Made by a program: the position numbers and the translations under genes | From: Trypanosoma brucei | Taxonomy: Eukaryota | Reading direction: 5' to 3' | Length of the DNA: 64,000 nt | Assembly (NCBI GenBank): GCA_000002445.1 | Contig: CP000071.1 | Location: forward strand, 2,016,001 to 2,080,000 | Shown: piece after piece, positions 1-64,000 of the stretch | How positions within the stretch are numbered: position 1 is the first letter of the stretch | Layout of the letters: each line of letters starts with the position of its first letter | Notes under the pieces: model-generated | The model's input: only the letters and a program-made list of their open reading frames with translations | Database searches by the model: none | Told to the model about the DNA's origin: nothing

Positions 1-395
1 GCTACAACAGTTCTGAACTGGTCTCCATTCTGTGTTCCAATGATTTTTTCAGTCCTTTAGTAATAATATCGGCCTCTTTTGTATAATTTCCTCATTTCTT
101 CGTATTGTTGGTACTCGTAGTTTTTTGTTAACTTTCATGCGCCGGTCCTATTACTTGTTTTAAATTGGATTGCGGTGTCCATTCCTGATTTATTGCGTTT
201 GTTTGTCCATTAGCCCATTTGGCCCTCTATTTTTGGGAGAGGCGAAGGCACACACCGGCAAAATTCTTTTTTTTTTCCTTTCATCTCTTGCTTGTGTCCC
301 TCTTTGCTGAAGGGGAGAACGTGGGATCAGGTCAGTATTGGTGCCGTGGTGCGCACACACTGATTTATGAATTGTCATAAAGCAAACCTTACACT

Positions 396-959
396 ATGAA
401 CACGCCCTCTGTTCAATGCACACGGGACGAGTTTGACGAAATGGCTGCCACTCTCGTTCGGTCCAACGGACTCTGGCGGCTCCATCGCAAGAAGGACAGT
501 TTTGAAAGAAGTGTTGTGTGGCTGGAGGCTGTGCACATCATGGAACGGATGGGTTCGGTTGGAAATGTGGAGCGTTTGTTGGTGACTTTCTTTGTAAGTT
601 ACAGTGAATGCTACAGCCAACCCCAGCTTCACCTAGCGCCAGAGCATCCTCTGGATGCAGAGAGGTTGTCAACATATGTGGCTGGCGCTTGTTTTCATCC
701 ACGCGAAAGCTGCGGCTGCTATGAAGCGCCCCTCGTCACCTTGGGGTTTTGCGAAGAGTTGGAAATGACGCTTTGGGGCCTCCATCCGTGTGATACCGCG
801 CAGCTAGCACTCATGGCGTCAGAGAACGGGGTAAGAGGTAATTGCCTGGAACTCTTTTTGCTGAGCGTAGCGCCGTTTGTCAGTATGACTGAGGATTTGC
901 TCCCTACACACGCCACAGGCATGGCGAACCACAGCGGTTGTCCATGCGACAGCGGATAG
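396..959 (+). CDS. hypothetical protein (187 aa)
   Basis: ATG-initiated ORF on the strand that carries all the other genes. Amino-acid composition looks protein-like. I recognise no domain. The gene may begin before the window. Confidence 0.3.
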
Positions 960-1080
960 TTTTTTCGAGGCTGTTACCTCCTCGCTAGCGAGCTGCAAGT
1001 GCGGATGGTTACCAGAGAATTACGATGTGCTATGCATGTATGTGTGCGTGTTAGCATCTGGATCCCAATTTCCCCTCACT

Positions 1081-1100
1081 TTTCTCCTCCTTTCTTTAAC
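1081..1100 (+). promoter_or_regulatory. polypyrimidine tract, putative trans-splice acceptor signal upstream of the J-domain gene
   Basis: The run 'tttctcctcctttctttaac' lies about 20 nt upstream of the ATG at 1120. Trypanosomatid SL-addition sites are a poly-Y tract followed by AG. Confidence 0.4.
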
Positions 1101-1119
1101 CACAAAGGAACTCTTGACC

Positions 1120-1728
1120 ATGATGCGCCGTGCCTGTAGGCTCTTGCAATGTGCAGAGCGGGGGCCATTTGACCCCTACCGCATTCTCGGCCTTCAACAT
1201 ACCGCAAGCAAAGATGACATCAAGAAGGCTTACCGTCGCCTCGCGCTTCGCTTTCATCCCGATGGCGGCCCAGAGGGTAACAAAGAACGATTTCAGGCGG
1301 TGCAGGAGGCCTACGAGGCGCTGAAGGACGGGAAGTGGAGCCCACCGGCATCTGCCAAAAGCGCGGAAGGGGGGAATGGAACAGGCGCGTGGGATGCGAA
1401 GGTGGGGATGTACGTGTACGAGCGGCCAGGCTCCACGACAGAAAACTATGTGAATGGTAGGACACAGACATTGTTGCGCATGTGTGTGGTATGGACAACA
1501 GCATTTATATTGGTTCGTTCGTTTCTTCTCTGGGTGTTTCCATATCGTAGAACATCACCAACTGTGGACTGGATTGACGGTGTGCTCGACGGTAAGGAAT
1601 ACGGGGACGTTGGCGCTGTTTCAGCGTTGAACATGCATGGGGGGAGGGTCCCTCCCCAGTCCCACTCCGTCCACGCTGATGGTGATGAAAGAATAGGATC
1701 TTTTTATAGTTATGGTTCGTCGTCTTAG
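1120..1728 (+). CDS. DnaJ/J-domain protein (about 202 aa) with a C-terminal hydrophobic segment
   Basis: J-domain signature 'DPYRILGL...[14 protein letters not shown]' including the HPD tripeptide. The ORF track starts at 1027. I chose the ATG at 1120, which lies just after the poly-Y tract. A likely transmembrane stretch is '[18 protein letters not shown]'. Confidence 0.65.
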
Positions 1729-2033
1729 CTCCACCCCCTCTACAGCGAAGGCCCAGTGCATTGTAGCCAATAGCAGCTGCTAAGAGAAGAGTTGCTATTA
1801 ACCATCTCATTAGGGGGGCGCTGTAAGTACCGGCACGCATAATTTACCCTCCTTTGCCGCATTATTGCATACTTCTAATGCATTACCGTTGTAACCACAC
1901 TTTTTACTCCCTTTTTTCGTCACTGCGTGGTTGACTACTAAATCTCTTATTGTTTATTTCCCCTTTTGTCAAAACATGAACACATGCACGCGCACCAGCA
2001 TATCGCGTATTTAACAACAGTGACCACGAGCAG

Positions 2034-5000
2034 ATGACGCGGGAGGAAGTCCGCATCGTCACCCCTTCAGTTCTTCGCGTCCAGCACTTTGGCTATATTT
2101 TCAAAAATGGAGTAAAGTGCATTGTGGTGCAGGACCCCAATGCACGCGTGCCAGCCGCAGCGATGAACATACGCGCCGGTCAGCTCAACGACCCGGAGGT
2201 GCTCCCCGGACTGGCGCATTTCTGTGAGCACATGCTGTTCATGGGGACGGAGAAGTACCCAAGTGAAGGTGAATACAGCGACTACATCACAAAGAACGGT
2301 GGCTACTGCAACGCTTGGACAGCAGATCGTGGCACAACGTACTACTTTACCGTGGCACAGGATGCACTCCAAGGAGCACTGGAGCGGTTTGTTGAGTTTT
2401 TCATCGCCCCAAGTTTCGATGCGAGCTCCATATCCCGTGAGGTGAAGGCGGTTCATAGTGAAGATGAGAAAAACCATAGTGTGGATTTCTGGCGTCAGGA
2501 CGAGTTACTCCGCTCTCTTTGTGATCCGCGGCACCCAAGAAGCCGCTATGGCAATGGCAATATGACAACACTTTGGGATGAACCACTGCAAAAACAGGTT
2601 GACATCCGTGAGCAGCTGCTGAAGTTCTTTGAAGCGCATTACGTTTCGGGAGCTGCATGCATAGCGGTATACAGCGCGTTTCCTCCCGAATGGGTGCTAA
2701 GCATTATTGAGGAGCCTCTTTCAAAAATGCGTGTGGGGGAGCCATCACCGTTTCGTTTCATGCAGCCCAGTGACCCGCTTTTGCGCTCGACAGCCTCGGG
2801 AGGATTGTGGTTGAATGTTCGAACGGTGAGGAAGACGCGAAGCATTGCCATGATTTGGCCCGTGAAATCACATTCATCTCTGTGGCGGTCGAGTCCCTCG
2901 GGCTATGTCTCTTATATCTTGGGTCATGAGTGTGACTCCTCCGTGTTTGGTATCCTGCGGCAGCAGGGGCTCGCAGTTGCAATGAGTGTTGGTCCTCGAA
3001 GAATTGATGACGACAATGAGCTCTTTTGCGTTGATATATCACTTACACTTGACGGCGTACGGTGCATTCCGGACGTCATCGACATGGTTTATCAGGGCAT
3101 TGGACAGACCGCCCACGTAGACACTTCAGTGTATGAGCATATGAAATCAGAGGAGTTGCTTTCATTTGAATCGTGTGATATTAGTGGGTATGCGGATCAC
3201 TGCGTTGAGTTGGCCTATTCGGCTAACGAGACCGACCTGCCAAACTGTTGGGTTTCTGGAAATAGAGTACTGGAGGATGATATTCATGCAACCGAGGAAT
3301 ACGTCGCCCAACTAACACCCGAGAAATGTGTTATAACGTTCATGTGGGGAGATATGCCTTGCAGTACGGACGACGACACACCACGTGAGGAGGGCCCGGA
3401 GTCAGCTATAGAGGAGGAGGAGGAAGATGCCGAGGAATCCGAGGAGGAGCAATGTGCCTCAAGTGTGTTTCACACTCTGCCCAATTTCGCGCAGATACCA
3501 TGCAACTGCGCAACGCGCTTCCACAAAACAAAGTTTTCCCTTTGTCGAGTCCCTGATGACCTTCTTCGGCGTTGGGCGGCTAGCCTTCACAAACCGACCC
3601 AAGCTGGTTTGTCGCTTCCACCCCCCAACCCATTCCTCGCTACGGACTTCACGCTTTATAATGAGGGGAGCTCTGACGGTCATTGTGAGCCGGCGGTTGA
3701 AACGTTCAATACTATGTACGGTGTCACACTCATGCGGAAAAATGTATGGCACTACCAAACTTTCAAGTCGTCGATCCATTGGTGCGCGTTGTCACCGTGT
3801 GTGTATGCCACGCCAAAGAACCGTTTCTACGCGCGTGTCATGCGGAGCATATTGAAGGATGCCCTCGCTGAAGTCAGTTATTTTGGTGTACTTGCCTCTC
3901 TGGAAAACAGTGTTGAATTGAGCACTGGGGGGATTTCACTTAGCGTCACGGGACCTCAGCAGAGAATAGTGGATTTTTTTTTCTCACTGTTCGAGAAGTT
4001 CTTTAGCCCAAATGTCCTCCGTGGCACGGCTGAAAAGTACAATACTTACTCGGAGGTAGCACTGCGACACCTGGTCGGCAGCGCTGCTAAACAGCCGTAC
4101 GAGCTGGTGAATGACGCGTTCGTGAAGGTGGGGAAGGTGGTTATGTATACCTTTGATGAAATACTCAATGCAGCCTCATCGATCTCCTACAAGGAATACC
4201 TATCCTTCGTTGATGAGTATCTCAGAAGCGGAATATACTTTGAGTGCTTCATAGCAGGCAACATACCTTCCGCTTCCTACATGCGTGAATGTTTGCTGGA
4301 TACGATGGAAAAGAAACTATCTTGCATGAACGTGCCTCCTGCCCCTAAGGAGTCTATTCCCCGATTTCGTGATGCGTATGCCTTCAGCCGCGACTCCTCC
4401 AAACTTGGCACTCCGGTCGTCAGCGTCATGAGTTATCCCCCTTTCAACCCGGAAAACCCCAACGTGGCAGTGCTGCTTGACATTTATGTTGGTGAGGAAA
4501 CTGCCATGGTGCGGGCGCTTTGTGACTGCATGAATAAGTTACTCTCATCCAGTTTTTTCAATGAACTTCGAACAAAGGAAGCACTTGGCTACATTGTTTT
4601 CTCAAGGTCCCTTCGCTTGCAAGGCACTGCTCACTTGCAATTCGGTGTGCAGAGTGCTGTTGAGGGTGTTGATGGACTGTATCTCTTTTCCCGCATCATC
4701 GCATTCTTAGCTGCTGTCGAGGAAAAGCTTGTCGCGGTATGCAGCGAGACTGATGTGCAGACTGTTGTGAGTGGTCTTATCGAAGCGAGGAAGAAACTAC
4801 CGGATTCAGCCGATCACGACTGCGATGACTTAAGCGGACGCTATCTGAACCCCTTGGGTATTCAGGGGAAGGAGGCAGTAGTAGCTGCACTCGAACAGGT
4901 GAGTCCCCAAATGGTAAGGGAGTTCTTTCAGACATATGTTGCGAACTCCAACCCTCACAGAAAGGCAGTGTTGACTATTGTCAACAGTTCTGCATCCGCA

Positions 5001-5228
5001 GCAACGGATGCGTTTAATACAGACCAGGAGGAGGTGGCGTTGCCGTCACGGCGACCGTGTGAAGGAGCGCAGCCCATCGATGGAGACGATGTAGCTGCCG
5101 CCAACCGGGGCTGCGTGTTGAATCTTCCCGATTTCACAGCGGTACCGATGCGCATCGCCATTAAGAGGTACGGTTCGCCCCAAGAGTTTCAGGCAAACCT
5201 CCCTGTCATTCGTTGCAGGACCTTCTAG
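2034..5228 (+). CDS. M16-family zinc metallopeptidase (insulinase/pitrilysin-like), 1,064 aa
   Basis: Inverted zinc-binding motif HxxEH ('HFCEH') near the N-terminus (nt about 2218-2232). Context matches M16A ('GTEKYP', 'NAWT'). The length is typical of insulin-degrading-enzyme-like proteins. Confidence 0.8.
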   Translation: MTREEVRIVTPSVLRVQHFGYIFKNGVKCIVVQDPNARVPAAAMNIRAGQLNDPEVLPGLAHFCEHMLFMGTEKYPSEGEYSDYITKNGGYCNAWTADRGTTYYFTVAQDALQGALERFVEFFIAPSFDASSISREVKAVHSEDEKNHSVDFWRQDELLRSLCDPRHPRSRYGNGNMTTLWDEPLQKQVDIREQLLKFFEAHYVSGAACIAVYSAFPPEWVLSIIEEPLSKMRVGEPSPFRFMQPSDPLLRSTASGGLWLNVRTVRKTRSIAMIWPVKSHSSLWRSSPSGYVSYILGHECDSSVFGILRQQGLAVAMSVGPRRIDDDNELFCVDISLTLDGVRCIPDVIDMVYQGIGQTAHVDTSVYEHMKSEELLSFESCDISGYADHCVELAYSANETDLPNCWVSGNRVLEDDIHATEEYVAQLTPEKCVITFMWGDMPCSTDDDTPREEGPESAIEEEEEDAEESEEEQCASSVFHTLPNFAQIPCNCATRFHKTKFSLCRVPDDLLRRWAASLHKPTQAGLSLPPPNPFLATDFTLYNEGSSDGHCEPAVETFNTMYGVTLMRKNVWHYQTFKSSIHWCALSPCVYATPKNRFYARVMRSILKDALAEVSYFGVLASLENSVELSTGGISLSVTGPQQRIVDFFFSLFEKFFSPNVLRGTAEKYNTYSEVALRHLVGSAAKQPYELVNDAFVKVGKVVMYTFDEILNAASSISYKEYLSFVDEYLRSGIYFECFIAGNIPSASYMRECLLDTMEKKLSCMNVPPAPKESIPRFRDAYAFSRDSSKLGTPVVSVMSYPPFNPENPNVAVLLDIYVGEETAMVRALCDCMNKLLSSSFFNELRTKEALGYIVFSRSLRLQGTAHLQFGVQSAVEGVDGLYLFSRIIAFLAAVEEKLVAVCSETDVQTVVSGLIEARKKLPDSADHDCDDLSGRYLNPLGIQGKEAVVAALEQVSPQMVREFFQTYVANSNPHRKAVLTIVNSSASAATDAFNTDQEEVALPSRRPCEGAQPIDGDDVAAANRGCVLNLPDFTAVPMRIAIKRYGSPQEFQANLPVIRCRTF

Positions 5229-5606
5229 GTGTATTGAACGTGGTGGGTAGGTTTGTTTGTTGTTTTTTTTGTGACAGCGTTGCGGATACCAAACTTCAGT
5301 GGAAAGGGTGCTTCGTGTAGGCGAATGTTTTTTTTTTCATTTTCGAGAGGGGAGTGGTGTATCCGTGCCCGGTGTATACGGGTCGTCCAGGGAACCGCTT
5401 CATTTATCTAATGATCTAATTCTTCTCGGGATGTGTTGAACATACCACCTTGGCCACTACATCTTCTGTCATTTGTGCATTTGCGTGCCGAGGCGCTGTC
5501 TCAAAGTACTGCGCTTTTGACCATCAGCGGCTCAGTAAGTAGTGTAAGAGAAGGTAAGCATTGTTAGGTTGCACCTCATTATTCTGGTGCGTGATTCTTT
5601 TGCCTC

Positions 5607-6518
5607 ATGTATGTCGATTCCGATGAGGAGGCCGCTGCCGTAAGCACGGTAGTGGAGCAGGTGGCTCCTTATGCCGCCGCCGTTACACCGACCTCTAACG
5701 CCTGGTCCGAGCGAGTAGTCGCAAGGCTGAGATCATTGCAACGCGAGCTTTGCAACTTTAACGTAGCACTCCCTGATGTTGTTAGTTTTCGTGTGGACGG
5801 AAAGGATTTTTGTGTGCGGCGCGAGTTGCTACTGAAGGATCCACAGTCGGTGCTCTTCCTCATGGCCGTGAAGCATTTCCAACAGCACACTGCTGACCGA
5901 GGCGTTGAAAATGCCATCGAGGTTCCGTGTAGGAACCCTATGCTCTTCGGAATGTTGCTGAATTTGCTGCGCGGATATAAAAATCCCATTCCGGAGGCCT
6001 ACCGCGATGCCTGCTATGCAGAGGCACGTTTCTACGGCCTTCTACGCTCCTGGTCCTCACGTTATGCCGTTGTAGTGGAAGGCCCTTTCTGCCCGCTACC
6101 CTGCAGCGGTCGCCTCTTCTCTGATGTTGTGTGCGCCACGGCTGGGTCTTATTGCCGCAGGGGAAAGTACCGCATCACGTTCAATGTGCTTCGATGTGAT
6201 ACGATGGCAGTCGGAGTTATTTCGCGTGACAAAGAGAAAATGTGGGCAGACAGCGTAGACCAGTGGGAGGGGTTTGCACTTTGCTGGAACGACGGTCGAA
6301 CGGTGCATAACTTCGGCGAGGCCGTGATGGAAAGAACGGGTGTCACATACGCGGCTAACGCACGCATTCGAGTCGAGCTGGATTGTGACGAGGGTATTTT
6401 AAGTTGGTGTTTTTTAGAGCGGCAGCAGATGTCTGTAGTACGCTTACCACCGATGAGTTTCGCTTTCGTTGTGGTGTTGGCGCGGTCTTCTGAGGTGCAA
6501 ATAGTGGGAAGCGACTAA
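5607..6518 (+). CDS. BTB/POZ (KCTD T1-like) domain protein, 303 aa
   Basis: The N-terminal region 'VSFRVDGKDFCVRRELLLKDPQSVLFLMAV...IEVPCRNPMLFGMLLNLLRGY...AEARFYGL' fits the BTB/T1 tetramerisation-domain pattern. The rest of the protein is unrecognised. Confidence 0.5.
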   Translation: MYVDSDEEAAAVSTVVEQVAPYAAAVTPTSNAWSERVVARLRSLQRELCNFNVALPDVVSFRVDGKDFCVRRELLLKDPQSVLFLMAVKHFQQHTADRGVENAIEVPCRNPMLFGMLLNLLRGYKNPIPEAYRDACYAEARFYGLLRSWSSRYAVVVEGPFCPLPCSGRLFSDVVCATAGSYCRRGKYRITFNVLRCDTMAVGVISRDKEKMWADSVDQWEGFALCWNDGRTVHNFGEAVMERTGVTYAANARIRVELDCDEGILSWCFLERQQMSVVRLPPMSFAFVVVLARSSEVQIVGSD

Positions 6519-6924
6519 GTGGTGCTACAGCGTCTATTTTTACAACTCTTCTAGCTTCGTCTCTTCTATATAGTGCCGGCGGATATGTGTCTCAGTTCTT
6601 CCCTTCCTTCCTCACAACACCTTTCCCCTTTTTATATTTGCCTCTACACTGTTGCCATATGGCGAGTCTGTGGAGCTTACCGGGTTACTCTTGCTTATCT
6701 ACGAAAAGTGGCATTTAGCTCTTTAACGTAAGTACCGCGCTTCCATGTAGTTGATTAAAGGCACATCGCGCCTAGAGGTGACATTGCTGATTGTCGATGA
6801 AGTATCTGTTCGTTTTTATTCCTCTATTTATTTATTTTCCTCACCACCTTCCACTTTCTTTTTGTGGGTTGTAGAGAAGGTGGACATATCCAATAAAGGA
6901 AGCAGAAGAGTATTCGTGTGAGCG

Positions 6925-7494
6925 ATGCGTAAGTCATTTCTTGGAGCAAGGTTTTCCCCTTTAGTTGTGTGGAACACCTCATATCGCTTTACTTCAAGTA
7001 CTAACCCTGGGCCCAACCAGCCTGTCACTGGCAGTGCCAATCCGACCGCAACAACACCCAAAGCCGTTGGGAAGGATGAAGAAAAAGAGGAATATAGCAT
7101 TCCCACGGCAGAAATACTTGACGCGGTGAGACGGCGGGACTTCAGTGCTGTCCAATCGCACGCCGTTGGTATCGCACAGCACAAGTGGAAGGAAGAGCAT
7201 AACATCCCAGCAGCTTGTGTTGTTTTAACACTGTTCACGTGGTTTTTTGCATCTGGCTCTAGGCGGCGGGCCGAGCGGGCCTGCAGGGCGACAGAGGCAC
7301 GTGTGGAGGAGGAAGCTGAGCAGACGCTGGAGTTGGTAAATACACTCATTCGAAAGTGGAGGCAAAATGTTCAGCGTGCTGAGCAGCAGTTGCAGTTGAT
7401 TCTGGACAAAAATGGCGAGCTGACGAAAGATATTGATCGCATGACAAGCGGCCTGCGCCAGTGTTATGTTGACACGCGAGCAGCAGCGAAATGA
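6925..7494 (+). CDS. hypothetical protein (189 aa) with a basic N-terminus, one hydrophobic segment and a C-terminal coiled coil
   Basis: ATG start at 6925. Hydrophobic segment 'AACVVLTLFTWFFASG'. Heptad-like C-terminus 'EEEAEQTLELVNTLIRKWRQNVQRAEQQLQLILDK'. No recognisable family. Confidence 0.4.
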   Translation: MRKSFLGARFSPLVVWNTSYRFTSSTNPGPNQPVTGSANPTATTPKAVGKDEEKEEYSIPTAEILDAVRRRDFSAVQSHAVGIAQHKWKEEHNIPAACVVLTLFTWFFASGSRRRAERACRATEARVEEEAEQTLELVNTLIRKWRQNVQRAEQQLQLILDKNGELTKDIDRMTSGLRQCYVDTRAAAK

Positions 7495-7843
7495 CAGAAA
7501 AATAGATGAAGAGAGGGGGGACACTACGGCTGCTTCCCCCTGAGTTGCTCGTTATATATATATATAGTTCTCCAGTACGTAGTAGGGGGGCACTAGCGAT
7601 GTATGTAGGTCACCATTTTTTGTTTGTTTGTTTAAATCCCCCTAGCTACTTTTTGTGAATGTGTCCTCCTCATGGCATCTGGGCAAACACATAAAAGGTG
7701 CTCTGTCTGCACTTCCCACTCGTGACGCCGTGTCGTCCGGCACTTATGTGTGGTCTAGTGACGACATTGCTTTCTGCTCTCCGGACTCTTTGTCTCTTGC
7801 CGGCGGGAGGCACACCCCTCATCCGTGTCAGCCAGCGTAAAAG

Positions 7844-9208
7844 ATGCCCATTTCGCAAGTGTTCATCCTTTCTCCTCGTGGTGAGAGAATTGTCTTTAAG
7901 GACTACAAACGAGATGCCCCTTCCAACACCGATGAGACTTTCTTTCGCACTTACAAATTCTGGGATGGAACCCACAGGAGGCTCATTCGGCACTCAGCGC
8001 CTGAGGGCGACTGCCCTCCATTCTTCACGGAAAAGGGTGTACACTTTTGCTTCGTCAAGCGTAACGAACTTCTTTTTGTTTGCACATCGCTGACAAACAC
8101 GTCGCCGAGTCTGACGCTGGACATGCTCCTTCGCATTTTGGAGGTCATCAGGGACTACTTGGGTTCCATCTCAGAAAAAGCAGTGCGACAAAACTTCACG
8201 TTAGTGTACGAGTTGTTGGATGAAGTGCTTGACCTCGGCATACCTCAGGAACTGAGCACGAAACGGCTGCGGCCGTATATTTTTAACGACATCGTTCCTG
8301 TAATGCGGGATAACTTCATATCCATGGATTACCTTGTCGATAGCTTAGGCATCGGGGATATTTTGGAACAGACACGGTGCAGTGATGCAACAGAAACGTC
8401 CGTTATGAAGGCATCTGCGGAGCAGAGAAACGAGATTTATGTGGATTTAATTGAGCGCCTTCATGCCGTATTTGACGCTGCTGGACAGGTGGTGGTGGTA
8501 GGTGTTGATGGCTCAATCGTCATGAAAAGTTTTCTTGTGGGTACCCCAGTTCTTAACCTGTTCTTGAGCGGTGGATTTGGCGTTAGGGGGTATGAGCTTT
8601 CTTCTTCCTTACTTGATTACGTCAACTTCCACGACGAGGCTGACTACAACAAATTCGAGTCTGAGCGACTGCTCTCAATCCACCCACCGGAGGGAGAGTT
8701 CACGCTCATGAGTTATCACTGTAGTATTTCAGCGACCACGATGCCGCTCCATCTCGCACATTCGCTGGTCGAGTTGTCAGAGCATCAGTTAGAACTGGAA
8801 TTGCGCGTGCGGGCGGCTATTCCCGCCGGCCGTTACGCCATAAACGTCACCGTCACTGTTCCTACACCACCGTTCTGTACCGCTGCGGCAGCGGAGCTTA
8901 AGGCGGACGTCTCAGGACAAGCATTTGAGCACAGGAAAGAAGAGTGTTGTGCCGTGTGGAGCATTGAGAAGCTCTTGGGGACGGCCGAAGAGGTCTGCAG
9001 CATTCGTCTCAGTACGGGTACAGCGGTGAAACCGGATGTTCACCGCAAATTAGGCCCCATCTCGGTGGAGTTTGAGGTCCCGCAGTACAGTCTGACAGGT
9101 CTCAGCGTCAAGGCACTGGATATCACAGAGCGTAGCGATGCTTACAACCCGTCACGTTGGATTAGAAACATTGTGTTAGCTGATTCCTACGTATTCCGAA
9201 CACATTGA
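7844..9208 (+). CDS. adaptor protein complex AP-4 mu subunit (454 aa)
   Basis: Strong resemblance to AP-4 mu4 along the whole length. N-terminus 'ISQVFILSPRGERIVFKDYKRD' versus the mu4 consensus '[22 protein letters not shown]'. 'FTLVYELLDEVLDLGIPQ' and 'NEIYVDLIERLHAV' match the longin and mu-homology regions. 'RLLSIHPPEGEFTLMSYHCS' and the C-terminus 'DSYVFR' also match. Confidence 0.8.
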   Translation: MPISQVFILSPRGERIVFKDYKRDAPSNTDETFFRTYKFWDGTHRRLIRHSAPEGDCPPFFTEKGVHFCFVKRNELLFVCTSLTNTSPSLTLDMLLRILEVIRDYLGSISEKAVRQNFTLVYELLDEVLDLGIPQELSTKRLRPYIFNDIVPVMRDNFISMDYLVDSLGIGDILEQTRCSDATETSVMKASAEQRNEIYVDLIERLHAVFDAAGQVVVVGVDGSIVMKSFLVGTPVLNLFLSGGFGVRGYELSSSLLDYVNFHDEADYNKFESERLLSIHPPEGEFTLMSYHCSISATTMPLHLAHSLVELSEHQLELELRVRAAIPAGRYAINVTVTVPTPPFCTAAAAELKADVSGQAFEHRKEECCAVWSIEKLLGTAEEVCSIRLSTGTAVKPDVHRKLGPISVEFEVPQYSLTGLSVKALDITERSDAYNPSRWIRNIVLADSYVFRTH

Positions 9209-9468
9209 AGTGTTTTGTCACTTTTATGGAGTTCTGCACGTCGCAGTGAACGCCGCGATTGGCGGCAAGCTTGTTGAGATTGCTGCTGTCACCACTGTTT
9301 CCTGTGGTTTTCGAGCTTTTATCGTCTCATACTGCTTTATTTGAAATGTATATACGCATATTAGTGTCACCGTCTTATGGCATCCTTTGCTTCCCATTTT
9401 AGTTGTTTCCTCCCCCCTCGTCCAATAAACGAAATAGGTCTCCAACTCAGTTGTCTGGATCGAATACG

Positions 9469-12400
9469 ATGAAGGGCTCGACTTCCAACTCAGCTCTGTG
9501 GGTTACCGCCGACCAGCGCTCGTCCGAGCGGTTAGAAGAGAAAGACGTAGACTATAGTAAGGAGCCGCTTTTCTTCGACATCCCTCCCATACAGCAGGCG
9601 GACGCGGCGGTAAGGCCGGTAAAGTCCACAAGAGGAATTCCATGGAGGCGGATTAGGGAGTCGGGTGTGATTGCCCCAGACCTGGACCTTAAACCGCCGT
9701 CACCCATAAGAGTCGTGATTGATATCAGAGATAAAAGGGAGAGGAAGGGAAGTAAGGACGATGGGGTTTTTGCAGCACTTCCACCACGTAGTGGCTCTTT
9801 CTCCTTGAAAAGCTCACGTGACGTGCCAGGTCCACCGAAAACGGTGGAGGAGTTGTTAGGTGCCCAATGGGGTCCGCAGTGCACAGGGCGGGCATCTTCT
9901 GACAGCGAAACAGGATATGTCAGCCCAAGCCTCGTTGAGGTCGCTACCACTGCGGTGACCACCGCCGCCGGCAACAAACATGTCAACCCGCGCTTTACTG
10001 GAGACGCCTTAATTCTGAGGTCACCTCGGCAGACACGGGCGGCGCTACTTCGGCGGGAGTTCAACGCCAGAACTGCCAGAGAAAAGGTTTTGAGTGCATT
10101 TGCGCAATCGACGCCTCGCTCTTTGCCTACTAGCAAACGTCCATCCATAGACCTTAGCGAAGAATATAACGCTGTGGCCAGGAGAAGGGGCGCCTGGGTA
10201 GGGGTAAAGGGCTTTCCAGCCGCTGCAGCTACGTGTGTAGGCTCAGCGTCGTGCCTGGGGTGGCCGACGGGTCTGCCTCCCCGTGGTAAATCATCCGCGT
10301 CCCCACGAACCATGAAAAGTGCAACGTCCCTTCCCTTTGACCCACACTCTGTCATCGAAAGAAATAGAGAGTGTGATGACAAGAGGAAGGTGCAGGGCAG
10401 CTCCCCGTACTTATCAGCTGTACCATCCCCTGCTCTACGTGGCAACTGCTCGTCGAAAAAGAACACCGGCACCGCCACCAATGAGCATGTTGGCGGTCCG
10501 GCGCCACGCATTGCCAGTTGCAGTATTGCTTCATTTGATGATCATTTTTCAAGCACAAGCCCGAGAAAAGGGACGGTGAACAACGAAAACACAGGGAAGA
10601 GCCTCACTGATTGGCCAATGACGTCGGTGGCACGGCGGACCAATGTTCCATACGAACTTACCTCGTCTGTCGATAGCATTGATACGGAAGAATTCGATTA
10701 TGAAAAGTGCCTGCTGCAAAAAAACGACCACTATGCAACTCAGTCCCACGGCCACCCTGGAAAAAACCGTTGCAAACATTCCTTAGGACACGACAACGAC
10801 TCCTGTCAGCTTAATATTGTTGAAGTCTCTGATGTCACTGAAGTTGATGGGCCAACGAAGGCGGGTCAAGCAGGTCACTGCAGACATAAAATGAATCTGT
10901 CCACGGGTTCGTGTGTGCCTTTTTTTCGGGAACTGCTAGACGGGCGTGGGAAACTGCAGGATGACACCTCCAGTATTGCATTCGAGACGCTGTTAGAACC
11001 AAATGCCATTGTTGGAGCTACTCTTTCTGGTTTACAAACAGCGCGGAGGGCGGAACCGCAAACCACTAATGAGAGGCTGCGCGATGACACCTCCAGTATT
11101 GCATTCGAGACGCTGTTAGAACCAAATGCCATTGTTGGAGCTACTCCTTCTGGTTTACAAACAGCGCGGAGGGCGGAACCGCAAACCACTAATGAGAGGC
11201 TGCGCGATGACACCTCCAGTATTGCATTCGAGACGCTGTTAGAACCAAATGCCATTGTTGGAGCTACTCCTTCTGGTTTACAAACAGCCCGGAGGGCGGA
11301 ACCGCAAACCACTAATGAGAGGCTGCGCGATGACACCTCCAGTATTGCATTCGAGACACTGTTAGAACCAAATGCCATTGTTGGAGCTACTCCTTCTGGT
11401 TTACAAACAGCCCGGAGGGCGGAACCGCAAACCACTAATGAGAGGCTGCGCGATGACACCTCCAGTATTGCATTCGAGACGCTGTTAGAACCAAATGCCA
11501 TTGTTGGAGCTACTCTTTCTGGTTTACAAACAGCGCGGAGGGCGGAACCGCAAACCACTAATGAGAGGCTGCGCGATGACACCTCCAGTATTGCATTCGA
11601 GACGCTGTTAGAACCAAATGCCATTGTTGGAGCTACTCCTTCTGGTTTACAAACAGCGCGGAGGGCGGAACCGCAAACCACTAATGAGAGGCTGCGCGAT
11701 GACACCTCCAGTATTGCATTCGAGACGCTGTTAGAACCAAATGCCATTGTTGGAGCTACTCTTTCTGGTTTACAAACAGCGCGGAGGGCGGAACCGCAAA
11801 CCACTAATGAGAGGCTGCGCGATGACACCTCCAGTATTGCATTCGAGACGCTGTTAGAACCAAATGCCATTGTTGGAGCTACTCTTTCTGGTTTACAAAC
11901 AGCGCGGAGGGCGGAACCGCAAACCACTAATGAGAGGCTGCGCGATGACACCTCCAGTATTGCATTCGAGACACTGTTAGAACCAAATGCCATTGTTGGA
12001 GCTACTCCTTCTGGTTTACAAACAGCGCGGAGGGCGGAACCGCAAACCACTAATGAGAGGCTGCGCGATGACACCTCCAGTATTGCATTCGAGACGCTGT
12101 TAGAACCAAATGCCATTGTTGGAGCTACTCCTTCTGGTTTACAAACAGCGCGGAGGGCGGAACCGCAAACCACTAATGAGAGGCTGCGCGATGACACCTC
12201 CAGTATTGCATTCGAGACGCTGTTAGAACCAAATGCCATTGTTGGAGCTACTCTTTCTGGTTTACAAACAGCGCGGAGGGCGGAACCGCAAACCACTAAT
12301 GAGAGGCTGCGCGATGACACCTCCAGTATTGCATTCGAGACGCTGTTAGAACCAAATGCCATTGTTGGAGCTACTCCTTCTGGTTTACAAACAGCGCGGA

Positions 12401-14205
12401 GGGCGGAACCGCAAACCACTAATGAGAGGCTGCGCGATGACACCTCCAGTATTGCATTCGAGACACTGTTAGAACCAAATGCCATTGTTGGAGCTACTCC
12501 TTCTGGTTTACAAACAGCGCGGAGGGCGGAACCGCAAACCACTAATGAGAGGCTGCGCGATGACACCTCCAGTATTGCATTCGAGACGCTGTTAGAACCA
12601 AATGCCATTGTTGGAGCTACTCTTTCTGGTTTACAAACAGCGCGGAGGGCGGAACCGCAAACCACTAATGAGAGGCTGCGCGATGACACCTCCAGTATTG
12701 CATTCGAGACGCTGTTAGAACCAAATGCCATTGTTGGAGCTACTCCTTCTGGTTTACAAACAGCGCGGAGGGCGGAACCGCAAACCACTAATGAGAGGCT
12801 GCGCGATGACACCTCCAGTATTGCATTCGAGACACTGTTAGAACCAAATGCCATTGTTGGAGCTACTCCTTCTGGTTTACAAACAGCGCGGAGGGCGGAA
12901 CCGCAAACCACTAATGAGAGGCTGCGCGATGACACCTCCAGTATTGCATTCGAGACACTGTTAGAACCAAATGCCATTGTTGGAGCTACTCCTTCTGGTT
13001 TACAAACAGCGCGGAGGGCGGAACCGCAAACCACTAATGAGAGGCTGCGCGATGACACCTCCAGTATTGCATTCGAGACGCTGTTAGAACCAAATGCCAT
13101 TGTTGGAGCTACTCCTTCTGGTTTACAAACAGCGCGGATTATAACTGCTGATATTTCTGAAGATAGGTGCTCGTGGGTCAACTCCACTGTTTCTCTGGAG
13201 TCGCTATCGGACGCTGGCTTGGGAACGAACAACATCGTAGGGGACTTTATGACGTCCGATGTTATTGTGGACTCTTTGGGGGAGAGCCCGCAAGGAAATA
13301 GTGGTGTCAGAGATGAGGTACAGAGTGAATCGCGTGATACCTTTACTGGTGAATCAAGTCTAACACCGCGCAGTCTGAAAAGCTGCTTTGATAACGGAGA
13401 GACTGATTCGCTGCCGCCCATTTTACGCTCCGGAGCACGCTCGGTGATTGTGCCAAACTCTTCTCGCGTGAGTTTTTCTGGAGCAGGCACTAGGAAAACA
13501 TTATCCGAGGTCAGGCGTCCATCATCGGATAATGGGGACGGTTGCGTCATCTCCACTCGTTCCTCCTCCCCTCGACTGTGGACTCCATCGAAGATACGAA
13601 TTAGGGGAGAGGATATACTGGTTCCGAGGCATCATCGCACAGAAAACAAGGGGGTTAGAGTCGACTCCCCGGCGGGTCGTTCCGTTTTGTCAACATACGC
13701 TACGCTCCGCAATAGAAATTATCTGGGGCTTATGCGACGGTACTTTCTCACCTGGAAAGGGTTGGCAAAGCATTGTACGACACGAACTGCATCCACTATA
13801 GGACAATCACCCACTACCTGTGGAAGTTGTGTGGATGACTCGTCATGTGGCTTTGTTCCCACCACCGCCGTGGTAGCTTCACTTGCCGCAGCCGCAGCCG
13901 CAGCCGCCCCCACCTCCTCCAGAGCACATGGCGTCAACAACCCACACAGTGATCCCTCTAAGATACGTAATCTCACTGCGAGGAGTCTTAAGTTGCTTTT
14001 AGGTGACAACTATCACTCGGCAGATTACGTCTACAATCATTTGCGTAGGAAGCGACTTGGGCAACCAAGGTCCCACTATAGAATGGTGCCACCGGATGAA
14101 GATGATTATGTGTCATCGGGCAGCCGCCACAGGAGCATATGTTCAGCAGAAACAAGCTTTTCGTACCCGTCTGACGATGTGACCACGCCGATATCGATGG
14201 CGTGA
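9469..14205 (+). CDS. large repetitive protein (1,578 aa) containing about 17.7 tandem 41-aa repeats
   Basis: The ORF track starts at a TTG at 9403. The first ATG is at 9469. The N-terminal part, about 500 aa, is Ser/Arg/Pro-rich and non-repetitive. The central array repeats the unit 'RLRDDTSSIAFETLLEPNAIVGAT[L/P]SGLQTARRAEPQTTNE'. The C-terminal 350 aa include an Ala run. Confidence 0.75.
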   Translation: MKGSTSNSALWVTADQRSSERLEEKDVDYSKEPLFFDIPPIQQADAAVRPVKSTRGIPWRRIRESGVIAPDLDLKPPSPIRVVIDIRDKRERKGSKDDGVFAALPPRSGSFSLKSSRDVPGPPKTVEELLGAQWGPQCTGRASSDSETGYVSPSLVEVATTAVTTAAGNKHVNPRFTGDALILRSPRQTRAALLRREFNARTAREKVLSAFAQSTPRSLPTSKRPSIDLSEEYNAVARRRGAWVGVKGFPAAAATCVGSASCLGWPTGLPPRGKSSASPRTMKSATSLPFDPHSVIERNRECDDKRKVQGSSPYLSAVPSPALRGNCSSKKNTGTATNEHVGGPAPRIASCSIASFDDHFSSTSPRKGTVNNENTGKSLTDWPMTSVARRTNVPYELTSSVDSIDTEEFDYEKCLLQKNDHYATQSHGHPGKNRCKHSLGHDNDSCQLNIVEVSDVTEVDGPTKAGQAGHCRHKMNLSTGSCVPFFRELLDGRGKLQDDTSSIAFETLLEPNAIVGATLSGLQTARRAEPQTTNERLRDDTSSIAFETLLEPNAIVGATPSGLQTARRAEPQTTNERLRDDTSSIAFETLLEPNAIVGATPSGLQTARRAEPQTTNERLRDDTSSIAFETLLEPNAIVGATPSGLQTARRAEPQTTNERLRDDTSSIAFETLLEPNAIVGATLSGLQTARRAEPQTTNERLRDDTSSIAFETLLEPNAIVGATPSGLQTARRAEPQTTNERLRDDTSSIAFETLLEPNAIVGATLSGLQTARRAEPQTTNERLRDDTSSIAFETLLEPNAIVGATLSGLQTARRAEPQTTNERLRDDTSSIAFETLLEPNAIVGATPSGLQTARRAEPQTTNERLRDDTSSIAFETLLEPNAIVGATPSGLQTARRAEPQTTNERLRDDTSSIAFETLLEPNAIVGATLSGLQTARRAEPQTTNERLRDDTSSIAFETLLEPNAIVGATPSGLQTARRAEPQTTNERLRDDTSSIAFETLLEPNAIVGATPSGLQTARRAEPQTTNERLRDDTSSIAFETLLEPNAIVGATLSGLQTARRAEPQTTNERLRDDTSSIAFETLLEPNAIVGATPSGLQTARRAEPQTTNERLRDDTSSIAFETLLEPNAIVGATPSGLQTARRAEPQTTNERLRDDTSSIAFETLLEPNAIVGATPSGLQTARRAEPQTTNERLRDDTSSIAFETLLEPNAIVGATPSGLQTARIITADISEDRCSWVNSTVSLESLSDAGLGTNNIVGDFMTSDVIVDSLGESPQGNSGVRDEVQSESRDTFTGESSLTPRSLKSCFDNGETDSLPPILRSGARSVIVPNSSRVSFSGAGTRKTLSEVRRPSSDNGDGCVISTRSSSPRLWTPSKIRIRGEDILVPRHHRTENKGVRVDSPAGRSVLSTYATLRNRNYLGLMRRYFLTWKGLAKHCTTRTASTIGQSPTTCGSCVDDSSCGFVPTTAVVASLAAAAAAAAPTSSRAHGVNNPHSDPSKIRNLTARSLKLLLGDNYHSADYVYNHLRRKRLGQPRSHYRMVPPDEDDYVSSGSRHRSICSAETSFSYPSDDVTTPISMA
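10960..13139 (+). repeat. 123-bp tandem repeat array inside the CDS (about 17.7 copies)
   Basis: Period measured directly. 'gatgacacctccagtattgc' starts at 10960 and recurs at 11083 and every 123 nt thereafter until about 13139. Units differ at only three nucleotide positions: ctt/cct (Leu/Pro), gagacg/gagaca, and acagcg/acagcc. Confidence 0.95.
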
Positions 14206-14736
14206 TGTGAGTTGACAGTGATGTTGGGGCGGGTATATGGAACGGAGAGTTTATCCGGTCCTAATTATTTATAATGTATACTGTGCGACTCTGTTTCCAC
14301 CGGAAGAGTTATTGTGAGTGTCAGTTGGATGCGCCGCGGTGCAGGACCTAGTCAAGGCCGTATGTGCGTCAGCTTGCTCATTCTTTCACGTGGCGAGAAA
14401 AATTGGTGGAAAAAAATTGCTCCTGATAGATGGTTTAGAAATGCCATTTTCTCTTTGTTGTTTTCTCACTGTTGCTTTGATTCCTACTTCACGCCTACCT
14501 TCATATTCATTTTGTGTACACCGCATTTGTCCTTCGATTTTGGGGTTTGTTGCTTTCCCTATCCTTTGTAGCATTCTGTCTGTTTCCTATCTCTTGTTGG
14601 GGCCAGTGGAAGACGCGAAGCATAGAAATCGAGCCAAACATCGTCCACCCGCCCACCCACATAAGCGCATAGAGATACAGGTGGCGTGTGCTAAAGGATA
14701 GATCAACTGCACTGAACGTGTGACAGCGTGCCATAA

Positions 14737-14763
14737 CTCTCCCTCCCCTCCCCCCCTCCCCAG
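14737..14763 (+). promoter_or_regulatory. polypyrimidine tract plus AG, putative SL-addition site for the downstream gene
   Basis: 'ctctccctcccctccccccctccccag' lies about 28 nt upstream of the ATG at 14791. Confidence 0.45.
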
Positions 14764-14790
14764 GTAGATATCTCCGTGGGATAGGAAAAC

Positions 14791-15741
14791 ATGTGGGAAG
14801 CCGCTTGCTTGGATGGGTCTCTCAAAGGCGTTCAACAGGAGACACTACGGTTCGAAGAAGACAGCGGTCTACATGAGCGTGATTCTCCGACCATTTGGAG
14901 CAAGAACAGCTTAAGATACCACGACACGACACAGCCATACGTGAGGGACGGAGAAGAGAAGCAACGGCAACACACCAATGTGCATTCTATTGTCCTTTCC
15001 GACTTGGACAACAGCGGCGAAGATGCTCCGCAGATGCAGCTAAATGAACATAGCGTAAACACTTCTAGGGTGTTGTTCACCTCGAGGGCAGATTTCACGT
15101 CGTTCTGTTCCGTGGAAGAGAAAAATCCAGAGAATGCAGAAGTGGCTACGAGGCGCGCGCTCACAATTCACAACAATGCCCGCCAAATTCTTCAGGCTTA
15201 CCGCGCTTTGAAGTTCACCATTGAGCAACAGGTGTACAGGCGCTACTTTTTGAAGTGGCTGCAACTCCACTGGTCGAGAGGCCCAGTTGGTGGACCCATA
15301 CAGACATCAGCAGCACTACCCTTGTGCTCCACGCCGCAGGTGGTGAAGAGACAATTGGAAGATGGTATGGAAGGTCTCCTGTGGGACACGGCATCTAAAT
15401 CAACGCCGTTGTCAGTTCCCAGTAGTATTAAATACGGATTGAGCAGCACAGGGCACAGTGGATCAAACAGGCGACAGGAGCTGCAGAGCGACGGCCAACC
15501 ATACGAAAGCACGCCACGCAACTCGCCATGGAGTGCGACAAAGGAACCTTCATGTAAGCTTGCTTATGGCGAGAAGCACAACACGCCATCTACGTCAGCC
15601 ACTCCGTCCAATAAGGACTCTTCCCTTTACTCGTGCAACGTGTCATCCATCCACCCGGACAGAGGAACACCCCAACGCGAAGAATTCCCGTGCCTTCGCC
15701 TCCCGGCGCTAGGCACGCCGCGGTCGCAGAGTGTGAACTGA
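14791..15741 (+). CDS. hypothetical Ser/Thr-rich protein (316 aa)
   Basis: ATG-initiated ORF immediately downstream of the poly-Y/AG signal. No recognisable domain. Confidence 0.45.
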   Translation: MWEAACLDGSLKGVQQETLRFEEDSGLHERDSPTIWSKNSLRYHDTTQPYVRDGEEKQRQHTNVHSIVLSDLDNSGEDAPQMQLNEHSVNTSRVLFTSRADFTSFCSVEEKNPENAEVATRRALTIHNNARQILQAYRALKFTIEQQVYRRYFLKWLQLHWSRGPVGGPIQTSAALPLCSTPQVVKRQLEDGMEGLLWDTASKSTPLSVPSSIKYGLSSTGHSGSNRRQELQSDGQPYESTPRNSPWSATKEPSCKLAYGEKHNTPSTSATPSNKDSSLYSCNVSSIHPDRGTPQREEFPCLRLPALGTPRSQSVN

Positions 15742-16598
15742 CTATAAAGAAACTCGGCACACTCTCGTACACAATAGATGGTAAATGAAAACACCATTCT
15801 GGTCTTCATAGACGGTTAGAAGCTCGCTTTTGCAAGATACCATTGACTGACGCTAGTAACGGTAAACACTGATGCCGTACTGGGTTCCGTGCGTAGATCG
15901 TAATTGAATATGTTAATCGGCTAGGACATAGATCCAAACCAACAGTGTCTTCTGATGGGTTCCTCGCTCGTTCTCTTTCCCTCACCTTATCTCCTTATAT
16001 TGCCTTTAGGTTTACAGTAGGTTGCTCATATGTTCCCGCACATAGTTAGAGTTATTTGAAATTTCGACCATTTCATTACAGTGGCGACTGATAGTGGGAA
16101 TGGCGTTACCGTTGGTGAAGCCACCGGAGATGCGGTAATAAAACTCAGGAGCCTGTATTTCTGCTTTTTTTGCGGAGAAGTATCATCACATTCCAGCCGA
16201 TGTGTATGATTCTGCTGTAGCGGGGCCTGTGGTTGGTACCTTCGTTGTGATAAGATGGCTGATGGCGGATTTTTTTTTTCTTCGGGCTGTGGTGTCGCCA
16301 CCCTACGGTGTGTAACAAGATCAAATAAAATGACGCTATAGATTTGTAGAACGTTGGTTGCGGAACTTTCGGCCCTTCATTTACCCTTGGTTGCCGCAGG
16401 CGGGAGGCAAAGGGAATCTTCGCGTCCACAGACTTCATTCGCTTACCCGCGTAGCCGACGTCATCAGCTCTCACATCCTTTAATAACAGACTTCAGCACA
16501 TCGTTCTCTTCGTTGCTCCCCCTCCTCTACCGTGCTTTTGCTCCCATTTTTTTTTTGAAAAAAAAAAACTCGTGGTGTAACAATTGAAAGCAAGTGCA

Positions 16599-19500
16599 AT
16601 GGAAGAGTTGGTGGACGTACTCAAGCGGGCACAGTCCGCTGTGCTCCATGCGCAGTACGACTTGATCCAACTCCGCCACCTGCAGGACGAGGGCAAAGAG
16701 GCTATCAAAACCTCAGCAGACTATGTGAATAACGATGCGTTGCTGCATCAACTGAGGGCGCAGAGTAAACAAGAAGATGCAGTGCAGCATCTAGAAAGGG
16801 GCGTGCGGCTGATGCGAAACCTACTAAAGGACCCAATACAACAAAAACCGAACAACAACGCGGTGCCGCAGGAGGCACCTCAACAACAACAACAAACGGA
16901 AAGGAGCGAGCAGGAGTTGAAAATAAATGCGGTGAAGCAGGCAATGCAGCGCTACATCGAGGGCCAGCGCAACCTCAAACAACAGTGGGAGTGGGAATTA
17001 CATGCCAAACTCACAGCTAAGGACGACTGCATCGACGAAGTGCGCCACAACGCAGCAGATTTAGTGAGACGGGTAACGGAGCGGCGGGTGCTTGCGCGCG
17101 CGCTGCATAAGTGGCGTAGGCGCACGGCAAGTCTGGTCGCTGGTTGCGAAAGAAACATTGTAGCGCAGGAGCTAGGAAGAATGAGGACGACACTTGCCAA
17201 GAGCTTTGCAGCAGCTCGGGCTGTAGTTGTTTTGCGGCAGCGCTGTTTCCACCGATGGCACTTGCAGATGATGCGCTCGTTGATGCGAAAGGAACAGCAA
17301 AAGCATGAGGAGCTGAGTATGAAGCTACAACACGCGGAAGAGGAGCTGCAACGGCAACACGATGTACTTATAGAAGCTTTAGATGCCAAAAGACCTGACG
17401 CGGGACTGAAGCTGCAACGACAGCAGCATGAGGAAATATTGCGGCTTAGGTCAGTGGTAGACGGGATGGTGCGTGAGTTCAAGGAGCGGACCGACACTTA
17501 CATTCGACAGCAGGAGGAACTATCGCAGTACTATGAGGAGCGCCAGGCGATGCTCATGGAGGAAGTAGTCATCGCTGAAGTACGTCGACAACAGCAGGAT
17601 GAAGTGTTGCGGTGTAGGGTATTTGAAACTTCGAAGCATAAGCAGTGGACCGAGGCGCTTTGTGGTCTTGTTGCTGATTGTGTCAAGGAGAAAGCACTTG
17701 CACTGTATAACGAGGCGCTGGCAGCGAACAACGATTCGAATCAGTATTGTAACGAATTGGAAGCCCTGTTGTTGCAGCAGCGGCACGAGGTAATAGAGTC
17801 GCTGAAAGCTCGCGTTCAAGAACTTGAGCGCCGCTGCGCGGAGGCGGGGGAACTCTTAGATGGGTGCAATAATGAGTTGCATGAGCGAAACATCGTCATT
17901 CGTAGCCTGAAGGAGACCTTCTCACAACGGTTACTTCGTGTCACTACCACGCAACGTATGCATGGCTACTGGGTCCTGTGGCAGAGACATGCGGAGGTTC
18001 GTCGCCAAAATAGGCGGCTACACGATGAAAGAATAGTGGCCCAGCAGCAGCGGCTAGTAGTAATGGAGGAGATGGACCGACGGTGTATTATTCAGTTGGA
18101 AGATTCGGCTCTGAAGTTGGTCGGGTCGTGGAGGAGCTGCTCGCAAGCGGAGGTGTTGTCGGAGGAGACGCTTGCTGAGCTTTCGGAGACGAGTACGCTT
18201 TGCGCTTCACTTCAAGAGGAAGTGGGGCAGCTTAGGTCGTACAACGCTGAGTTACTAGATACACAAAATGCTCAAGTGTCGGCCTGGTTTGCTTCAAAAC
18301 TAGAGTGCTTGCTCGAAGCAGAGCATGCACGGCGCATGGAGCTACGCTACAGCGAGCTGCGTACTCGCAAGGCTCTTGATAGAATGACAGCGGATCACAA
18401 CACCGCGGTGATGAGACAGAAATGTGCTGCAATGCAGGTCCAGCTCGACAACTCGCTGAAGCAGCTTCATCATGTTGGTGCTCTCGTTGCTGAGTATTGT
18501 GCGCGGAGTGCATTCAATTGTTGGTTGTTGAGCACTGAGCGAAGGCGACACAAGCGAGTGGCAGACAAAACGAGGTCGTGTATCACTATTGGCTCCGTCA
18601 GGAGCCTGGACGAGTCGACGCAGCACACCATTAGTGCACCAAGCAAGGAATCAGGGTCACTTCAGATGCAACCACACCATTCGGGGTGGGACAACGCGAG
18701 TGAAGTATTACTGCAGCGAGGGCAAGGTGTGGATCAGCAAAGTAACGTCACAAACATGGAGCGCTTGCGGTATAGTACCACCAGTGGGGTCAGCTCGTCT
18801 CCCACGGAAACGTGTGTGCGGGTGGGGGACGTAGAGCAATTGATGGGGGTGTGTCACCCGCCATGGACACCCTTAGTTGCTGTCAGTGGGGATCCCCATA
18901 AAAGTCCCGGTGGTATACAGTTGAACAGTGTCATGCATTTCATTTTAGCTGAACGGGACACGGTTATAGAGTACACTCACAACGTCGCGAGTGCGGTGTG
19001 GAGCGCCGCTGCGGATGCTATTGTTGCACAGCAGTGTGCGCACAAAGCGATAGTGGAGGAACTACAGCAGTACCAGTCTTTTCTGGAAAAGCGCATAGCC
19101 GTTTCTGGAGCCGCAGATGCAGAGGCGCCTTACCAGCAGCAGGAGGCAGCTGATCGCATCAAGTTCTTGCAGGAGCAGTGGGAGAAGTCGGAATCAAACA
19201 CCAACAACTTGAGACTGCAGCTGGAGCAGCTGCAGGCACAACAGGAAAAGGAAAGGGCAACTCAGAAGCGAATAGAATCTCAACTTGCGTCAGTAAGAGA
19301 AAGTAGGGACCGCTACGAGAAGGAGGTGGAGGTGTTGCAGCGGCGTGTAGGGGAGCAGTGGGAGCATAATGAGCTTGTTAAAGAGAAACTTTTGGCCTCC
19401 CAGCAAGACATCAAATCACTTCAGGCCAAAATAGAGGAAGAAAAGAACCGGTATAAGGAGGATGTTGGTGCATTGCGGAGACGGATAGACGAATACAAGG

Positions 19501-21164
19501 TCCAGGATGAGAAGGCACACCAAAAGCTGCTCGATGCACAAAAACAAATAGAGTCGCTACTTGCCACCTTGGAGGAGGAGAGGTATCATCATCAGGTGGA
19601 AGTAATGAAGTTAGAGGAGCAAGTGGAGGATCAAAAGTTACAAGAGGAAAAGGCGCAGAGAGCCGTTGATATTGCTAGTGCAAGCCAAAGTCGAGAGATC
19701 TGCATGCTCAGGGCGGAGACGGCGCGCCTGTCTGCACAGTTAGAGGAGGCCCAGAAGGAGAACGAACTAAACAGTGCTCTACGTGACACCATAAGGCAGT
19801 ATGAACGGACGCTCGCTTCGTTGGAGAAAGATGTAGTTGTACGTACAGGTGAATTCAGTGCCTCCCTGCAAACGCTGGCGGACTTGGACGGTTTTTCCAA
19901 TACACTGCTCCTACGCCACAAGCAAGATGTGGAGCAGTTGTTCGAGTTATCGAAAGTGGTGGGAGGAAGCGGTGGCGGATATCTTATAGAGTCAGCAAAG
20001 GCTGCGTCAGAAGGACAGCAGGCCGAGGAAGTAGACGCGAGTACTGCAGAGGGGACTGTGAAGAAGCAAGAGCAGCAAAACAGTGGGGAGCTGCAGCAGC
20101 GGCTGAGCGAATCGCAACAGCTTGTGGACTCGCTGCTCTCTACGCTGGAGAAGATCAACGAACAACACAAGAAGGAGGTGACTGAGCTGCAGCAGCACTT
20201 GAAGGAGCATCGGCGACGGGAGGAGAAAATGCAGAAAGCAGCCGCTGCCGCGCGTGCAAACTATGAGCGAGAAATGTGTGTGCTACGGGCGGAAGGAAAG
20301 CGACTCACTGCCCAGGTTGAGGAGCTCATGGCGAGTACCAGTACTGCTGAGCAGAAGCGGGAGTTAGTGGGGCTGGAAACACAGAAGCAACTGGAAGAGG
20401 CACACAACGAGGTGAAAGGGCTTAAAACGGAGCTGAAGACAATGGCGATGCATCATGCCATTGAGTGTGACCGCCTCCGCACAACGGTCGACGAGCAACG
20501 AACCACTATTGAATCACTAAAGAAGGGGATATGCGGTAGCCACAAGGATGGTACCGGCTATGGACTTGCAACCGGCGATTTGCTGCAGCTTATGGAGGAG
20601 ATGGTTGGCTTGGCCTGTGAGCATACGAACGAAAAGGCGCAGTTGTATTTAACGTGCTGCGCAGGGGAGTGGTTCAGGCAAGAGTGCATAGAGGGCGAGA
20701 GGAGGTACAGCAGGGGCGCATCGGAGTTACGTGAGTGCATGGAACTGTTGTTAACGACACTCGGCCGAACCAATGCCCAATACCAAAAGGAAAAAGATGA
20801 CAATGAAAAACAAATGGAGGCATTGCAGCAACTGATTCGGCAGCAGCAGCAGCAAAATGATGCCGAACAAGAAGCAGGGGCAGAGGAAGGGTGCAAACGG
20901 CCCACAGAGTGTCCGCTGCGTTCTTCTGCAGGCGCAGAGGGTGGAGTTACATCATCTCAGCCATGGCTTTGCTGTCGTTGCGATTCGCCACTGCAGCGTG
21001 AAAGGAGCAAAGCGGAGGTAGTTCAATCTATTGCCCGTTACTCCGATATGTTACAACAACAACACGACAAAAATCGCAGCCGGCTTGAGCAACTCAACAA
21101 ACTCGTGGCCCAGGTCGATGAGCTTATGGAGTATGGCCGCTCTCTTTCCCTCCCCGAGCAATAA
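16599..21164 (+). CDS. large coiled-coil protein (1,521 aa)
   Basis: The ORF track starts at a TTG at 16584. The first ATG is at 16599 ('MEELVDVLK'). Most of the sequence is heptad-like and rich in Q, E, R and L ('LQLEQLQAQQEKERATQKRIESQLASVRESRDRYEKEVEVLQRR...'). It resembles cytoskeletal, flagellar or basal-body coiled-coil proteins. Confidence 0.65.
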   Translation: MEELVDVLKRAQSAVLHAQYDLIQLRHLQDEGKEAIKTSADYVNNDALLHQLRAQSKQEDAVQHLERGVRLMRNLLKDPIQQKPNNNAVPQEAPQQQQQTERSEQELKINAVKQAMQRYIEGQRNLKQQWEWELHAKLTAKDDCIDEVRHNAADLVRRVTERRVLARALHKWRRRTASLVAGCERNIVAQELGRMRTTLAKSFAAARAVVVLRQRCFHRWHLQMMRSLMRKEQQKHEELSMKLQHAEEELQRQHDVLIEALDAKRPDAGLKLQRQQHEEILRLRSVVDGMVREFKERTDTYIRQQEELSQYYEERQAMLMEEVVIAEVRRQQQDEVLRCRVFETSKHKQWTEALCGLVADCVKEKALALYNEALAANNDSNQYCNELEALLLQQRHEVIESLKARVQELERRCAEAGELLDGCNNELHERNIVIRSLKETFSQRLLRVTTTQRMHGYWVLWQRHAEVRRQNRRLHDERIVAQQQRLVVMEEMDRRCIIQLEDSALKLVGSWRSCSQAEVLSEETLAELSETSTLCASLQEEVGQLRSYNAELLDTQNAQVSAWFASKLECLLEAEHARRMELRYSELRTRKALDRMTADHNTAVMRQKCAAMQVQLDNSLKQLHHVGALVAEYCARSAFNCWLLSTERRRHKRVADKTRSCITIGSVRSLDESTQHTISAPSKESGSLQMQPHHSGWDNASEVLLQRGQGVDQQSNVTNMERLRYSTTSGVSSSPTETCVRVGDVEQLMGVCHPPWTPLVAVSGDPHKSPGGIQLNSVMHFILAERDTVIEYTHNVASAVWSAAADAIVAQQCAHKAIVEELQQYQSFLEKRIAVSGAADAEAPYQQQEAADRIKFLQEQWEKSESNTNNLRLQLEQLQAQQEKERATQKRIESQLASVRESRDRYEKEVEVLQRRVGEQWEHNELVKEKLLASQQDIKSLQAKIEEEKNRYKEDVGALRRRIDEYKVQDEKAHQKLLDAQKQIESLLATLEEERYHHQVEVMKLEEQVEDQKLQEEKAQRAVDIASASQSREICMLRAETARLSAQLEEAQKENELNSALRDTIRQYERTLASLEKDVVVRTGEFSASLQTLADLDGFSNTLLLRHKQDVEQLFELSKVVGGSGGGYLIESAKAASEGQQAEEVDASTAEGTVKKQEQQNSGELQQRLSESQQLVDSLLSTLEKINEQHKKEVTELQQHLKEHRRREEKMQKAAAAARANYEREMCVLRAEGKRLTAQVEELMASTSTAEQKRELVGLETQKQLEEAHNEVKGLKTELKTMAMHHAIECDRLRTTVDEQRTTIESLKKGICGSHKDGTGYGLATGDLLQLMEEMVGLACEHTNEKAQLYLTCCAGEWFRQECIEGERRYSRGASELRECMELLLTTLGRTNAQYQKEKDDNEKQMEALQQLIRQQQQQNDAEQEAGAEEGCKRPTECPLRSSAGAEGGVTSSQPWLCCRCDSPLQRERSKAEVVQSIARYSDMLQQQHDKNRSRLEQLNKLVAQVDELMEYGRSLSLPEQ

Positions 21165-21963
21165 CCCTCCAGTTGACGGGAAAAGTCATTTTACGCACAT
21201 TCGGCACTCTTCTTTCTGTGCTTACTTCTGGATGCTGCTCTTCCTTTTTGTGAACATCACCCCCATCCCCGGGGTTGTTTCTCCGGCTTTTGGGCGCAAA
21301 GTGTTTTCAAAAGATGAGAGTTTTGGATTAGATACAACTTTGATAGAACCGTTACTTTTATGGGGAATGTTCATGTTGCTATAGTCACGGCGTGGGAACG
21401 TGTGATCTGTATTCTCCATTTATATATGACTCCTATACACTTCTTCATATATACCCCTTTCCCCATCCGTTATATACATACATCCGCATGTCAGTGACTG
21501 TTCGGCTTTGAAGCATGGCTTCGCTTCCATACACCACGGCCATCTACCGTGTGGCCCCGTGCAAGTTCATTCACTCTGCTTATTCTAAAAATGCTTAACC
21601 TTCGTCATTTTACTTATCGTTATTTTTTTTCTTCGTTTCTTTTTTTGTTGTTTCCTTGCATCCGACATTCTTGTAGGAAACACTGCTGCCAGGTACACTG
21701 TGCGGCAGGAAGGAATTGGGGTGTCACTGTACAGTGAAGACCATAACGCACCCAGGAAGCACGCGTACCACCTAGGGTGAGGTGTGAAGGATAGTTCAAT
21801 AGATCGAGAACACGAGGGAGTCAAGTACAGTCCCGCTTAAATTTACTAAAGTGTGGCTCGCACACAAGTTTATACTAGGCACACATAAATACTTATTGTT
21901 TATAAGGATTTCTCTCGCTCAAGCTGGGATTTACCCACGCACAACGATTGTTGCGGCACAGAG

Positions 21964-24594
21964 ATGGATGATGGACCTGACCCTCTCACCAAGGCGAAGT
22001 TGTACACAGCCATGTCGGACGAGGAATCGTGGGCGGAAATGGGCGTCGGCATTGTGTTTATTGTAATGCGCACCGTGGCCAACGAAGCAGAAGATAGCTA
22101 CGAAGGGGGATGTGGCGATAGGGCGGAGCAAACAGTTGGGTGTCTGGAAATGGTTGATATTGGTAACCCGCGAGAGCTGTTAATCAGTACGCCCATTAGC
22201 CTCGAGGATATCTACGTTGTTCAGCAGGAAACCATTCTCTTGTGGTCAGATGTGGCGCTTGGTCGCCTTCTCTCTTGCAGCTTCAACACAAAAGAGGGAT
22301 GCGATAAGATCTATTCGGAAATATTAGATTACCAGCGCTCACGTCGGCCTCCAACCGAAGTCGGGGGGATGAACAATGGTGGTGACGACGGAGGAGGTCT
22401 TGTAGTCGCTGGGAGTGAGGCTGAGGGCTACATTGATGGGTGTGGAGGACCTCTGGCACTCTGCAGAAACTGGTTGGTATGCCGTGAAAATCTTCCAACT
22501 ATTATTTCTGTGATGCAGACGAACCCACAGCGCTTCGGACTATTCGTTCGGAGTCATGAGACGTACATTAAGGAGTTGGTAGGCCTATTTGAATATTGCA
22601 AAGACGACAACGACCAGCGGGGCATGAACCTCATAGGGACAATCACAACTACACTCTTACATCAACCGTTCTGTACAGACGGGAAAATTATCTCACAATT
22701 TATTGACAGGGAGGTTATTGACAGGGTTCTCCATGTTGTGCAGTTTGCTATTGGAAGGTGTGATAGTCAATCGGGTTTCGTTGACATTGCCCAACGGCGT
22801 GCGACATTTCGTAATCCGCTTATGCTTCCAGAGAGCACTGTGTTGAAGATTCACGAACTGCATGCGTGTAGTTGCCTGAAAGACATGCTTCCAGTCTCCC
22901 TTGATGAGGCGGACGCCAGCCCTTCTTCTCTGCTCAACAATTACATAATGACTAACAAGGGCCAGCTGGTGGACGACATTTGTAGGTCGCGCCGCTTTCT
23001 ACCGGAAGCTTTTGGGCGTGCTTATGACGACGTTAAACTTGCCTTTGAAGTTGTCGCCTTTCTGCATGACATGTGCAGGACAGTGCGAATGGCTGCAATG
23101 CCTATGGAATACAAATTTTCCATATTCGAGTCTATAGTCACTTCCTCGCTCATGCCCTTTCTTCGTTTCGTTGTTTCTGAGGCGGTGGCCTTGTACGGTA
23201 CAACGACATGGGAAGAAAGGCAGCAACAGAGACCAATACCAGCTGACATATCACCAGGAATGGCGCTGTCGATGGTGTGTGATATCATTAGCAACTGCCT
23301 CATATTCTACCCTCCAGGTCGTGCCGCGCTCATCGAAGAAAGTCGCTCTGAGCCTGAAGGCTGCTTACTTGAGTTGTTGCTGCAATGTGTTGTGGTAAGC
23401 TGTAATAATGCTGAGTTGCAGGCGGCGGTGGACGTTGTGGTTTCTTGCGTCACTTGTGCGTATCCGCAATCGGCGGTTAACGTGACGATGAGCACATCGT
23501 CCAAGTGCGACATCATACGATTTTGGTTAGGGGGAGAAGATGGGAAACGTCGGGCGCCGCTACTATTGCTTACGGATTGGCTCATGGACGCCTTACACTC
23601 AATAGACCATGTGGCACGAGGTTCGCAACTGGAGGCACGCATCCTTCACATACTGCGAGTGTTGACAGCACTTGTTGGTGCCGTTGATGGCCCCCTCAGC
23701 CGCTCACTTGCCACCGTGCTACAGCGGTGCGGTCTCCTGCAACGTCTGAATGTCGCACTACAGTCTTCCGTCCGTTCGGCCGCCAACGTGCAGGCGTCTG
23801 TTGCGTCGTTTATTGCTTCGCTGTTGCAGTGTGGCAAACAGTGGATCGTTTCGTTGCTGTTGCTCGACGATGGTGGAGCGCTGCTTGACGCAATCATGGT
23901 TCGCTATTTAGCGTGCAGTCCTAGAAGTAACAGCGTTCTCAGTTCATCGCTTGCCCACATTATTGAATGCGTGTGCCGAGCAATACGTTCTGAAAAGGGG
24001 GACATGCTGCGCCACCCACCATTTCACGGAGGGGTCAATAATCCTTTCGTGCATTTGTTGGGATCCGGCGAAGATGGAAGTTTTCCCATTACTAATGTAA
24101 GTGAGGAGGTTTCTGACACTTACGCGAACAGCAAGAGTATCTGTCAAGACACTGGAAACCGATTGTGGCAAACATACGGCAAGCGCATGAGGCAGCGCTG
24201 CCCTGCTCTTGCAGCCCGTTTGGAGCACTCACTGCTGGAGACACCCGAAGAAGCCGCTTCTGTCGACGCCGATACCTCAAGTGTGGCGAGTACGCTGGAC
24301 CGTGGTCTTTGGGGTGGTAAGGACACCGAGTTTGAGTCGTTGATGGCTGAGTTTGGTGTTGATATTCCGCAGATGAGCCAACAGACGCCACCGGTGGTTT
24401 TTGGAGCGTTTGCCGACCAGTCTCCACCCGAGACTCATAGCACAGCTACTGCACAGCAAAATACGAGCAGAAATGGGTTTCAGTCAAATGACCGTTGTGA
24501 TCAAGAAAATGATAATGAAGAAGGTGACCCATCGAGTGAACCTCCCTCAAAACGGTCTCGATCTGAGTCACCATCTGCAACTGCCGTTGAATGA
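21964..24594 (+). CDS. protein phosphatase 4 regulatory subunit 3 (SMEK/PP4R3)-like protein (876 aa)
   Basis: The N-terminus 'KAKLYTAMSDEESWAEMGVGIVFI' matches the EVH1/RanBD-like start of SMEK proteins ('[22 protein letters not shown]'). The long helical middle could be armadillo-like. The C-terminal tail is acidic and Ser-rich. Moderately confident. Confidence 0.5.
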   Translation: MDDGPDPLTKAKLYTAMSDEESWAEMGVGIVFIVMRTVANEAEDSYEGGCGDRAEQTVGCLEMVDIGNPRELLISTPISLEDIYVVQQETILLWSDVALGRLLSCSFNTKEGCDKIYSEILDYQRSRRPPTEVGGMNNGGDDGGGLVVAGSEAEGYIDGCGGPLALCRNWLVCRENLPTIISVMQTNPQRFGLFVRSHETYIKELVGLFEYCKDDNDQRGMNLIGTITTTLLHQPFCTDGKIISQFIDREVIDRVLHVVQFAIGRCDSQSGFVDIAQRRATFRNPLMLPESTVLKIHELHACSCLKDMLPVSLDEADASPSSLLNNYIMTNKGQLVDDICRSRRFLPEAFGRAYDDVKLAFEVVAFLHDMCRTVRMAAMPMEYKFSIFESIVTSSLMPFLRFVVSEAVALYGTTTWEERQQQRPIPADISPGMALSMVCDIISNCLIFYPPGRAALIEESRSEPEGCLLELLLQCVVVSCNNAELQAAVDVVVSCVTCAYPQSAVNVTMSTSSKCDIIRFWLGGEDGKRRAPLLLLTDWLMDALHSIDHVARGSQLEARILHILRVLTALVGAVDGPLSRSLATVLQRCGLLQRLNVALQSSVRSAANVQASVASFIASLLQCGKQWIVSLLLLDDGGALLDAIMVRYLACSPRSNSVLSSSLAHIIECVCRAIRSEKGDMLRHPPFHGGVNNPFVHLLGSGEDGSFPITNVSEEVSDTYANSKSICQDTGNRLWQTYGKRMRQRCPALAARLEHSLLETPEEAASVDADTSSVASTLDRGLWGGKDTEFESLMAEFGVDIPQMSQQTPPVVFGAFADQSPPETHSTATAQQNTSRNGFQSNDRCDQENDNEEGDPSSEPPSKRSRSESPSATAVE

Positions 24595-25099
24595 ACGTGT
24601 AAACACCTGATGACGTAGGGGGTGACGGTCCGTCTGCATATCTTTGGGGAAACCGTTTCGGGCTTTCCCAACCGCTTTAACAAGTAGTAGCACGCTGCGG
24701 GCTGAGACCGCTTCGTTAAGAAAATTAACCCAACTGGCACCTACTTGGGCCACGCAATGTACGTGCGAAGGTGTTCACCAGTGTTTTCTCGGTGCTTATC
24801 CCTTGCTTTCTTCTCTCTACGTGCTCGCCATTATTTCCGCACCTCTCTTAATATCGTCGGGAACGCGCGCGCAACCAAACACGCCAATGTATCTGTGTTA
24901 GTTCCGTGCTGCCACTTCAAATCGCACTGACTTGGGAGAGCGCAAAGTCTCACATACTCGGTGACCCTTAACGTAGACAAACTGTCGGGAGTCCGAGCTC
25001 GCAAAGTGGATTTCACACACAGGAGGGTGCCACGCCGAGACAGTGTACTTTGTAGGGAAGGGGTAGTCATTTAATTAATTAGGACCTTAAATATAGTAA

Positions 25100-28000
25100 A
25101 TGTCTCTCAGTAGTCCGGTAACGACCATGCGCCCACAGCTGCATGGTATGAAGGAACTTTGCAGGTTCCTTGGTGGGAAGAGGCCAATTGAGAGATTGCT
25201 TATCGCTAACAACGGATTGGCTGCAGTAAAGGGAATCGACTCTGTTCGCTCCTGGTTATACGTGCACACTGGCAATACAGAGGCGGTGGAGTTTACTGTG
25301 ATGGCGACGCCGGAGGACCTTCACGCGAATGCAGAGTTTATTTCTCTCTCAGACAGACACGTTGCAGTCCCTGGAGGCCCCAACAGAAACAACTACGCCA
25401 ACGTTGACATCATTATGCAGACAGCCGTACAGAACTCCTGCAATGCCATCTACCCGGGCTGGGGTCATGCCTCGGAGAATCCGGCGTTGCCCCGCGAATG
25501 TGTGAAAACTGGTGAGAGGGTTATATTTCTCGGCCCCTCTGCAAAAGCGATGTTTGCTTTGGGCGACAAAATTGCGTCGACCATTGTGGCGCAGTCGAAC
25601 GGCGTGCCAACAGTGCCCTGGAGTGGTGATGAGATCCTATTACCACCGGGTGTGTTTGAGGTGGATCCGTTGGTGTATGAAAAAGCGTATATAAGTACTG
25701 CAGAGGAATGTGAAGAACTGTGTGGCCGCCTTGGTTTCCCTGTCATGATTAAAGCCTCGGAGGGCGGTGGTGGCAAAGGTATTCGCCGCTGTCTCCGCAA
25801 GGAGGATGTGCGGGACATGTTTTTTGCCGTCGCAGAAGAGGTAAAGGGCTGCCATATTTTCGTCATGCGTATGTTAGAGAACGTGCGGCATCTCGAAGTT
25901 CAGTTGCTGGCAGATGACTACGGCGACTGTATTGCCGTGCACACACGTGACTGCTCGGTGCAGCGACGACACCAAAAGATCATTGAGGAGGGGCCTGTGT
26001 TTGGTGTGGATGCCTCAATTATCAACGACATGGAGGCAGCAGCCGTGCGTCTCGCCAAGGCTGTAAAATACCGCGGTCTTGGTACGGTGGAGTACATGTA
26101 CGACAAATCCACGCAGAAGTTTTTCTTCTTGGAGCTCAACCCGCGTATACAGGTTGAACACCCCGTTTCAGAGCTTGTGTCTGGTGTGAACCTTCCGGCT
26201 GCGCTGCTGTGTGTTGGCATGGGAGTTCCGCTTCACAGAATCCCGGAGGTACGAACTTTCTTCGGAGAGCAACCGTACGATACCTCGCCGATAGATTTCA
26301 CCCGGCGCCGCTGTCTTGCGGCGAAAGGTCACACCATCGCCGTACGCGTTACGGCAGAGGACACAGATGAAGGCTTCCGTCCAACGTCGGGCCGTGTGGA
26401 AGAGATTGCTTTCAAAAACAGCAAGGAATGCTGGGGTTATTTTTCCGTTGGTGCGGGTGGGGAGATACACCAGTTTGCAGATTCACAATTTGGACACATT
26501 TTTTCTTCTGCGGAAACGCGTGAGGAAGCGCGACGTGGGATGGTGATGGCCCTGCGTAACCTTGTTATTCGTGGTGAAATACATACGTCCGTGTCATACG
26601 TCTTGGGGCTTCTTGAGAGGCCCGAATTTTGCAACTGTGACGTCAGTACGGATTGGCTAGACCGCCTTATATCCGCGCGAATTCTGCAGAGTGCGCAGCA
26701 TAACCAGCAAGATGTATACATCGCTCTTACTGCAGCGTGCACACTGCGGATGCTATCGAAGCGAGATGAAAACCACGGCAGGTACGTTTCATTTCTCAGT
26801 GCGGGGCACGTTCCCACAACTGAATTCTTGAGCAACTACGAATCGGAGTCGTACGTCAATAGATCCACAAACTTTAACGTCACCATGGGTCTAACAAGCC
26901 CAACCGAGATATCTATTTCTCTTAACGGCAGTGTGATCTCTGTTCCGTTTCGTAAGTTGAAGTCTGGTGCGCTGCAGCTCCGTGTGGGAGGAAAAACAGC
27001 AATTGCGTACGCAGAGAAAGAACCATCAAGTCTGCGCATTTCTATTGGTGGAAAGGAAACAACATTCACAGGTGACATTGATCCGACTAAGTTGTTTGCT
27101 GCGGTTCCCGGTCGGTTTGTTCGGTACCTTGTGTGTGATGGGGGTCATGTGGAAGAAGGAACTATTGTGGCAGAGGTGGAAGTGATGAAGATGATTTTGC
27201 CACTGAGGGCGTCAACAGTGGGTGCGCTGCACCACAAAGTAGCCCCTGGTAGCACCATTGCCTTGGGTACGCTGGTTGCGGAAATAACCCCGGACGACCC
27301 AAGTAAGGTTGCACGACCGAGGGAAGCGACAGAGCCGTGGCCGCCAGAACTGCTTGATGCTGCAGATAAGGAAGACCAGATGGAGCGCCTCGACAGCTTA
27401 GCCCGAGCGCGGCGTGGAGCAGAGGCGTTGTGGAATATGTTACGTGGGTATCACTTTAGCGGTATCCCACTGGACCGACGGCTTAAGTCGGCTTTCTCAG
27501 ACCTTGGAGCGCTCAGCCTTTCCTCAGTGTCGCTCACTGCGCTTAACTTACCATTTATTTCGGAGAGGGTTGTCGGTTCTGACCACGCAACGCCGAACTA
27601 TAAACTCCGCGTCGTTTTGGAGACGCTCATTTCCGAGTATGTGGAGGTCGAGCGCTCATTTGTGAGGTGCAACCGGCAGGAAGCTATTCATCAAGTGCGT
27701 GAAACTACAGGAGATACGCGGAAGGTATTTGAGATTGACTTTGCTCATAATCAGCCCTCTCACCACGGTGTCATTAAGGCCGTGCTGAATACCTTGGAGA
27801 ACAATATGGTACTGTTAAAGTCTCTCATGCCCTCACTTTCCACCCTGGTAAATTTGCGCTCCACTGGCGATGGGACACTTCAGATGCAAGCTCGTTACTT
27901 ACTCCGACAGTGCAGTCTTCCTTCCTTCGTGGAGCGCAAGATCGCCTTCACAAGGGAACTAGAGGAGGGTTCCATGATGGACCTCATCCAGGGAAGCTAT

Positions 28001-31000
28001 GGTACTGATTTGCTTTGCGCTACTATGTTTGACCGGCAGGTGCCACACCTTATACAGTTGTGCCTCGAGTTCCATGTGCAGCGTGAGTACTTTGGTCAGA
28101 GTCGGATCACGAACCTTGACGTCTGTACGAGGGATGGATGCTGGTATTGCTATTATGAATATGAACCACTCGAAGAGCATGACCCGCTGCTGGCTGGTGT
28201 ACTTCACTGCCACGCCCCGGATGCAACGGCCGGTAGTGCTGAGAACCAGGGTGCCGGTGTTGTTCTGATGCTTCCCGACGTGAAGGTGCTTCAGAAAACG
28301 TGGGCGGAGACGCTCAACTTAAACTTGCAGCAGACGTCTCGGTGCCCTTCTGTGTGCACAGTCTTTGTTTCGGTCTGCAGGCAATTTACGGAAGAGGAGG
28401 TCGCGCGTTTGTGCGAGGGTGCGCTGAGGGACAATGCGGAAGCACTCAGGCAGCATGTGAAGCTGGAGCGCGTCACATTTATTGTGCATGGTGTTGACCG
28501 TGGCCCCCGTACATTCACTTATCGTAGTGCCCATGACTGGCGCGAGGACACACTGATCCGAAACGTGGCACCGCTCTCCGCACGCCGGTTAGAGCTGCAA
28601 CGTCTTGAAAACTATGATGTGGTTATGTACCCGACACCCTTCAAGGAGATTCACGTGTTCCACGCCACACCCAAAAAGAAAAGTGTTTCATTTCTTGAGC
28701 ACCGCATCTTTGCGCGCGCATGCGTGACTCCCCGCGACTTGGGTGTTGCACCATGGACAGTGATGAATGAAATTGACGCAGGGCATATGTTTGACATATG
28801 CCTCGATGCACTTGATGTCATACGTAGTGACAGCACTATCAAGTACCCGAAGCACAATCATCTTTTCATAAAAATGGTTGAACTAACTTTTGACCTGAGC
28901 AGCTTGAGAAAGGTGTTGTCGCAGGTGGGAAAATCGTACAAGTGGCGGACGATGCATCTTGGTGTGGCCGAAGTGGAGCTGTCCTTCCTTCTTCCCGTTT
29001 CCAGTGGATACGTTCCGTTCCGTGTCATCGTGTCATCTTCTTCGGGGGCCAGCGCGGCTATGCGCATCTACCACGAGTGGAATGAGGGTGGAAAGCCATG
29101 CCTACGTCGAGCGCAGAACTCTGAGGACATTCTCATGAACTCTCTTTACACGTCGTCTGACAGCGTGCAGGAACAGGCAGCTGACGCGCAAAAGGTAGAG
29201 CCCCCTTCAGGGTGCCCTGCCGGCGCCGTCGGGGGTACTTTAACTCGTGCCCTGGCAAAACTAGAAGCGCTGCGGAGCCTGCTTCCTTCACGGGGTGATG
29301 AAGGAGACGCGATTGATGACGGTGAAGAGTGCATTCCATTACAACCGTACCCATTGTTGAATGCAAAGCAGCTTAAACGGCTACAAGCCTGGATGATCCA
29401 CACGGTGTACGTGCACGATTGGCCAGAACTTCTTCAGTATGCTTTGCGTGAAGAATGGAAGCAGCATGCACGTGGCCGCAGATTTCCGCTCTCGCGTATT
29501 CCCCCTTCTGTTCTTAAGGCCACAGAACTCTATCTCGATCCAGCGGACAAGAAGACCCTTCTTGAAGAAAAACCACAGGGTCACGTTCCATGTGGAGTCA
29601 TCGTGTGGTTGGTTGACATAAACCCGCCTTCATATTATGACAGTGAATCTAACATTGCGGGAAGCCGTCGGTTTGTGATGGTTGCCAATGACATTACTTT
29701 TCAGTCGGGTTCCTTTGCTGTGCCAGAGGACGATGTCTTCTCCGCGGCCTCTGTTTTAGCCCGGCAGTTGCGCATCCCGTTTGTGTATATTAGTGCAAAC
29801 AGTGGTGCGCGTATCGGCCTAAGCGCCGAGGTGAAGAAAAGGTTCCGTGTTGCCTTTAACGATGCGGAGGAAGCGGAGTATTTATACCTCGTGCAATCTG
29901 ATTACGATGAACTGGTGAGCCGTGGCGTGCGGCTTGCGGTGGAGAAGTTGGAACCACGACAAGTGGAAGGTGACGAGGGGGGCGAAGTGAGGTATGTCAT
30001 ACGTGGTGTCGTTGGTGGGACAGAGGAGTACTTGGGTGTCGAAAACCTTCGTGGGTCGGGGCTCATTGCTGGCCACATGTCAAAGAACTACAGCAATGTA
30101 CCGACGATCAGCATTGTGACCGGCAGAAGTGTTGGAATTGGCGCGTACCTCAACCGTATCGGACGTCGAGTTATTCAGACCGGTGATGCCCCCCTCATAT
30201 TGACAGGCGCGGCTGCACTCAACAGACTTCTCGGAAAGGAGGTGTACAGTGACAACAGTCAACTTGGCGGGCGGCAAGTGATGGTTCCTAACGGTGTAAC
30301 ACACTGGTATGCGAAGAACAACCGCCTGGCAGCTGAGACACTCCTGCGCTGGCTCGATTATGTCCCACCCGTCGTACATCCACTGCGTTGTTCTCCACGT
30401 ATCCTTGCGCTGCGACAGCCAGATCCTATTGACCGAGACGTGACTTATGAACCCAGTGGTGTGGAGTCTTACGACCCACGGGGGTTGGTCCGAGGTGTGG
30501 GTGACAAATTGGGGCTGTTCGATCGCGATTCCTGGGTTGAGTCACTGGAAGGTTGGGCCAAGACCGTTGTTACGGGCCGAGCAACACTTGGTGGTATTCC
30601 ATGCGGTATTGTTCTCGTCGAAACGCGGCCAACGCGCAAATGCAAACCAGCAGACCCCGCGGACCCAACGTCGTCAGAGGCCTTTGTCGCACAGGCAGGG
30701 CAGGTTTGGTTCCCGGATTCAGCACGAAAGACGGCGGACGCGCTGGACGACTTCCACCGGGAGCGGCTGCCATGTTTCATCTTCGCGAACTGGCGAGGTT
30801 TTTCAGGTGGCATGCGGGACATGTTTGAAGAGGTGCTAAAGTTTGGCGCCTCCATCGTTGACAACCTCCGCGTGTACAACTGCCCGGTATTTATTTACAT
30901 CCCACCGCGCGGTGAGCTACGCGGTGGAGCTTGGGTTGTTGTCGATCCATCCATCAACCACTGTGGTGCAGTGGAGATGTACTGTGATGGTAGTGCCCGT

Positions 31001-31645
31001 GGCGGGGTACTCGAAGCTGCAGGTATTGCAGAGATCAAGTTCCGTGAGGCTGACGTACGGGAGCTGATCCGACGAAACGAACCGCGGTTGAGGTCATTAA
31101 GCCCTGACCACCGCCATGCGGAAGAGAATCGGCTGCTACCGCGTTACAACGACGTGGCGCTTCGATTTGCGGACCTTCATGACACACATGTCCGCATGGA
31201 AGCGACTGGCGTCGTGCGTGGGGTCATTCCCTGGAAGGACAGTCGACGTCGCTTCTACGAAAAGCTCCAGAGGAAACTGAAGGAATTGTCACTTGCGGCG
31301 ACGCTGGTGGAGCGTCGGATGGCAGGTGACCTCGCGGACGGTGTACGGTACCTCGAGCAAGCCTTCGCACAAAAGCACCCAGGAGTTTTGTGGGGAAGTG
31401 ATGATGCCCTGCAGTTGCAGTGGCTGATAGAGTATGAAAGCGAGCTCAACGTTTCCACACACAACATTGTGTCACCCACTTCAGCATCCGCAGAAATACT
31501 GGAAGCGCTCCGGCGTCATGTGCCCTTACATGGAGAACAAAACGAAGCAGGTGAAGGGTTGGAAGGGTGTTTTGAGGAGCTTTTCAAAGACGAAAGGATG
31601 CGGCGTGCGGCCATGCAGGCGCTGGAACGTACAACCGCGAAGTAA
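25100..31645 (+). CDS. ACC: acetyl-CoA carboxylase (multidomain, 2,181 aa)
   Basis: N-terminal biotin carboxylase/ATP-grasp region ('GFPVMIKASEGGGGKGIR', 'EHPVSE'). Biotinyl-lysine motif 'EVEVMKMILPL' at nt about 27178-27198. Large C-terminal carboxyltransferase domain ('GGRQVMVPNGVTHW', 'ANWRGFSGG'). The size matches eukaryotic ACC. Confidence 0.95.
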   Translation: MSLSSPVTTMRPQLHGMKELCRFLGGKRPIERLLIANNGLAAVKGIDSVRSWLYVHTGNTEAVEFTVMATPEDLHANAEFISLSDRHVAVPGGPNRNNYANVDIIMQTAVQNSCNAIYPGWGHASENPALPRECVKTGERVIFLGPSAKAMFALGDKIASTIVAQSNGVPTVPWSGDEILLPPGVFEVDPLVYEKAYISTAEECEELCGRLGFPVMIKASEGGGGKGIRRCLRKEDVRDMFFAVAEEVKGCHIFVMRMLENVRHLEVQLLADDYGDCIAVHTRDCSVQRRHQKIIEEGPVFGVDASIINDMEAAAVRLAKAVKYRGLGTVEYMYDKSTQKFFFLELNPRIQVEHPVSELVSGVNLPAALLCVGMGVPLHRIPEVRTFFGEQPYDTSPIDFTRRRCLAAKGHTIAVRVTAEDTDEGFRPTSGRVEEIAFKNSKECWGYFSVGAGGEIHQFADSQFGHIFSSAETREEARRGMVMALRNLVIRGEIHTSVSYVLGLLERPEFCNCDVSTDWLDRLISARILQSAQHNQQDVYIALTAACTLRMLSKRDENHGRYVSFLSAGHVPTTEFLSNYESESYVNRSTNFNVTMGLTSPTEISISLNGSVISVPFRKLKSGALQLRVGGKTAIAYAEKEPSSLRISIGGKETTFTGDIDPTKLFAAVPGRFVRYLVCDGGHVEEGTIVAEVEVMKMILPLRASTVGALHHKVAPGSTIALGTLVAEITPDDPSKVARPREATEPWPPELLDAADKEDQMERLDSLARARRGAEALWNMLRGYHFSGIPLDRRLKSAFSDLGALSLSSVSLTALNLPFISERVVGSDHATPNYKLRVVLETLISEYVEVERSFVRCNRQEAIHQVRETTGDTRKVFEIDFAHNQPSHHGVIKAVLNTLENNMVLLKSLMPSLSTLVNLRSTGDGTLQMQARYLLRQCSLPSFVERKIAFTRELEEGSMMDLIQGSYGTDLLCATMFDRQVPHLIQLCLEFHVQREYFGQSRITNLDVCTRDGCWYCYYEYEPLEEHDPLLAGVLHCHAPDATAGSAENQGAGVVLMLPDVKVLQKTWAETLNLNLQQTSRCPSVCTVFVSVCRQFTEEEVARLCEGALRDNAEALRQHVKLERVTFIVHGVDRGPRTFTYRSAHDWREDTLIRNVAPLSARRLELQRLENYDVVMYPTPFKEIHVFHATPKKKSVSFLEHRIFARACVTPRDLGVAPWTVMNEIDAGHMFDICLDALDVIRSDSTIKYPKHNHLFIKMVELTFDLSSLRKVLSQVGKSYKWRTMHLGVAEVELSFLLPVSSGYVPFRVIVSSSSGASAAMRIYHEWNEGGKPCLRRAQNSEDILMNSLYTSSDSVQEQAADAQKVEPPSGCPAGAVGGTLTRALAKLEALRSLLPSRGDEGDAIDDGEECIPLQPYPLLNAKQLKRLQAWMIHTVYVHDWPELLQYALREEWKQHARGRRFPLSRIPPSVLKATELYLDPADKKTLLEEKPQGHVPCGVIVWLVDINPPSYYDSESNIAGSRRFVMVANDITFQSGSFAVPEDDVFSAASVLARQLRIPFVYISANSGARIGLSAEVKKRFRVAFNDAEEAEYLYLVQSDYDELVSRGVRLAVEKLEPRQVEGDEGGEVRYVIRGVVGGTEEYLGVENLRGSGLIAGHMSKNYSNVPTISIVTGRSVGIGAYLNRIGRRVIQTGDAPLILTGAAALNRLLGKEVYSDNSQLGGRQVMVPNGVTHWYAKNNRLAAETLLRWLDYVPPVVHPLRCSPRILALRQPDPIDRDVTYEPSGVESYDPRGLVRGVGDKLGLFDRDSWVESLEGWAKTVVTGRATLGGIPCGIVLVETRPTRKCKPADPADPTSSEAFVAQAGQVWFPDSARKTADALDDFHRERLPCFIFANWRGFSGGMRDMFEEVLKFGASIVDNLRVYNCPVFIYIPPRGELRGGAWVVVDPSINHCGAVEMYCDGSARGGVLEAAGIAEIKFREADVRELIRRNEPRLRSLSPDHRHAEENRLLPRYNDVALRFADLHDTHVRMEATGVVRGVIPWKDSRRRFYEKLQRKLKELSLAATLVERRMAGDLADGVRYLEQAFAQKHPGVLWGSDDALQLQWLIEYESELNVSTHNIVSPTSASAEILEALRRHVPLHGEQNEAGEGLEGCFEELFKDERMRRAAMQALERTTAK

Positions 31646-32671
31646 CATGGCGTGGGATGCGGCGCCACTGGAGGCAAGGAATGAGAATTACAAATAACTG
31701 ATTGAAGGGGCCGTATGCGGCACATAACGGGGCTTCCACAATATAAGTGAATGGGAATTCTTTTTTTTTGTTTGTTTGTTTGCGCCTTAATGATTGTTGC
31801 AGGGCGTATAATGGGAGTATAAGTGACAGCTAAGTGAACGTGTGTGATATTAGTGGAACTCTACCCATATTCTACCTCTCTATCGCCACCAAAAGAAGCA
31901 AAAAAGGAAATTGATTTTGTGGTTCCATTTTTGTTTCGCTCCATTCCGCTTTCCCCGTGCCAAACATAAGAATCGGGGAATGAATCATTTTCAAGACGAC
32001 TGAAGAAAAGAGAATTGTTTATCAAAATTAAAGTAAAAGAGATAAAGGGGAAAGGTAATAATATTTTGTTCTCTTGTTGTTTTTCATGCTCTTTTTTGTT
32101 CTCTTCTTGTTGTTTTTTTTTAAAGATGCTGTCTTTCCACAGTCTTGCCATCACACACATGTATGCGTACGTGTAGGTCCAAATTCATTTGTTCTCTTAT
32201 TTTTTGCATGTGCGGACGTTGCATGCAGGGGGGAACCCGTATGCGGGTCCGCAACATTTTGTTGTTATTATACTTTATCTCCGATCACCACCATGGATCA
32301 TCAGTGTGGCTGAGTGGGCTGCAATACTTCTCTTCTGTTTTCTCTCTACCTTTTCTTTCTTCGCTACATGTGACTTTCCCACAGTCTCCCAGGGGAAAAG
32401 AGGGAGAACAACAACAAAAAAAAATAAAACAAACAAACAAACAAACAAAGGCACAAGGAACGGATCCTCCTCTTTTTTGTTTTGGTTTTTGAGGAAAAGA
32501 TCTATTTTAAACATATAGCCGAGACGCTAAAGTGGGTGGTACAACCGCAAACATATAAGGGGGCAGAGAGGCATTATTTTTTTCTTTTCATTTTGCTTCG
32601 TTTCGTTAAAAGGTACAATAGGAAGAGGATTATTTGATCAGGAACCACACACACAAGAAGGTGAATAACAC

Positions 32672-33994
32672 ATGACCGCGCACAAACGTGCAACAAACGG
32701 GGATAATGGACTACCCGTGCCGCCTGTGGACGATGACTCTGAAATTGAAGATCCTCTTGAAGGCATCCTTGGCTCTCGCACCGGTTGCAGGTATGTCAAA
32801 AAAAAGCTGTTGGGTCAAGGAAGTTTTGGAAGCGTGTGGCGGGTGGAGGAAACGGCGACAGGGTCGATCTTTGCAGCAAAGGTGATGGATACAAACAATA
32901 TGAGCGCGAAGGACCGTGGTTTTGTTATAAATGAGGTTAAATGCCTTTCACGCTGCAACAACGCAAATATTATACGCCACCATGCCTCATTCAACCGCGG
33001 TGGGATGCTGCTCATCATCGCGGAGTATGCCGACGGTGGCGACCTCTGCAGGCAAATCAAGGTGCGGCAGCACGCAGGACGGCACTTCAAGGAGCATGAA
33101 GTGTTATACATATTTCTGCAACTATGTCTTGCATTGGATCACATCCACGGCAATAACATGATGCACCGCGACCTTAAGTCTGCCAACGTACTGCTTACCA
33201 CAATGGGCCTTGTGAAGTTGGGTGACTTTGGCTTCAGTCGTCAATACGAGGACTCGCTGTCAAATCCTGTTGGCACTACTTTCTGTGGGACGCCATATTA
33301 TTTGAGCCCCGAACTCTGGCGCCGCGCGCCGTACAGCAAAAAGAGTGAAATGTGGGCTCTTGGTGTGGTGTTGTATGAAGTGATGATGTTGAAGCGACCT
33401 TTTGGTGGACGTAATATGGATGAGCTCATCAACAATATTGTCCATGCCCGCCGCGCCCCGCTTCCAAATATGTACTCGGATGAACTGCGTCGAGTGTGTG
33501 ATCAGTTGCTTTCTCTCGATCCAGCTAAACGGCCGTCACTGCGACAGCTCTTCCAACAGCCTTTCATTCGCCGTGGCTTAGACTCACTGCGACGAAGTGT
33601 GGAGACGCACAAAAAAATTCCACCAAGAACCTTCAGCGAGATTGCACGAAACATTGATGAGGTGTTGAGACCTGGTCTCCCGGAGTATCGGGGGAGTAGT
33701 GTAACGCCTCATCGTGGGATGTTGCAACGTCACACCGCGGATCGTGGTTGGAAGGATTGCGAGCTTTCACTAAACGCTGGCGGTGTTTCAATGCGAGATG
33801 TAGAAACTGGTGGCGTTGAAACGGTGAATCTTGAAACCCTCACATCCGTCTGTCCCGTAGACGCGGCAACCGCTCAGGAGAAATATGTTTTCGCTCTTAA
33901 GAATCAAACAGGAAAGGCGTATTGGTTTAAGGACCTTGCAGAGGATTCATACGATTATTGGATTTCCGCCCTTCAGAAAGCCATATCGCATTGA
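32672..33994 (+). CDS. NIMA-related (NEK) Ser/Thr protein kinase with a C-terminal PH-like domain (440 aa)
   Basis: Kinase subdomains present: 'LGQGSFGSVWRV', 'AAKVMD', 'HRDLKSANVLL', 'DFGFSRQ', 'GTPYYLSPELW'. The C-terminal 100 aa ('VFALKNQTGKAYWFKDLAEDSYDYWISALQKAI') fit a PH-domain fold. Confidence 0.8.
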   Translation: MTAHKRATNGDNGLPVPPVDDDSEIEDPLEGILGSRTGCRYVKKKLLGQGSFGSVWRVEETATGSIFAAKVMDTNNMSAKDRGFVINEVKCLSRCNNANIIRHHASFNRGGMLLIIAEYADGGDLCRQIKVRQHAGRHFKEHEVLYIFLQLCLALDHIHGNNMMHRDLKSANVLLTTMGLVKLGDFGFSRQYEDSLSNPVGTTFCGTPYYLSPELWRRAPYSKKSEMWALGVVLYEVMMLKRPFGGRNMDELINNIVHARRAPLPNMYSDELRRVCDQLLSLDPAKRPSLRQLFQQPFIRRGLDSLRRSVETHKKIPPRTFSEIARNIDEVLRPGLPEYRGSSVTPHRGMLQRHTADRGWKDCELSLNAGGVSMRDVETGGVETVNLETLTSVCPVDAATAQEKYVFALKNQTGKAYWFKDLAEDSYDYWISALQKAISH

Positions 33995-33999
33995 GTGGT

Positions 34000-35962
34000 T
34001 CCCTCTTTTTTGTTTTTTTTTTTCTTGTCCTTCTTCTTCCTTTTTTTTCCCCCATCTTTTTTCCCTCTTTCATTTCTTCTTTCAGTTTTGTGGCATTTGG
34101 TGTGTAATGATTGGAACGTTGGAACACAAGACGAGTTGAAATGACAAGAAAATATGTCTTTAGTTTTAGCCCCATTTCCCCTCAGTAAAAAAAAAAAAGT
34201 CTATCAAAAGCAGCGTTACCGGTGGATGAGAGGTGCTTTCTTTTTCTTTTTTTTCTTTTTTTCTTTTCTTTCTTTTTTTTTCTTTTTTTTTTTTTACTGG
34301 AAACACAAGGGTAATAATTAGCAAAAAAAAAAAAGATGACAAATAATATTGGAAACATTTGTTTTAAATGTATACATGACCAGAATTTTCTTCTGTTTTT
34401 TTTTCTTTTTACCGCGTGCCCTTATGCATGGAAATGGGAAATTACCAATTACACTTACTGCACACATGTTAATCGGATAAAGGAAGGGTTGAGGAAAAGA
34501 AACAAATAAATAGCACTCGAGCGAAAGAGAAAAAGTAAAATAAAATAAAATAAAATAGAAAGAAAATAAATAAATAAAAGAGATGCAAGAATTAAAATGA
34601 AAACGATAATAACACTTACAGTTCCGATGAAACGGAGGGAATGTATAATAAATAGCGAAAACAAAAGATGAGGGGACAAAAAGTAATGTTACAGATTACA
34701 AATCAAACATTACTTGAAGGATGAGGAAAATTTGTTGTTGTTGTTTTTGTTGTTTCGCATTGCTGGAAGAAGAGGGGAAAAAAAGCAATGGGAAATTAGA
34801 AAGTAGGAATGAAATGAAATGAAATGAAATGAAATAAAAGCAAAAGGGAAACCGTATACGTGTTTAACCGGTGTATTTCAAGGGATTTAACAAGGAGCAA
34901 AATTACATCCATAAAAGAAAACGGACAAACAAATCATAAGGAATAGGGGAAAAGAAAAAAGGAAGAAGAAAAAAGAAAAAGGAAGCAGCATTTAACGGAT
35001 TAATGCTTACATTCATATTTATATATATTTATTTCTTTTTTTTTTTTGATGTTGGGTTGGGTGACTGTATTTCCTTAATTTTCTTCTTTTTTTTTTTGTT
35101 TGTTTGGACAAAACCCATCAGGTTATATGCTCAGTACTGCTACCGTCATTACACTGGTGGTTTCTTTTGTTTCTTGTCTCATTTTCACTCAACCCCCGAT
35201 GTTCCATATTTCACCTTTTGTTGTTTTTGCTGCTGTTTTGTTTTTTTTTTCCTTCTTTTTTTTAAAAAAATTTTATCTTACCTTATCTTATCTTATCTTT
35301 TTTTCTCTTTATTTGACTTGTCTTATTTATGCTTATTTGCTGCGACTGTTTCTTGTTTGTTTTGTTTTGCATTTTTTTTTTCACCTCTTTATTCTTCTTT
35401 AGCAGGCGTTGTTTATTATTTCATTTGGTCTCATTCCTAAGCGTATAACTTGTGCATGTGTGTAGAGGCGTGGCGGACAATCTTTTTCTCTTTTTTTTTT
35501 CTTATTATTCTGTGTTGTATTTTCACTGTTGTTTTATATCTTCTTGTTTATTAATGAATTTGACTAGATGGGGGAAATAAACCGAAACTTATGAATGAAT
35601 AAATGGAGTGAATTTCCCAACAACGACGAAAGCGATCATGTAAATATATTTGTGCACTTGTATGTAAAAAAATAAATAAATAAATAATAATAATAATAGT
35701 ATATATAAAAGGGAGGAGAAAAGGAAACAATTGTTGTATTTATATTGCTTCCTCAACATGAGAAGGAGGTGTTGACTGAAAAAAATTCCAAAAATAAAAA
35801 TAAAAAGATAAAATAAAATAGAAGAGGGAAGTGTGCAATGGTAAAGGGTGTAAAGGGAAAATAGCGATAGAAAGTCGTAGTGTTCGGTGCCACCGTAATT
35901 CTCCTTTTGCTTATTTGCTTTTTAATTTTTACTTTTTACTTTTTTGACTTGTTTTGTTTTGT

Positions 35963-36011
<49 letters not shown>

Positions 36012-37350
36012 TTTGGTCTAGCGTATACGTACATATGTTATATGTATCGCCATATGGAGAAGAAGAAAAAAAGGGGGGAAAAGGAACATTCCGTATAACT
36101 CAATTTCTGCTCGTACAGGCATTTGTGTTTTCTTTTTTTATTGTTTTTATTGTTTTGTTGTTTGTGTTTTGCGTGTGTCCGAATTCGGCTCATCGTACCT
36201 TTGGTTACTGTGGGCTTTTGTTGTGTATTCTTCGCGTTGCGGATTCCTTTTTTTTTTGTTTTGTTTTGTTTCTTGCTGCGGTTTCGTCTTTGGCTGACTT
36301 GTGACCTCCCCCCCCCCCCCACCCCCTCACCATTTGTTTCTTGGATGCTTTTAATCCTTCATTTTTTTCTTTCTTTTTTTTTTTCCTTTCATTCCCCATG
36401 ATGGATGTGATGTGATATCTTTCCATCACTTACACTCTCCCAACCAAATCGTCACCGCGCTCATGAAAGAACTGCTTCGTGTTCTCCTCAGAGTGTTGTT
36501 GTTTTTTATTTTTGTTGTTTTTTTTTGTTTTTGCTGTTGCTTAATCCTTAGTGTTTTATCTTTACATAAGTTTTTTTTGTGTGTGTGTATATGCGTGGAT
36601 TTCAAAGAAAATGGAAAACAAATACATGATTGAAGAGATGCTAAGACGATGTGTCTTCCGCCCTTTCATTTCACTTCATGTTTGTTTGCTGTGTTGTTGT
36701 TGTTGTTGTTGTTTTCTTCTTCGTCCTCGCCCGTCTGTTGTTTGTTTGTTTTTTTTTCTTTTGGTTGTTGTTGTTGTTATACGTCTCTCTTTCTTCCCAC
36801 CGGTACACTTGAAATGAATGGAATAGTTCCGGTGTGCTCAGGCATGAGTGAGAAAATAAACAAAAAGCGGATGAATGCCACGGATGTGCACTCTCATTCG
36901 CTTTTTAAAGGTGCGCATTCCCAATGTTGCGGGTTTGTGTGTGCTCTTCCGGTCCCCCGTAATTCTCCTTTATTTCAACATCTTTCTTTCTCTTCAACAC
37001 TTGTTTGTCTTTTGTGCGTGTGTGTTTGGTTTTGGTTTTGGTTTTGGTTTTTTTTTGTGCCTCAACGTGTTTCTGCGACGCGCTCCGGCACAATAGACGA
37101 GGAAGAAAGGAAGACACTCAAGCAGAAAAACAGCACGGTGGAACTACGAGAGGAGTTTCCAGCTCTTGTCCCGAAAATTTGCTACATTTCGTTGAAGTAA
37201 GGAGACACAAAAGAAAAAAAAGAAGGAAGTAGAGCAAAGCAAACGGCAGCGAGAACGTCCCACTGATTCTTCTTTGCTTCGCGACTGTACTGGAAAACTG
37301 TTGAAAAGAAGAACATAACATCACAGTGAACTGCATACGCTGTCCTTTCC
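34000..37350. repeat. 3.4 kb low-complexity, microsatellite-dense region with no credible ORF
   Basis: Elements seen:
- T and A homopolymer runs
- (TAAAA)4 at about 34536-34556
- (GAAAT)5 at 34811-34835
- TnAn junction at about 35258
- (TTATC)n at about 35276-35300
- (TTG)~16 at 35964-36010
- C13 at 36308-36320
- (GTT)~8 at 36693-36716
- (TTTGG)5 at about 37024-37050
All ORFs in this region translate to low-complexity F, L, V, C or K runs on either strand. Confidence 0.85.
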
Positions 37351-37362
37351 TCCCTTGCAAAG
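37341..37362 (+). promoter_or_regulatory. polypyrimidine tract plus AG, putative SL-addition site upstream of squalene synthase
   Basis: 'tgtcctttcctcccttgcaaag' lies 75 nt upstream of the ATG at 37438. Confidence 0.4.
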
Positions 37363-37437
37363 TTGTGGAAGTCGCGAGTAACATTTTTTCTTTCCGTCTT
37401 TATATACGCATTGAGTTTCACGACACCAACCGTCGCG

Positions 37438-38808
37438 ATGGATTACGTTAGCGAATTGTACGCCATGATCCGCGTACGGTGGCAGATGCGGAGGATGGCG
37501 GGGGAATTGCAGGCGGACGACGAGGACCTCCGTTTCTGTTATGATGTGCTGCGTGACGTGTCGCGCTCCTTCGCTCTCGTCATTATGCAACTGAAAGCTG
37601 CTCTTCGTGATGCTGTATGTGTTTTTTATCTCGTTCTGCGAGCCCTTGACACGGTGGAGGATGACATGCAACTGCCGCTTGAGTTCAAACTGCGGGAACT
37701 TCCGCTTTTTCATACGCGGCTGCACGATCACACGTGGCGGTTGGATGGAGTCGGTGAGGGTCGAGAACGGGAGTTGCTTCAGAAATTCCCTCATGTTTCA
37801 GCCGCCTTCTCCCGCCTGGACCCGTCATTTCAAAGTGTGATTGAAGACATATGCAGACGGATGGCTGATGGCATGTGCGACTTCCTCCAGCGCACCGACA
37901 CCTGCAAAGCAAATAACAAAGAAATCAGTGAGGATAATTGTCATGATGGCAAAAGTGAGAAGAGTGCTGTGGAGACTCGGGAGGACTTTGATTTGTACTG
38001 TCACTACGTTGCCGGTCTGGTGGGACTTGGACTCACGCAACTTTTCGTTCGAAGTGGTCTTGAGAAGGCGGCACTTGAGGAAAACATGACGCGCGCCAAC
38101 CACATGGGTCTATTGCTGCAGAAAACGAATATTATTCGCGACTTCTACGAGGACATTTGTGAGAGCCCGCCTCGCGTGTTTTGGCCGCGCGAAATATGGG
38201 GACAGTACACCGACGACCTCCATGCATTTAAGGGAATAACGCGACCGACCAATGGATCTAATGACACCGCTTGCGGTGAAGGTAGAAAGTATAGTGACGA
38301 AGAAAAGGAGATCATTAAGTCCAAGGCGGTGGATTGCCTTAACGCGATGGTGGCAGACGCCCTGGTGCATTTACCACCAGTTATCGAATACCTCGCAGAG
38401 CTGCGTGATCCCACTGTTTTTGCATTTTGCGCAATCCCGCAGGTGATGGCTGTGGCGACATTAGCACTGGTCTTTGACAACCCTGATGTGTTCCATAGCA
38501 GGGTGAAGCTCACGCGTGGCGCCACGTGTAAAATCATCCACAACGCCACCGAGTTGTCTGCTGCGCTGAAGCTCGTGAGGACATATGCTCAAAAGTTACT
38601 TGCAAGCGCGCATGCCGGCGTTGCCAGCCATGAGGCGGTAGCGCAGTCCCTGCAGGTTGCCATTAAGACAATGGATGAGCAGGTGTTGCGACACAATACC
38701 AAGCTGGTGGAAGGACCGACACGGCGAGTGCTGGCGCAGTATTCCGCATTGGGAGGCGGGCTTCTGCTCAAAGTTGTCGACGGTGTCTTCGGTTATTTGG
38801 GCAGGTGA
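37438..38808 (+). CDS. SQS: squalene synthase (farnesyl-diphosphate farnesyltransferase), 456 aa
   Basis: The ORF track starts at a TTG at 37363. The ATG at 37438 gives 'MDYVSELYAMIR...'. Squalene/phytoene synthase signatures present: 'FYLVLRALDTVEDD' (first Asp-rich motif), 'YCHYVAGLVGLGL', 'NIIRDFYED'. A C-terminal hydrophobic tail is present. Confidence 0.85.
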   Translation: MDYVSELYAMIRVRWQMRRMAGELQADDEDLRFCYDVLRDVSRSFALVIMQLKAALRDAVCVFYLVLRALDTVEDDMQLPLEFKLRELPLFHTRLHDHTWRLDGVGEGRERELLQKFPHVSAAFSRLDPSFQSVIEDICRRMADGMCDFLQRTDTCKANNKEISEDNCHDGKSEKSAVETREDFDLYCHYVAGLVGLGLTQLFVRSGLEKAALEENMTRANHMGLLLQKTNIIRDFYEDICESPPRVFWPREIWGQYTDDLHAFKGITRPTNGSNDTACGEGRKYSDEEKEIIKSKAVDCLNAMVADALVHLPPVIEYLAELRDPTVFAFCAIPQVMAVATLALVFDNPDVFHSRVKLTRGATCKIIHNATELSAALKLVRTYAQKLLASAHAGVASHEAVAQSLQVAIKTMDEQVLRHNTKLVEGPTRRVLAQYSALGGGLLLKVVDGVFGYLGR

Positions 38809-40482
38809 AAAAGTCCTCGTGTAAATACACTTACGTGACCAAATATATTTGTTTCACTATTTATTTGGTGTCGATTTTTCCAATGTTGTATATATATATA
38901 TTTATATATATATAGCATGTGTTCGTTCGGTCCCCACCCCATCTCCTTGCTTTTTTTATATTATATTCTATTTTTTTTATTTTTTTCTCTTTTAATCGTG
39001 TTTTGAAACCTCCCACTGCTGGAGAATTGTGCGTTTCTCGACCAATTCGGGGGAAGAAACGAAATAAAGAAGAATTATATAAATATATATATATATATAT
39101 AAAGTGAGATTTTGTGGGTATAACTTGGATATGGATTGTTCAAAAGAATCTGATAGACGGAAGACACTCGCAAAATGACCTCAGTGAAAGTGAACGTGCC
39201 TTACTGTATGTTAGTAAAGAGGGAAACGTAAAGTAGAATTTGAAGTCGAGGAAGAAAAAAGTGAAGAGGCAATGAGTGTGCTAAAAAGAGAGGAAAAGAG
39301 AAGGAGAGTTTAGTTGAGGTAATGATTTTTGTACGGTCGTTAACTTTTATATATTTTACCTTTTTTATTATTATTATTATTTTTTTTTTGTTTACTCTCC
39401 TGGCGCCTCTGTATGTGCTTACTTACCTATTACCCTTTTTGTGTTTACATTCTCCGATTTTCCTAGCGGAGAAAAAAGTGCTTCAACCAAAGGAAGAGAG
39501 AAAGCACGGCACCAAAGCAAAAAGGAAGAAATGAGAGGGAAAAAAATGTAGTAATTGTTTGAAGTTAAGAAAAAAGAAAGTTTCAAGGTGCGTTGCGGTG
39601 CCTCAACTTTACCGGGTGGTTGAAAGGGAATAGCGCCTTTTTCTTTTTTTTTTTTGTTTGTGGCTCTCTTTTTCCAGACCATTTGTTAGAAACGGAAACA
39701 GTAGGTACAGTCCTGCTATTTTTTTTTTCATTGTGTTGATGTGGTTTTCCTTATTTCATTCCACTAACTCCCAACACTCTCCATCCTGGTCCAAATGAGA
39801 AGAACAAGGTGTCGAAAGCATTTTTTTAAAAAAAAACTACTATCAAGCGAAACTATTGCAACTGTTTCTGTCCCACTTTATTAATCCAATCCCATTTTAT
39901 GTTTTAGTATACGGTTAGGATCAATATCATGTGGTGTCGTGATGGGGAATCTGTGCGTTCTCATACCCGTAAAACTGAGATGGTGACGGATAGAACAGAA
40001 AATTTGTATTAAGAACCGATACGCAAGCTTTTTTGTACTCTCCACTGCGGCTAAAAAGAGACGCCAGAACAGTCTCGTCGGAACTTGGGATACGAACTTT
40101 CCTTCTGATCGTGTATTATTACCCATGTTGTTCTTGTTCTTATCCTTCTCGCTGCCGTCGCGTAAGCGTTGCGTTTGAAGGGACGGAATTTTCTTGTCAT
40201 TTGGAATCATGCGATTTAATGGCGGAGGTTGTTGGTGACTTCATATGTATTCGCTATGAATGACTGCATGTGGTTTATGCATCTCCATGTCACTCACATA
40301 GTGCCTGAGTAGATGCTCCATCACCGCATTTCGCCGGCACGAAATGACGGCAATAGCGTAATGTGGTAATCGCCGTTGCACCTTTACCTCTGGAATGTAA
40401 CCCGTTCCCCTAACACATCCGTCTTTGTTGCTGTCCCTCATGTTTTTTTTCTCCACGATGTCCTTTAGATTAGGGCAGCTTT

Positions 40483-41112
40483 ATGAACGCACTAAGCGGG
40501 AAGTTCACATGCGCTGTCCTACTAACTAGTGACCCTTCTGCGGTGGGATCATCGACCAAGGTTTCGGTAGGGGTTCAAAATATTGCAGTAGTCCTTCAGC
40601 ACCAGGAAAATGATATTCCACTGATAGAATCCGTTGCTTCACATATTCAGCGTTTCTGCGCTATATACAATATATCATGCGTCGACTGCGGCCGTGACAT
40701 CGCAAGTTTGTTGAAGGAGTCTGCACATGTTGTAGTCGTTCGCTGCGAGGATCGTGCAGCGACTGGGGAAGTTTCCACTCAGCTGCTGCAGCAGACAAGT
40801 GAACCAATTGTTATTGTGTTGGAGATTGACTGCAGCTCCCCCTCGAAATGGGATATCAGAGATAGTGAATCAAACAGTGGATGGAAATGGCTGCAACCCA
40901 CACCAAGTTGTTTGGCTGAGTTGCAGAAGCATGGCGGTTGCAGCAGTGGGGTATGGCTCCAGGCGGCAATGAGATGCTCAAAACCGGTCGTGCGGGTGCA
41001 GCTGCCACCGTCATCACAAACGTCAGTACCGTGGGCTTCAGCCGTGACGTTGGATGGGCTCATGCGGGAAGTGGGGTATAAAGTGGGATGTTTACCGAAA
41101 TACGGCTCGTAG
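40483..41112 (+). CDS. hypothetical protein (209 aa)
   Basis: ATG-initiated ORF preceded by a poly-Y tract (40421-40456) and AG. The sequence is of normal complexity. No domain recognised. Confidence 0.35.
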   Translation: MNALSGKFTCAVLLTSDPSAVGSSTKVSVGVQNIAVVLQHQENDIPLIESVASHIQRFCAIYNISCVDCGRDIASLLKESAHVVVVRCEDRAATGEVSTQLLQQTSEPIVIVLEIDCSSPSKWDIRDSESNSGWKWLQPTPSCLAELQKHGGCSSGVWLQAAMRCSKPVVRVQLPPSSQTSVPWASAVTLDGLMREVGYKVGCLPKYGS

Positions 41113-41459
41113 TTGTTGATCACAGCAAAGAATGCCGTACAATTGAAAAAATCTCGGACTAAGCGGACTTTCCTGGTGTACCGCCACCAAAGGGGCGCGT
41201 GTATCCGCTATCTTCACTTTTTGCACTCCTTGCTTTCCTCACACAGAGGTCGCGTTTAAAGGCTGGGACGTCCATCCGTAGTGACTATCAGGGCGTCCCT
41301 TTCTCTAATTCCACGGATGAAAATGCGTTTTGCGGGTTGGCGCACTTTGGTGTGATGTGCTGGACGCAAATATGCCCTGCGCGTCCGTCTCCTGAGCAGC
41401 CCTTGCTGGAGCAGCAACAAGATCTGTCGAACGATCCCCTTCTCTTACGTTCTCTAGGG

Positions 41460-42650
41460 ATGAGGACAAGGCGTCGTAGGTCACAGGTTTATGCTTTCAC
41501 ACTTGCAGTCCTCATTGCAATATCATGTTTGGTAGTGTGTTGTGATCTCTTCTTTCTTAGCGTTATCCATTTACCGTTAGAAGAGGAAAAGGCGTCTGCA
41601 CCTATCAACGTGGACGAGTGCCTGAGGCTCACTGCCCCGAGCACCGTCAGCATTTGGCAAGAGCGTGAGTTTCTAGTGATTGTTGGCATACCCTCTGTTG
41701 ATAGGGACGAGTGGCAGAAGCGACGGAACCTTCAACGGCGGACTTGTTGGCAATACGCTGGCGTGGCTACCTTAGAAAACAACTTTACAGGTGAGCTTCT
41801 CCCGCTGTACCTCCTCGCACCACATCAATTAAACGGGTACGAAATCTCAGAATCGCTGCGGGATGAGGCTTCACGAACAAATGACGTGGTTATGCTTCCA
41901 ACCAATGATGTGTGCTCGTTTTCACGAAGGAAAATTGGTGAAGGTGGAAGCTGGGGAGTTGAGTCAGAGCTTGTGATGAGCCGCAAGACCTTCCTTTGGC
42001 TTCAGTTTGCCGTTACCGCCTTTCCAAATGTAAGTTATATTGTGAAAGGTGACGACGATGTGTTTGTCCGTGTACCGCAGTATCTCGCGGACCTCCGTGT
42101 GATGCCTCGTAATGGATTATATATGGGCCGTGTCTATGGTGCCACATTCTTCTGGAGGTCGGGTGGGATACCATTCGCTGCAGGATACTTCACTACCTTT
42201 TCCAGGGATGTTGCAGAAGCTGTTGCCTCCTACAGGCCTCTTGAACGACTTTTGAAGGCACCCTACTCCATATGGCGTATGAGGCAGTACCTTTCCATGA
42301 GTGTGTTGCATGAGGATGTAATGACCGCTTTAGTGCTGCAAGATAAGATCAGGTATAAGGGCCTGATTATTGTTGACGCCGCACCTTGTCACTTTCATAA
42401 CGCAGGCAAGAAAGGTATCAGAGCATCCTTAATTGATGAGTACGTAGTAGTCCACCATATAAAGGAAAATGACTACGAGGTCCTTATGAACCATTTTGCT
42501 GATATTGCGGTGCAGCCTAAGCCATCAAAAGTCATGTGGAGAAGTGAAAACTATGCAGTCATGCAGTGTTTTGCGACTCTAAGACTAAGGAGAAGTGCGT
42601 TGCTCGCTCTTTTATCTGCGTTAGGTACTACTTTCCGTCGGCACCCTTAG
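41460..42650 (+). CDS. UDP-sugar-dependent glycosyltransferase, beta-1,3-galactosyltransferase-like (GT31-like), type II membrane topology; paralog 1
   Basis: The ORF track starts at a GTG at 41199. In-frame ATGs are at 41355 and 41460. I chose 41460, which gives a short Arg-rich tail followed by the transmembrane stretch 'VYAFTLAVLIAISCLVVCC', mirroring paralog 2. Catalytic region contains 'FLVIVGIPSVDRDEWQKRRNLQRRTCW' and the DxD-type motif 'IVKGDDDVFV'. This is the family of trypanosomatid Golgi glycosyltransferases. The start-codon choice is uncertain. Confidence 0.7.
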   Translation: MRTRRRRSQVYAFTLAVLIAISCLVVCCDLFFLSVIHLPLEEEKASAPINVDECLRLTAPSTVSIWQEREFLVIVGIPSVDRDEWQKRRNLQRRTCWQYAGVATLENNFTGELLPLYLLAPHQLNGYEISESLRDEASRTNDVVMLPTNDVCSFSRRKIGEGGSWGVESELVMSRKTFLWLQFAVTAFPNVSYIVKGDDDVFVRVPQYLADLRVMPRNGLYMGRVYGATFFWRSGGIPFAAGYFTTFSRDVAEAVASYRPLERLLKAPYSIWRMRQYLSMSVLHEDVMTALVLQDKIRYKGLIIVDAAPCHFHNAGKKGIRASLIDEYVVVHHIKENDYEVLMNHFADIAVQPKPSKVMWRSENYAVMQCFATLRLRRSALLALLSALGTTFRRHP

Positions 42651-43143
42651 TGCGGTGTCATACCGCTATTATTCACACTTCCCCACATGTCTGTCGATCA
42701 TTTGCCGCTCTTTTGGGTCTATTGGTGCCAGTCGATACCCGTGATTAATAGGGATGTCAATTCCCTCATTAATTTCCGCCTGTTGTCCCCCTTGATGGAA
42801 TTGCTCATGCGTTGTTGGCGCGCCGCGGCACCCCGCTAACCAGCGGGACGTCTCTCTCTCTTTACCGGATAAAGTGAGGCGATTACTTTTCACCAGGAGT
42901 TTGTTATTACCTTGACGACTTGTTTTTCTCCGATAAATACTTCACATTTCCGATTGTAAGAATATGTCGACTGTGCTCTTCTAATCATGTGTCACACAGG
43001 TTTCCGCAGGTGGGTTGGGGGAGGTAACGTGTGCTAACACAGTGCCTTGTTGGTTCCACGATGCCTCGCTGCTGATCAACGGGCTGTGCAAATCCCTGTT
43101 TCATGCTTATTTTGTTTTATTTTTTCGCCAATTACCTCCAGAT

Positions 43144-44274
43144 ATGACACAAAGGAAAGTGTACCCGCCTTACTCGTGGAGGAAACCGCGCGCTTCCGTC
43201 TTGGTGCTGACGACCACCTTTACAATGGCCCTCATCATTATAATGTGGGACATTTACCACATTTCGGAGGTGCATTCGAACAGCAGTTATGATCTCTTAG
43301 GCACGTTTGAAAATGACTATTACTTGACGCTCACTCCCCCGAGCACCGTCAGCATTTGGCAAGAGCGTGAGTTTCTAGTGATTGTTGGCATACCCTCTGT
43401 TGATAGGGACGAGTGGCAGAAGCGACGGAACCTTCAACGGCGGACTTGTTGGCAATACGCTGGCGTGGCTACCTTAGAAAACAACTTTACAGGTGAGCTT
43501 CTCCCGCTGTACCTCCTCGCACCACATCAATTAAACGGGTACGAAATCTCAGAATCGCTGCGGGATGAGGCTTCACGAACAAATGACGTGGTTATGCTTC
43601 CAACCAATGATGTGTGTTCTCTCGCACGAAGGAAAATTGGTGAAGGTGGAAGCTGGGGAGTTGAGTCAGAGCTTGTGATGAGCCGCAAGACCTTCCTTTG
43701 GCTTCAGTTTGCCGTTACCGCCTTTCCAAATGTAAGTTATATTGTGAAAGGTGACGACGATGTGTTTGTCCGTGTACCGCAGTATCTCGCGGACCTCCGT
43801 GTGATGCCTCGTAATGGATTATATATGGGCCGTGTCTATGGTGCCACATTCTTCTGGAGGTCGGGTGGGATACCATTCGCTGCAGGATACTTCACTACCT
43901 TTTCCAGAGATGTTGCAGAAGCTGTTGCCTCCTACAGGCCTCTTGAACGACTTTTGAAGGCACCCTACTCCATATGGCGTATGAGGCAGTACCTTTCCAT
44001 GAGTGTGTTGCATGAGGATGTAATGAGTGCTTTAGTGCTGCAAGATAAGATCAGGTATAAGGGCCTGATCATTGCCAACGCAGCAGGGTGTCACTTTCAC
44101 AACAAAGCAAAAGAAGACATCAGGGAGGCAGTGAGCAATAGATCTGTTGTAGTCCACCATATAAGGGAAGAAGACTACGAGGTTCTGATGGATCATTTTT
44201 CTAACATTTCGGAACGACCTCAGCCATACGGCGTCAGGTGGCTACGGAATGACCGCGCTATGGTTCTGTGCTAA
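43144..44274 (+). CDS. UDP-sugar-dependent glycosyltransferase, beta-1,3-galactosyltransferase-like; paralog 2 (376 aa)
   Basis: The ORF track starts at a TTG at 43015. The ATG at 43144 gives 'MTQRKVYPPYSWRKPRASVLVLTTTFTMALIIIMW', a cytoplasmic tail plus signal anchor. About 750 bp of the catalytic core are near-identical to paralog 1 at the nucleotide level. Confidence 0.8.
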   Translation: MTQRKVYPPYSWRKPRASVLVLTTTFTMALIIIMWDIYHISEVHSNSSYDLLGTFENDYYLTLTPPSTVSIWQEREFLVIVGIPSVDRDEWQKRRNLQRRTCWQYAGVATLENNFTGELLPLYLLAPHQLNGYEISESLRDEASRTNDVVMLPTNDVCSLARRKIGEGGSWGVESELVMSRKTFLWLQFAVTAFPNVSYIVKGDDDVFVRVPQYLADLRVMPRNGLYMGRVYGATFFWRSGGIPFAAGYFTTFSRDVAEAVASYRPLERLLKAPYSIWRMRQYLSMSVLHEDVMSALVLQDKIRYKGLIIANAAGCHFHNKAKEDIREAVSNRSVVVHHIREEDYEVLMDHFSNISERPQPYGVRWLRNDRAMVLC

Positions 44275-44867
44275 CTTAACCCGGTGCCTCGAAGAGACAC
44301 GCGTTTTACTCACCCCTATTTTTTTCTTAACATTTGTTGGTTAGCGGTTTATATGTTTTTTATAATTTTTTGACATGAGTCTATCTATTTGTTTATTTAT
44401 TGCGATTATTTGTTTTATTTTCATCGTCATACCAAGTGGCAGTGTTCGCATACCTGGAAGGTGATGTAACAGCGCTGAAACTTTTGTTTGACCTCCGTGT
44501 ATCTCATTATTTGTCGAGTTTCCATGCACACGACCGCATAACCACACCATGCATGGTGGCTTGTGTTCTTATCTTCCTTTAAGTGGAGCACGTCCAAACC
44601 TCCTTGTGTATACATCCTGTTAGGAGTATGAGCAATTGGTGAATCAAGCACAACCCAGTGATGTGGGTTGTTGTGCAAAGACGTAACGCTGTATAATAGA
44701 AATGTGCCCTTTATGGGTAACAGAGTAGTGTTTTGAACAACTTTCTCGCCTTGCTCTCTCATCCCTTGTTCATTCCCCTCCAATCATGTGACAGCATTTA
44801 GTGTTACCCATTGAGATGACGTTTTGAAAGATGTACTGGACTACACTTTAATTGCAGAAATACTTTG

Positions 44868-45902
44868 GTACCGTTAGAAGAGGAAAAGGCGTCTGCACCT
44901 ATCAACGTGGACGAGTGCCTGAGGCTCACTGCCCCGAGCACCGTCAGCATTTGGCAAGAGCGTGAGTTTCTAGTGATTGTTGGCATACCCTCTGTTGATA
45001 GGGACGAGTGGCAGAAGCGACGGAACCTTCAACGGCGGACTTGTTGGCAATACGCTGGCGTGGCTACCTTAGAAAACAACTTTACAGGTGAGCTTCTCCC
45101 GCTGTACCTCCTCGCACCACATCAATTAAACGGGTACGAAATCTCAGAATCGCTGCGGGATGAGGCTTCACGAACAAATGACGTGGTTATGCTTCCAACC
45201 AATGATGTGTGTTCTCTCGCACGAAGGAAAATTGGTGAAGGTGGAAGCTGGGGAGTTGAGTCAGAGCTTGTGATGAGCCGCAAGACCTTCCTTTGGCTTC
45301 AGTTTGCCGTTACCGCCTTTCCAAATGTAAGTTATATTGTGAAAGGTGACGACGATGTGTTTGTCCGTGTACCGCAGTATCTCGCGGACCTCCGTGTGAT
45401 GCCTCGTAATGGATTATATATGGGCCGTGTCTATGGTGCCACATTCTTCTGGAGGTCGGGTGGGATACCATTCGCTGCAGGATACTTCACTACCTTTTCC
45501 AGGGATGTTGCAGAAGCTGTTGCCTCCTACAGGCCTCTTGAACGACTCTTGAAGGCACCCTACTCCATATGGCGTATGAGGCAGTACCTTTCCATGAGTG
45601 TGTTGCATGAGGATGTAATGAGTGCTTTAGTGCTGCAAGATAAGATCAGGTATAAGGGCCTGATTATTGTTGACGCCGCACCTTGTCACTTTCATAACGC
45701 AGGCAAGGGTGATGTTGCGCAACACTTTACGAGTGTGTGTCTTCCGCCATGTGATGGAAAGTTAGGGCCATTTCTACGCACGATTCGCCGGCGTTTTGGT
45801 GGAACGGCAAAGCTTCCTTGTTGGCCTGAGGAAGAGAATAATTATTTAACCAGAAATTCACCGGTATATATCGTTTACGTTATCCATCCAGTTAAACCGT
45901 AG
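44868..45902 (+). pseudogene. 5'-truncated glycosyltransferase paralog 3, probable pseudogene or gene fragment
   Basis: Homology to paralog 1 begins abruptly at 'taccgttagaagaggaaaagg' (44868, matching 41573). There is no upstream ATG and no signal-anchor-coding segment. The ORF track had to start at a TTG. The 3' end diverges after '...HFHNAGK' into an unrelated reading frame ending at 45902. The core is mosaic between paralogs 1 and 2. Confidence 0.5.
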
Positions 45903-46779
45903 AGTCAAAAGTATTGTCTCTAATGCGTTGATGTGTGTGTCCACACGGCTCTAACTGCTCTTCGTTAACTGTTGTTTGGTCAGTAAATGTCGCGGAGTGT
46001 AATGGCATGAGGGCATAATTGTACATCTTTACTAATTTTGATGGGTGTGCTGGGCGATGGCGTGGGCATGTCCCTGAACGGTAGTATTATTTTGACGTTG
46101 AGTCTAATTAGATGACGTTTTTTTTCCCAGTGGTTGATGTTGGCAGCTATCTTGAACGGTGGTCGACTTCCTTTTAAGGTACCAATTCAGTCGACCCGAC
46201 GGTAGGCTTTTAAGCAGTAGCACCAGGATGGTCAATAGTCGCTGGTTGGAACGACTTTTTCCTCTGTTTAGTTATGTGTCTCAGGTGCCACCTCCAAATG
46301 TTTTACTTTCTATTGTGCCCTACCACATTTTTGATCTGGTTGCAAAAGGTGATTGGTGCGGTTGTTTGGTGAGTTGCGTGCCGACTACGTGAATGCCCCT
46401 ACGTGATGTGTTGCTCCCTTATTTTTTAGACCTGTTATTTCTGTAAGAGGTTACTGGGGGTGCACTTGTCCATCCACCGATGACACCAATTCATTCACAT
46501 TGGGGCAACCGGCGTGCCTCTTGTGGGAGGGCAGCCGACCGACTTCTACGTTCGTTTTTGTATGGTAGAGTGTGCTGTCATTTGGCGCTGTCCTAAATAT
46601 AAAGTCCGGGATTCGGTGGCTGGCTGCGCTTATCCGTTGCGTATGCTCATGTATTATGTATGCGTGTTCCTTCACTTCCTTTTACGTGGTATTGCACCCT
46701 GTTGGATGCGCTGTTAGGTGAGGTGTTCTTTTTTCTTTTTCTTTTGTAAAGTGTTAATCTGTCTTATATCATTCAGCTT

Positions 46780-47952
46780 ATGCCTCAGGTGGATCTCGTT
46801 AAACTCTTGCAAATATGTGTGAATGGCGCTTTGGCTGCGCAGCAGTACATTCTGCTCGATCTGATTCAGCTTCGCAGTTTGGAAGTATCCCGTCGTGACG
46901 TGTGTATAGCGGATTTGGACCAGCAGGAAATTGCGCGGTTGCGTGCCCGTCTGAAAGCTGCGGTTTCGGTTGATGTGAAGGGGAAGCTCGAGTATAAAGA
47001 GGGTGGCTCCGTTGATGACCTCGTGACAACTGCGGATGTCGTCACTCAGGGCTTAATGGAGCGCCTCCTCGCTGAGGCATTCCCGGATACGCCCTTTACT
47101 ATTATTGGTGAAGAAGAAGCAACAACAACTGATGCCATTAAAATACAGGTGGAACGTTGTGTGGAAGCGTTCCGTGACGTGAACGCCGTAGCACCACTGC
47201 AAAAAGAACTTGAGGCACATGCCTCCAGTGATTCGCGGCACGTGTCAGCATCAACCGTGGAGGAGCTCCGCGCTCGCGTTGGGGTATTCATTGACCCAAT
47301 CGATGCCACAAGCTGCTTCGTTGACGGGACGTGGGGTGCCCCAATGACGCTTGTTGGGATCACAGTTGACGGTGTACCGGTTGCCGGTGTTTCCAATCGT
47401 TTTTTTTACAGCACTGTTGATGACTTAACTTCGGGCGGTAATGCCGGATGTACGGGTCTATCATACGTGTGGAATGACCCCTCTGCGGGACCTTTTATTG
47501 TGCACGAGGGACGGCTGGCGACTCCTCTTTGGTCACTCGGAAGGAAGACGACCAGCAACCTTGCCATGCTACGTGTTATTCGTTCTGGCACAACCAGTAA
47601 TAAGCGCTTCGAGCAGTTGTTGGCCCGACTGCAGCCCGTTGAGCCTCGAAGTGCTCGGGGCGCTGGCAATAAGTTGATGCTTCTTGTTGTCTCTATGCTC
47701 GCGGCATCAGATGGGGCGGCTGCCGCTGCATGCGACGTATTCTTGGCCCCACCTAACAGCATCAGCAAGTGGGACACATGCGCTGCTCACGCTTTCCTTC
47801 TGGCGCTAGGAGGTGATATGCGTACACTGCGGGGAGAACTCATCCGGTACCCGCTGCGAGGCACAACTAATCTCAAAACCCTTCCTGACGGGGTCGTTGG
47901 TTTGACGCGATGGTCGATGACGGAAGGCCTTCGGCGTTTGGGATGGCAGTAG
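46780..47952 (+). CDS. inositol monophosphatase-family phosphatase (IMPase or 3'(2'),5'-bisphosphate nucleotidase-like), 390 aa
   Basis: Family motifs present: 'GVFIDPIDATSCFVDG' (the DPIDGT-type metal-binding motif) and 'WDTCAAHAFLLALGGDM' (the WD-x-AAG C-terminal motif). Confidence 0.7.
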   Translation: MPQVDLVKLLQICVNGALAAQQYILLDLIQLRSLEVSRRDVCIADLDQQEIARLRARLKAAVSVDVKGKLEYKEGGSVDDLVTTADVVTQGLMERLLAEAFPDTPFTIIGEEEATTTDAIKIQVERCVEAFRDVNAVAPLQKELEAHASSDSRHVSASTVEELRARVGVFIDPIDATSCFVDGTWGAPMTLVGITVDGVPVAGVSNRFFYSTVDDLTSGGNAGCTGLSYVWNDPSAGPFIVHEGRLATPLWSLGRKTTSNLAMLRVIRSGTTSNKRFEQLLARLQPVEPRSARGAGNKLMLLVVSMLAASDGAAAAACDVFLAPPNSISKWDTCAAHAFLLALGGDMRTLRGELIRYPLRGTTNLKTLPDGVVGLTRWSMTEGLRRLGWQ

Positions 47953-48370
47953 TCGCTACAGGAAATCAATAAATCGTTATTGCCCCTTTTTAAAAAAGAA
48001 AACAAAAGAAAATTCAACTTAGTCATATGAACGTATGGTCTAATGTCCCATCAACGGTAGAGTAATGCGCGTAGGAATGCAGTTCACCTATGTCCATGTC
48101 CATGTTTTGTTTTGTTTATCCTACTTTGGCGGGGAGGGCGGTCGTGGATCGATATTTCCATACAACTTCTGTAATGTTTTGAATATCAACTTGTTCCCTC
48201 TTCTTTTTCGTCTGCGCGACTGCCTCCGCAGTTTCCCTATTTCGTTCGTGTTTGTTTCCCCCACTTCGTAGCCATTACATCGGGCCGTTTCTATTGTTGT
48301 TGTTGTGTTTGGCCTGTATCGTGAGGACTTGTTGGGTCGCGCAGAACAAGTGAGGAGTGCAAAACAACAA

Positions 48371-49057
48371 ATGCCCACGCCACAGCAGAGTGAAGGAAAA
48401 GACCTGCACCGGCGCTTTGCGGAAGCAGCTAAGGGTGTGACAGAGTTGTACCGCAATGCCACTCTCTCATACAATGCCGGCTATCGAGACGCCCTTCTGT
48501 TAGTTGAGCGTTACGCCCTTATCGCAGCACAAAGTGGGGAAGCAACACCGCACGGTGCATTAAGGCGCGACGACAGAACCAGTGATGGCGGCACTGACCG
48601 CAACAGTCATTTGAGCGATCAGAGTATAAGTAATGGCGACAGTATAAGCATTAGCAGTTCACAGGATTCTGCGATCCCAGCATCAAGGACATCCTTTGCG
48701 CAATGGGGAACACAGTCACCGCAGTTACTGAACATCAAGCAGCTGCTGTGGTTCATACAAAACATAGTGAAGAGTCATGATGCTCTCACCGGTGCCCCAC
48801 GCACCTTAAAACGCAGGCGGAGGCGGTCGTGTAGTTCAGCCGGTGTTCGCGGCTGCGCCGTCGGTAACGATAATGAAGACAACACCAGTAGTGGTGAAGG
48901 TGGCGGCAGTGGCGGGGGTTTTGGAGGACTACCGATTCCAAGGTTCCGCTCCCCACAACATCGGGCAGAGAACTGGAACGAGTTGCTGCTGCTTGGTGAA
49001 GGCCGTGCGACGCCACACACGGACGCCGACGGGATCAATTCCGAGGGTGAGCTATGA
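48371..49057 (+). CDS. hypothetical protein (about 228 aa) with a Gly-rich C-terminus
   Basis: The ORF track starts at a GTG at 48305. The first ATG is at 48371. Features are a Ser-rich middle, 'GGGSGGGFGGLPIPRFRSP' and no domain recognised. The start codon is uncertain. Confidence 0.35.
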   Translation: MPTPQQSEGKDLHRRFAEAAKGVTELYRNATLSYNAGYRDALLLVERYALIAAQSGEATPHGALRRDDRTSDGGTDRNSHLSDQSISNGDSISISSSQDSAIPASRTSFAQWGTQSPQLLNIKQLLWFIQNIVKSHDALTGAPRTLKRRRRRSCSSAGVRGCAVGNDNEDNTSSGEGGGSGGGFGGLPIPRFRSPQHRAENWNELLLLGEGRATPHTDADGINSEGEL

Positions 49058-49230
49058 CAAAAAGGTGTCTTGGGCTTATGGCTATTTATCCGACCTTGCT
49101 ATTTGGTTTGTTTCTTGCTCGTGTTCGAGCTCATTGCATCTTCCAACTTCCTGCCCTACGAGGGGTGATATTTTGCCGCGCACAATCTGAGAAACGTTGC
49201 TGATATTTACCACTTGTGGACGGATGCTAA

Positions 49231-49271
49231 TTCTGATTTTTACATTTTCTCTTGTCTCCTTTTTTATCCCC
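49231..49271 (+). promoter_or_regulatory. polypyrimidine tract, putative SL-acceptor region
   Basis: 'ttctgatttttacattttctcttgtctccttttttatcccc'. It sits inside the 5' part of the ORF-track ORF, which argues that the true start codon is downstream at 49377. Confidence 0.4.
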
Positions 49272-49376
49272 GCGAATAATACCTTGTACGTTGAATCTGC
49301 GCAGGCAATAGACCACGAGTGTAAAGCACGCGCGGCAAAACACAGAGAAAGCAAGGGAAGGAAAACGCATAGCGAC

Positions 49377-50315
49377 ATGCCCCCACACAGGAAGCATCCA
49401 GCGCGCGGACGCTCGCCACGAAATAAAAGATATAACGGTGAAGGTAAGCCGGCAACCAAGCGTGGTCGAAGTTGGAGCAAGCAACCGTCGGGCCCTCTGA
49501 CCACTAACTGCGATGGCGAGGCATCATCATACACGACAGCGGGCACACCACCGGTAGCGAGCGATCATAAATTTTGCGAGAAAACCAGGAGTACGAAACC
49601 ATCGCTGGAGGTTACTCGCACACACATTGCTCCCAACACCACTACTGCTGCTGAGGTTATCCCAAATGCAAGCGTTACCTCCGCAGTCGGAAGTGCGGGA
49701 GGCACTGAAACGGCAGCCACCCCGACAGCGAAGGGTGCCGACAATCTGAGCGATACCGATATGGAGAAGTACAATGATCTACAGCGGCTTCTACGGCGAA
49801 TTATTGCTCTGGAATTTAGTGAAAGGTGTACGCAGCGCTCCATCACTGTCGTCACCATGATATGCGAAACGCTCTGCACGGACCCTGTAGCCATTGTAAA
49901 GGTGATGGAGGTGGTGGACCAATGTTTCGGTGAAGCAGTGCGAAGTCAGGAGCCGAGACTGCTCATGCATTATTGGTACATACTGGATGCCATCCTGAAA
50001 CACTTCAATGGAAAGCCTCATTTGTTGAAAGCGGTGCTGGTGGCTATTCCACACTTTGTCCGACAATACCTGCCGTGGCGTGGTAGCAACCTGGCAGGTC
50101 AGCCGTGGAGCGAGTATGATAAGTACAGACCCGCATATGAAGACATGCTTGGCACATGGAAGGTTGTACTGGAGGAGCGGGCGCTGGAAGAAATTATGAA
50201 ACTGTGGAGGGAGGGTATGGGAAACCACTACGCAGATAAAGTGGGCAATGTAGGGGCAAGGGTCCCGCTAGGCAACGCGACTGCTGATTCACAGAATTCT
50301 GATGCTGCCCACTAG
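49377..50315 (+). CDS. CID (RPR) domain protein, Pcf11/RPRD-like (about 312 aa)
   Basis: The region 'ITVVTMICETLCTDPVAIVKVMEVVDQCFGEAVRSQEPRLLMHYWYILDAILKHFNGKPHLLKAVLVAIPHFV...YEDMLGTWK' aligns with the Pcf11 CID ('INMLTILAEEN...KLPVMYLMDSIVKNVGGEYLHAF...LYNMLDIWE'). I chose the ATG at 49377 because the ORF-track N-terminus (TTG at 49197) overlaps a poly-Y tract. Confidence 0.5.
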   Translation: MPPHRKHPARGRSPRNKRYNGEGKPATKRGRSWSKQPSGPLTTNCDGEASSYTTAGTPPVASDHKFCEKTRSTKPSLEVTRTHIAPNTTTAAEVIPNASVTSAVGSAGGTETAATPTAKGADNLSDTDMEKYNDLQRLLRRIIALEFSERCTQRSITVVTMICETLCTDPVAIVKVMEVVDQCFGEAVRSQEPRLLMHYWYILDAILKHFNGKPHLLKAVLVAIPHFVRQYLPWRGSNLAGQPWSEYDKYRPAYEDMLGTWKVVLEERALEEIMKLWREGMGNHYADKVGNVGARVPLGNATADSQNSDAAH

Positions 50316-51645
50316 TGTGCGGAAACACCCAACGCACCCCGTGCCCTCTTATGTTTGCTCATTGTTTTACGTGGGATTAGGGTATATTAACATGGACATT
50401 CGAATAGTAGAATAATGCCGTAGTTGTCTTTGGAACATTTTGCTGCTAGGTTCGCGAGCACCACAAATACGAACTCTGCAGTTGAATTCGGGGTGCAAAC
50501 CCTCTTCTTTTTGTCGCACCGCTCACTAAGGCCAACACACACACCAGCGACTCGGTCGGCTCCTGATAGATGGTCATCGGCCGCCAGGGCGCTGTTTGCT
50601 GTAGCGTGGTAGAGATGGGTCGTGCACAATACATATAATTTTTTTTTAAAAAAAACTGCTGTCATCATCCTTTAGCTCATGTAATCTCTGCATCCGGCTC
50701 GAGTACTGCATCGTCCGAGGTGGGAGTGACTTATTCATACCGCAGCTAAACACGAGGTGCAAAGAAAAGGGGGTTTGTCTATCCGGGGGCTACCCTTTGA
50801 TTTGTCCCGCGTGTGTGCAATCAGAGTGCACTTCCTGCAAGTACTTGAAAATCGTATCCAGAGGCTGTCAGTTATGCCGGTGACTGGTCGAAGCATCTGA
50901 ATTTTTGCAATGAGGACAAGCCTCCTGTACGAGCTCAGTTAGTTTGAAGCTGCAGAGTATATTTAATTGGAACGGAAAATTGAAGTACCTAAGTGCCACA
51001 ACCGACCACTTTCGTATAAGTTTTTTGGTTTTTGGCCATTTGGCCCTCTATTTATCGAAGAGAAACACTTTGGCGACATGAAAGCGCTGTTGGCACCTAA
51101 TTATCACAACCGGGGTCGTGCAAAAGTATTTGTACAAGGAAGGGTAATGCTACTTGTGGGTAATGAGTTTTTTTTTTTACAACCGAGCACCCCGTGCTCA
51201 GGTTTTTGGACTCCACACCGGTGGAAGTCGTTTCGTATACACAAAAGAATTAGGTGTATTGTTGAAATATCACGCAGAAAAGTACTTGTTCTGAAGTTAC
51301 GCACCCGTTGCAGCGTGTATGCAGGGTAGAGATCGTAGCACATAAAAACTATCTGCCAGATTGTGGGATAGCAAACGGTCTTGGCATCAGTCAAGTTGTT
51401 GCTTTGGCCTGATGTTTGGCAGTGCAGAGATTGAGGGTGCAAATGAGTGTTTGCGCCTATGCACTCCTCCTCCAGATGCTCACTGTGTGATAATTACGGT
51501 ACTGCACTCTTGTGTGTCGTATCTTGTGGTGATGTGTCGTTCTTTAAACTTTCGAAATGTTGGCACCGTCCACTTCCTCATCTAGCTGTGTCACTGTTTT
51601 CTCCACCTCTGTGCACATGTGTATTTTGCAGTATTGAACATAGGT

Positions 51646-54600
51646 ATGGCTGCCGTGTGGCGGAGTTTCAAGTTCTTCAATGCGGAGCTCGTAAAAAATC
51701 CCCTATGTCGCATGGAGATGACGTGTTGCTGTTGCGGCGAAGGTTTGGTGTTTGCTGGTGGAAGCGATGGCGCCGTATGGGCCGTTGACCGCAGTAGCAA
51801 TAACGAAGGCGTTAAGTGCGAATTTGGCGCATATAAAGGCCCTGTGCTATACATGAAGTACGTTCAATCGCGGAATGTGCTGGTTACTATCGGTGACGAC
51901 GACGGGGAAGATGTGTGTGTTATCCGTGTCTGGAACCTAGAAGCGGCAGCAGCACCGGGGAGGATATCACCACCGCCGTGTAATGAGCACCGTTTGTTTA
52001 GTTCGAAGCACCCGCCTCCACGAGAACGAGTACCTCTCTGCCCAATCTATGACACGGGTTCCACATCCTCTCCCACATCCAATAAGCGACGGGATGCGAC
52101 GGACTGCGCCCCAACCACAAGCATTAACACCGTTGTTGCATCTTTTGATGTTGCAGATGATCTTCAGTGTATGGCGGTGGCGCTTGTCAGCGGGGATGTT
52201 ATACTTCTTCATGATGATCTGGAGCGGAAGAAGGCGCTGAGGTTGCAGCGGCTCCGTAGTAACATTGCGAAAGGCCCAATTGCTTTTGTCGGCTTTACAA
52301 GAGCAACCTATACACCAGATGCGACAACAAAGAAAACCAAGAACCAGCAGCTTTTTACCCTCAGTGCGTCTCGCAGAGGAGAGGAAATGGTTACACATAT
52401 AATGTATAGTGTGTACGCTGATTGTGTGACGGTGTGGCAAGTGTCGTCCGCGGGTTGCGAGGAGCACAGCTGTGATTCTTTTGGTGGTGCTTTGAGGGGC
52501 CGTTGTTGCATGACAGATGATGGCCAACTTGTTGTTGCAAGTAATGCAAGCGATCACATTACCGTATTCGGTAACAAAGAGACTCTGTCTCCGCGGAAGC
52601 AGTCACAAGGGTCGTTTGTTAGTTCACATTTTAGTTCTTCTCAAGCAGTTGAAGTGGCCGGCCGAAAATGCTTGCTTCTTTCTCACCGTGGTTACGTTGT
52701 GGTGCTGGCGCAAAGTGACGCATGGTCAGACAGGTTCGTACTTCAGTGCTATGATCTGCCCAACCGGCTGCGCTGCCTGAGCCGCTCGCAAGAGAACTAC
52801 TGCACCCATGTCGAATGGATGTTGGCCGATTCTTCAGATATATTAGTTTTTTGTAGAGAGCCGATTCGACATGTTGAGGCAAGCAACAGCGGCAGCGTCA
52901 CCGGCTACGAAAGCAAGAACATCAGGACCGCTGCTCATGCGTGCTACCAGGTCGTACGGCTTGTGGAGGTTGGTCTGGAAAAGCGACTTCAGCAGCTCTT
53001 CCAAAAAGAGTGCTACGAAATCGCGCAGAGTATCGCATGCCGATCTCAGTCAACCCCAGGTGGAAGACACCGGAAAAATCAGCAGTTACTCGATATTAAG
53101 AAACACTACGGAGACTACCTTGTGAGCAAGCGGGACTACACTGGGGCGATGAGACAATACGTGGACATCATAGGCCACGTGGAGCCGTCATATGTTATAC
53201 GGGTATTCGTTGACGCACAGCAGATTGTGCCTCTCACGGGCTACCTGGAGGAGCTTCACAACACCCGAGACAACCAAACCGCTCAGCGGAGTCACACTAC
53301 ACTGTTACTGTGCTGTTACATTCAGCTGCATGACGAGGAGAAGCTGAACAATTTCATTCGCCGAAGTGATGTTCGCTTCGATCCTCGTATCGCAATTGAC
53401 GTATGCACGGAGGCAAGGTACTATGAGGCCGCGTTGTATCTCGCAGAAAAGTATGCTAAGCCGCACGACTATGTTACGGTGCAGCTCGATCACTTGAACA
53501 ACCCAAAGAAAGCCCTTGAGTTCATACAGGCGCTGTGTCTGGATGACGCTGAAGCCATATTGCGGCAACAGCACGGTAAGCACCTTGTAGCGGCACTACC
53601 GCGTAGAGCAACAGAAGTTCTCATTAATCTGTGTGTAGGTTGGAGTGGTCCCGCACGGCGCTTGGTGGGTAACGAAGTCGCGACCTCAAAGGAAGGGGGG
53701 CCCAAGCACCACAATCGTGGTGATGCAAAGGACTTTCTTCACATATTATCCGACTTCCCTGTGTGTCTTTTGCATTTCTTGCGAGCCGTGGTGAATAGCG
53801 GTGTGTTGGACGACGCAGATCCCAAACGGGAAATGGTAATTTATAATACGCTTCTGGAGATGTACGTTACACGGGAACTCAAACATGCCACTAGAGGTAA
53901 CATTATCCCCATGGAAGAAGAGTCGTTTGTTGCAGAATCGTGCGAGGAGCGGCGCAAGCAGGCATATGGGTTCTTTACGGTGCACAGCGGTAGGTACGAT
54001 CCATACCACGCCTTACTGCTGGCAGAGCAGCACGGCTTTGAGGAAGGTGTGTTCGTGCTTCTTCGCCGACTTAATTGCTCCACTGAGTTGATGCAATATC
54101 ACGCAAAAGGGCTGGCGCACGGTGTTCCCACTCTGGTACGACAGATAGCAAAGACAAGACTTATTGAAATTTGTCTCAACAGTACTAACGACGGTGTGGA
54201 GCAAAGTAATGACGGCTCGGGGAACGGTCCAAAGAGCGGTGGAAGTGCCCGTGAGTTGTGGTTGTCCCTGCTTTCCATGCTTGCGCACACTCCAGAAAGC
54301 GATGCCCAGGATATTAGCCAAGTACTGGGGCACATTGCCGCACAAGACGCGCTCTCACCACTATCTGTGCTCACAACACTTAACAGCAGCAACCCAGAGT
54401 TACCGCTGCACATATTTCGTGATTATGTGGTCAGGATGGTGCAACGTGAAGTGAAGCGGTCAGAGTCCATCAAAGCCCGCACGGAAGCGCGATTGAAGGA
54501 GCTGCATGAGCTTCATGGTAAATTGGACGCGTTGCAGACGCGTGTGACAACACTGCAAGCGTTCAATTGCAACCACTGTGGGTCTCCGCTCGATTTGCCA

Positions 54601-55017
54601 GCTGTGTACTTCAGTTGCCAGCACGCGTTCCATCAACGTTGTCTAAATGACACAGCGAGGTGCAACGTTTGCTCTCCAGCTAACTTTGAGTTTGGCTGTG
54701 TTGATCAGCCACAATACGATGGAGAGGATGAGAGTGACAAATTCTTCCATTGCTTAGGTGGTTTCAGTTATGAAAAGGGTTTCGATGTGGTGGTGGAGCG
54801 ATTTAGCAATGGTGTCACTGGCCTGCAGGGGCCCCGCAAGATGGACGCACCGTGTGATAGCAGCTCCATTGTCCATGGATTGCTCAATTCTTCTATCGAC
54901 CTCACCAGCAGTGTCAATAGAAGTAGAGGCCCAAGCGAAACCGTTTTGCTGAGTGATGATGACACCTACGATGAATCTGGCGAGTTGATGAAACCGGAGG
55001 CAGTAGAGCTGTGGTAG
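51646..55017 (+). CDS. HOPS/CORVET tethering-complex subunit (Vps11/Vps18-like) with a C-terminal RING-H2 finger (about 1,123 aa)
   Basis: The ORF track starts at a GTG at 51619. The ATG is at 51646. The N-terminus is beta-propeller-like, followed by a long alpha-solenoid or clathrin-heavy-chain-repeat-like middle. The C-terminal RING-H2 is 'CNHCGSPLDLPAVYFSCQHAFHQRCLNDTARCNVC' (C-x2-C...C-x-H-x2-H-x2-C...C-x2-C). Sequence alone does not say which Vps subunit this is. Confidence 0.6.
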   Translation: MAAVWRSFKFFNAELVKNPLCRMEMTCCCCGEGLVFAGGSDGAVWAVDRSSNNEGVKCEFGAYKGPVLYMKYVQSRNVLVTIGDDDGEDVCVIRVWNLEAAAAPGRISPPPCNEHRLFSSKHPPPRERVPLCPIYDTGSTSSPTSNKRRDATDCAPTTSINTVVASFDVADDLQCMAVALVSGDVILLHDDLERKKALRLQRLRSNIAKGPIAFVGFTRATYTPDATTKKTKNQQLFTLSASRRGEEMVTHIMYSVYADCVTVWQVSSAGCEEHSCDSFGGALRGRCCMTDDGQLVVASNASDHITVFGNKETLSPRKQSQGSFVSSHFSSSQAVEVAGRKCLLLSHRGYVVVLAQSDAWSDRFVLQCYDLPNRLRCLSRSQENYCTHVEWMLADSSDILVFCREPIRHVEASNSGSVTGYESKNIRTAAHACYQVVRLVEVGLEKRLQQLFQKECYEIAQSIACRSQSTPGGRHRKNQQLLDIKKHYGDYLVSKRDYTGAMRQYVDIIGHVEPSYVIRVFVDAQQIVPLTGYLEELHNTRDNQTAQRSHTTLLLCCYIQLHDEEKLNNFIRRSDVRFDPRIAIDVCTEARYYEAALYLAEKYAKPHDYVTVQLDHLNNPKKALEFIQALCLDDAEAILRQQHGKHLVAALPRRATEVLINLCVGWSGPARRLVGNEVATSKEGGPKHHNRGDAKDFLHILSDFPVCLLHFLRAVVNSGVLDDADPKREMVIYNTLLEMYVTRELKHATRGNIIPMEEESFVAESCEERRKQAYGFFTVHSGRYDPYHALLLAEQHGFEEGVFVLLRRLNCSTELMQYHAKGLAHGVPTLVRQIAKTRLIEICLNSTNDGVEQSNDGSGNGPKSGGSARELWLSLLSMLAHTPESDAQDISQVLGHIAAQDALSPLSVLTTLNSSNPELPLHIFRDYVVRMVQREVKRSESIKARTEARLKELHELHGKLDALQTRVTTLQAFNCNHCGSPLDLPAVYFSCQHAFHQRCLNDTARCNVCSPANFEFGCVDQPQYDGEDESDKFFHCLGGFSYEKGFDVVVERFSNGVTGLQGPRKMDAPCDSSSIVHGLLNSSIDLTSSVNRSRGPSETVLLSDDDTYDESGELMKPEAVELW

Positions 55018-55615
55018 TTGGTAGCAACAACGTTTTCGCTGACATTATTGCAGCTGTGTGATCTCTTGCGTTTGTGTTTTTGATGTTGTTTTGTTTTGCT
55101 TTTCTGCCGGGGAAACAGCGAAATCCCTTGACCTCATCTAGTTTAATATTTCGGCTTTCGCACATGTAACTGGGTCCGGGGAAACAAAAACATATGCATG
55201 GGCCTACCACCGATGATTGTTACGGTTTCCCTTGCGTACAGCAACGTTGGTTGATACTAAAGGTTTTTACCTGCTATCCGTGTGCTATTCAGGTGGTACC
55301 TTCATTTTGTCTATTACCACCATTCGTCGGTGACGACCGGTGCCACGTGCTTCCCCAGTCCCCTTTCTAGTTCGTGGACCTCACCGCCCTTTCTGATTCA
55401 TTTATTGTTTGTCCTGAACAAGTTTTCTTCCAACTGAGTTTGTGGGGAAAGCGGGAGAAAGGCAGATCATCGTTCCCGGCCGTTCAGGCAAGATCCCTTT
55501 TCCTTTGAACCACGGAGGGGGAAATTAGTGCCTTTTTTTTTTTTGAGCACGGAGGATACGCACGCGTATACATAAAAAGGAAAGATAAAAACGAGGGTAG
55601 GATATTTGAAGAGAA

Positions 55616-56065
55616 ATGTCGAAGAAGCAAGGCGCGCAGGGACTTGAGACGTCGCCTGAGCTTTCCTTCATAAAACAGGGACATCTTAACTTGCTCATTC
55701 ATACAAAAGACGGGGAACAGCGACTTGTTCCAGTAGATTCTTTGGCCTTCATTGATGACCCGCAATTGGTGCGTAGCCGGACGATGGATCAGGTTAATTT
55801 CAACAGTGAGTGCATCTTCAAGGTCACTCTTGACTTCAGTGAGCCGATTCCGTGCATAGAGGAGACAGCGGTTCGGGAGATGACCGATTGGGTATTGTGT
55901 TCCTGCAAGGGAAACAATGCTTTCTACTCACCGGTAGAGAAACGGTTGATCTTGCAGAGCTGTACAGTGTGTCTGCAAAGCAACGTCCGAGCGCTAGTTG
56001 ACCCGTTTGTTGTTATGCTGCTTTATAACGAGGAAGGATGGGTAGTGGATCGTGTTCTAAAATAA
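55616..56065 (+). CDS. small hypothetical protein (149 aa)
   Basis: Clean ATG ORF with a globular-looking composition, containing 'VDSLAFIDDPQLV'. No family recognised. Confidence 0.45.
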   Translation: MSKKQGAQGLETSPELSFIKQGHLNLLIHTKDGEQRLVPVDSLAFIDDPQLVRSRTMDQVNFNSECIFKVTLDFSEPIPCIEETAVREMTDWVLCSCKGNNAFYSPVEKRLILQSCTVCLQSNVRALVDPFVVMLLYNEEGWVVDRVLK

Positions 56066-56491
56066 TTGGATAACCACAATTTTGTATATGATTGTAAACA
56101 AATTCGCTACTTCTGCTGAAGGGGAAAGGCGCTCTTTCAATCCATCAGAGAGACACTATATGTAGTCACAGTGTTTGGAGTTGTAGGTCAGCTGCAGAGT
56201 ACCCCTTTCTGTTTTGCCCGCCGTGCATTCCCAAATTCATTCTCAACTGGCACCTCATCATCATGTGCTTTCAGGTAAAGCATGCGTGCCTTAAACCACC
56301 GTATTTGTGTTTGCTGCTGGTGGAGTATACTGCATGACATCATTCGGTTTAAACCTCACGTGTATTTATTCCCGCACCACATTTTCGGTATTCACTTCCA
56401 CCCTCCCCACACACATACGCACATATGCCACTTCTTTGCGGCTCTCTCTTTCGATTAACACACAGGTCTTCGTTACGAGGATTAAAGAAAC

Positions 56492-58444
56492 ATGAAAAAC
56501 AACGACGCTAACCATATGCGCAAGCGGTCGCGCGAGGATCCAACGAATGCAGAAGCTGCGGAGTTTTCCGAAGACCAGGGGGTGGGCGGCCAGCAAACAG
56601 AGGTAAAAGGGACAAAATCCAGCTCAACGTCGAGGGTATCCCCTGAAATACCAGATGAGAGCGCGTGTATATACGAATACGTGAGTGGGCCAACTGCTGT
56701 TAGTACCAGCGGTGGCAACAGTGGAAATAGCCCTGGAAGCACTCACCCGTCTGAACGTAAGTTAAAGCAGGCGACGCTACCTTCCTATGGATTGGTAAAC
56801 GACACTGCGGTATTCCGCAAAGAGCTTGCTGATAGAGACGCACAGATCGATGAGCTTCGCGAGAAACTGGCAGCCGTGGAGACGCGGATGTCCGAAAGGG
56901 AGACAACTCTTGTCAACACGCAGGCACAACTACAGGAGGCTGTCGATCGCAACAATCGCTACCAGGTTGTTCTTCGTGAGGAAATGTTGAGAGCGGCCCG
57001 TCAAGAGAGATGCGATGCCAGACGTGCCTTACATTTGAAGCAATTTGAGCTTGGACAGATAGCAGTGTGGCATAGTAACGGGCGCGAGGTGTGGGTCGAA
57101 GGCAACAAAATGAGGCAGCTCACCATGCAGCTTGAGGAGCTTAGTGTACGCCGTGATGAAGTGGAGGAGCTCAAAAAAACGGCTGAAAAGCGGGCGCGGC
57201 AGATACTGAGGAGCAACGACGAGGACTCGATGGCACCGGAAGCCCAAGCGGCACTGATGGAGTTGCAGGAGGCAGCTCTGCTGTACACAGCAGAGTTTGC
57301 AGCCTTGGGTAGCGCCATCCAGTCGCTAAAACAGCAGCAACAAGACTTAAATCACGAGAAAAAAGTGTTTCTTAAGGAGATCCGTCGCGTAAATGACGAA
57401 GATGCATCTGCCTTCGTGGCTGTGCCGGCTCTCGGTCACAATGGTCGATATGTAATGATGCATCTGCTCGGCAAAGGAGGCTTCTCTGAGGTGTGGAAAG
57501 CCTTTGACTTGCAGGAGGCGCGGTACGTTGCGTGCAAAATCCATCGCGTACAGAGGGAATGGTCACAACAGGTGCGACAACACTACCGGGACCGTGCAGT
57601 TCGTGAGCTAAAAATTATGCGAATGCTGGAACACCCGCACCTTACACGGCTCTTCGATGCCTTCGACCACGGCACGGCAACGTTCGTATCGGTCATGGAA
57701 TTTAGCGCGGGGACCGATCTTGACACGCATCTGAAGCGTTGTGGCACCCTCCGTGAGGTGGAGGCGCGGTTAATAATTATGCAAGTAGTCAGTGCGTTGC
57801 GCTATTTCGCAGCACAGCATCAACCGGTCATCCACTACGACCTTAAACCGGCGAATATTCTTCTCCATTCTAGTAACCAAAGCAGTTTGCTAATCAAAAT
57901 AACGGACTTTGGTCTCAGTAAGCTCATCCCGAAGCGAGACGGGGCAAGCGACAACCCAACCATAGAACTGACGTCACAGGGGGCGGGAACATATTGGTAT
58001 CTTCCGCCCGAGTGCTTCGATACCACAGCAACTCCTCGGATCAGTAACAAAGTTGACGTGTGGTCGTGCGGTGTTATATTCTATCAGATGCTATTTGGTC
58101 GCCGTCCATTCGCCGAGGGCGAGTCACAGCAACAAATATGGCAAAACAAACTCATTGTTTCTTCTGCACACACCTTAACGTTTCCCGACACCCCGCGTGT
58201 CTCGCAGGAGGCAAAAGATTTAATACAAAAGTGCCTCGAATACCACCCTGCGGACCGCTACGACGTGATGCAACTCAGTCAGGACCCGTACCTGCAGCGC
58301 AATACACGGAGGCTCTCACGCACCGAAAGGACACTCCCCGCAGCAACCCAGAATTCCTCAACAACAGTGGTGACGACTGCTGCGGCTGCCTCTGGGGTAA
58401 CGCTGACAGGCTCCGTTGAGGAGAAGTTAAGTAACATCCCCTGA
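56492..58444 (+). CDS. TLK: Tousled-like kinase (TLK), 650 aa
   Basis: The N-terminal coiled-coil region (about 300 aa) is followed by a kinase domain with TLK-specific context: 'HLLGKGGFSEVWKAFDL', 'YVACKIHRVQREWSQ' (the 'W' insert typical of TLKs), 'HYDLKPANILL', 'ITDFGLSK', 'GTYWYLPPECF'. Confidence 0.8.
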   Translation: MKNNDANHMRKRSREDPTNAEAAEFSEDQGVGGQQTEVKGTKSSSTSRVSPEIPDESACIYEYVSGPTAVSTSGGNSGNSPGSTHPSERKLKQATLPSYGLVNDTAVFRKELADRDAQIDELREKLAAVETRMSERETTLVNTQAQLQEAVDRNNRYQVVLREEMLRAARQERCDARRALHLKQFELGQIAVWHSNGREVWVEGNKMRQLTMQLEELSVRRDEVEELKKTAEKRARQILRSNDEDSMAPEAQAALMELQEAALLYTAEFAALGSAIQSLKQQQQDLNHEKKVFLKEIRRVNDEDASAFVAVPALGHNGRYVMMHLLGKGGFSEVWKAFDLQEARYVACKIHRVQREWSQQVRQHYRDRAVRELKIMRMLEHPHLTRLFDAFDHGTATFVSVMEFSAGTDLDTHLKRCGTLREVEARLIIMQVVSALRYFAAQHQPVIHYDLKPANILLHSSNQSSLLIKITDFGLSKLIPKRDGASDNPTIELTSQGAGTYWYLPPECFDTTATPRISNKVDVWSCGVIFYQMLFGRRPFAEGESQQQIWQNKLIVSSAHTLTFPDTPRVSQEAKDLIQKCLEYHPADRYDVMQLSQDPYLQRNTRRLSRTERTLPAATQNSSTTVVTTAAAASGVTLTGSVEEKLSNIP

Positions 58445-59359
58445 ACAGCATGGGTATTTCATCCACTTCACTTGGCGGAACTCAAAAACAGTGAGTTGTA
58501 CAGTTGGAAGCTAGGGCTTCGGAAATAGCGGTAAAAAGGGAAACCAGGAGTGCACATTGGAACAGGGCGCAAAAAGGGGGGAAAGTAAATAGGGGAGGCA
58601 ATGGAGGGTTAAACGTAAGTGAATCGGCACAATGAACACTTGTTGTATTTGCCACGCTCGCGTACACTCCTCCTCCATGCGTTTGGTACGGTATTGAATT
58701 GTCTTAATTATTGCACTTTTATAGAATGAGGTGAAGGGGTGTTCTGCACTCCAAAGTTTCCTCTTCCAGACGTGGAAAGTGGTGTCTCCGCTTCCGCCAG
58801 TGCTTTTTTTTTTTCTTGCCATCACTGATCTGTAGGTGATGCAGAGTATCCCACCCACGTGCGGCACGGACTCGACCAAACTCTGCAAATTGACAATCTT
58901 TATGCTTGTAATGTGGCACCTTCTACCCCGAGCTCCGGGTGCTGCCTGTGTCACAGATAAATGTACCTTTGCTGACAAGTGAATGAACCAAAGGGATGAC
59001 ATAACCACTGTGAACCCCTTTTCCTTCCTTTATTAAGCTGCCGCGTTGCGGTTGAATGCCTTCATTGACTGTAGGGTGCACCAGATTCATGTCGTGAAAA
59101 CATGAAGGGATGTGCGAGCAGTGTTTTCGGACTGCTGAAGCGACGACTCGTTTATACCACTGGTTCGATGTTGATGCTCCTAACAGTGCCATTCCGCGGC
59201 TCGGGGAGGAGAGATCTCAAAAAACTGCTGGAGCCACTGCTAACGACTGGGACCTAATATGGGTTTACAAGCGATGGACAACCTTTACAAGAGCCAGTGC
59301 CCAGCAGCGTGTCGCAGTGATCTGTTAATCCTCCCCTCCCTTCCCCTCCTGGCAGTAAT

Positions 59360-59505
59360 AAGAGCTGCGACTTCAGGGATTGGCGGATGCTAAAGGTGAG
59401 GGTGGATGTGGTGCCCCAATTGCTGCACTCACTTCAGGGTTATTGCTGATGGTTTTTACGGGGAGGGGAAGTTCCATCACCGACACATCCGCCAATCCCT
59501 GAAGT
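59360..59505. other. perfect 20-bp inverted repeat (potential long hairpin) with a 106-nt loop
   Basis: 'acttcagggattggcggatg' at 59360-59379 is the exact reverse complement of 'catccgccaatccctgaagt' at 59486-59505. It lies in the TLK-to-membrane-protein intergenic region, just downstream of a poly-Y/AG at about 59322-59353. Confidence 0.8.
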
Positions 59506-60054
59506 GGTAGCAGATGTTGGCTCACAGGGATGCCATGCAGCGAGAGAAAATGGGGGTTGGGACGACAATACGGAATTGGGGGCAAAGCCCTGTGGTTGGT
59601 GGGTGAGAAAAAAAAATTGAAGGAGTTGTTCGGCGGTCGCGGTGCAAAGGCGAGGTGGAAATAGCTGAAAAGGTAGCGCGTGATGGGTGAAGCCCTGAAG
59701 ATGGGAAGAACAGTGGCCAGATTCTCCGCGAGTCCAGCTGAAGGGGCGCCGGTCGTTGTGACTGTGGGTCTTTCTTCATTATTCCAGCTAGTTTTCTTTT
59801 ATACGCGCTCATAAGCAATATTTTCTTCTTGCCGGTCATCTACTACTTTTTATTATAGCTGGGAACGAACGTTTGTGCTGTGGTAACGGAAAACTAGACA
59901 GTTGAGAGTTGTCGGGAAGCGCAAGTGCAGTAAGGAAAGTGGAGAGAAGAAACACAGCAAGAGACAGCAGCAAGTCCATCAGCTTTGCTTGAGCGACACA
60001 TATACAAACGGCTGTAGAGCTTTCATCACAGACTGCAAACAAAGGACCCGACGT

Positions 60055-60879
60055 ATGGAGCTTTCGTTCCCCTTTCTGCTGTCAACCGTCGTGCTTATCG
60101 TGTTCTACACGGTGGACTTCTTCTTCGCGCGGCTTCTCAACGTACTCAAGCAAGATCATCTCGAGTTGGATGAGTGCTCCCCAGAAGAGTCACCCGATTT
60201 GGATCCTGCCTTTGTTGTAGGTTCCCTGAAGCAGGTAGCGGTGGAAATGTTAGAATACCAACGGCGGCGCTTCCACATGGGCGAAACGGGGGTCCCTTCA
60301 ACGGCTGCCGACTCTGACCCGGTGCCGTCAGCCACGGTAGACTTTTGTAACCTGCCGACTGCAGCCTCATCTCATCCTTCAGAAAATGTGGTGCACGTTG
60401 TGGTGATCATATGTGGTTTGGTTGGCCCTTTCGCTACTGTTTGCCAGGCGCTGTTTCCAAACGCATTTGGCTGGTGCCGCTTCAACTTCGCTTATTTCGT
60501 ACAGTACATTGGAGCCTTCTCAGGTGTTGCCTCCGTCTCCGTATACACCGGGCGGGTGTGGCATTGCTCCTCCTACAGTGAAGTCAGTCGCAAGCAGTGG
60601 CTGGAGCTCATGTGGTTTCGTCTTGACTTCATGTGTCTGATGTCTGTGGCAGCTTTCTTTGGTGCTGGTTCGTGGGTGGTGACTATTTGTTTACTTGCTA
60701 TCGGTTTTTACTTGGCCTACCGCGTGATGCGCATTGAGAAGTGGATGCAATCGCTGCAAGTGGAAACACAGTTAGTTCGTGGGGAGGTTGACGTTGACCG
60801 TGTTTACGTACCAGGGACGGTGGAGGCCGCTAAGGCGCTCGGCACTTCTGAGAAGCAGGGGTACAATGCGGTTGTTTAA
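60055..60879 (+). CDS. small multi-pass membrane protein (about 274 aa)
   Basis: The ORF track starts at a TTG at 59902. The ATG at 60055 gives 'MELSFPFLLSTVVLIVFYTV'. At least four hydrophobic helices are present, including 'VVHVVVIICGLVGPFATV', 'FAYFVQYIGAFSGVASVSVY' and 'FMCLMSVAAFFGAGSWVVTICLLAIGFYLAY'. Confidence 0.5.
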   Translation: MELSFPFLLSTVVLIVFYTVDFFFARLLNVLKQDHLELDECSPEESPDLDPAFVVGSLKQVAVEMLEYQRRRFHMGETGVPSTAADSDPVPSATVDFCNLPTAASSHPSENVVHVVVIICGLVGPFATVCQALFPNAFGWCRFNFAYFVQYIGAFSGVASVSVYTGRVWHCSSYSEVSRKQWLELMWFRLDFMCLMSVAAFFGAGSWVVTICLLAIGFYLAYRVMRIEKWMQSLQVETQLVRGEVDVDRVYVPGTVEAAKALGTSEKQGYNAVV

Positions 60880-61888
60880 CTTCGAGGAAGGTTGGGGATA
60901 TATATATATATATATAAAGAAAGAGGGGAAAAGGGAAAGGGCAAGCAGTGAAAGCGGTTGAAATGGGCAAGTGGCGTGATAGGCAGGTGTCTGCTTACTT
61001 GCCCGCACTGTGCCCGAAAAAAAAAAAAGAGAGAGCAAGGGGAAGGTACATGGGTTTGTCCAGGCTGTGCGTGCCGCTGCGAAAGTGGAGAGGTGCTGAA
61101 GCGGTAACTTGAGAGCCGTATTTATTCGGCATTCTTACTTCGTTTCCACACACCACTGTGTGTCGCCTGCTGACCTTTGTTTCACTATTGATCCTGTGGG
61201 CCGGGGCTGGAGACACTTTGCGTCACTCACATAAATGAGGAAAGTACGGCAAAGGGGCGTGGTTGTATCGCGAGCGGTCGTAGTGGAAAACTGAACCGGT
61301 TTTTCACTCAGTGGCGAGGAGAGTGTGATTTCTATCGTGTATGGGTTTTCATGATGTTCTTATCGTTGTCCCTTCCCAGTTTGCAGTAAGGCAGTGACAC
61401 GTTTCCATTGCTAATTTGGACATTAACACTGTGCAGCGGAGCAGAGGAGGGAACCAATTGTTGTAAGTGAAATCATCTTCTCAGCCCCTCCTTCATGAAT
61501 CAAAGTGCTTGATTTTCTTCTGCGGCCTAAACGTTCTCCTCTCCATTCGATCTCCTCACACCAAATACACTACTGCCGATCTAATAGATTGTCAAAACTC
61601 ATAGCATCAAAATCCGTCGGTGGGCCCTAACCTCCCCACGTGCGACTCGCCGCCGCGCGTGCCAGGGCTTTGCAACCTACAATAAGGGAGAATAAACGCA
61701 AGGAACGCGGGCAGCAACGGCGTCGCACCCGCAGCATAGCTGCTGTCATTTGCATCGTACACCTTAGGCAAAGTGGCGCAAGCCTGTGCCGTTACATAAA
61801 TTAATAACAATAATAAAAGAAAGGGGGAAGGGAGGGCGGTGGCATCCGTACCAACGGAAGAGTGGGGGGGTGAATAGTCGCATTTCGA

Positions 61889-63013
61889 ATGCTCCGGCGG
61901 ACGTTGTGGTATCTGCTCGAGAAGGATGAGCCAATCGTCATACGGCGAGCTGTGATGGCAAAGGCCCGGCCCCACATAGGCGGTGGAGTCACCAGCAACG
62001 CAACTAGCAGCACGGGCGGAACCGTCTCGACTAGCATGATGACAAGTGATGTCCTGTCGCGTCGTAATGGCTTCATAGGGAGTGAACCCCGCTCCATCAT
62101 AGACAGAATCAGTTCCCCTAACGGTTCTAGTGTACCATCCACTTCATCACGTCGTAGCGCTTTACTTCCCTCAGAGAGGGAGGGGGGCAAAGCGAGCGGT
62201 GATGCGTCGGATGATGCTTATAAATTTCTTTTGCATCACATTGACTCGGAGATCGCGGCGCTGAAGCGACGGGTTACAACGGTAATGGATCAGCGTAAGA
62301 ACGTGGAAGATAGTCAAAACCGTCGTATTCGCGACCTCTTCGAGTGTATTGAACGGCCGTGGCTTCTGTTAGCTTCCATTCCACCTCCACAACTACCAAA
62401 TAAGGCCCTCGATGTGTTTGCGAAAGAATTTTACACCCGTCAGAATGGAACCAGTACTAGTGGTTGGGAGGAGGACGCTATCTTTTTGTCAACTTGCAAA
62501 CGTAACTGGCGTGTGCTGACGACCCTCCAGCGGAAGCCTTACGAGATCGCGGCACGGCGTAACGAGCAAACACGAAAAGAGTTAAAGAAAAAGATGAGCA
62601 ACGGCTGTAGCTACTTTGAGAAGTTGTGCGAGCAGACGAAAGAATGGACAGCGGAGATGGTGCGGGACGAAATGCGAAAGGCGGTTGCTGCTAAAACGCG
62701 TAGTTCACCTGTAGCCAGTAAAAGTAGGGCTAGTTCGGTGGCCAAGAAGCCGGTGGCAAGACGGCAAGGAGCGAACAAAACAGAGCCCAAAGCTGCAGCA
62801 TCAAAGAAGGAGGATAAGATTGTAGAGGTCCTGAAATTTGAACCGGTTGCGAAGAAGGAGCCTAAAGGGGCCGCTGGTCGCTCCGCGCGGGGACGGCCGC
62901 TAAAGGGACAAATTAAAAAGGCCGCTAAGGGGAAGGCGCCGGTTGTAGCGAAGAAAGGAAAAACTTCCCCACGCCCTGTAGCAGCGAAACTAAAGAAAGT
63001 AAAAAAGAAATGA
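61889..63013 (+). CDS. lysine-rich nuclear-type protein, possibly HMG-box-like with a histone-H1-like tail (374 aa)
   Basis: 'WRVLTTLQRKPYEIAARRNEQTRKELKKKM' fits the W-x2-L-x4-K-P-Y-x2-A pattern of HMG-box helices 2 and 3. The C-terminal 90 aa are Lys/Ala/Pro-rich ('KKAAKGKAPVVAKKGKTSPRPVAAKLKKVKKK'). The HMG-box assignment is tentative. Confidence 0.45.
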   Translation: MLRRTLWYLLEKDEPIVIRRAVMAKARPHIGGGVTSNATSSTGGTVSTSMMTSDVLSRRNGFIGSEPRSIIDRISSPNGSSVPSTSSRRSALLPSEREGGKASGDASDDAYKFLLHHIDSEIAALKRRVTTVMDQRKNVEDSQNRRIRDLFECIERPWLLLASIPPPQLPNKALDVFAKEFYTRQNGTSTSGWEEDAIFLSTCKRNWRVLTTLQRKPYEIAARRNEQTRKELKKKMSNGCSYFEKLCEQTKEWTAEMVRDEMRKAVAAKTRSSPVASKSRASSVAKKPVARRQGANKTEPKAAASKKEDKIVEVLKFEPVAKKEPKGAAGRSARGRPLKGQIKKAAKGKAPVVAKKGKTSPRPVAAKLKKVKKK

Positions 63014-63755
63014 GGCGGCTGCTTCCGAAAGGGGTAACATAAATGTACTGTTATGCAACTCATAGAATACTGATAGAGAAGGGAGACAACATTCGGCGAA
63101 ACGAAACAAAGACGTGGCATCGTGCTTCGCGCGTTTATGGACGGGGGGCGGAAAAGCATTCGTACCTGTTACATGCATCACGTACCTTCTTGTCATATTT
63201 CCATACATCTATTTTTCTTCTCATCGGGTAACCTAATTTATGCGAACAGAGGTGATTTATTCCAACTCGTTGTGTGCAATTCCACTTCTTCTTCATTCCA
63301 TCTTTCCCTTCCATCTGACTCGTGTATATATGTAGAAACCTTCCCGTAGACGGCATCCCGTCCGCTTAGTCATACAAGATCAAATAACTGTGCTCACCGT
63401 GACACAGGAATAGAAGCATTTACACTGCTTTTAAGTATATATACCCACATATTTTGGTAGAGCTCTGAGACACCAACACGAGAAAGGGCCAAAAGCTGGC
63501 TTTTGAGCGTATTTTAATATTGCATCCAAAAGGATTGCTTGTGGAAATCAGCCAGTGGCGGGGCGCCACATCTCTTTGGCGGCACGTCCAGGTGTTTGTG
63601 TTTCCGATTCACTTGCGTGTACTTGTTTAAATCAGTGCAAGTTGTTTCCGCGTGCTAGTGCGTTTTCTTTATTTCCAGATCGTATCCAATAGTTTTTTTT
63701 TTAAAAAAAATCAGAAAACCGTTATCGAGTTGGTTTACATTTCGTGGACGTTCTA

Positions 63756-64000
63756 ATGGAGTTCGTTCCCCTCGAGAGTTTTGAGTTTTTGAATTCTTTG
63801 CTTCAGGGTGTGGAGGCACAAGGATGTCTCATGACGGTGCGACTGGAGGCTTTCACATGTCGTTGTACCCGTAAGAAGAAGTTGCTCGCCGCCAGTATCG
63901 CAGAATACGCGAACAAAACAACTCCACCGCTTAGACCACTGTGCAGTGCAAATGCCCCGGTGCCGCCGCTGCTGAATTTATCAGATGACAGTGTGCATGT
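63756..64000 (+). CDS. 5' end of an ORF running off the window (partial, at least 81 aa)
   Basis: The ATG at 63756 ('MEFVPLESFEFLNSLLQGVEAQGCLMTVRLEAF...') is open to the window edge. It is on the same strand as all the other genes and is preceded by T-rich intergenic sequence. I cannot classify it. Confidence 0.3.
   Translation, partial: MEFVPLESFEFLNSLLQGVEAQGCLMTVRLEAFTCRCTRKKKLLAASIAEYANKTTPPLRPLCSANAPVPPLLNLSDDSVH

What the first reader, a model, noticed from the sequence alone, without database searches (positions are those of the whole stretch)
10960..13139. Near-perfect 123-bp (41-aa) tandem array, about 17.7 copies, inside a 1,578-aa protein
All units are identical except at three nucleotide positions. 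One of these is non-synonymous: ctt/cct, giving Leu or Pro in 'GAT[L/P]SGLQ'. The variants occur in different combinations across units. This points to ongoing concerted evolution by unequal crossing-over or gene conversion, rather than an ancient repeat.

Large proteins built from near-identical repeats are a known trypanosomatid theme: microtubule-associated and FAZ proteins and immunodominant antigens. Those I can recall have unit lengths of 38 or 14 aa, not 41. I cannot assign this unit to a named family from memory.

The opposite strand carries an 893-aa ORF (10875..13556) purely because the repeat lacks stop codons there. Copy number is likely to vary between strains and the array is likely to be collapsed in short-read assemblies.
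Basis: seen in the sequence. Interest (0 to 1): 0.6.

Follow-up and report, generated by a model that had tools for sequence, protein, structure and literature searches.

The report
Young repeat array in trypanosome gene
A real, nearly perfect 41-amino-acid repeat array sits inside an already annotated but uncharacterised Trypanosoma brucei gene (Tb927.8.7060), arose recently in one of two duplicated gene copies, and differs in copy number between assemblies, which makes it a tidy but ordinary case of a trypanosome repeat protein.

Summary
Window 10960-13138 holds 17.7 copies of a 123-bp in-frame unit that vary at only three sites, inside a 1,578-aa ORF (9469-14205, + strand).

The window is T. 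brucei brucei TREU927 chromosome 8. The protein is an exact match to XP_847536/Q57YR3, "hypothetical protein, conserved", almost certainly Tb927.8.7060.

The array is young and evolving in concert:
- It is absent from the chromosome-4 paralogue Tb927.4.5330 and from the T. congolense orthologue.
- Copy number is 17.7, 8.7 and 3.7 in three assemblies whose flanks are 99.4-99.5% identical.
- Units are more alike within a strain than between strains.
- A short-read assembly breaks at both edges of the array.

No known repeat family, MAP, FAZ protein or antigen matches the unit. The unit is acidic, and the flanks carry no Pfam domain.

The protein is expressed: pS1331 was detected. The paralogue's serine-proline site in the most conserved block is strongly cell-cycle regulated.

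AlphaFold2 gives a confident β-solenoid for ten units. AF2 does this for about 41% of random perfect repeats, so I discount it.

Verdict: a real feature, a new member of a known kind, of modest interest.

The parts
9469..14205 (+). Coding sequence of a 1,578-aa protein (about 170 kDa), identical to XP_847536.1/AAZ13470.1/Q57YR3 of T. brucei brucei TREU927 chromosome 8. It is almost certainly Tb927.8.7060.
   Evidence: - The exact sequence look-up matches that record.
- Gene order fits Jackson 2007 supplementary file 5: acetyl-CoA carboxylase lies at 25100-31645 and an AGC kinase at 32672-33994.
- Jackson 2007 pairs Tb927.4.5330 with Tb927.8.7060.
- A phosphosite reported as Tb927.8.7060 S1331 falls on a serine in this protein.
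10960..13138 (+). Tandem array of 17.7 copies of a 123-bp (41-aa) unit, DDTSSIAFETLLEPNAIVGAT[L/P]SGLQTARRAEPQTTNERLR. It is acidic (pI 4.6, net charge -2 per unit) and spans aa 498-1223.
9469..10959 (+). Non-repetitive N-terminal region of 497 aa. It is basic (pI 9.3) and rich in Ser, Arg and Pro. It has no Pfam domain and AF2 confidence is low.
9970..10107 (+). The most conserved block of the family (aa 168-213, GNKHVNPRFTGDALILRSPRQTRAALLRREFNARTAREKVLSAFAQ). It contains an S185-P site (10021-10023) followed by a predicted helix.
   Evidence: - The block is conserved in the chromosome-4 paralogue and partly in T. congolense.
- It is the only stretch that reaches pLDDT of about 59.
- The equivalent S187 of Tb927.4.5330 is a cell-cycle-regulated phosphosite.
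13139..14202 (+). Non-repetitive C-terminal region of 355 aa (pI 8.9). It includes:
- the conserved block TGESSLTPRSLKSC (13345-13386);
- the phosphosite S1331 (13459-13461);
- a conserved helix, ...LMRRYFLTWKGLAKH (13699-13773);
- the conserved C-terminal motif SRHRSICSAETSFSYPSDDV (14122-14181).
10875..13556 (-). An 893-aa antisense ORF that is not a gene. It is a by-product of a stop-free reverse frame of the repeat unit.
   Evidence: - Searches show the ORF and the stop-free frame.
- Every other ORF of at least 200 aa in the window, apart from the two antisense ORFs that lie inside this gene, is on the + strand.
9370..9440 (+). A polypyrimidine-rich tract followed by AG dinucleotides upstream of the ATG. 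I infer that it is the trans-splice acceptor region.
   Evidence: The sequence was read. The function is inferred from general knowledge of trypanosome mRNA processing and was not tested.

Best explanation
The array is a young, in-frame coding minisatellite inside an expressed T. brucei gene, Tb927.8.7060.

**The gene family.** The gene belongs to a small, fast-evolving family that I found only in African trypanosomes. T. congolense has the gene, recorded as two near-identical sequences. T. brucei has two copies, made by the chromosome 4/8 segmental duplication. Family members share short conserved blocks within sequence that has no recognisable domain and is probably largely disordered.

**How the array arose (inferred).** After the duplication, a 123-bp segment of the poorly conserved central linker of the chromosome-8 copy was amplified. 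Unequal recombination, replication slippage and gene conversion have since expanded, contracted and partly homogenised it. The result is strain-specific unit variants and different copy numbers.

**What it does (inferred).** The conserved flanking motifs carry the family's core function. These are a proline-directed phosphosite next to a basic helix, an RRYFxTWK helix and a C-terminal HRSICSAETSF(S/T)YPSD motif. By paralogy, that function is most likely that of a cytoplasmic, cell-cycle-regulated phosphoprotein. The acidic array then acts as a length-variable spacer or multivalent module between the basic N- and C-terminal parts. It is not a microtubule-binding repeat.

**Shown versus inferred.** Shown: the anatomy, the gene identity, the taxonomic distribution, the differences between strains, the concerted-evolution signature, and expression with phosphorylation. 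Inferred: the mutational mechanism, the disorder, the spacer role and the link to the cell cycle.
For: **Array anatomy and frame.**

**Gene identity.**

**Family distribution.**
- The word-indexed search of 5.8 billion proteins found only the T. b. gambiense and T. b. equiperdum orthologues and Tb927.4.5330.
- The exhaustive HMMER search of 1.84 billion representatives added only T. congolense CCC92475/TCIL3000_8_7120, at E = 3e-44.
- Neither the paralogue nor the T. congolense protein has the array.

**Strain differences.**
- Copy number is 17.7, 8.7 and 3.7, with flanks 99.4-99.5% identical.
- Units differ less within a strain than between strains (0 of 2000 permutations).
- The polymorphic unit sites 30, 65 and 84 are shared between strains. 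Site 116 (Arg/Lys) varies only in gambiense and equiperdum.

**Selection.** Jackson 2007 reports omega of 0.6 for the pair, with 40 codons under negative selection by FEL.

**Expression.** pS1331 was detected in bloodstream-form Lister 427.

**Paralogue.**
- pS187, in the conserved ILGS*PRQTR block, rises about 9- to 13-fold from early S phase to early G2/M and falls again in late G2/M.
- Its curated GO component is cytoplasm.
- Its mRNA is cell-cycle regulated.
- The equivalent S185 in Tb927.8.7060 follows an Arg, so its tryptic peptide would be only 'SPR'. That would explain why it goes undetected (sequence).

**Structure and charge.**
- The flanks have no Pfam or NCBIfam domain, and a family profile that includes the repeats matched no PDB sequence.
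- The full-length AF2 model has mean pLDDT 29.
- The array has pI 4.6, against 9.3 and 8.9 for the flanks.
Against: - There is no localisation or phenotype for Tb927.8.7060 itself. The ID does not appear in the held TrypTag supplements or in the main text of any searched paper other than Jackson 2007.
- The unit's similarity to the syntenic linker is not significant: p of about 0.07 for T. congolense and 0.21 for the chromosome-4 paralogue. Origin from a pre-existing linker segment is therefore plausible but not shown.
- AF2 on ten units alone predicts a confident β-solenoid (pLDDT 83.7), which conflicts with a disordered spacer.
- The low confidence of the full-length model may only reflect a three-sequence alignment.
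- Copy-number differences between assemblies could be partly assembly collapse rather than biology.
- The S-P site is Q-P in T. congolense, so that phosphosite does not define the family.
- Tb927.8.7060 is absent from the cell-cycle-regulated mRNA list that contains its paralogue.
Confidence: 0.7

Rival explanations
1. The expanded array folds into a β-solenoid with one coil per 41-aa unit. Amplification would then have created a new rigid, rod-like domain inside a formerly disordered linker.
For: - AF2 in single-sequence mode on 10 units gives mean pLDDT 83.7 and pTM 0.80. The model is all β, with strands of 20, 7 and 6 residues per unit and turns at EPNA, GL and EP.
- The only non-family hits in the exhaustive HMMER search are right-handed β-helix proteins, at E = 5e-8 and 1.6e-6.
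- BLASTP aligns the 41-aa unit to a 46-aa double PbH1 turn at 47 bits. None of 1000 arrays built from shuffled units reached that score.
Against: - AF2 gives confident β-solenoids for 32 of 78 (41%) random perfect repeats, and all 78 random repeats also found UniRef90 hits at E < 0.001 (Pratt et al. 2025, PMC11795689).
- The five AF2 models disagree, with pLDDT of 83.7, 82.6, 67.7, 50.7 and 30.3.
- In the full-length context, with 3.7 units, the repeats have pLDDT of about 26 and no secondary structure.
- The Pfam Beta_helix model itself is not hit.
- The same repeated query also gives low E-values to unrelated families: DUF1490 at 5e-9, TMP-TENI at 9e-8 and thiamine-phosphate synthase at 2e-6. 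Repetition therefore inflates these scores.
- The AF2 topology has one coil per 41 aa, whereas the BLAST alignment implies two PbH1 turns per unit. The two lines of evidence do not agree with each other.
- In that topology, alternating residues of ERLRDD and one of R29/R30 would have to stack as buried like charges (sequence reasoning).
- Foldseek found no PDB match at E <= 1e-3, and the highest TM-score normalised to the query was 0.26.
Confidence: 0.12
2. It is a cytoskeleton-associated repeat protein of the MARP, FAZ1 or GM6 type, whose repeats bind microtubules or the flagellum attachment zone.
For: - Near-perfect repeats in large proteins are typical of such trypanosome proteins (my own knowledge).
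- The flanks are basic, with pI 9.3 and 8.9.
- There is a trivial Pfam FAZ1_C hit at E = 0.086.
Against: - The unit is acidic (pI 4.6). The repeats of the best-known trypanosome microtubule-binding proteins are basic (my own knowledge).
- No MAP, FAZ or antigen protein was recovered in either protein search.
- The FAZ1_C hit scores 13.4 bits against a cut-off of 27.6.
- The paralogue's curated GO component is cytoplasm.
- The paralogue and the T. congolense orthologue have no repeats at all, so the family's function does not depend on them.
Confidence: 0.1
3. The biologically relevant property of the array is immunological. It would be a multivalent, immunodominant B-cell epitope exposed when parasites lyse, like other trypanosomatid tandem-repeat antigens. 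This reading is compatible with the best explanation.
For: - It has a high copy number of an identical 41-mer in a protein that is expressed in bloodstream forms.
- Tandem-repeat proteins are often dominant antibody targets in trypanosomatid infections, as stated in the abstract of a Leishmania paper (PMC2830943).
Against: - There are no serological data.
- The peptide sequence appears in none of the searched papers.
- The protein's abundance is unknown.
- Goto et al. 2011, which screened T. brucei tandem-repeat proteins, is not in the held library.
Confidence: 0.25
4. The array, or at least its copy number of 17.7, is an assembly artefact.
For: - Copy number differs 2- to 5-fold between assemblies whose flanks are nearly identical.
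- A short-read assembly cannot cross the array.
Against: - Three independent assemblies place an array of the same unit at the same site and in frame.
- The order of unit variants in TREU927 is irregular rather than a simple stutter.
- Each strain has its own variant spectrum.
- From memory, TREU927 chromosome 8 was finished from BAC clones by Sanger sequencing.
Confidence: 0.05

Closest known systems
Tb927.4.5330 (XP_844681, Q580Q2), the T. brucei chromosome-4 paralogue
   Same: - It shares the same conserved blocks in the same order: the N-terminal MKG start, the PRFTGDALIL.SPRQTRA.LLRRE helix, IERNRECDDK.KV, EF.YEKC, VE.SD, the RRYF.TWK helix and the C-terminal HRS.CSAETSF motif.
- It is 32% identical over the aligned columns.
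- Jackson 2007 lists it as pair 7 of the chromosome 4/8 duplicons.
   Different: - It is 883 aa long and has no tandem array; its central linker is about 139 aa of unrelated sequence.
- Its mRNA and its S187 phosphosite are cell-cycle regulated. Comparable data for Tb927.8.7060 were not found.
- It is further from the T. congolense orthologue than the chromosome-8 copy is (23% against 31% identity).
T. congolense IL3000 CCC92475.1/G0USW2 and TCIL3000_8_7120 (G0USX1)
   Same: - It is an orthologue with the same conserved blocks and the same C-terminal motif (E = 3e-44).
- Its locus tag places it on chromosome 8.
   Different: - It has no array, and its linker of about 205 aa is single copy.
- The S-P site is Q-P.
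- Its existence contradicts the database label 'T. brucei spp.-specific protein'.
Trypanosomatid near-perfect tandem-repeat proteins (MARP with 38-aa units, FAZ1 with 14-aa units, GM6, NUP-1), recalled from my own knowledge
   Same: - It is a large protein with many nearly identical in-frame units.
- Copy number is likely to be polymorphic.
- The units are homogenised by recombination.
   Different: - There is no sequence similarity.
- The unit is 41 aa long and acidic.
- No cytoskeletal localisation is known.
- The array is confined to one paralogue in one species complex.
Right-handed parallel β-helix proteins (Pfam PF13229, PbH1 repeats), for example hits P0018 and P0019
   Same: - There is a periodic match of about 24% identity between the 41-aa unit and a 46-aa double turn.
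- The AF2 model of the array belongs to the β-solenoid class.
   Different: - The Pfam model is not matched.
- There is a 5-residue gap per unit.
- The AF2 coil length is 41 aa, not about 23.
- The array arose recently from a linker, so common ancestry is implausible.
- Both signals are of kinds known to arise as artefacts with perfect repeats.

Membership tests
Tb927.8.7060 / Tb927.4.5330 / TcIL3000_8_7120 family (unnamed) | The conserved blocks occur in the same order: the PRF...PR..RA..LRRE helix, I.RNR, YE(K/R)C, V.VSD, SP.LW, RRYF.TW(K/R) and the C-terminal HRSIC(S/T)A(E/D)TSF(S/T)YPSDDV. | tested here: met
   The alignments show the blocks. HMMER gives E = 0 for the paralogue and 3e-44 for T. 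congolense.
Tb927.8.7060 / Tb927.4.5330 / TcIL3000_8_7120 family (unnamed) | Syntenic position in the chromosome 4/8 duplicon. | tested here: met
   The gene order mu-adaptin 4, this gene..., acetyl-CoA carboxylase, AGC kinase matches Tb927.8.7050 to Tb927.8.7110. Jackson 2007 lists the pair as number 7.
Concerted-evolving coding minisatellite (trypanosomatid tandem-repeat protein, generic kind) | An in-frame unit, near-identical copies, and units more alike within a genome than between genomes. | tested here: met
   The unit is 123 bp (41 codons) with 99% matches. Mean unit differences are 0.9-1.3 within a strain and 1.75-2.85 between strains, with 0 of 2000 permutations reaching the observed gap.
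Concerted-evolving coding minisatellite (trypanosomatid tandem-repeat protein, generic kind) | Copy number is polymorphic between isolates. | tested here: inconclusive
   Three assemblies give 17.7, 8.7 and 3.7 copies. Assembly collapse cannot be excluded without reads that span the array.
MARP / MAP-type microtubule-binding repeat proteins | Sequence similarity to the 38-aa MARP unit or to other MAP repeats. | tested here: not met
   No such protein appeared among the hits of either database search. The unit is 41 aa long.
MARP / MAP-type microtubule-binding repeat proteins | A basic repeat that can bind acidic tubulin tails. | tested here: not met
   The array has pI 4.6 and a net charge of -2 per unit.
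FAZ1 | 14-aa repeats and a FAZ1_C domain (PF23404). | tested here: not met
   FAZ1_C scores E = 0.086 and 13.4 bits against a cut-off of 27.6, and only within the repeat.
Right-handed parallel β-helix (PF13229 / PbH1) | A match to the family profile. | tested here: not met
   Beta_helix and NosD are not listed for the whole protein at E <= 0.01 or for a 3-unit piece at E <= 10. P0018 and P0019 match the profile at 1e-96 and 8e-153.
Right-handed parallel β-helix (PF13229 / PbH1) | A β-helical fold with coils of about 22-23 residues. | tested here: inconclusive
Sfi1-type centrin-binding repeat (consensus AX7LLX3F/LX2WK/R, recalled from memory) | A match to the consensus and to the Pfam Sfi1 model, usually in many copies. 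| tested here: not met
   A single LMRRYFLTWK segment fits the core LLxxxFxxWK, but the upstream Ala is out of register (sequence). No Sfi1 family appears in the Pfam scan at E <= 10. This is a lead only.

The most novel reading that the evidence does not exclude
Within the short time since the T. brucei chromosome 4/8 duplication, amplification of a 41-aa piece of a disordered linker created a new folded β-solenoid rod. Its length would vary between strains, from about 4 to about 18 coils. This would be a natural example of a domain born de novo by repeat expansion, sitting in a protein whose paralogue is a cell-cycle-regulated phosphoprotein.
Probability: 0.1. Interest if true: 0.7.

Novelty: new member of a known kind. 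Interest (0 to 1): 0.3.

Why it matters
The practical value is modest:
- The analysis attaches an identity (Tb927.8.7060), an evolutionary history and a first functional lead to an anonymous repeat. The lead is the cell-cycle-regulated proline-directed phosphosite in the family's most conserved block.
- It shows that the family's 'T. brucei spp.-specific' label is wrong, because T. congolense has an orthologue.
- It documents a locus that breaks short-read assemblies and produced a spurious antisense gene model in T. equiperdum OVI.
- The array could serve as a strain-typing minisatellite and is a candidate repeat antigen.
- The pair of paralogues, one with the array and one without, is a natural experiment on what a young repeat expansion does to a protein.
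- It is a cautionary case for reading AlphaFold2 models and E-values of near-perfect repeats.

Tried and rejected
- **Pfam hits on the whole protein** (DUF1490 at 5e-9, TMP-TENI at 9e-8, Thi4, Neurensin), plus the NCBIfam thiamine-phosphate-synthase hits. I rejected them. No single stretch passes on its own, the families are unrelated to each other, and the scores are sums over identical units.
- **β-helix homology**. I kept it only as a low-probability rival, for the reasons given there.
- **Origin of the unit from a single-copy ancestral segment.** MAFFT aligned the T. congolense segment 'DSTVAFEN...TARRKQ' and 'GATLSKIAKSAV' to the unit. Shuffle tests are not significant: 200 of 2000 against the whole protein and 216 of 3000 against the syntenic interval.
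- **Sfi1/IQ-like reading of RRYFLTWK.** There is no profile support.
- **'EGF/laminin domain' label in Jackson 2007, Table 5.** No such Pfam domain was found.
- **Literature.** Searches for the gene ID, the UniProt accession and the peptide returned only Jackson 2007. The held TrypTag supplements do not contain the ID. Goto 2011 and Urbaniak 2013 are not held. The TbPLK proteomics paper has no held supplements.
- **Other searches.** The afdb50 fold library was unavailable. Rfam and tRNA scans of the window found nothing. A profile search against PDB sequences found nothing.
Full report
**1. The observation**

Tandem Repeats Finder reports a single strong array in the region: 10960-13138, period 123, 17.7 copies, 99% matches, no indels, score 4267. 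No other array with a long unit exists anywhere in the window.

A unit-by-unit comparison shows 17 full units and one 88-nt partial unit. They differ only at unit positions 30 (G/A), 65 (T/C) and 84 (G/C). Positions 30 and 84 are synonymous third-codon positions. Position 65 changes CTT to CCT, which is Leu to Pro.

Five haplotypes occur: GTG x7, GCG x6, ACG x4, GCC x1 and ACC x1. Sites 30 and 84 show all four combinations. Units 11-13 and 14-16 repeat the order GTG-GCG-ACG, which points to multi-unit duplication steps.

The array is in frame with an ORF that runs from ATG 9469 to the stop at 14205 and encodes 1,578 aa. The 893-aa antisense ORF at 10875-13556 exists. It is open only because one reverse frame of the unit lacks stop codons; two of the six frames are open across the array. 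For a 41-codon unit that is unremarkable.

**2. What and where it is**

The 1,578-aa protein is an exact match to XP_847536.1/AAZ13470.1/Q57YR3, 'hypothetical protein, conserved', on the 2,481,190-bp chromosome 8 of Trypanosoma brucei brucei TREU927. The upstream gene (7844-9208) is mu-adaptin 4.

Apart from two antisense ORFs that lie inside this gene, every ORF of at least 200 aa in the window is on the + strand, as expected for a trypanosome polycistron.

Several facts identify the gene as Tb927.8.7060:
- Downstream lie acetyl-CoA carboxylase (25100-31645) and an AGC kinase with a PH domain (32672-33994). From memory, the carboxylase is Tb927.8.7100.
- Jackson 2007 (PMC2212663) lists Tb927.8.7020 to Tb927.8.7110 in this order. 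It pairs Tb927.8.7060 with Tb927.4.5330 as pair 7 of the chromosome 4/8 duplicons.
- Tb927.4.5330 is the paralogue my search found.
- A phosphosite published as Tb927.8.7060 S1331 falls on a serine in this protein.

A pyrimidine-rich tract with AG dinucleotides lies just upstream of the ATG.

**3. The family**

A word-indexed search of 5.8 billion proteins used a query with the array collapsed to two units. It found only the T. b. gambiense DAL972 orthologue (1,209 aa), a T. b. equiperdum orthologue (1,004 aa) and Tb927.4.5330 (883 aa, about 30% identity).

An exhaustive HMMER search of 1.84 billion representatives, using a profile of the two paralogues, added one more relative at E = 3e-44. 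This is T. congolense IL3000 CCC92475.1. A near-identical second record is TCIL3000_8_7120. The database label 'T. brucei spp.-specific protein' is therefore not accurate.

The three lineages share a series of short conserved blocks separated by poorly conserved sequence rich in Ser, Arg, Pro and Thr:
- HV.PRF...PR..RA..LRRE
- I.RNR
- YE(K/R)C
- V.VSD
- SS/M L...S/E L
- SP.LW
- L..(L/M)RRYF.TW(K/R)..K
- a C-terminal S.HRSIC(S/T)A(E/D)TSF(S/T)YPSDDV

Other evidence on the flanks:
- Neither flank has a Pfam or NCBIfam domain, and a profile of the three-sequence family alignment (repeats included) matched no PDB sequence.
- AlphaFold2 on the 1,004-aa orthologue with the three-sequence alignment gives mean pLDDT 29. 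Only the helix after the S-P site (about 59) and the RRYF.TWK helix (about 45) stand out.
- The flanks are basic (pI 9.3 and 8.9) and the array is acidic (pI 4.6).
- Jackson 2007 found omega of 0.6 for the pair, the highest in the neighbourhood, yet 40 codons are under negative selection.
- The chromosome-8 flanks are closer to T. congolense (31% identity) than the chromosome-4 copy is (23%).

**4. The array is young and evolves in concert**

Neither the chromosome-4 paralogue nor the T. congolense protein has any tandem repeat. Their central linkers are 139 and 205 aa of single-copy sequence. The array therefore arose in the chromosome-8 copy after the duplication, which Jackson 2007 considers specific to T. 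brucei.

I fetched the orthologous loci. With flanks 99.4-99.5% identical to the window, DAL972 has 8.7 units and the T. b. equiperdum assembly GCA_003543875.1 has 3.7.

The same three polymorphic sites recur in all strains. An Arg/Lys site (nt 116) and one Thr/Ala site (nt 28) appear only outside TREU927. Each strain's array is dominated by different variants. Mean differences between units are 0.9-1.3 within a strain and 1.75-2.85 between strains, and 0 of 2000 label permutations reach this gap. That is the classical signature of concerted evolution.

The T. equiperdum OVI assembly, which I recall to be short-read, does not cross the array. One contig ends 29 nt into it (window 10988) and another starts 127 nt before its end (window 13012). 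On the first contig the annotators called the 319-aa antisense ORF as a gene.

Whether the unit derives from a recognisable ancestral linker segment cannot be shown. The best local similarities are not significant.

**5. Expression and functional leads**

- **Tb927.8.7060.** pS1331 was detected in bloodstream-form Lister 427 (PMC11408851, supplementary dataset 1).
- **Tb927.4.5330, phosphorylation.** In the cell-cycle phosphoproteome of Benz and Urbaniak (PMC6907760), pS187 lies in the family's most conserved block (ILGS*PRQTRAALLRRE). It has log2 FCmax 4.18. Its profile across early G1, late G1, early S, late S, early G2/M and late G2/M is 0, -0.42, 3.16, 3.69, 3.76, 0.59. It belongs to cluster Phos-09, its curated GO component is 'cytoplasm', and it carries a flag for cell-cycle-regulated mRNA.
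- **Tb927.4.5330, mRNA.** Archer 2011 lists it among cell-cycle-regulated mRNAs, together with the window's Tb927.8.7080, but does not list Tb927.8.7060.
- **Why S185 would be missed.** In Tb927.8.7060 the equivalent S185-P follows an Arg, so trypsin would release only 'SPR'. That would hide the site from standard proteomics (sequence).
- **Limits.** T. congolense has Q-P at that position. I found no localisation or phenotype for Tb927.8.7060.

**6. Structure of the repeats**

Separately, the only non-family hits of the HMMER search are right-handed β-helix proteins. BLASTP aligns the unit to a 46-aa double turn at 47 bits, which none of 1000 shuffled-unit arrays reach.

I discount both signals, for these reasons:
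- Pratt et al. 2025 (PMC11795689) showed that AF2 gives high-confidence β-solenoids for 41% of random perfect repeats. They also showed that all such random repeats find database hits at E < 0.001.
- Here the same query also gives E of about 1e-6 to 1e-9 to unrelated families.
- The Pfam Beta_helix model is not matched.
- The two signals imply different coil lengths.
- The AF2 topology forces stacked like charges into the core.
- The repeats are unstructured in the full-length model.

A folded solenoid remains possible, at about 10-12%.

**7. Explanation and verdict**

The best-supported reading is a young coding minisatellite in the variable linker of an expressed, largely domain-free phosphoprotein. 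It was produced and partly homogenised by unequal recombination, slippage and gene conversion. Its length differs between strains.

The family's core function must lie in the conserved flanking motifs, because the paralogue and the orthologue lack the array. By paralogy, that function is probably cytoplasmic and linked to the cell cycle. The acidic array most likely acts as a spacer or multivalent module. It is not a microtubule-binding repeat.

It is not a member of any named repeat family. It is a new member of the familiar class of trypanosomatid near-perfect repeat proteins, in a gene that is already annotated. Interest is modest, at 0.3.

Noticed in passing
window 34000-37300: A gene-free stretch of about 3.3 kb with GC of 0.29-0.40, against about 0.51 elsewhere. 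It holds poly-T, AAAAT, TTG and other low-complexity runs and lies between the AGC kinase gene and the next ORF. No tRNA or Rfam family lies in it.
   Followed up: partly
window 9552-10511 (-), equal to L004 11130-12089 (-): A 319-aa antisense ORF inside the N-terminal part of the gene is annotated as a gene in T. equiperdum OVI. There the contig ends 29 nt into the array and the true gene was not called. It is probably a spurious gene model.
   Followed up: yes
window 16584-21164 (+), probably Tb927.8.7080: This 1,526-aa protein has no Pfam domain. Its mRNA is in Archer 2011's cell-cycle-regulated set, with nearly the same profile as Tb927.4.5330.
   Followed up: no
P0003 (Tb927.4.5330) residue S187; equivalent to window 10021-10023 (S185): The S-P site in the family's most conserved block is among the strongly cell-cycle-regulated phosphosites in procyclic T. 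brucei (log2 FCmax 4.18, high from early S to early G2/M). In Tb927.8.7060 the tryptic peptide would be only 'SPR', so standard proteomics would miss it.
   Followed up: partly
P0017/P0020 (T. congolense IL3000): The family carries the UniProt label 'T. brucei spp.-specific protein', yet it has a clear T. congolense orthologue at E = 3e-44. T. congolense has two near-identical records, CCC92475 and TCIL3000_8_7120.
   Followed up: yes
window 9469-14205 compared with P0003 and P0017: The chromosome-8 copy, which gained the array, has the more conservative flanks: 31% identity to T. congolense, against 23% for the chromosome-4 copy. The two T. brucei paralogues are only 32% identical to each other.
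   Followed up: partly
window 10960-13138 as a protein query: A near-perfect repeat gives misleadingly low E-values to unrelated profile families: DUF1490 at 5e-9 (above its whole-protein cut-off), TMP-TENI at 9e-8, and an NCBIfam thiamine-phosphate synthase at 2e-6. None has a single stretch that passes on its own.
   Followed up: yes

What the first reader, a model, noticed from the sequence alone, without database searches (positions are those of the whole stretch)
34000..37350. 3.4 kb gene-free, microsatellite-saturated block between the NEK kinase and squalene synthase
Other intergenic spacers in this transcription unit are 0.3-1.4 kb. This one is 3.4 kb and is a patchwork of many different simple repeats:
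- (TTG)~16
- (GTT)8
- (GAAAT)5
- (TTTGG)5
- (TAAAA)4
- (TTATC)n
- a C13 run
- long T and A runs
- a TnAn junction

No ORF translates to anything but low-complexity peptide. A further 1 kb of similar material (31650-32670, with (TTTG)n and (AAAC)n) lies on the other side of the NEK kinase.

Possibilities:
- an unusually long regulatory 3'UTR or 5'UTR; U-rich 3'UTRs drive stage-regulated expression in trypanosomes
- a fragile or recombinogenic spacer
- a host site for small non-coding RNAs that I cannot resolve by eye

The C13 tract and the (GTT)16 tract are each unusual on their own in this genome context.
Basis: seen in the sequence. Interest (0 to 1): 0.5.

Follow-up and report, generated by a model that had tools for sequence, protein, structure and literature searches.

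The report
Long kinase 3'UTR in Trypanosoma brucei
The 3.4 kb "empty", repeat-filled block is the already annotated 2.8 kb 3' untranslated region of a Trypanosoma brucei protein kinase mRNA (NEK12.1), followed by the splicing signal and 5' leader of the squalene synthase gene; it is long but ordinary for a kinase gene in this parasite.

Summary
The spacer at 33995-37437 (3,443 bp) is the longest of 23 in the window (median 585 bp) and the most AT-rich. It is about 8-fold richer in simple repeats than shuffled sequence. It holds no credible ORF, tRNA, Rfam family or dispersed repeat.

The window is T. brucei chromosome 8 (window position + 2,016,000 = TREU927 coordinate). The flanking genes are NEK12.1 (Tb927.8.7110) and squalene synthase (SQS, Tb927.8.7120).

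A published re-annotation informed by nanopore RNA reads (Trenaman 2024) sets the NEK12.1 3'UTR at window 33995-36834 (2,840 nt). The remainder is a polypyrimidine/splice-acceptor region and an ATG-free SQS 5'UTR.

A 2010 transcriptome study of procyclic (insect-stage) cells found no independent transcript there.

The spacer downstream of this kinase is also long elsewhere: T. cruzi 3.0 kb, T. conorhini 2.4 kb, Leishmania 3.1 kb, and the chromosome-4 paralog RDK2 (5.0 kb spacer, 3.7 kb UTR). No sequence is conserved among them.

Long 3'UTRs rich in A-tracts and U-tracts are a described regulatory class in this parasite. They are typical of kinases, and RDK2 is a published exemplar.

Differences from a T. 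equiperdum strain are mostly microsatellite length changes.

Verdict: already known, low interest.

The parts
32672..33994 (+). NEK12.1 protein kinase coding sequence (Tb927.8.7110). It has a kinase domain and an A117 gatekeeper residue.
   Evidence: Pfam Pkinase, E = 1.4e-61. Residue 117 is A, against M in the chromosome-4 copy, which matches NEK12.1 in Jones 2014. Neighbouring acetyl-CoA carboxylase (ACC) and coordinate matches place it on chromosome 8.
33995..36834 (+). 3' untranslated region of the NEK12.1 mRNA, 2,840 nt. It makes up the bulk of the 'gene-free block'.
   Evidence: Trenaman 2024, Supplementary Data 1, row 963: UTR 2049995-2052834 on Tb927_08_v5.1, which is the window coordinate + 2,016,000. 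The annotation was informed by nanopore direct-RNA reads. No credible ORF, no Rfam family, no novel transcript.
34236..34295 (+). 60-nt uninterrupted polypyrimidine (U-rich) tract.
   Evidence: Tract map. It is 77-82% complementary to the purine tract at 34945-34987 (pairs I3-I5). The T. equiperdum contig ends here.
34480..34990 (+). First A/G-rich block. It includes (TAAAA)4, (GAAAT)5 and a 41-nt polypurine tract at 34945-34985.
   Evidence: Composition is 42-53% A. Tract map. Tandem Repeats Finder.
35560..35860 (+). Second A-rich block, with (TAAA)n, (AAT)5, and polypurine tracts at 35707-35727 and 35852-35861.
35964..36008 (+). (TTG)15 microsatellite, which varies in length between strains.
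   Evidence: Perfect array. It is five units shorter in T. equiperdum OVI.
36308..36320 (+). C13 homopolymer.
   Evidence: The only C or G run of 9 or more in the 64 kb window. Identical in T. equiperdum.
36835..37096 (+). Region between the two mRNAs. It holds the composite polypyrimidine/GU-rich tract (about 36940-37058, including (TTTTGG)4.5) and the first downstream AG at 37095-37096. It is the inferred signal for trans-splicing of SQS and for the coupled polyadenylation of NEK12.1.
   Evidence: AG-free stretch at 36911-37094 (184 nt) ending 344 nt before the SQS ATG. Kolev 2010 places the SQS transcript start at 2053058 = window 37058. The reporter (MPRA) fragment overlapping this region is flagged 'has_DS_splice_site = yes'. 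The exact acceptor AG is inferred.
37097..37437 (+). 5' untranslated region of the squalene synthase mRNA (about 340-380 nt).
   Evidence: Kolev 2010 transcript 2053058-2055841. No ATG anywhere in 37097-37437. Public SQS-bearing contigs begin at 37104-37262.
37438..38808 (+). Squalene synthase coding sequence (Tb927.8.7120).
   Evidence: Pfam SQS_PSY, E = 5.6e-47. 100% identical to the T. b. gambiense protein. Coordinates match Kolev Table S3.
35893..35907 (+). First copy of the 15-nt exact repeat CCGTAATTCTCCTTT. The second copy is at 36957-36971. Each copy lies just upstream of a T/G-rich tract.
   Evidence: Only two copies in the window; 0.10 expected. Both are present in T. equiperdum and absent from the other loci.

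Best explanation
**What it is**

The block is not a separate element. It is the non-coding part of two adjacent mRNAs in a T. brucei polycistronic unit on chromosome 8:
1. Window 33995-36834 is the 2,840-nt 3'UTR of the NEK12.1 kinase mRNA (Tb927.8.7110).
2. About 36835-37096 is the processing region. It holds a long pyrimidine/GU-rich tract followed by the first AG.
3. About 37097-37437 is the ATG-free 5'UTR of squalene synthase (SQS).

**How it works**

- *Processing (inferred, not shown for this site).* In trypanosomes the polypyrimidine tract upstream of a gene directs trans-splicing of that gene. The same event sets the poly(A) site of the gene upstream. Here the tract before SQS would define the NEK12.1 poly(A) site about 260 nt upstream.
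- *Repeat composition (shown genome-wide by others, inferred for this UTR).* The simple-repeat texture is the usual building material of long trypanosome 3'UTRs: U-rich polypyrimidine tracts (7.4 per kb) and A-rich polypurine tracts (3.5 per kb). Such tracts tune translation and mRNA stability. UTRs dense in both are associated with higher translation in bloodstream forms.
- *Internal tracts (inferred).* The UTR-internal pyrimidine tracts must be kept from acting as splice signals, plausibly by RNA-binding proteins such as DRBD18.
- *Microsatellites (shown by the strain comparison).* They change length by slippage.
For: **Identity and coordinates**
- Three independent anchors give window = chromosome 8 coordinate minus 2,016,000:
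  - SQS coding sequence, 2053438-2054808;
  - acetyl-CoA carboxylase (ACC) poly(A) site, 2048198;
  - the annotated UTR starts, 2049995 and 2047646, which fall exactly one base after the NEK and ACC stop codons.
- The A117 gatekeeper residue identifies NEK12.1.

**UTR status**
- The 3'UTR is annotated at 2049995-2052834, from a re-annotation informed by nanopore direct-RNA reads.
- No novel transcript lies between 2049995 and 2053437 in Kolev Table S7, although the table does list transcripts in two other spacers of this window.
- No Rfam family, tRNA or C/D-box-like candidate.
- All ORFs are low-complexity and have no family match.

**Processing signals**
- A 184-nt AG-free zone ends at the first AG, 344 nt before the SQS ATG.
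- The 341 nt upstream of the SQS start contain no ATG.
- Kolev places the SQS transcript start at window 37058.

**How it compares genome-wide**
- Genome-wide the median 3'UTR is 388 nt and the mean 622 nt.
- Early estimates put about 6% of 3'UTRs above 2 kb. [quoted passage not shown]

**Relatives**
- The spacer after this kinase is the longest in the fetched locus in each of these:
  - T. cruzi: 3,038 and 3,068 bp in two strains;
  - T. conorhini: 2,435 bp;
  - the T. brucei chromosome-4 paralog: 5,047 bp spacer, with an annotated UTR of 3,699 nt.
- In L. infantum it is 3,147 bp.
- The T. cruzi and chromosome-4 spacers are also rich in simple repeats and tracts.

**Regulation**
- NEK12.1 mRNA is 2-2.6 times higher in bloodstream forms.
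- The paralog RDK2's UTR is a published exemplar of bloodstream up-translated UTRs dense in A- and U-tracts.
- A reporter (MPRA) fragment covering the last 1,112 nt of this UTR was weakly enriched in the positive-selection arm: log2 fold change 1.13, FDR 0.07.
- The UA(U)6 motif, which marks mRNAs for destruction in bloodstream forms, is absent. None of 26 U6+ runs is preceded by UA, against 10 of 38 elsewhere in the window (p = 0.004).

**Microsatellite variation**
- Most length differences from T. equiperdum OVI are changes in repeat unit number: (TTG) 5 units fewer, (TTTTG) 1 unit more, and T runs differing by 1-2.
Against: - The UTR boundary comes from someone else's manual annotation. I could not inspect reads, and the stated poly(A) position (36834) is not at an obvious A-run.
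- Kolev's transcript start for SQS (37058) falls inside the T-tract, not after an AG. The exact acceptor is therefore uncertain.
- Tb927.8.7110 is missing from the Kolev poly(A) tables that are held as text. Several of those tables are truncated, so there is no second, independent poly(A) mapping.
- Reporter support for this particular UTR is weak: read counts of 0-2, FDR 0.07, and the fragment also carries the SQS upstream region.
- No primary sequence is conserved with T. cruzi, T. congolense, T. conorhini, Leishmania or the chromosome-4 paralog beyond 54 nt after the stop codon. No specific regulatory element can therefore be pointed to.
- Predicted folding is only mildly more stable than shuffles: z = -1.4 (global shuffles) and -3.1 (local shuffles), with 14 shuffles each.
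- The UTR contains five long AG-free pyrimidine-rich stretches that look like splice signals. Minor internal processing cannot be excluded.
Confidence: 0.88

Rival explanations
1. **Transcribed but functionally neutral filler.** The block is part of the NEK12.1 mRNA. Its length and repeat content reflect unconstrained microsatellite expansion and turnover, possibly in space left by ancient gene loss, not selection for regulation.
For: - No sequence conservation with any relative or with the paralog.
- Strain differences are slippage events.
- The reporter effect is only weak.
- Folding is barely different from shuffles.
- Leishmania has an extra NUDIX gene between NEK and SQS, and Bodo has a 920-aa ORF right after NEK. 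Gene content here has therefore changed during evolution.
Against: - A long spacer after this kinase persists in both T. brucei paralogs, T. cruzi, T. conorhini and Leishmania. It is the longest spacer in each Trypanosoma locus fetched, despite complete sequence turnover.
- No relic of NUDIX, SQS, ACC or any other coding sequence is detectable in the spacers.
- UA(U)6 is depleted in both paralogous UTRs.
- Tract-rich long UTRs have measured effects genome-wide, including the paralog's.
Confidence: 0.25
2. **Host of independent non-coding RNAs.** Internal polypyrimidine tracts would drive trans-splicing and polyadenylation inside the block, giving lncRNAs or small RNAs with their own function.
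For: - Five AG-free pyrimidine-rich stretches of 131-349 nt lie inside the UTR. Six of the eleven such stretches in the whole window are in this spacer.
- Depletion of DRBD18 is reported to release trans-spliced, polyadenylated RNAs made of downstream UTR sequence from other long UTRs.
- A 15-nt motif upstream of the SQS tract is duplicated upstream of the (TTG)n tract.
Against: - No novel transcript is listed here in Kolev 2010 for procyclic cells, although two are listed in neighbouring spacers.
- The 2024 re-annotation from nanopore RNA reads treats 2.84 kb as one UTR.
- No Rfam family at E <= 1.
- No C/D-box-like candidate.
- The lncRNA catalogue of Guegan 2022 could not be checked, because no supplement is held.
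Confidence: 0.07
3. **Fragile or recombinogenic DNA site.** The repeats would promote breakage, rearrangement or replication problems.
For: - Long pure pyrimidine (60 nt) and purine (41 nt) tracts and many microsatellites are present.
- The T. equiperdum short-read assembly breaks and has N-gaps inside the block.
- Repeat unit numbers differ between strains.
Against: - Assembly breaks in low-complexity DNA are a technical effect of short reads.
- The flanking gene order ACC-NEK-SQS is conserved in T. cruzi, T. conorhini and T. theileri.
- Outside the repeats, the spacer is more than 99% identical between the two strains.
- No dispersed or transposon-like repeat is present.
Confidence: 0.03

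Closest known systems
3'UTR of the paralog RDK2 / NEK12.2 (Tb927.4.5310, chromosome 4)
   Same: - It lies downstream of an 85%-identical kinase that arose from the chromosome 4/8 duplication.
- Its UTR is long (3,699 nt annotated) inside a 5,047-bp spacer with GC 32% and 18.6% simple repeats.
[quoted passage not shown]
- It has almost no UA(U)6.
- Its mRNA is higher in bloodstream forms.
   Different: - Homology between the two loci stops 54 nt after the stop codon; nothing further is similar.
- The RDK2 UTR gave a strong positive reporter hit (log2 fold change 4.3), whereas the NEK12.1 fragment was marginal (log2 fold change 1.13, FDR 0.07).
- Only RDK2 depletion triggers differentiation.
Long trypanosome 3'UTRs rich in polypurine and polypyrimidine tracts, associated with higher translation in bloodstream forms (Trenaman et al. 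2024); the RBP10 3'UTR (more than 7 kb) is the best dissected case
   Same: - The UTR is several kb long, low-complexity, and alternates A-rich and U-rich segments.
- It belongs to a regulatory protein (a kinase).
- The transcript is bloodstream-enriched.
   Different: - No functional dissection exists for this UTR.
- Translation efficiency for NEK12.1 was not retrieved.
- My tract counts use a simple run definition, not the paper's FIMO motifs.
Ordinary T. brucei intergenic region (3'UTR, polypyrimidine tract, splice acceptor, 5'UTR)
   Same: The architecture and strand bias are the same, with U greater than A on the coding strand. An AG-free zone precedes the acceptor, and the poly(A) site lies a few hundred nt upstream of the next gene's splice signal.
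   Different: It is about six times the median spacer length in this window and seven times the genome median 3'UTR length. Simple-repeat density is five times that of the other spacers.

Membership tests
Trypanosome mRNA 3'UTR (part of a mature mRNA in a polycistronic unit) | Lies on the sense strand between a stop codon and a mapped poly(A) site. | tested here: met
   The published annotation 2049995-2052834 begins one base after the NEK stop codon at window 33994. All 24 genes of the window are on the + strand. I could not inspect the reads myself.
Trypanosome mRNA 3'UTR (part of a mature mRNA in a polycistronic unit) | Contains no protein-coding gene or structured RNA gene of its own. | tested here: met
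   - Only low-complexity ORFs are present.
- No Pfam match for the two longest.
- Neither is recorded as a gene elsewhere.
- No tblastx conservation with five related spacers beyond low-complexity hits.
- No Rfam family or tRNA.
Trypanosome mRNA 3'UTR (part of a mature mRNA in a polycistronic unit) | Is followed by a polypyrimidine tract and an AG acceptor that serve the downstream gene. | tested here: met
   A pyrimidine/GU-rich tract runs to 37058. The AG-free zone spans 36911-37094 and the first AG is at 37095-37096. The SQS transcript start is 37058 in Kolev 2010. The exact acceptor is inferred.
Regulatory long 3'UTR dense in polypurine and polypyrimidine tracts (Trenaman 2024 class) | [quoted passage not shown] | tested here: met
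   There are 3.5 polypurine and 7.4 polypyrimidine tracts per kb. Most other spacers of the window have 0-2 polypurine and 1-5.7 polypyrimidine tracts per kb; the two adjacent spacers (ACC-NEK: 3.9 and 8.8 per kb; SQS-next gene: 6.6 and 3.6 per kb) have similar or higher densities. This uses my own run-based definition, not the paper's motif scan.
Regulatory long 3'UTR dense in polypurine and polypyrimidine tracts (Trenaman 2024 class) | The UTR changes reporter expression in the massively parallel reporter assay (MPRA). | tested here: inconclusive
   One fragment (window 35722-37448, overlapping the UTR by 1,112 nt) was enriched in the positive-selection arm only. Read counts were very low, with p = 0.038 and FDR = 0.07.
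Regulatory long 3'UTR dense in polypurine and polypyrimidine tracts (Trenaman 2024 class) | Higher translation in bloodstream than in procyclic forms. | not tested
   Only mRNA abundance was retrieved: 2-fold and 2.1-2.6-fold higher in bloodstream forms.
snoRNA or small-RNA host locus | Contains recognisable C/D or H/ACA snoRNAs or other curated RNA families. | tested here: not met
   No Rfam match at gathering score or at E <= 1. No RUGAUGA...CUGA candidate on either strand.
Independent lncRNA gene | Own spliced-leader acceptor and poly(A) site giving a discrete transcript. | tested here: not met
   Kolev 2010 Table S7 (complete as held) lists no novel transcript in 2049995-2053437. It does list Tb8.NT.105 and Tb8.NT.106 in other spacers of the window. 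Later lncRNA catalogues could not be checked.
Decayed gene or transposon remnant | Residual similarity to a coding sequence or a dispersed repeat. | tested here: not met
   - tblastn with the Leishmania NUDIX protein found nothing.
- tblastn with SQS, ACC, NEK and the 209-aa protein against the chromosome-4 spacer found nothing.
- tblastx among the spacers found only low-complexity hits.
- Only low-complexity repeat families occur within the block.
- A genome-wide search for RIME/ingi-type elements was not possible with these tools.

The most novel reading that the evidence does not exclude
The five AG-free, pyrimidine-rich modules inside the NEK12.1 3'UTR could be latent processing sites. One of them carries a duplicated copy of the 15-nt motif found upstream of the genuine SQS splice signal. 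They might be used conditionally, for example in stumpy or procyclic forms or when DRBD18 is low. Their use would shorten the kinase mRNA and release trans-spliced non-coding RNAs. The 'repeat block' would then act as a developmental switch on a differentiation-related kinase pair.
Probability: 0.12. Interest if true: 0.45.

Novelty: already known. Interest (0 to 1): 0.12.

Why it matters
It matters little as a discovery. The region is already annotated as a 3'UTR in the T. brucei reference. The class it belongs to, long low-complexity kinase UTRs rich in A- and U-tracts, has been described genome-wide.

It is a clean worked example of a general point: in trypanosomes a large, repeat-saturated 'gene desert' inside a transcription unit is usually a regulatory UTR.

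Two small points may be useful to specialists:
- A long spacer downstream of the NEK12 kinase is retained in both T. brucei paralogs, T. cruzi, T. conorhini and Leishmania, despite complete sequence turnover.
- Both paralogous UTRs avoid the UA(U)6 motif that marks mRNAs for destruction in bloodstream forms.

Tried and rejected
**Lost-gene relic.** Leishmania has a NUDIX hydrolase gene between NEK and SQS.
- tblastn with its protein found nothing in the T. brucei, T. cruzi, T. congolense or T. theileri loci.
- The chromosome-4 spacer holds no SQS, ACC or 209-aa relic.
- Rejected for lack of evidence.

**Conserved long spacer in Bodo saltans.** The called genes suggested 3.7 kb. An uncalled 920-aa ORF fills most of it, so Bodo was dropped as support.

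**T. theileri.** The spacer is 3.7 kb, but 2,504 bases are N. Its length is not usable.

**Conserved sequence blocks.** blastn and tblastx among the spacers gave only low-complexity matches.

**Internal 1.1 kb tandem duplication.** The alternation of A-rich and T-rich segments suggested one. A k-mer offset analysis found only one significant 15-nt repeat, with 1,064 nt spacing. No large duplication is present.

**Highly structured RNA.** The minimum-free-energy z-scores were only -1.4 and -3.1, with 14 shuffles each.
- In the minimum-energy fold 83% of polypurine-tract bases are paired, 57% of them to polypyrimidine tracts.
- That is expected from composition alone.

**RNA-level evidence from public assemblies.**
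- SQS-bearing Logan contigs begin at 37104-37262, but none carries a spliced leader. I could not tell whether they derive from RNA or DNA.
- Look-ups of the two longest spacer ORFs found nothing.

**Supplements that were not available.**
- Siegel 2010, Guegan 2022 and Bishola Tshitenge 2022 (RNA) have no text supplements held.
- The Kolev splice-site and poly(A)-site tables are truncated.


Full report
**1. Where we are**

The window is a unidirectional gene array. All 24 substantial ORFs are on the + strand.
- The ORF at 25100-31645 is an acetyl-CoA carboxylase (ACC).
- The ORF at 32672-33994 is a protein kinase.
- The ORF at 37438-38808 is a squalene/phytoene synthase family protein (SQS).

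The kinase and SQS proteins are identical to those on Trypanosoma equiperdum contigs. SQS is also identical to the T. brucei gambiense protein.

Published coordinates fix the position exactly. Kolev et al. 2010 give:
- the Tb927.8.7120 coding sequence as 2053438-2054808 on chromosome 8;
- the Tb927.8.7100 poly(A) site as 2048198, with a 553-nt UTR.

Both fit window position + 2,016,000.

The kinase is Tb927.8.7110. It carries alanine at gatekeeper position 117, whereas the chromosome-4 copy has methionine. Jones et al. 2014 use that difference to distinguish NEK12.1 from NEK12.2/RDK2.

**2.

The spacer runs from 33995 to 37437 (3,443 bp).
- It is the longest of 23 spacers. The median is 585 bp and the next longest is 1,674 bp.
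- It has the lowest GC (34.5%).
- It has the highest perfect simple-repeat coverage: 14.4%, against 2.7% of other non-coding DNA.
- Simple-repeat content far exceeds shuffles: 497 bases observed, against 62 +/- 22 for global shuffles and 136 +/- 29 for shuffles that keep local composition.
- Excluding homopolymers, 292 bases are observed against 12 +/- 12.

The listed repeats are present. Small corrections apply:
- '(TTTGG)5' is (TTTTGG)4.5.
- The (TTG) array has 15 perfect units.
- Other spacers reach 1.67 kb.

The ORFs in the block are low-complexity, and the two longest have no Pfam match. Neither of those two is recorded as a gene in the indexed public assemblies.

**3. What it is**

Trenaman et al. 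2024 re-annotated T. brucei 3'UTRs using nanopore direct-RNA reads. Their Supplementary Data 1 gives the Tb927.8.7110 3'UTR as 2049995-2052834. That is window 33995-36834, or 2,840 nt, starting one base after the stop codon.

Downstream of it:
- A pyrimidine/GU-rich tract runs to 37058.
- A 184-nt stretch without any AG (36911-37094) ends at the first AG, 37095-37096.
- Kolev's SQS transcript begins at 37058.
- The 341 nt from 37097 to the SQS ATG contain no ATG.

The block is therefore the NEK12.1 3'UTR, then the splice/polyadenylation signal region, then the SQS 5'UTR. The exact acceptor AG and the coupling of the NEK12.1 poly(A) site to this tract are inferred. The inference rests on the general trypanosome mechanism, as restated by Bishola Tshitenge and Clayton 2022.

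**4. No independent genes or RNAs were found**

- Rfam gives nothing at gathering thresholds for the window, and nothing at E <= 1 for the block.
- There are no tRNAs.
- There is no C/D-box-like candidate.
- Kolev's complete table of novel transcripts lists none in the block. It does list Tb8.NT.105 (window 16010-16465) and Tb8.NT.106 (window 39908-40341) in other spacers.
- Repeats within the block are only low-complexity families.
- One exception is an exact 15-mer, CCGTAATTCTCCTTT, at 35893 and 36957.

**5. Relatives**

| Locus | Spacer after the kinase | Notes |
|---|---|---|
| T. cruzi, two strains | 3,038 and 3,068 bp (NEK to SQS) | No called gene; only low-complexity ORFs |
| T. conorhini | 2,435 bp | Includes 303 N |
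| L. infantum | 3,147 bp (NEK to NUDIX) | NUDIX gene is absent from Trypanosoma |
| T. brucei chromosome-4 paralog | 5,047 bp | 18.6% simple repeats; annotated RDK2 UTR 3,699 nt |

- In every Trypanosoma locus fetched, this is the longest spacer.
- Nothing is conserved in sequence. Chromosome 8 and chromosome 4 homology stops 54 nt after the stop codon.
- blastn and tblastx among all the spacers give only low-complexity hits.
- There is no NUDIX, SQS or ACC relic.
- Two apparent supports had to be discarded:
  - The Bodo 'spacer' holds an uncalled 920-aa ORF.
  - The T. theileri spacer is mostly N.

**6. How it probably works**

- Genome-wide, the median 3'UTR is 388 nt and the mean 622 nt.
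- About 6% were estimated to exceed 2 kb. [quoted passage not shown]
- Trenaman et al. report that A-rich polypurine tracts raise translation in a dose-dependent way.
- They also report that long UTRs rich in both A- and U-tracts tend to be up-translated in bloodstream forms. RDK2 is one of four exemplars.

In this window:
- The NEK12.1 UTR has 3.5 polypurine and 7.4 polypyrimidine tracts per kb, more than most other spacers. The T. cruzi spacer is similar.
- NEK12.1 mRNA is 2-2.6 times higher in bloodstream forms.
- Neither NEK12 UTR carries the UA(U)6 motif that RBP10 uses to destroy procyclic-specific mRNAs in bloodstream forms. The counts are 0 of 26 and 1 of 31 U-runs, against 10 of 38 elsewhere in the window (p = 0.004 and 0.0004).

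Direct functional evidence for this UTR is thin. One reporter (MPRA) fragment was marginally enriched, with FDR 0.07.

The proposed masking of A-tracts by U-tracts is compatible with the data but not demonstrated:
- In the minimum-energy fold, 57% of polypurine-tract bases pair with polypyrimidine tracts.
- Stability exceeds shuffles only mildly.

**7. Polymorphism**

Against T. equiperdum OVI the block is more than 99% identical. Most length differences are changes in repeat unit number: (TTG) 5 units fewer, (TTTTG) 1 unit more, and T runs differing by 1-2. The short-read contigs break or carry N-gaps in the tracts. This is ordinary microsatellite behaviour and is not evidence of a special fragile site.

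**8. Verdict**

The feature is already annotated and belongs to a described class. Interest is low.

The residual novel possibility is conditional use of the five internal splice-signal-like modules. It is untested.

Noticed in passing
window 33995-36834; L015 11324-15022: Both NEK12 paralog 3'UTRs almost lack the RBP10 target motif UA(U)6, although they have 26 and 31 runs of six or more U. The counts are 0 and 1 copies, against 10 of 38 U-runs in the rest of the window's non-coding DNA (Fisher p = 0.004 and 0.0004).
   Followed up: partly
window 38969, 38978, 39378, 39717: Four of the ten UA(U)6 motifs in the window lie in the squalene synthase 3'UTR (38809-39765). This suggests SQS mRNA is an RBP10 target and so is lower in bloodstream forms. 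The gene is flagged 'down' in a spliced-leader trapping supplement.
   Followed up: no
window 35893-35907 and 36957-36971: The exact 15-nt repeat CCGTAATTCTCCTTT occurs only twice in the window (25 nt at 84% identity with flanks). Each copy lies just upstream of a T/G-rich tract, and the second copy precedes the genuine SQS splice signal. It may be a small duplication of the signal region.
   Followed up: partly
window 34989-35119, 35135-35400, 35881-36019, 36119-36467, 36646-36824: Five AG-free stretches of 131-349 nt lie inside the 3'UTR. Six of the eleven stretches of 118 nt or more in the whole window lie in this one spacer. They resemble the AG-exclusion zones upstream of real splice acceptors.
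   Followed up: partly
L012 8295-9272 (Leishmania infantum): A 325-aa NUDIX hydrolase gene sits between the NEK and SQS orthologs in Leishmania. It is absent, with no detectable relic, from the T. brucei, T. cruzi, T. congolense and T. theileri loci; the T. conorhini locus has no called gene there but was not searched.
   Followed up: partly
L016 11973-14735 (Bodo saltans): A 920-aa ORF directly downstream of the NEK ortholog was not called as a gene in the public record. It makes the apparent 3.7 kb spacer an artefact.
   Followed up: partly
L015 (T. b. gambiense chromosome 4) versus window 21960-45428: The chromosome-4 duplicon keeps PP4R3, NEK and the galactosyltransferase-like genes. It lacks ACC, SQS and the 209-aa gene. 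Homology with chromosome 8 around NEK runs from 8 nt before the ATG to 54 nt after the stop codon.
   Followed up: partly
window 10960-13138: A 123-nt unit is repeated 17.7 times at 99% identity inside the long ORF at 9469-14205. This corresponds to a 41-aa protein repeat.
   Followed up: no
window 41683-42131, 43385-43833, 44980-45428: Three tandem paralogous genes (galactosyltransferase-like by faint Pfam hits in relatives) share a conserved 450-nt core.
   Followed up: no
P0121 (T. equiperdum annotation of the window's kinase): A public record names the chromosome-8 copy 'Repressor of differentiation kinase 2'. Its A117 gatekeeper marks it as NEK12.1, and RDK2 is the chromosome-4 copy (M117). 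This looks like a naming carry-over.
   Followed up: partly
L006 1-22 (Logan contig ERR7929162_3072): The first 22 nt (TCTGTTTTGATTTTATTTCTCT) match neither the window upstream of 37170 nor the spliced leader. The cause is unexplained; it may be a chimeric assembly or a variant allele.
   Followed up: no

What the first reader, a model, noticed from the sequence alone, without database searches (positions are those of the whole stretch)
41199..45902. Tandem triplet of beta-1,3-galactosyltransferase-like genes with mosaic gene conversion and a 5'-truncated third copy
Three paralogs share a catalytic core of about 750 bp that is almost identical at the nucleotide level. Core offsets are 1,709 bp and 1,594 bp. 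Their flanks and N- and C-terminal coding ends are unrelated.

The pattern of the few differences is mosaic:
- Copy 3 matches copy 1 at its 5' end ('PLEEEKASAPINVDECLRLTAPSTV', absent from copy 2).
- Copy 3 matches copy 1 again at 'GLIIVDAAPCHFHNAGK'.
- Copy 3 matches copy 2 at 'SLARRK' (copy 1 has 'SFSRRK') and at 'MSALVL' (copy 1 has 'MTALVL').

This implies patchwork gene conversion between neighbours. Copy 3 lacks any ATG and signal anchor upstream of the homology breakpoint at 44868, and it switches into an unrelated C-terminal frame. It looks like a decaying or donor copy.

In T. brucei this glycosyltransferase family diversifies glycan structures (N-glycan, GPI side-chain and poly-LacNAc elaboration). 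Mosaic arrays are a plausible engine for acceptor-specificity diversification.
Basis: partly seen in the sequence, partly recalled or inferred. Interest (0 to 1): 0.6.

Follow-up and report, generated by a model that had tools for sequence, protein, structure and literature searches.

The report
Trypanosome glycosyltransferase triplet homogenised by gene conversion
Three neighbouring glycosyltransferase genes on Trypanosoma brucei chromosome 8, one of them a truncated dead copy, keep nearly identical catalytic cores by repeatedly copying sequence from one another; this is a real and clean case of a process already well documented in trypanosome gene arrays.

Summary
The window is T. brucei brucei TREU927 chromosome 8. 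It carries two full-length GT67 (beta-3-GT-like) genes, c1 at 41460-42650 and c2 at 43144-44274, plus a fragment, c3, whose homology block is 44869-45707.

All three share a 733-bp core that differs at only 2-8 sites. c1 and c3 share 839 bp with sharp edges.

- Outside the core, copies group by position (0-2 mismatches per 100 bp between orthologues).
- Inside the core, copies group by genome. Three sites are fixed in all three copies of one genome against all three of the other, and no site supports positional orthology.
- 10 of 36 site pairs fail the four-gamete test.
- Synonymous divergence between c1 and c2 jumps from 0.036 in the core to 1.43 in the tail.

This is concerted evolution by gene conversion among tandem paralogues.

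c3 has no start codon, no membrane anchor and no conserved C-terminal motifs, yet conversion keeps its core intact.

The evidence shows homogenisation, not diversification. Core boundaries recur at the same codons in the chromosome 4 paralogous array and, at the 5' end, in T. congolense.

The mechanism is well known in trypanosome arrays (Jackson 2007; Pereira and Jackson 2018). This is a new member of a known kind, of low to moderate interest.

The parts
41460..42650 (+). c1: full-length GT67 glycosyltransferase gene, 396 aa (XP_847544.1). It is probably Tb927.8.7140; that ID is inferred from the literature and was not confirmed by a tool.
   Evidence: 100% identical to P0001, T. b. brucei TREU927, on a 2,481,190-bp contig. 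PF01762 hit at 26 bits against a cutoff of 23. AF2 model: TM helix at residues 7-35, then a GT-A domain whose best Foldseek match is human B3GNT2 (E 3e-11).
43144..44274 (+). c2: full-length GT67 gene, 376 aa (XP_847545.1)
   Evidence: Exact match to P0026. PF01762 hit. Its gambiense orthologue is P0002 at the syntenic position.
44865..45902 (+). c3: open frame with no start codon, judged a pseudogene fragment. The in-frame TGA is at 44817-44819 and the first in-frame ATG is at 45189.
   Evidence: Its product is absent from the protein collection for TREU927. The gambiense annotation calls only the 237-aa product from the internal ATG (P0013). It lacks the TM anchor and the family-invariant tail residues V329, E336, Y339, F346 and P355.
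41635..42367 (+). Three-way converted core, copy in c1 (aa 59-303). It contains the WG, YIVKGDDD and EDVM(T/S)A motifs.
   Evidence: c1 differs from c2 and from c3 at 8 of 733 sites each; c2 and c3 differ at 2 of 733. dS for c1-c2 is 0.036 here.
43337..44069 (+). Three-way converted core, copy in c2
   Evidence: Register +1702.
44932..45664 (+). Three-way converted core, copy in c3
   Evidence: Register +3297.
41572..41634 (+). 5' block shared only by c1 and c3 (c3 44869-44931). It is identical within each genome and co-varies between genomes at 41597 and 41634.
   Evidence: b1-b3 0 mismatches, g1-g3 0 mismatches, and b versus g 2 mismatches in both copies.
42368..42410 (+). 3' block shared only by c1 and c3 (c3 45665-45707). 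It ends abruptly at 42410|42411.
43617..43624 (+). Multi-nucleotide variant cluster: TGCTCGTTTTCA becomes TGTTCTCTCGCA (SFS to SLA). It is shared by TREU927 c2 and c3 (c3 45212-45219) and absent from TREU927 c1 and from all three gambiense copies.
   Evidence: The 21-mer occurs only at these two places in the window.
44027..44028 (+). Second shared variant: ACC becomes AGT (Thr to Ser) at the X position of the ED(V)(M)X(A) motif. It is present in c2 and c3 (c3 45622-45623) only.
42368..42545 (+). c1 tail, which has escaped conversion. It is still homologous to the c2 tail (44070-44247) but anciently diverged.
   Evidence: dS 1.43 and dN 0.30. 50% protein identity. A 96-nt stretch at 76% identity.
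45708..45902 (+). c3-specific 64-codon tail with no detectable homologue apart from its gambiense orthologue
   Evidence: Exhaustive phmmer returned only P0013. Comparison with GT67 C-termini was not significant (family-wise shuffle p about 0.16). P(open by chance) is about 0.044.

Best explanation
This is a tandem array of three paralogues of the kinetoplastid GT67 (beta-3-glycosyltransferase-like) family on T. brucei chromosome 8. Their catalytic cores evolve in concert through repeated non-reciprocal gene conversion between neighbouring copies.

c1 and c2 are old duplicates with saturated synonymous divergence in their C-terminal tails and N-terminal anchors that cannot be aligned. A tract of about 730 bp covering the start of the folded GT-A domain through the ED motif is overwritten again and again, so it stays about 99% identical.

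Conversion tracts stop where flanking divergence is already too high to support heteroduplex formation. This is an inference. It would keep the boundaries sharp and place them at the same codons in other arrays of the family.

c3 is a gene fragment with no start codon, no signal anchor and no conserved C-terminal motifs. It predates the brucei/gambiense split and still takes part in the exchange, so its 839-bp core stays intact although it cannot encode an enzyme.

Shown: the array structure, positional orthology of the flanks, grouping by genome in the core, site incompatibilities, the dS discontinuity, and the truncation of c3.

Inferred: the molecular mechanism (homologous-recombination repair using a neighbouring copy), the homology-limited boundaries, and non-expression of c3.
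For: - Identity of the locus: 100% match to a TREU927 protein; accessions; Pfam; GT-A fold resembling B3GNT2, B3GalT5 and B3GalT6.
- Synteny: the gambiense locus is colinear at 98.6% over 15,040 bp and has the same three copies.
- Distance matrices: in 100 bp 5' and 130 bp 3' of the core, orthologues differ by 0-2 sites while paralogues differ by 42-91. In the 733-bp core, g1/g2/g3 differ by 2-3 and b2-b3 by 2, whereas b2-g2 differ by 13 and b3-g3 by 12.
- Informative events in the core: of 9, none supports positional orthology and 3 (41658, 41876, 41942) are fixed bbb versus ggg. 10 of 36 pairs fail the four-gamete test, and Hudson-Kaplan Rm = 3.
- Edge blocks: the c1/c3-only blocks co-vary by genome at 41597 and 41634.
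- Synonymous divergence: dS for c1-c2 is 0.036 in the core and 1.43 in the tail.
- c3 truncation.
- Generality: the gambiense chromosome 4 paralogous array has a 764-bp core at 99.7% identity bounded at the aligned codons. The T. congolense syntenic array has the same 5' boundary and all four combinations of two N-terminal types and two tail types.
- Literature: concerted evolution by conversion among tandem duplicates is widespread in T. brucei (PMC1855330). Concerted evolution is noted for GT67 lineages 1 and 7 (PMC5853035).
Against: - Only two complete genomes could be compared, so tract lengths, direction and rate are poorly constrained.
- The donor of the two multi-nucleotide variants shared by TREU927 c2 and c3 is unknown. 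Nothing else in the window carries them.
- Site 42251 alone accounts for 7 of the 10 incompatible pairs, so part of the incompatibility signal rests on one site that could be a recurrent mutation.
- Pereira and Jackson report that T. brucei lineage 7 genes 'rarely recombine'. This locus disagrees with that general statement, although their test used four randomly chosen genes per lineage.
- The reference sequences are assemblies of diploid genomes. Mis-phasing of variants inside a repeat cannot be excluded without the reads.
Confidence: 0.88

Rival explanations
1. Modular diversification. The array works as a cassette system in which conversion and recombination reassort the N-terminal anchor, the catalytic core and the C-terminal tail, and c3 is a silent donor that feeds new variants into expressed genes to diversify acceptor specificity.
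For: - In T. congolense the syntenic array contains all four combinations of two N-terminal and two tail types.
- Core boundaries recur at the same codons in three arrays.
- The SLA and Ser variants are non-synonymous multi-nucleotide changes next to the WG motif and inside the ED motif, and they are shared by the pseudogene and a functional gene.
- The variable tail (aa 304-370) is part of the globular GT-A domain.
Against: - In T. brucei the visible effect is homogenisation: 2-8 differences in 733 bp.
- No reassortment of ends is seen between brucei and gambiense. The flanks are strictly orthologous.
- The direction of transfer between c2 and c3 is unknown.
- Pereira and Jackson found no positive selection in the family.
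- No functional data exist for these genes.
Confidence: 0.1
2. Recent duplication without conversion. The three cores are similar simply because they were duplicated recently.
For: High core identity on its own.
Against: - All three copies, each with its own unique flanks, exist in both brucei and gambiense, so they predate that split. Yet core sites are fixed by genome across the paralogues.
- The c1-c2 tails have dS 1.43 against 0.036 in the core of the same gene pair.
- An array already exists at the syntenic T. congolense locus.
Confidence: 0.02
3. Purifying selection alone keeps the catalytic cores identical.
For: The core holds all three family signature motifs and most invariant residues.
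Against: - Synonymous sites are also nearly identical (dS 0.036 against 1.43).
- The pseudogene c3, which cannot be under selection as an enzyme, is just as identical.
- Orthologous cores differ more than paralogous ones.
Confidence: 0.01
4. Assembly or phasing artefact. The fine-scale mosaic (which copy carries which variant) results from mis-assigning reads or haplotypes within a repeat.
For: - Short-read T. equiperdum OVI contigs break inside the core, exactly at the SFS/SLA cluster. This shows the region is hard to assemble.
- The T. evansi paper notes that glycosyltransferase loci are difficult to assemble.
Against: - Two separate reference assemblies give the same three-copy structure with different, internally consistent variant sets.
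- Every diagnostic site lies within about 450 bp of a copy-specific flank, which is within reach of Sanger reads (an inference from the coordinates).
- The bbb|ggg sites do not depend on phasing at all.
Confidence: 0.05
5. c3 is not a pseudogene. It is expressed, for example as the 237-aa product from ATG 45189 that is annotated in gambiense, or as a regulatory RNA.
For: - The frame is open for 345 codons, including 64 codons beyond the homology (P about 0.044 by chance).
- Gambiense annotates a 237-aa protein here.
- The array lies inside a single + strand polycistronic unit, so c3 is probably transcribed.
Against: - It has no TM anchor or signal.
- The internal ATG at 45189 starts the product at the position equivalent to c1 residue 145. 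That removes the first strands of the nucleotide-binding fold, including the invariant GIPS segment (c1 residues 76-79), and the conserved VVxHH...E..Y..F..P tail is also missing.
- The core frame could be kept open by conversion alone.
- The only pyrimidine run of 10 nt or more in the 594 bp between the c2 stop and c3 is a weak 10-nt tract that lies more than 500 bp upstream of the c3 frame.
Confidence: 0.1

Closest known systems
Concerted evolution of tandem gene arrays in T. brucei by gene conversion among tandem duplicates (Jackson 2007, BMC Evol Biol 7:54, PMC1855330)
   Same: Intraspecific duplicates group by genome. Different regions of an array give inconsistent phylogenies. [quoted passage not shown] That survey's table already lists a UDP-GlcNAc-dependent glycosyltransferase array.
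   Different: The chromosome 8 triplet is not named in the text I could search. Here the tract edges are mapped to the base, a truncated pseudogene is shown to take part, and the boundaries are shown to recur in the chromosome 4 array and, at the 5' end, in T. congolense.
GT67 / UGT family evolution in trypanosomatids (Pereira and Jackson 2018, PMC5853035; review PMC9472816)
   Same: Same gene family. Concerted evolution is noted for lineages 1 and 7, and recombination with three GARD breakpoints was found in T. congolense.
   Different: They state that T. brucei lineage 7 genes rarely recombine and that the expansion is not driven by gene conversion. This locus shows clear conversion since the brucei/gambiense divergence. 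I did not test which of their lineages these genes belong to. Their paralogy to Tb927.4.5240-5300 suggests lineage 7.
Chromosome 4 / chromosome 8 duplicon of T. brucei (Jackson 2007, BMC Genomics 8:432, PMC2212663)
   Same: Tb927.8.7140 is listed there as the chromosome 8 glycosyltransferase paralogue of Tb927.4.5240/5300, with divergent coding and non-coding sequence. The chromosome 4 array shows the same pattern of a homogenised core with variable tails.
   Different: That paper looked for conversion between the two chromosomes and found none. What is described here is conversion within each array.
Human GT31 beta-1,3-glycosyltransferases (B3GNT2, B3GalT5, B3GalT6)
   Same: GT-A fold, DDD (DXD) metal and nucleotide motif, and type II membrane topology. 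These are the best structural matches to the c1 model (E 3e-11, about 310 aligned columns, 17-21% identity), and B3GNT2 is also the best sequence match among solved structures (E 0.005).
   Different: Sequence identity is below 21%. GT67 is a separate CAZy family restricted to kinetoplastids, and its members carry out activities that other eukaryotes assign to several different GT families (PMC9472816). The donor and acceptor of c1 and c2 are unknown.
Pseudogene-involving gene conversion systems (VSG mosaic formation in T. brucei; human CYP21A2/CYP21A1P) - from my own knowledge and PMC1855330 section 12
   Same: A non-functional neighbouring copy exchanges sequence with functional genes by conversion.
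   Different: There is no evidence here of programmed or selected diversification. The direction of transfer is unknown, and the net effect seen is homogenisation.

Membership tests
GT67 / beta-3-glycosyltransferase superfamily | Three signature motifs: WG; Y(I,V,F)XKXDDD; ED(A/V/I/L/M)(M/L)X(G/A) (PMC9472816) | tested here: met
   c1, c2 and c3 all contain GGSWG, YIVKGDDD and EDVM(T/S)A (translations). W165, G166, Y193, K196 and D198-200 are invariant in the 19-sequence alignment.
GT67 / beta-3-glycosyltransferase superfamily | Significant profile match to Galactosyl_T (PF01762) | tested here: met
   26-26.5 bits against a gathering cutoff of 23 for all three. The match is short, covering profile positions 64-101 around the DDD motif.
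GT67 / beta-3-glycosyltransferase superfamily | GT-A fold | tested here: met
   c1 AF2 model (mean pLDDT 70.7, pTM 0.71). Foldseek top hits are human B3GNT2, B3GalT5 and B3GalT6 (E 3e-11 to 1e-9, TM 0.45-0.66). Model confidence is only moderate.
GT67 / beta-3-glycosyltransferase superfamily | Type II membrane topology: short cytoplasmic tail followed by an N-terminal signal anchor | tested here: met
   This applies to c1 and c2 only. c1 has a predicted helix at residues 7-35 after MRTRRRR. c2 has the hydrophobic stretch VLVLTTTFTMALIIIMW after basic residues. c3 does not meet this feature: it has no ATG and no hydrophobic anchor upstream.
GT67 / beta-3-glycosyltransferase superfamily | UDP-Gal or UDP-GlcNAc transferase activity | not testable with these tools
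   No biochemical data were found for these genes. The only functional note found is an RNAi fitness defect restricted to differentiation, reported for Tb927.8.7140 (PMC6199001).
Concerted evolution by interlocus gene conversion | Within the tract, paralogues in one genome are more alike than orthologues between genomes, while the flanks keep positional orthology | tested here: met
   distance matrices; no informative site in the core supports orthology and 3 are fixed by genome.
Concerted evolution by interlocus gene conversion | Discontinuity of synonymous divergence along one gene pair | tested here: met
   dS for c1-c2 is 0.036 in the core and 1.43 in the tail.
Concerted evolution by interlocus gene conversion | Phylogenetic incompatibility between nearby sites (four-gamete test) | tested here: met
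   10 of 36 pairs are incompatible and Rm = 3 within 733 bp. Seven of the 10 pairs involve the single site 42251.
Concerted evolution by interlocus gene conversion | Copy number and flanks unchanged, meaning non-reciprocal transfer and not unequal crossing-over | tested here: met
   Both genomes have the same three copies with the same unique flanks, colinear over 15 kb.
Processed or decaying pseudogene (for c3) | Disabling mutations (stops, frameshifts) accumulating inside the homologous region | tested here: not met
   There is no stop or frameshift across the 839-bp homology. c3 is disabled by truncation at both ends, not by internal decay.
Truncated (unitary-fragment) pseudogene (for c3) | Loss of the start codon and of essential domains | tested here: met
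   In-frame TGA at 44817-44819 and first ATG at 45189. c3 lacks the TM anchor and the family-invariant residues V329, E336, Y339, F346 and P355.
Truncated (unitary-fragment) pseudogene (for c3) | No mature mRNA or protein | not testable with these tools
   No spliced-leader, RNA-seq or proteomic data are available here.

The most novel reading that the evidence does not exclude
The N-terminal anchor/stem, the catalytic core and the C-terminal tail of lineage-7-type GT67 genes behave as three exchangeable cassettes, with junctions conserved between T. brucei chromosome 8, chromosome 4 and T. congolense. Selection maintains these junctions so that arrays can reassort localisation and acceptor modules around a common donor-binding core. 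The start-less c3 copy would be a silent cassette that seeds multi-nucleotide variants (SFS to SLA next to the WG motif; Thr to Ser inside the ED motif) into expressed genes, making it a small-scale analogue of VSG mosaic formation applied to glycan-building enzymes.
Probability: 0.08. Interest if true: 0.55.

Novelty: new member of a known kind. Interest (0 to 1): 0.25.

Why it matters
Practical points:
- c1 and c2 encode enzymes with identical donor-binding and catalytic cores but different anchors and C-terminal 60-80 residues. Any functional difference between them must lie in those ends, which makes tail-swap experiments straightforward to design.
- Short reads, RNAi fragments, probes or CRISPR guides aimed at the core will hit all three copies. 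Only the ends are copy-specific. These are 41460-41571 and 42411-42650 for c1, roughly 43144-43314 and 44113-44274 for c2, and 45708-45902 for c3.
- Phylogenies of the GT67 family built on whole genes mix a young, homogenised core with ancient ends. [quoted passage not shown]

Conceptual point: the locus is a clean textbook example of conversion keeping a pseudogene core intact. It qualifies the published statement that T. brucei GT67 genes rarely recombine. It does not reveal a new mechanism.

Tried and rejected
1. Is the c3 tail a decayed GT67 C-terminus? tblastn extended weakly into it for the T. congolense proteins P0005 and P0009 (HF..PP..IR..G.TA.LPC with a 21-residue gap). A family-wise shuffle test gave p of about 0.16, so this is not established.

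2. A word-index homology search with the 64-aa tail returned nothing. It failed its own positive control, because P0013 contains the tail exactly, so I discarded the result. The exhaustive phmmer search found only P0013, plus two repeat-driven short-stretch hits that I regard as spurious.

3. Other GT fragments or a donor for the SLA/Ser variants in the window: none.

4. A third complete genome. Exact-protein look-ups with four flanking genes (IMPase-like, the 209-aa protein, squalene synthase, VPS11) returned only fragmented T. equiperdum OVI contigs and short Logan contigs. The chromosome-level assembly GCA_003543875.1, seen for chromosome 4, could not be reached for chromosome 8. OVI gives partial copies only, and they are assembled through a repeat, so I treat its extra mosaic as suggestive (OVI c3 has SLA but ACC).

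5. Trans-specific orthology of tail types. I expected the c1 and c2 tails to pair with particular T. congolense tails. Identities are only 31-40%, so this is not demonstrable.

6. One search used the wrong reading frame when locating c3's upstream stop and first ATG (it reported 44812 and 45160). One search corrects this to TGA 44817-44819 and ATG 45189.

7. TM-like remnant upstream of c3. The only hydrophobic stretch that follows an ATG (about 44370-44460, out of frame with c3) is T-rich UTR-like sequence roughly 400-500 bp upstream. That is too far for a signal anchor, so I rejected it.

8. Gene IDs. I could not confirm Tb927.8.7140/7150/7160 with a tool. They are inferred from the neighbouring genes named in papers.

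Full report
**What is there**

The window is Trypanosoma brucei brucei TREU927. The product of 41460-42650 is 100% identical to a TREU927 protein on a 2,481,190-bp contig. Its accession is XP_847544.1, and the next gene's product is XP_847545.1. Every ORF of 220 aa or more in this part of the window lies on the + strand, consistent with one polycistronic unit.

Three ORFs carry Galactosyl_T (PF01762) hits just above the gathering score:
- c1: 41460-42650, 396 aa.
- c2: 43144-44274, 376 aa.
- c3: an open frame at 44865-45902 that has no ATG start.

Papers place a NEK kinase at Tb927.8.7110 and a UDP-GlcNAc-dependent glycosyltransferase at Tb927.8.7140, within the chromosome 4 / chromosome 8 duplicon. 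The kinase, squalene-synthase and 209-aa genes upstream of the array, and the inositol-phosphatase-like and VPS11 genes downstream of it, fit that placement. The genes are therefore probably Tb927.8.7140-7160, but that is my inference and was not confirmed by a tool.

**Checking the observation**

The three copies align without gaps at offsets of +1702 and +1595.

- All three are nearly identical over c1 41635-42367 (733 bp).
- c1 and c3 match over 41572-42410 (839 bp). Identity drops to random within one base at both ends.
- c1 and c2 have N-terminal regions that cannot be aligned. Their tails remain homologous, at 50% protein identity, with a 96-nt stretch at 76%.
- Within the core, c1 differs from c2 and from c3 at 8 sites each. 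c2 and c3 differ at 2 sites.

c3 has an in-frame TGA at 44817-44819 and no in-frame ATG before 45189. An earlier attempt used the wrong frame and should be ignored.

**Why three sequences are not enough, and what settles it**

With three sequences, each variable site is just a change on one branch of a star tree. 'c3 matches c2 here' could mean only that c1 changed privately.

I therefore fetched the syntenic T. b. gambiense DAL972 locus (L001). It is colinear at 98.6% over 15,040 bp and holds the same three copies with the same unique flanks. The six-way comparison is decisive:

- Just outside the core, orthologues differ by 0-2 sites and paralogues by 42-91.
- Inside the core, the three gambiense copies differ from one another by 2-3 sites and TREU927 c2-c3 by 2. 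By contrast c2 differs from its own orthologue by 13 sites and c3 from its orthologue by 12.
- Of nine informative events in the core, none supports positional orthology.
- Three sites (41658, 41876, 41942) are fixed in all three TREU927 copies against all three gambiense copies.
- 10 of 36 pairs of events fail the four-gamete test (Hudson-Kaplan Rm = 3). Seven of those ten pairs involve the single site 42251.
- The two multi-nucleotide variants occur only in TREU927 c2 and c3. These are TGCTCGTTTTCA to TGTTCTCTCGCA (SFS to SLA) and ACC to AGT (Thr to Ser). TREU927 c1 and all three gambiense copies have the other state.
- The short blocks shared only by c1 and c3 also co-vary by genome (41597, 41634). 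Exchange between c1 and c3 therefore reaches the very edges of c3.

Copy number and flanks are unchanged. The process is non-reciprocal conversion, not unequal crossing-over.

**Conversion, not selection or recent duplication**

For the c1-c2 pair, synonymous divergence is 0.036 in the core and 1.43 in the adjoining tail. Non-synonymous divergence is 0.007 against 0.30. Selection on the protein cannot erase synonymous differences, and it cannot act on c3 as an enzyme.

The array is also old. The syntenic T. congolense contig (L003) carries four full-length GT genes directly upstream of the same inositol-phosphatase-like gene.

**What c3 is**

c3 lacks a start codon and a signal anchor. It also lacks the tail residues that are invariant across 19 family members from four species: V329, E336, Y339, F346 and P355. 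The same truncated structure is present in gambiense, where annotation calls only a 237-aa product from the internal ATG. The TREU927 product is not in the protein collection.

Its 64-codon tail has no homologue apart from its gambiense orthologue in an exhaustive search of 1.84 billion representative proteins. A weak resemblance to one T. congolense tail type is not significant (p about 0.16).

In T. congolense, the array member next to the phosphatase-like gene is full length, and the spacing is similar. From the core's 3' edge to the phosphatase start is about 1.07 kb in T. brucei. From the equivalent point to the phosphatase start in T. congolense is about 1.2 kb. My preferred reading is that c3 is the remnant of an ancestral third gene that was disabled at both ends. 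A partial duplication of c1 is not excluded.

Either way, c3's core has no internal lesions, and the ongoing exchange with c1 and c2 explains this. It is a truncated pseudogene kept intact by conversion, not a decaying one.

**Where the boundaries fall**

An AlphaFold2 model of c1 has mean pLDDT 70.7 and pTM 0.71, which is moderate confidence. It places a TM helix at residues 7-35 and a low-confidence stem at 34-48, followed by a folded domain from about residue 50 to 370. Its best structural matches are human B3GNT2, B3GalT5 and B3GalT6 (E 3e-11 to 1e-9, about 310 aligned columns).

The three-way core (aa 59-303) starts where the folded domain starts and ends just after the helix that carries the ED motif. 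The unconverted tail (aa 304-370) is part of the same globular domain.

The same boundaries recur elsewhere:
- In the gambiense chromosome 4 paralogous array, two adjacent genes share 764 bp at 99.7% identity. The block is bounded at codons that align to within one or two residues of the chromosome 8 boundaries (with the alignment).
- In the T. congolense syntenic array, the 5' boundary falls in the same alignment window.

T. congolense also shows all four combinations of two N-terminal types and two tail types. This matches the recombination breakpoints reported by Pereira and Jackson.

The simplest explanation is an inference: conversion needs high local identity. Fast-evolving anchors, stems and tails drop below that threshold, while the constrained core stays above it, so the boundary reinforces itself and lands at the same place in every array. 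A selected 'cassette' architecture is the more exciting alternative, but nothing here requires it.

**Extra, weaker evidence**

T. equiperdum OVI contigs anchored in the unique flanks break inside the core, exactly at the SFS/SLA cluster. The OVI c3 carries SLA but ACC (not AGT), and T at 42251, which would be one more recombinant arrangement. That stretch was assembled through a repeat from short reads, so I treat it only as suggestive.

**Comparison with what is known**

- Jackson (2007) surveyed T. brucei tandem arrays and concluded that concerted evolution through conversion among tandem duplicates is widespread. The survey found that homogenisation and differentiation coexist within single loci. 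A UDP-GlcNAc-dependent glycosyltransferase array is in the survey table.
- Pereira and Jackson (2018) noted concerted evolution in GT67 lineages 1 and 7. They detected recombination only in T. congolense and wrote that T. brucei lineage 7 genes rarely recombine.
- No searchable paper mentions Tb927.8.7150 or Tb927.8.7160.

The mechanism and the family are therefore both known. What this locus adds:
- A base-resolved example.
- A participating pseudogene.
- Recurrent boundaries.
- A qualification of the 'rarely recombine' statement.

**Verdict**

The finding is real and the main interpretation is right. Its logic is strengthened by the gambiense comparison. The functional speculation about diversification is not supported at this locus. 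It is a new member of a known kind, of low to moderate interest (0.25).

Noticed in passing
window 34000-37100: An unusually long (about 3 kb) AT-rich intergenic stretch (GC about 0.29-0.33, against about 0.50 elsewhere) lies between the NEK-type kinase gene (32672-33994) and the squalene synthase gene (37438-38808). It contains poly-T/CT tracts, (AAAAT)n, (AATGA)n and (TTG)n microsatellites. The gene spacing is the same in T. b. gambiense (L001).
   Followed up: partly
L003 (T. congolense CAEQ01001893.1) 742-10060: The syntenic T. congolense array has four full-length GT67 genes that carry all four combinations of two N-terminal types and two C-terminal tail types. It also has a 257-aa fragment of the inositol-phosphatase-like gene (2057-2830) duplicated into the array between the first and second GT.
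   Followed up: partly
L006 (T. b. gambiense chr 4, FN554967.1) 8424-9187 and 10181-10944: The chromosome 4 paralogous GT array shows the same architecture: a 764-bp core at 99.7% identity with different tails. The upstream copy (336 aa) lacks the N-terminal anchor, and its homology starts exactly at the core boundary. There are no Ns there, so this is not an assembly gap.
   Followed up: partly
L008 end (= window 41914) and L007 start (= c1 coordinate 41877): T. equiperdum OVI contigs terminate within 38 nt of the SFS/SLA variant cluster, which looks like an assembly-graph bubble. The OVI c3 combines SLA with ACC at 42325-42326 and T at 42251, an arrangement not seen in TREU927 or gambiense.
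   Followed up: partly
window 42570-42647 (c1 residues 371-396): After the conserved C-terminal Cys, c1 has a 26-residue extension (FATLRLRRSALLALLSALGTTFRRHP) that is predicted helical (residues 371-387). c2 lacks it. The chromosome 4 paralogue P0003 has a different basic extension at the same place. Its function is unknown; it could be a second membrane-associating segment.
   Followed up: no
window 44427-44783 (- strand); L001 11284-11619: A 118-aa minus-strand ORF lies between c2 and c3. Its counterpart in T. b. gambiense is annotated as a 111-aa protein (apparently CBH13798), although it sits antisense within a + strand polycistron and has no Pfam hit. It is probably a spurious gene call.
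   Followed up: no
window 9403-14205 (+) overlapping 9552-10511 (-) and 10875-13556 (-): A 1600-aa + strand ORF overlaps long antisense ORFs (319 aa and 893 aa). This suggests strongly biased or repetitive codon composition in that gene.
   Followed up: no
tool behaviour: The word-index protein search returned no candidate for the 64-aa c3 tail, although P0013, which is in the same collection, contains that tail exactly. Short queries can therefore fail silently with that tool.
   Followed up: yes

What the first reader, a model, noticed from the sequence alone, without database searches (positions are those of the whole stretch)
59322..59505. Perfect 20-bp inverted repeat forming a potential 20-bp-stem, 106-nt-loop hairpin just after a poly-Y/AG site
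Arms at 59360-59379 and 59486-59505 are exact reverse complements: 'acttcagggattggcggatg' and 'catccgccaatccctgaagt'. A chance 20-mer inverted match within a few hundred bp of a 64 kb window is vanishingly unlikely.

The structure sits immediately downstream of a strong polypyrimidine tract ending in AG ('cctcccctcccttcccctcctggcag', about 59322-59353). That tract lies about 700 nt upstream of the next start codon at 60055, and a second poly-Y tract lies nearer that ATG.

Possibilities:
- an alternative SL site producing a long structured 5'UTR that carries the hairpin, which would be translational or stability control
- a small structured RNA or siRNA precursor
- a remnant of a small inverted-repeat element

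The loop also contains a third partial copy of the arm core, 'cacttcaggg' at about 59434-59443.
Basis: seen in the sequence. Interest (0 to 1): 0.55.

Follow-up and report, generated by a model that had tools for sequence, protein, structure and literature searches.

The report
Young hairpin inside decayed gene relic
The perfect 20-bp inverted repeat is real, but it lies in the decayed remains of a duplicated mitochondrial ribosomal-protein L7/L12 gene on Trypanosoma brucei chromosome 8, a stretch that now belongs to the long 3' untranslated region of the TLK2 kinase mRNA. It most likely arose by a local replication or repair error that copied the opposite strand, and nothing shows it is a regulatory device.

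Summary
The repeat exists, with corrected coordinates: arms 59370-59389 and 59486-59505, spacer 96 nt. As RNA it extends to 25 of 26 pairs (59364-59511). It is the only complex inverted repeat of 14 nt or more in the window, and shuffles give none of 16 nt or more.

The window is T. brucei TREU927 chromosome 8, positions 2,016,001-2,080,000.

- **Where it sits.** The TLK2 to Tb927.8.7230 spacer is not plain intergenic DNA. Positions 59076-59667 are the wreck of a mitochondrial L7/L12 gene. That gene is intact at the same position on the chromosome 4 duplicon and in T. congolense and T. vivax.
- **Origin of the arms.** The left arm is old L12 coding sequence. The right arm is a derived inverted copy found in no functional L12 gene. 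This is the pattern expected of a template-switch mutation.
- **Age.** The repeat is present in four T. brucei-group genomes, but only TREU927 has 20/20; the others have a U·G pair.
- **Transcript.** Published RNA-seq puts the TLK2 transcript 3' end at window 59735. The hairpin is therefore in the TLK2 long 3'UTR or its internal non-coding transcript, not in the next gene's 5'UTR.

No evidence of constraint, of small RNAs or of a mobile element was found. This is an ordinary though instructive feature, and a selected function is unlikely.

The parts
59364..59389 (+). Left arm of the inverted repeat (perfect core 59370-59389). It is the ancestral arm and derives from L7/L12 coding sequence (codons for ...MLQGLA... 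in the chr4 paralog).
   Evidence: Searches give the coordinates. In one search, 15 of 19 aligned bases are identical to chr4 L12 CDS positions L001:3181-3199, and the 14-mer CTTCAGGGATTGGC is identical. One search shows T. congolense CTGCAGGGCTTCGG at the same place.
59390..59485 (+). The 96-nt spacer (the 'loop'). It is itself partly folded, and it is collinear with the chr4 L12 coding sequence.
59486..59511 (+). Right arm (perfect core 59486-59505). It is the derived arm: an inverted copy of the left arm that replaces ancestral sequence of the type GTNAAGAAAGTCGT.
   Evidence: In one search only 8 of 16 aligned bases match chr4. One search gives the four-way alignment. In one search the functional L12 genes have no inverted copy (best 11-12 of 20, which is background).
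59430..59439 (+). Third partial copy, CACTTCAGGG. It is direct relative to the left arm and is a 10/10 complement of 59497-59506. It includes a 5-nt chr8-specific insertion.
   Evidence: direct repeat D1, inverted repeat I2; 5-nt insertion at 59434.
59329..59355 (+). Polypyrimidine tract followed by AG. It is partly made of short chr8-specific insertions relative to the intact L12 genes. It is a candidate internal trans-splice acceptor, but its use is not shown.
   Evidence: One search shows a 14-column gap in chr4, T. congolense and T. vivax. One search places 5-nt and 3-nt insertions at 59325 and 59343.
59076..59667 (+). Decayed relic (pseudogene) of a mitochondrial ribosomal protein L7/L12 gene. 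This is the copy lost from the chr8 duplicon.
   Evidence: In one search, local alignment of chr8 58888-59850 against L001:2744-3717 scores 581, against 218±27 for shuffles (z = 13.5). One search gives 65.6% identity over 544 nt, 36 indels of which 23 shift the frame, ATG changed to GTG, and the stop codon deleted. In one search there is no + strand ORF of 80 aa or more. Searches show an intact PF00542 gene at this position on chr4 and in T. congolense and T. vivax.
58445..59735 (+). Long 3'UTR of TLK2 (Tb927.8.7220) as mapped by RNA-seq. It belongs to the 'alt 3UTR' class, which also yields a shorter TLK2 mRNA and a putative non-coding SL/poly(A) transcript from inside the UTR.
   Evidence: Kolev et al. 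2010, Table S3 and main text. The coordinate offset of 2,016,000 was verified on three ORFs.
56492..58444 (+). TLK2 (tousled-like kinase 2, Tb927.8.7220) coding sequence.
   Evidence: (exact match to XP_847551.1).
59769..59858 (+). Second polypyrimidine region with AG at 59857-58. It is the likely spliced-leader acceptor of Tb927.8.7230 and lies 34-120 nt downstream of the mapped TLK2 3' end.
   Evidence: tracts 59769-59777, 59792-59800 and 59821-59830. Its use as an acceptor is inferred from the known coupling of polyadenylation to the downstream trans-splice signal.
60055..60879 (+). Tb927.8.7230, a 274-aa conserved transmembrane protein and the downstream gene.
   Evidence: (P0001, 100% identity, TREU927).
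59494..59494 (+). Polymorphic stem position. It is A in TREU927 (U-A pair, giving 20/20) and G in T. b. gambiense DAL972, T. b. equiperdum and T. equiperdum OVI. G gives a U·G wobble in + strand RNA and an A·C mismatch on the - strand.
59485..59485 (+). A>G singleton in T. equiperdum OVI, next to the right arm. It creates a C59390:G59485 pair, one extra base pair.

Best explanation
The window is T. brucei brucei TREU927 chromosome 8, inside the chr4/chr8 segmental duplication.

**History of the locus.**
- The ancestral gene order was TLK, then mitochondrial ribosomal protein L7/L12, then a 274-aa membrane protein.
- On chr8 the redundant L12 copy died and has drifted to about 66% identity with its chr4 paralog.
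- Its remains (59076-59667) were absorbed into the 3' untranslated region of the upstream TLK2 mRNA, whose mapped 3' end is at 59735.

**Origin of the repeat (inferred).**
- Inside this neutrally decaying sequence, a stretch of about 20 nt of old coding sequence (the left arm) was copied in reverse-complement orientation about 116 nt downstream, overwriting the ancestral bases there (the right arm).
- The likely mechanism is a single template-switch or snap-back event during replication or microhomology-mediated repair.
- The event happened after the duplication and before the diversification of today's T. brucei lineages.

**Consequence.** Every + strand transcript that spans it will fold into a 25-pair stem. 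These are the polycistronic precursor, the long TLK2 mRNA, and possibly the UTR-internal non-coding RNA.

**Function.** The most likely status is a selectively neutral mutational by-product with no dedicated function.

**What is shown and what is inferred.**
- Shown: the repeat, its statistical excess, the pseudogene homology, the ancestral or derived status of each arm, its presence in four genomes, and (from the literature) its transcript membership.
- Inferred: the template-switch mechanism and the lack of function.
For: **Identity of the window.** The window proteins match TREU927 proteins exactly. Three ORFs from the chr8 v4 coordinates of Kolev et al. fall exactly on intact window ORFs with an offset of 2,016,000.

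**Dead gene.**
- chr4 (L001), T. congolense (L005) and T. vivax (L007) all carry a PF00542 Ribosomal_L12 gene between TLK and the 274-aa gene.
- chr8 aligns collinearly to it with z = 13.5.
- Identity is 65.6%, with 23 frameshifting indels, ATG changed to GTG, and stops in all frames.
- This is close to the 70% third-codon identity of the neighbouring paralog pair.
- The duplication is specific to T. brucei, and about half of the duplicated genes were lost (PMC2212663).

**Polarity of the arms.**
- The left arm matches chr4 at 15 of 19 aligned bases, including an identical 14-mer. The right arm matches at 8 of 16.
- Intact L12 genes show only background inverted matches, 11-12 of 20.

**No insertion.** The hairpin spans 136 nt on chr8 against 128 nt on chr4.

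**Age.** The repeat is present at 99.2-99.6% identity in DAL972, T. b. equiperdum and T. equiperdum OVI.

**No special constraint.** Variable sites are 13.5 per kb in the relic, and the same in the 148-nt hairpin (2 sites). The rest of the UTR has 15.8 per kb.

**Transcript.** TLK2 is listed as 'alt 3UTR' with its 3' end at 2,075,735.

**Stem stability.** The stem persists in the full UTR fold with pair probability about 1.0.

**Mechanism precedent.** Template switching creates perfect stems in one event (PMC8794818, PMC10710096).
Against: - The arms are far more alike (0-1 difference in 20) than the age of the relic would predict. The event is therefore either recent or the pairing is being maintained, by repeated templated correction or by selection. 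These could not be separated.
- Both variable sites in the hairpin (59485 and 59494) are compatible with, or improve, pairing in + strand RNA. This is what a selected RNA stem would show, but n = 2, and 59494 cannot be polarised because a haplotype switch lies beside it.
- The left-arm 14-mer is unusually well preserved for a relic at 66% identity. About 0.4 such runs would be expected in the relic by my own estimate.
- The template-switch event itself is reconstructed from a diverged paralog, not from a true ancestor.
- No small-RNA or read-level data could be consulted.
Confidence: 0.7

Rival explanations
1. The hairpin is a selected cis-acting element of the TLK2 long 3'UTR, or of the UTR-internal non-coding transcript. 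It would set the stability, processing-site choice or translation of that isoform, for example by binding a dsRNA-binding protein or by occluding the adjacent polypyrimidine/AG signal.
For: - It lies in an experimentally mapped 3'UTR of the 'alt 3UTR' class.
- The stem forms with probability about 1 in the full UTR fold.
- It starts 9-15 nt after a strong polyY/AG tract.
- Both polymorphisms keep or extend + strand pairing: U-A to U·G at 59494, and a new C:G pair at 59485.
- The arms are much better preserved than the surrounding relic.
Against: - The element sits in a pseudogene relic that otherwise drifts at about the neutral rate.
- SNP density in the hairpin equals that of its flanks.
- There are no compensatory double changes.
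- The structure is absent from the paralogous TLK1 locus, and by construction from all outgroups, so there is no deep conservation to appeal to.
- A young template-switch product looks the same without any selection.
Confidence: 0.15
2. The hairpin is a Dicer substrate, either a newborn miRNA-like or endo-siRNA precursor. Because the right arm is antisense to L12 coding sequence, the small RNAs could act on the functional chr4 L7/L12 mRNA (a pseudogene-derived siRNA), or in cis on the TLK2 long isoform.
For: - T. brucei has an active RNAi pathway, and inverted repeats and two pseudogenes produce siRNAs (PMC3447711). Pseudogene-derived siRNAs are also reported in PMC3683921.
- The stem length of 25-26 bp matches the 22-25 nt siRNA size given.
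- The right-arm RNA can pair with the chr4 L12 mRNA over 15 contiguous bp, with dG -38.7 against -28.7±2.9 for shuffles.
- Template-switch hairpins are a documented source of new miRNAs in primates (PMC10710096).
Against: - The siRNA-producing inverted repeats found genome-wide have arms of 422 bp to 10 kb. The only chr8 one is at 1.05 Mb, not here.
- This locus is absent from the supplementary tables searched.
- Two deep small-RNA surveys found no miRNAs in T. brucei.
- The loop is 96 nt, unlike canonical precursors.
- Rfam gives only sub-threshold plant MIR hits (23 bits against a gathering score of 85).
- Complementarity to the L12 mRNA is 14-15 nt, too short for slicing.
Confidence: 0.05
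3. Alternative spliced-leader addition at the AG of 59354-55 yields an mRNA for Tb927.8.7230 with a 5'UTR of about 700 nt that carries the hairpin.
For: There is a strong polyY/AG tract 15 nt upstream of the perfect left-arm core. TLK2's 3'UTR is known to contain an internal processing site with SL reads.
Against: - A transcript 3' end is mapped at 59735, between the hairpin and the ATG, and directly upstream of a second, longer polyY region.
- Kolev et al. describe the products of this class as a full-length mRNA, a shorter ORF-containing mRNA and a non-coding UTR-internal transcript. They do not describe a long-5'UTR form of the next gene.
Confidence: 0.04
4. The repeat is the terminal inverted repeat of a MITE-like or other dispersed element remnant.
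For: Only the geometry supports this: two inverted arms about 100 nt apart.
Against: - There is no insertion relative to the chr4 paralog (136 against 128 nt, collinear through both arms and the spacer).
- The left arm is ancestral coding sequence shared with chr4 and T. congolense.
- No flanking target-site duplication is seen.
- There are no other copies in the 64 kb window or in any fetched locus.
Confidence: 0.02

Closest known systems
Template-switch mutation (TSM) hairpins; quasi-palindrome templated mutation (Mönttinen & Löytynoja 2022, PMC8794818; Mönttinen et al. 2023, PMC10710096)
   Same: - A perfect reverse-complement copy of a nearby segment appears in one lineage.
- The source arm matches the ancestor, and the copy replaces unrelated ancestral bases.
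- The result is a perfect stem in transcribed, non-coding sequence.
   Different: - The host is a kinetoplastid.
- The spacer is long, at 96 nt.
- The 'ancestor' is only approximated by a diverged paralog and two outgroup genes, so the four switch points cannot be fixed.
- In trypanosomes, microhomology-mediated end joining with snap-back synthesis is an equally possible route. This last point rests on my own knowledge and was not tested.
UTR-internal non-coding transcripts of 'alt 3UTR' genes in T. brucei (Kolev et al. 2010, PMC2936537)
   Same: Tb927.8.7220 is listed in this class, and the hairpin lies within the listed 3'UTR span.
   Different: The paper gives no origin for such UTRs. Here the distal UTR is shown to be a dead paralog of L7/L12. 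This may explain why internal SL and poly(A) signals exist there, but that link is an inference.
siRNA-producing long inverted repeats and pseudogenes of T. brucei (Tschudi et al. 2012, PMC3447711; Zheng et al. 2013, PMC3683921)
   Same: It is an inverted repeat in Pol II-transcribed sequence of an RNAi-competent organism, and it is located in a pseudogene.
   Different: The arms are 20-26 nt, against 422 bp to 10 kb. It is not among the reported loci, and no small-RNA evidence exists for it.
Gene loss after the chr4/chr8 segmental duplication (Jackson 2007, PMC2212663)
   Same: One duplicate of a housekeeping gene has been lost, with a remodelled non-coding region between retained paralogs (pair 14, TLK1/TLK2).
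   Different: The paper speaks of gene loss and deleted duplicates. Here the lost copy is still recognisable at the DNA level as a 592-nt relic.

Membership tests
Template-switch-generated inverted repeat | The derived segment is the exact reverse complement of a nearby segment. | tested here: met
   20 of 20, at 59370-59389 and 59486-59505.
Template-switch-generated inverted repeat | The inverted repeat is absent from the ancestral state (outgroups and paralog). | tested here: met
   chr4, T. congolense and T. vivax L12 genes give best inverted matches of 11-12 of 20, equal to background. See also the alignment.
Template-switch-generated inverted repeat | The source arm is conserved with the ancestor, and the target arm shows a cluster of differences explained by one event. 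| tested here: met
   The left arm is 15 of 19 identical to chr4 and the right arm 8 of 16. The background identity of 66% makes the cluster less sharp than in published cases.
Template-switch-generated inverted repeat | The four switch points are resolved against a reconstructed direct ancestor. | not testable with these tools
   No closer outgroup carries the chr8 relic. The duplication is specific to T. brucei.
Unprocessed (duplicated) pseudogene | Syntenic homology to a functional paralog or ortholog. | tested here: met
   the same flanking genes, and a collinear alignment with z = 13.5.
Unprocessed (duplicated) pseudogene | Disabling mutations are present. | tested here: met
   ATG changed to GTG, 23 frameshifting indels, 9-12 stops per frame in the surrounding 59001-59760 stretch, and no + strand ORF of 80 aa or more.
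MITE / dispersed inverted-repeat element | An insertion relative to an empty homologous site, with a target-site duplication. | tested here: not met
   The region is collinear with chr4, 136 against 128 nt, and there is no flanking direct repeat.
MITE / dispersed inverted-repeat element | Multiple copies are present genome-wide. | not testable with these tools
   No T. brucei whole-genome DNA search is available. There are only two hits (the arms) in the 64 kb window and none in the chr4 locus.
miRNA precursor | A hairpin with an imperfect stem of about 22-35 bp and a short apical loop. | tested here: not met
   The stem is 25 of 26 bp but the loop is 96 nt. The Rfam MIR hits are far below their gathering scores.
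miRNA precursor | Discrete Dicer-dependent small RNAs come from the arms. | not testable with these tools
   No read data were available. The literature reports no miRNAs in T. brucei.
T. brucei endo-siRNA long inverted repeats (Tschudi 2012) | Near-identical arms of hundreds of bp to kb that yield DCL-dependent siRNAs. | tested here: not met
   The arms are 20-26 nt. The locus is not among IR1-IR7, and chr8 IR5 is at 1.048-1.060 Mb whereas this locus is at 2.075 Mb.
Kolev 'alt 3UTR' transcripts | The gene is listed with internal SL and poly(A) processing within its 3'UTR, and the feature lies inside the mapped span. | tested here: met
   Table S3 has a row for Tb927.8.7220 with span 2,072,442-2,075,735. 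The hairpin is at 2,075,364-2,075,511.
Known structured RNA families (Rfam 15) | A match at the family's gathering score. | tested here: not met
   No hits in the window at gathering thresholds. In an E-value search of 58500-60200 the only hits overlapping the hairpin were chance hits, MIR842 (E = 0.13) and MIR1858 (E = 1.4).

The most novel reading that the evidence does not exclude
The hairpin is a newborn, lineage-specific RNAi trigger, made in one step by template switching inside a transcribed pseudogene. Dicer would cut the 25-bp stem of the TLK2 long 3'UTR or its internal ncRNA. This would destabilise that isoform in cis and release a small RNA, antisense to L12 coding sequence, that can touch the functional chr4 mitochondrial L7/L12 mRNA. 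If so, it would be a kinetoplastid example of de novo small-RNA gene birth and of cross-talk between a pseudogene and its parent gene.
Probability: 0.04. Interest if true: 0.6.

Novelty: new member of a known kind. Interest (0 to 1): 0.25.

Why it matters
- **Re-reading of the locus.** What looked like a locus-specific regulatory hairpin in an intergenic spacer is a mutational footprint in a dead gene.
- **Annotation.** The TLK2 to Tb927.8.7230 spacer contains a recognisable L7/L12 pseudogene relic. No protein accession lies between TLK2 and Tb927.8.7230 in TREU927, and in DAL972 the only call there is an antisense ORF that is probably spurious. The relic now serves as 3'UTR, which gives a concrete origin for one of the 394 'alt 3UTR' genes.
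- **Mechanism.** It is a clean, datable example, outside animals and bacteria, of how a perfect RNA stem can appear in one step in transcribed neutral sequence. The host organism has RNAi but no known miRNAs.
- **Practical caution.** Perfect short inverted repeats in trypanosome spacers should be checked against paralogous or lost genes before any regulatory role is proposed.

Tried and rejected
- **Rfam.** The gathering-threshold search of the whole window found nothing. The permissive E-value search of 58500-60200 gave only sub-threshold plant MIR and snoRNA noise.
- **tblastn of the chr4 L12 protein against the spacer.** The only hit was a 13-aa match at E = 0.7, on the minus strand, which is the right arm read backwards. 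The relic is too decayed for detection at the protein level.
- **blastn at word size 7.** It found no significant hit across the hairpin. Homology needed a Smith-Waterman alignment with a shuffle control.
- **A first global alignment.** Its end-gap settings were inverted, so its indel list was discarded. One search replaces it.
- **Exact-protein look-ups for the TREU927 gene.** These found no record. Other T. brucei-group genomes were reached through cluster members instead.
- **Supplements.** Nilsson et al. 2010 and Siegel et al. 2010 held nothing for this locus. The full splice-site and poly(A) tables of Kolev et al. are truncated in the held copy, so the internal splice and poly(A) sites could not be placed.
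- **'Two independent palindrome-perfecting mutations'.** I considered this and rejected it. The SNP pattern switches haplotype grouping between 59270 and 59494, so A/G at 59494 cannot be polarised. Only the OVI change at 59485 is clearly derived.
- **A second templated event.** The 10-nt complement between the polyY tract (59340-59349) and the loop (59462-59471) was considered as evidence for one. It is left open because both segments are low-complexity.
Full report
**Observation**

The right arm is at 59486-59505, and the spacer is therefore 96 nt. The complementarity extends to 26 nt, 59364-59389 with 59486-59511, at 92% as DNA. As RNA this is 25 pairs, one of them G·U, plus one G·G mismatch. 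The polypyrimidine string ending in AG is at 59330-59355, the third partial copy CACTTCAGGG is at 59430-59439, and the ATG is at 60055.

Chance does not produce this.
- The 20-mer with up to 3 mismatches occurs only at these two sites, and none of 100 shuffles had two matches.
- It is the only non-low-complexity perfect inverted repeat of 14 nt or more within 400 nt in the whole 64 kb window. Block shuffles gave a mean of 0.06 at 14 nt and none at 16 or 20 nt.
- The 191-nt segment folds at -86.5 kcal/mol (z = -5.1) on the + strand and -74.7 kcal/mol (z = -5.3) on the - strand.

**Where we are**

The flanking ORFs are a tousled-like kinase (56492-58444) and a 274-aa membrane protein (60055-60879). 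Both match T. brucei brucei TREU927 chromosome 8 proteins exactly: Tb927.8.7220 (TLK2) and its downstream neighbour. Chr8 v4 coordinates published by Kolev et al. 2010 for three genes fall exactly on intact window ORFs with an offset of 2,016,000. The window is therefore chr8 2,016,001-2,080,000. All genes here are on the + strand, so the region is inside one polycistronic unit.

**The 'intergenic' spacer is a dead gene**

- The closest non-identical homolog of the 274-aa protein is the T. b. gambiense chr4 paralog, at 82% identity. Its locus (L001) has a 213-aa PF00542 Ribosomal_L12 gene between TLK1 and the 274-aa gene.
- T. congolense and T. vivax show the same order, TLK then L12 then the 274-aa gene. 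That order is therefore ancestral.
- Jackson 2007 showed that chr4 and chr8 are partial duplicons. The duplication is specific to T. brucei, and only 47% of the genes were kept in two copies (PMC2212663).
- On chr8 no + strand ORF of 80 aa or more exists in the spacer.
- Even so, chr8 58888-59850 aligns collinearly with L001:2744-3717. The Smith-Waterman score is 581, against 218±27 for dinucleotide shuffles (z = 13.5).
- Restricted to the L12 coding sequence, chr8 59076-59667 is 65.6% identical over 544 positions. It has 36 indels, of which 23 shift the frame. The start codon is now GTG and the stop codon is deleted.
- This divergence is close to the 70% third-codon identity of the neighbouring retained paralog pair, as expected for near-neutral decay since the duplication.
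- Protein-level search and word-based blastn no longer detect the relic.

**Which arm is old**

- In the pairwise and four-way alignments the left arm sits on the L12 codons for ...MLQGLA.... Of 19 aligned bases, 15 are identical to chr4, including the 14-mer CTTCAGGGATTGGC, and T. congolense has CTGCAGGGCTTCGG at the same place.
- The right arm replaces ancestral sequence of the type GTN-AAG-AAA-GTC-GTN-GAG and matches chr4 at only 8 of 16 aligned bases.
- None of the three intact L12 genes has an inverted copy of the homologous 20-mer. The best match is 11-12 of 20, which equals the background for any 20-mer in those genes.
- The whole hairpin is collinear with chr4 (136 against 128 nt). Nothing was inserted, and there is no flanking target-site duplication.

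The repeat was therefore born on chr8, after the duplication, when the left-arm sequence was written in reverse complement over a site about 116 nt downstream. This is the signature of a template-switch mutation, which creates perfect stems in a single event (PMC8794818, PMC10710096). Snap-back synthesis during microhomology-mediated repair would leave the same footprint. That alternative is my inference and was not tested.

**Age and variation**

- The 261-nt region is 99.2-99.6% identical in T. b. gambiense DAL972 chr8, T. b. equiperdum and T. equiperdum OVI. The repeat therefore predates the diversification of these lineages.
- Only TREU927 has the perfect 20/20. The other three carry G at 59494, which gives a U·G wobble in + strand RNA and an A·C mismatch on the other strand. 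OVI also has A>G at 59485, which adds a C:G pair.
- Variable-site density is 13.5 per kb in the relic and the same in the hairpin (2 sites in 148 nt). The rest of the UTR has 15.8 per kb. There is thus no sign of special constraint.
- Both hairpin variants are pairing-compatible. However, n = 2, and 59494 cannot be polarised, because the haplotype grouping of the four genomes switches between 59270 and 59494.
- The near-identity of the arms in a relic that is 34% diverged means one of two things. Either the event is recent relative to the duplication, or the pairing is maintained by templated correction or by selection. I could not separate these.

**Which RNA carries it**

- Kolev et al. 2010, Table S3, list Tb927.8.7220 with ORF 2,072,492-2,074,444, transcript ends at 2,072,442 and 2,075,735, and class 'alt 3UTR'.
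- In window coordinates the transcript 3' end is at 59735. This is 224 nt beyond the hairpin and 34 nt before the second polypyrimidine region (59769-59830, AG at 59857), which presumably serves Tb927.8.7230.
- The hairpin is therefore in the long TLK2 3'UTR (58445-59735). It may also be in the internal non-coding RNA, whose 5' end could be at the AG after any of several polyY tracts. The candidate AGs are at 58768, 58834, 59036 and 59354. The exact site could not be retrieved.
- In a fold of the entire 1291-nt UTR, the 20 core pairs have a mean probability of 0.998.
- This places the hairpin in a real, mature transcript.

**Function**

- No Rfam family matches.
- T. brucei's endogenous siRNA-producing inverted repeats have arms of 422 bp to 10 kb, and none is at this locus. 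Two deep small-RNA surveys found no miRNAs.
- The right-arm RNA is antisense to the functional L12 mRNA over 15 contiguous bp (dG -38.7 against -28.7±2.9 for shuffles). This follows from homology and is too short for slicing.

My best estimate is that the hairpin is a neutral by-product (about 0.7). There are smaller chances that it modulates the TLK2 long isoform or ncRNA (about 0.15) or feeds the RNAi pathway (about 0.05).

**Verdict**

This is a young, template-switch-type inverted repeat inside the relic of a lost L7/L12 paralog that has become TLK2 3'UTR. It is a new example of a known kind of event, and it is of modest interest. Its use is mainly for annotation (an L12 pseudogene relic that is not annotated as a gene in the records seen here) and as a datable case of one-step stem birth in a trypanosome.

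Noticed in passing
window 59522-59839 (- strand); L002:3468-3785: A 105-aa minus-strand ORF is called as a gene in T. b. gambiense DAL972. It lies antisense inside the L12 relic and the mapped TLK2 3'UTR of a + strand polycistron, so it is probably a spurious gene call.
   Followed up: partly
window 59270-59494: The SNP grouping among the four T. brucei-group genomes switches here. Before it, TREU927 and OVI stand against gambiense and T. b. equiperdum. After it, TREU927 stands alone against the other three. This suggests a recombination or haplotype breakpoint right beside the hairpin.
   Followed up: partly
window 59329-59350 and 59461-59471: The polyY tract contains short chr8-specific insertions relative to all intact L12 genes. 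It has a 10-nt perfect complement (GGAGGGGAAG) in the hairpin loop, interleaved with the main stem. This could be a second templated event or a pseudoknot, but both segments are low-complexity.
   Followed up: partly
window 34001-36000 and 38886-39102: G+C drops sharply to 0.30 at 34-36 kb. There are (TA)n-type low-complexity inverted repeats and palindromes near 38.9-39.1 kb, next to Tb927.8.7120.
   Followed up: no
window 60055-60879 vs L001:4001-4825: The 274-aa membrane-protein paralogs are only 84% identical at the DNA level (82% at the protein level). The flanking TLK pair is 92% identical, and the 374-aa gene region about 94% by blastn. This is a fast-evolving retained duplicate.
   Followed up: no
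L006 vs L007 (T. vivax): One T. vivax assembly (GCA_021307395.1) has no gene call for L12 between TLK and the 278-aa gene, while the other (GCA_019425475.1) has it at L007:2975-3616. This is probably an annotation gap.
   Followed up: no
window 56442: The published TLK2 transcript 5' end (chr8 2,072,442) does not directly follow an AG dinucleotide in the window sequence. The Table S3 end coordinates may therefore be approximate by a few nucleotides.
   Followed up: no
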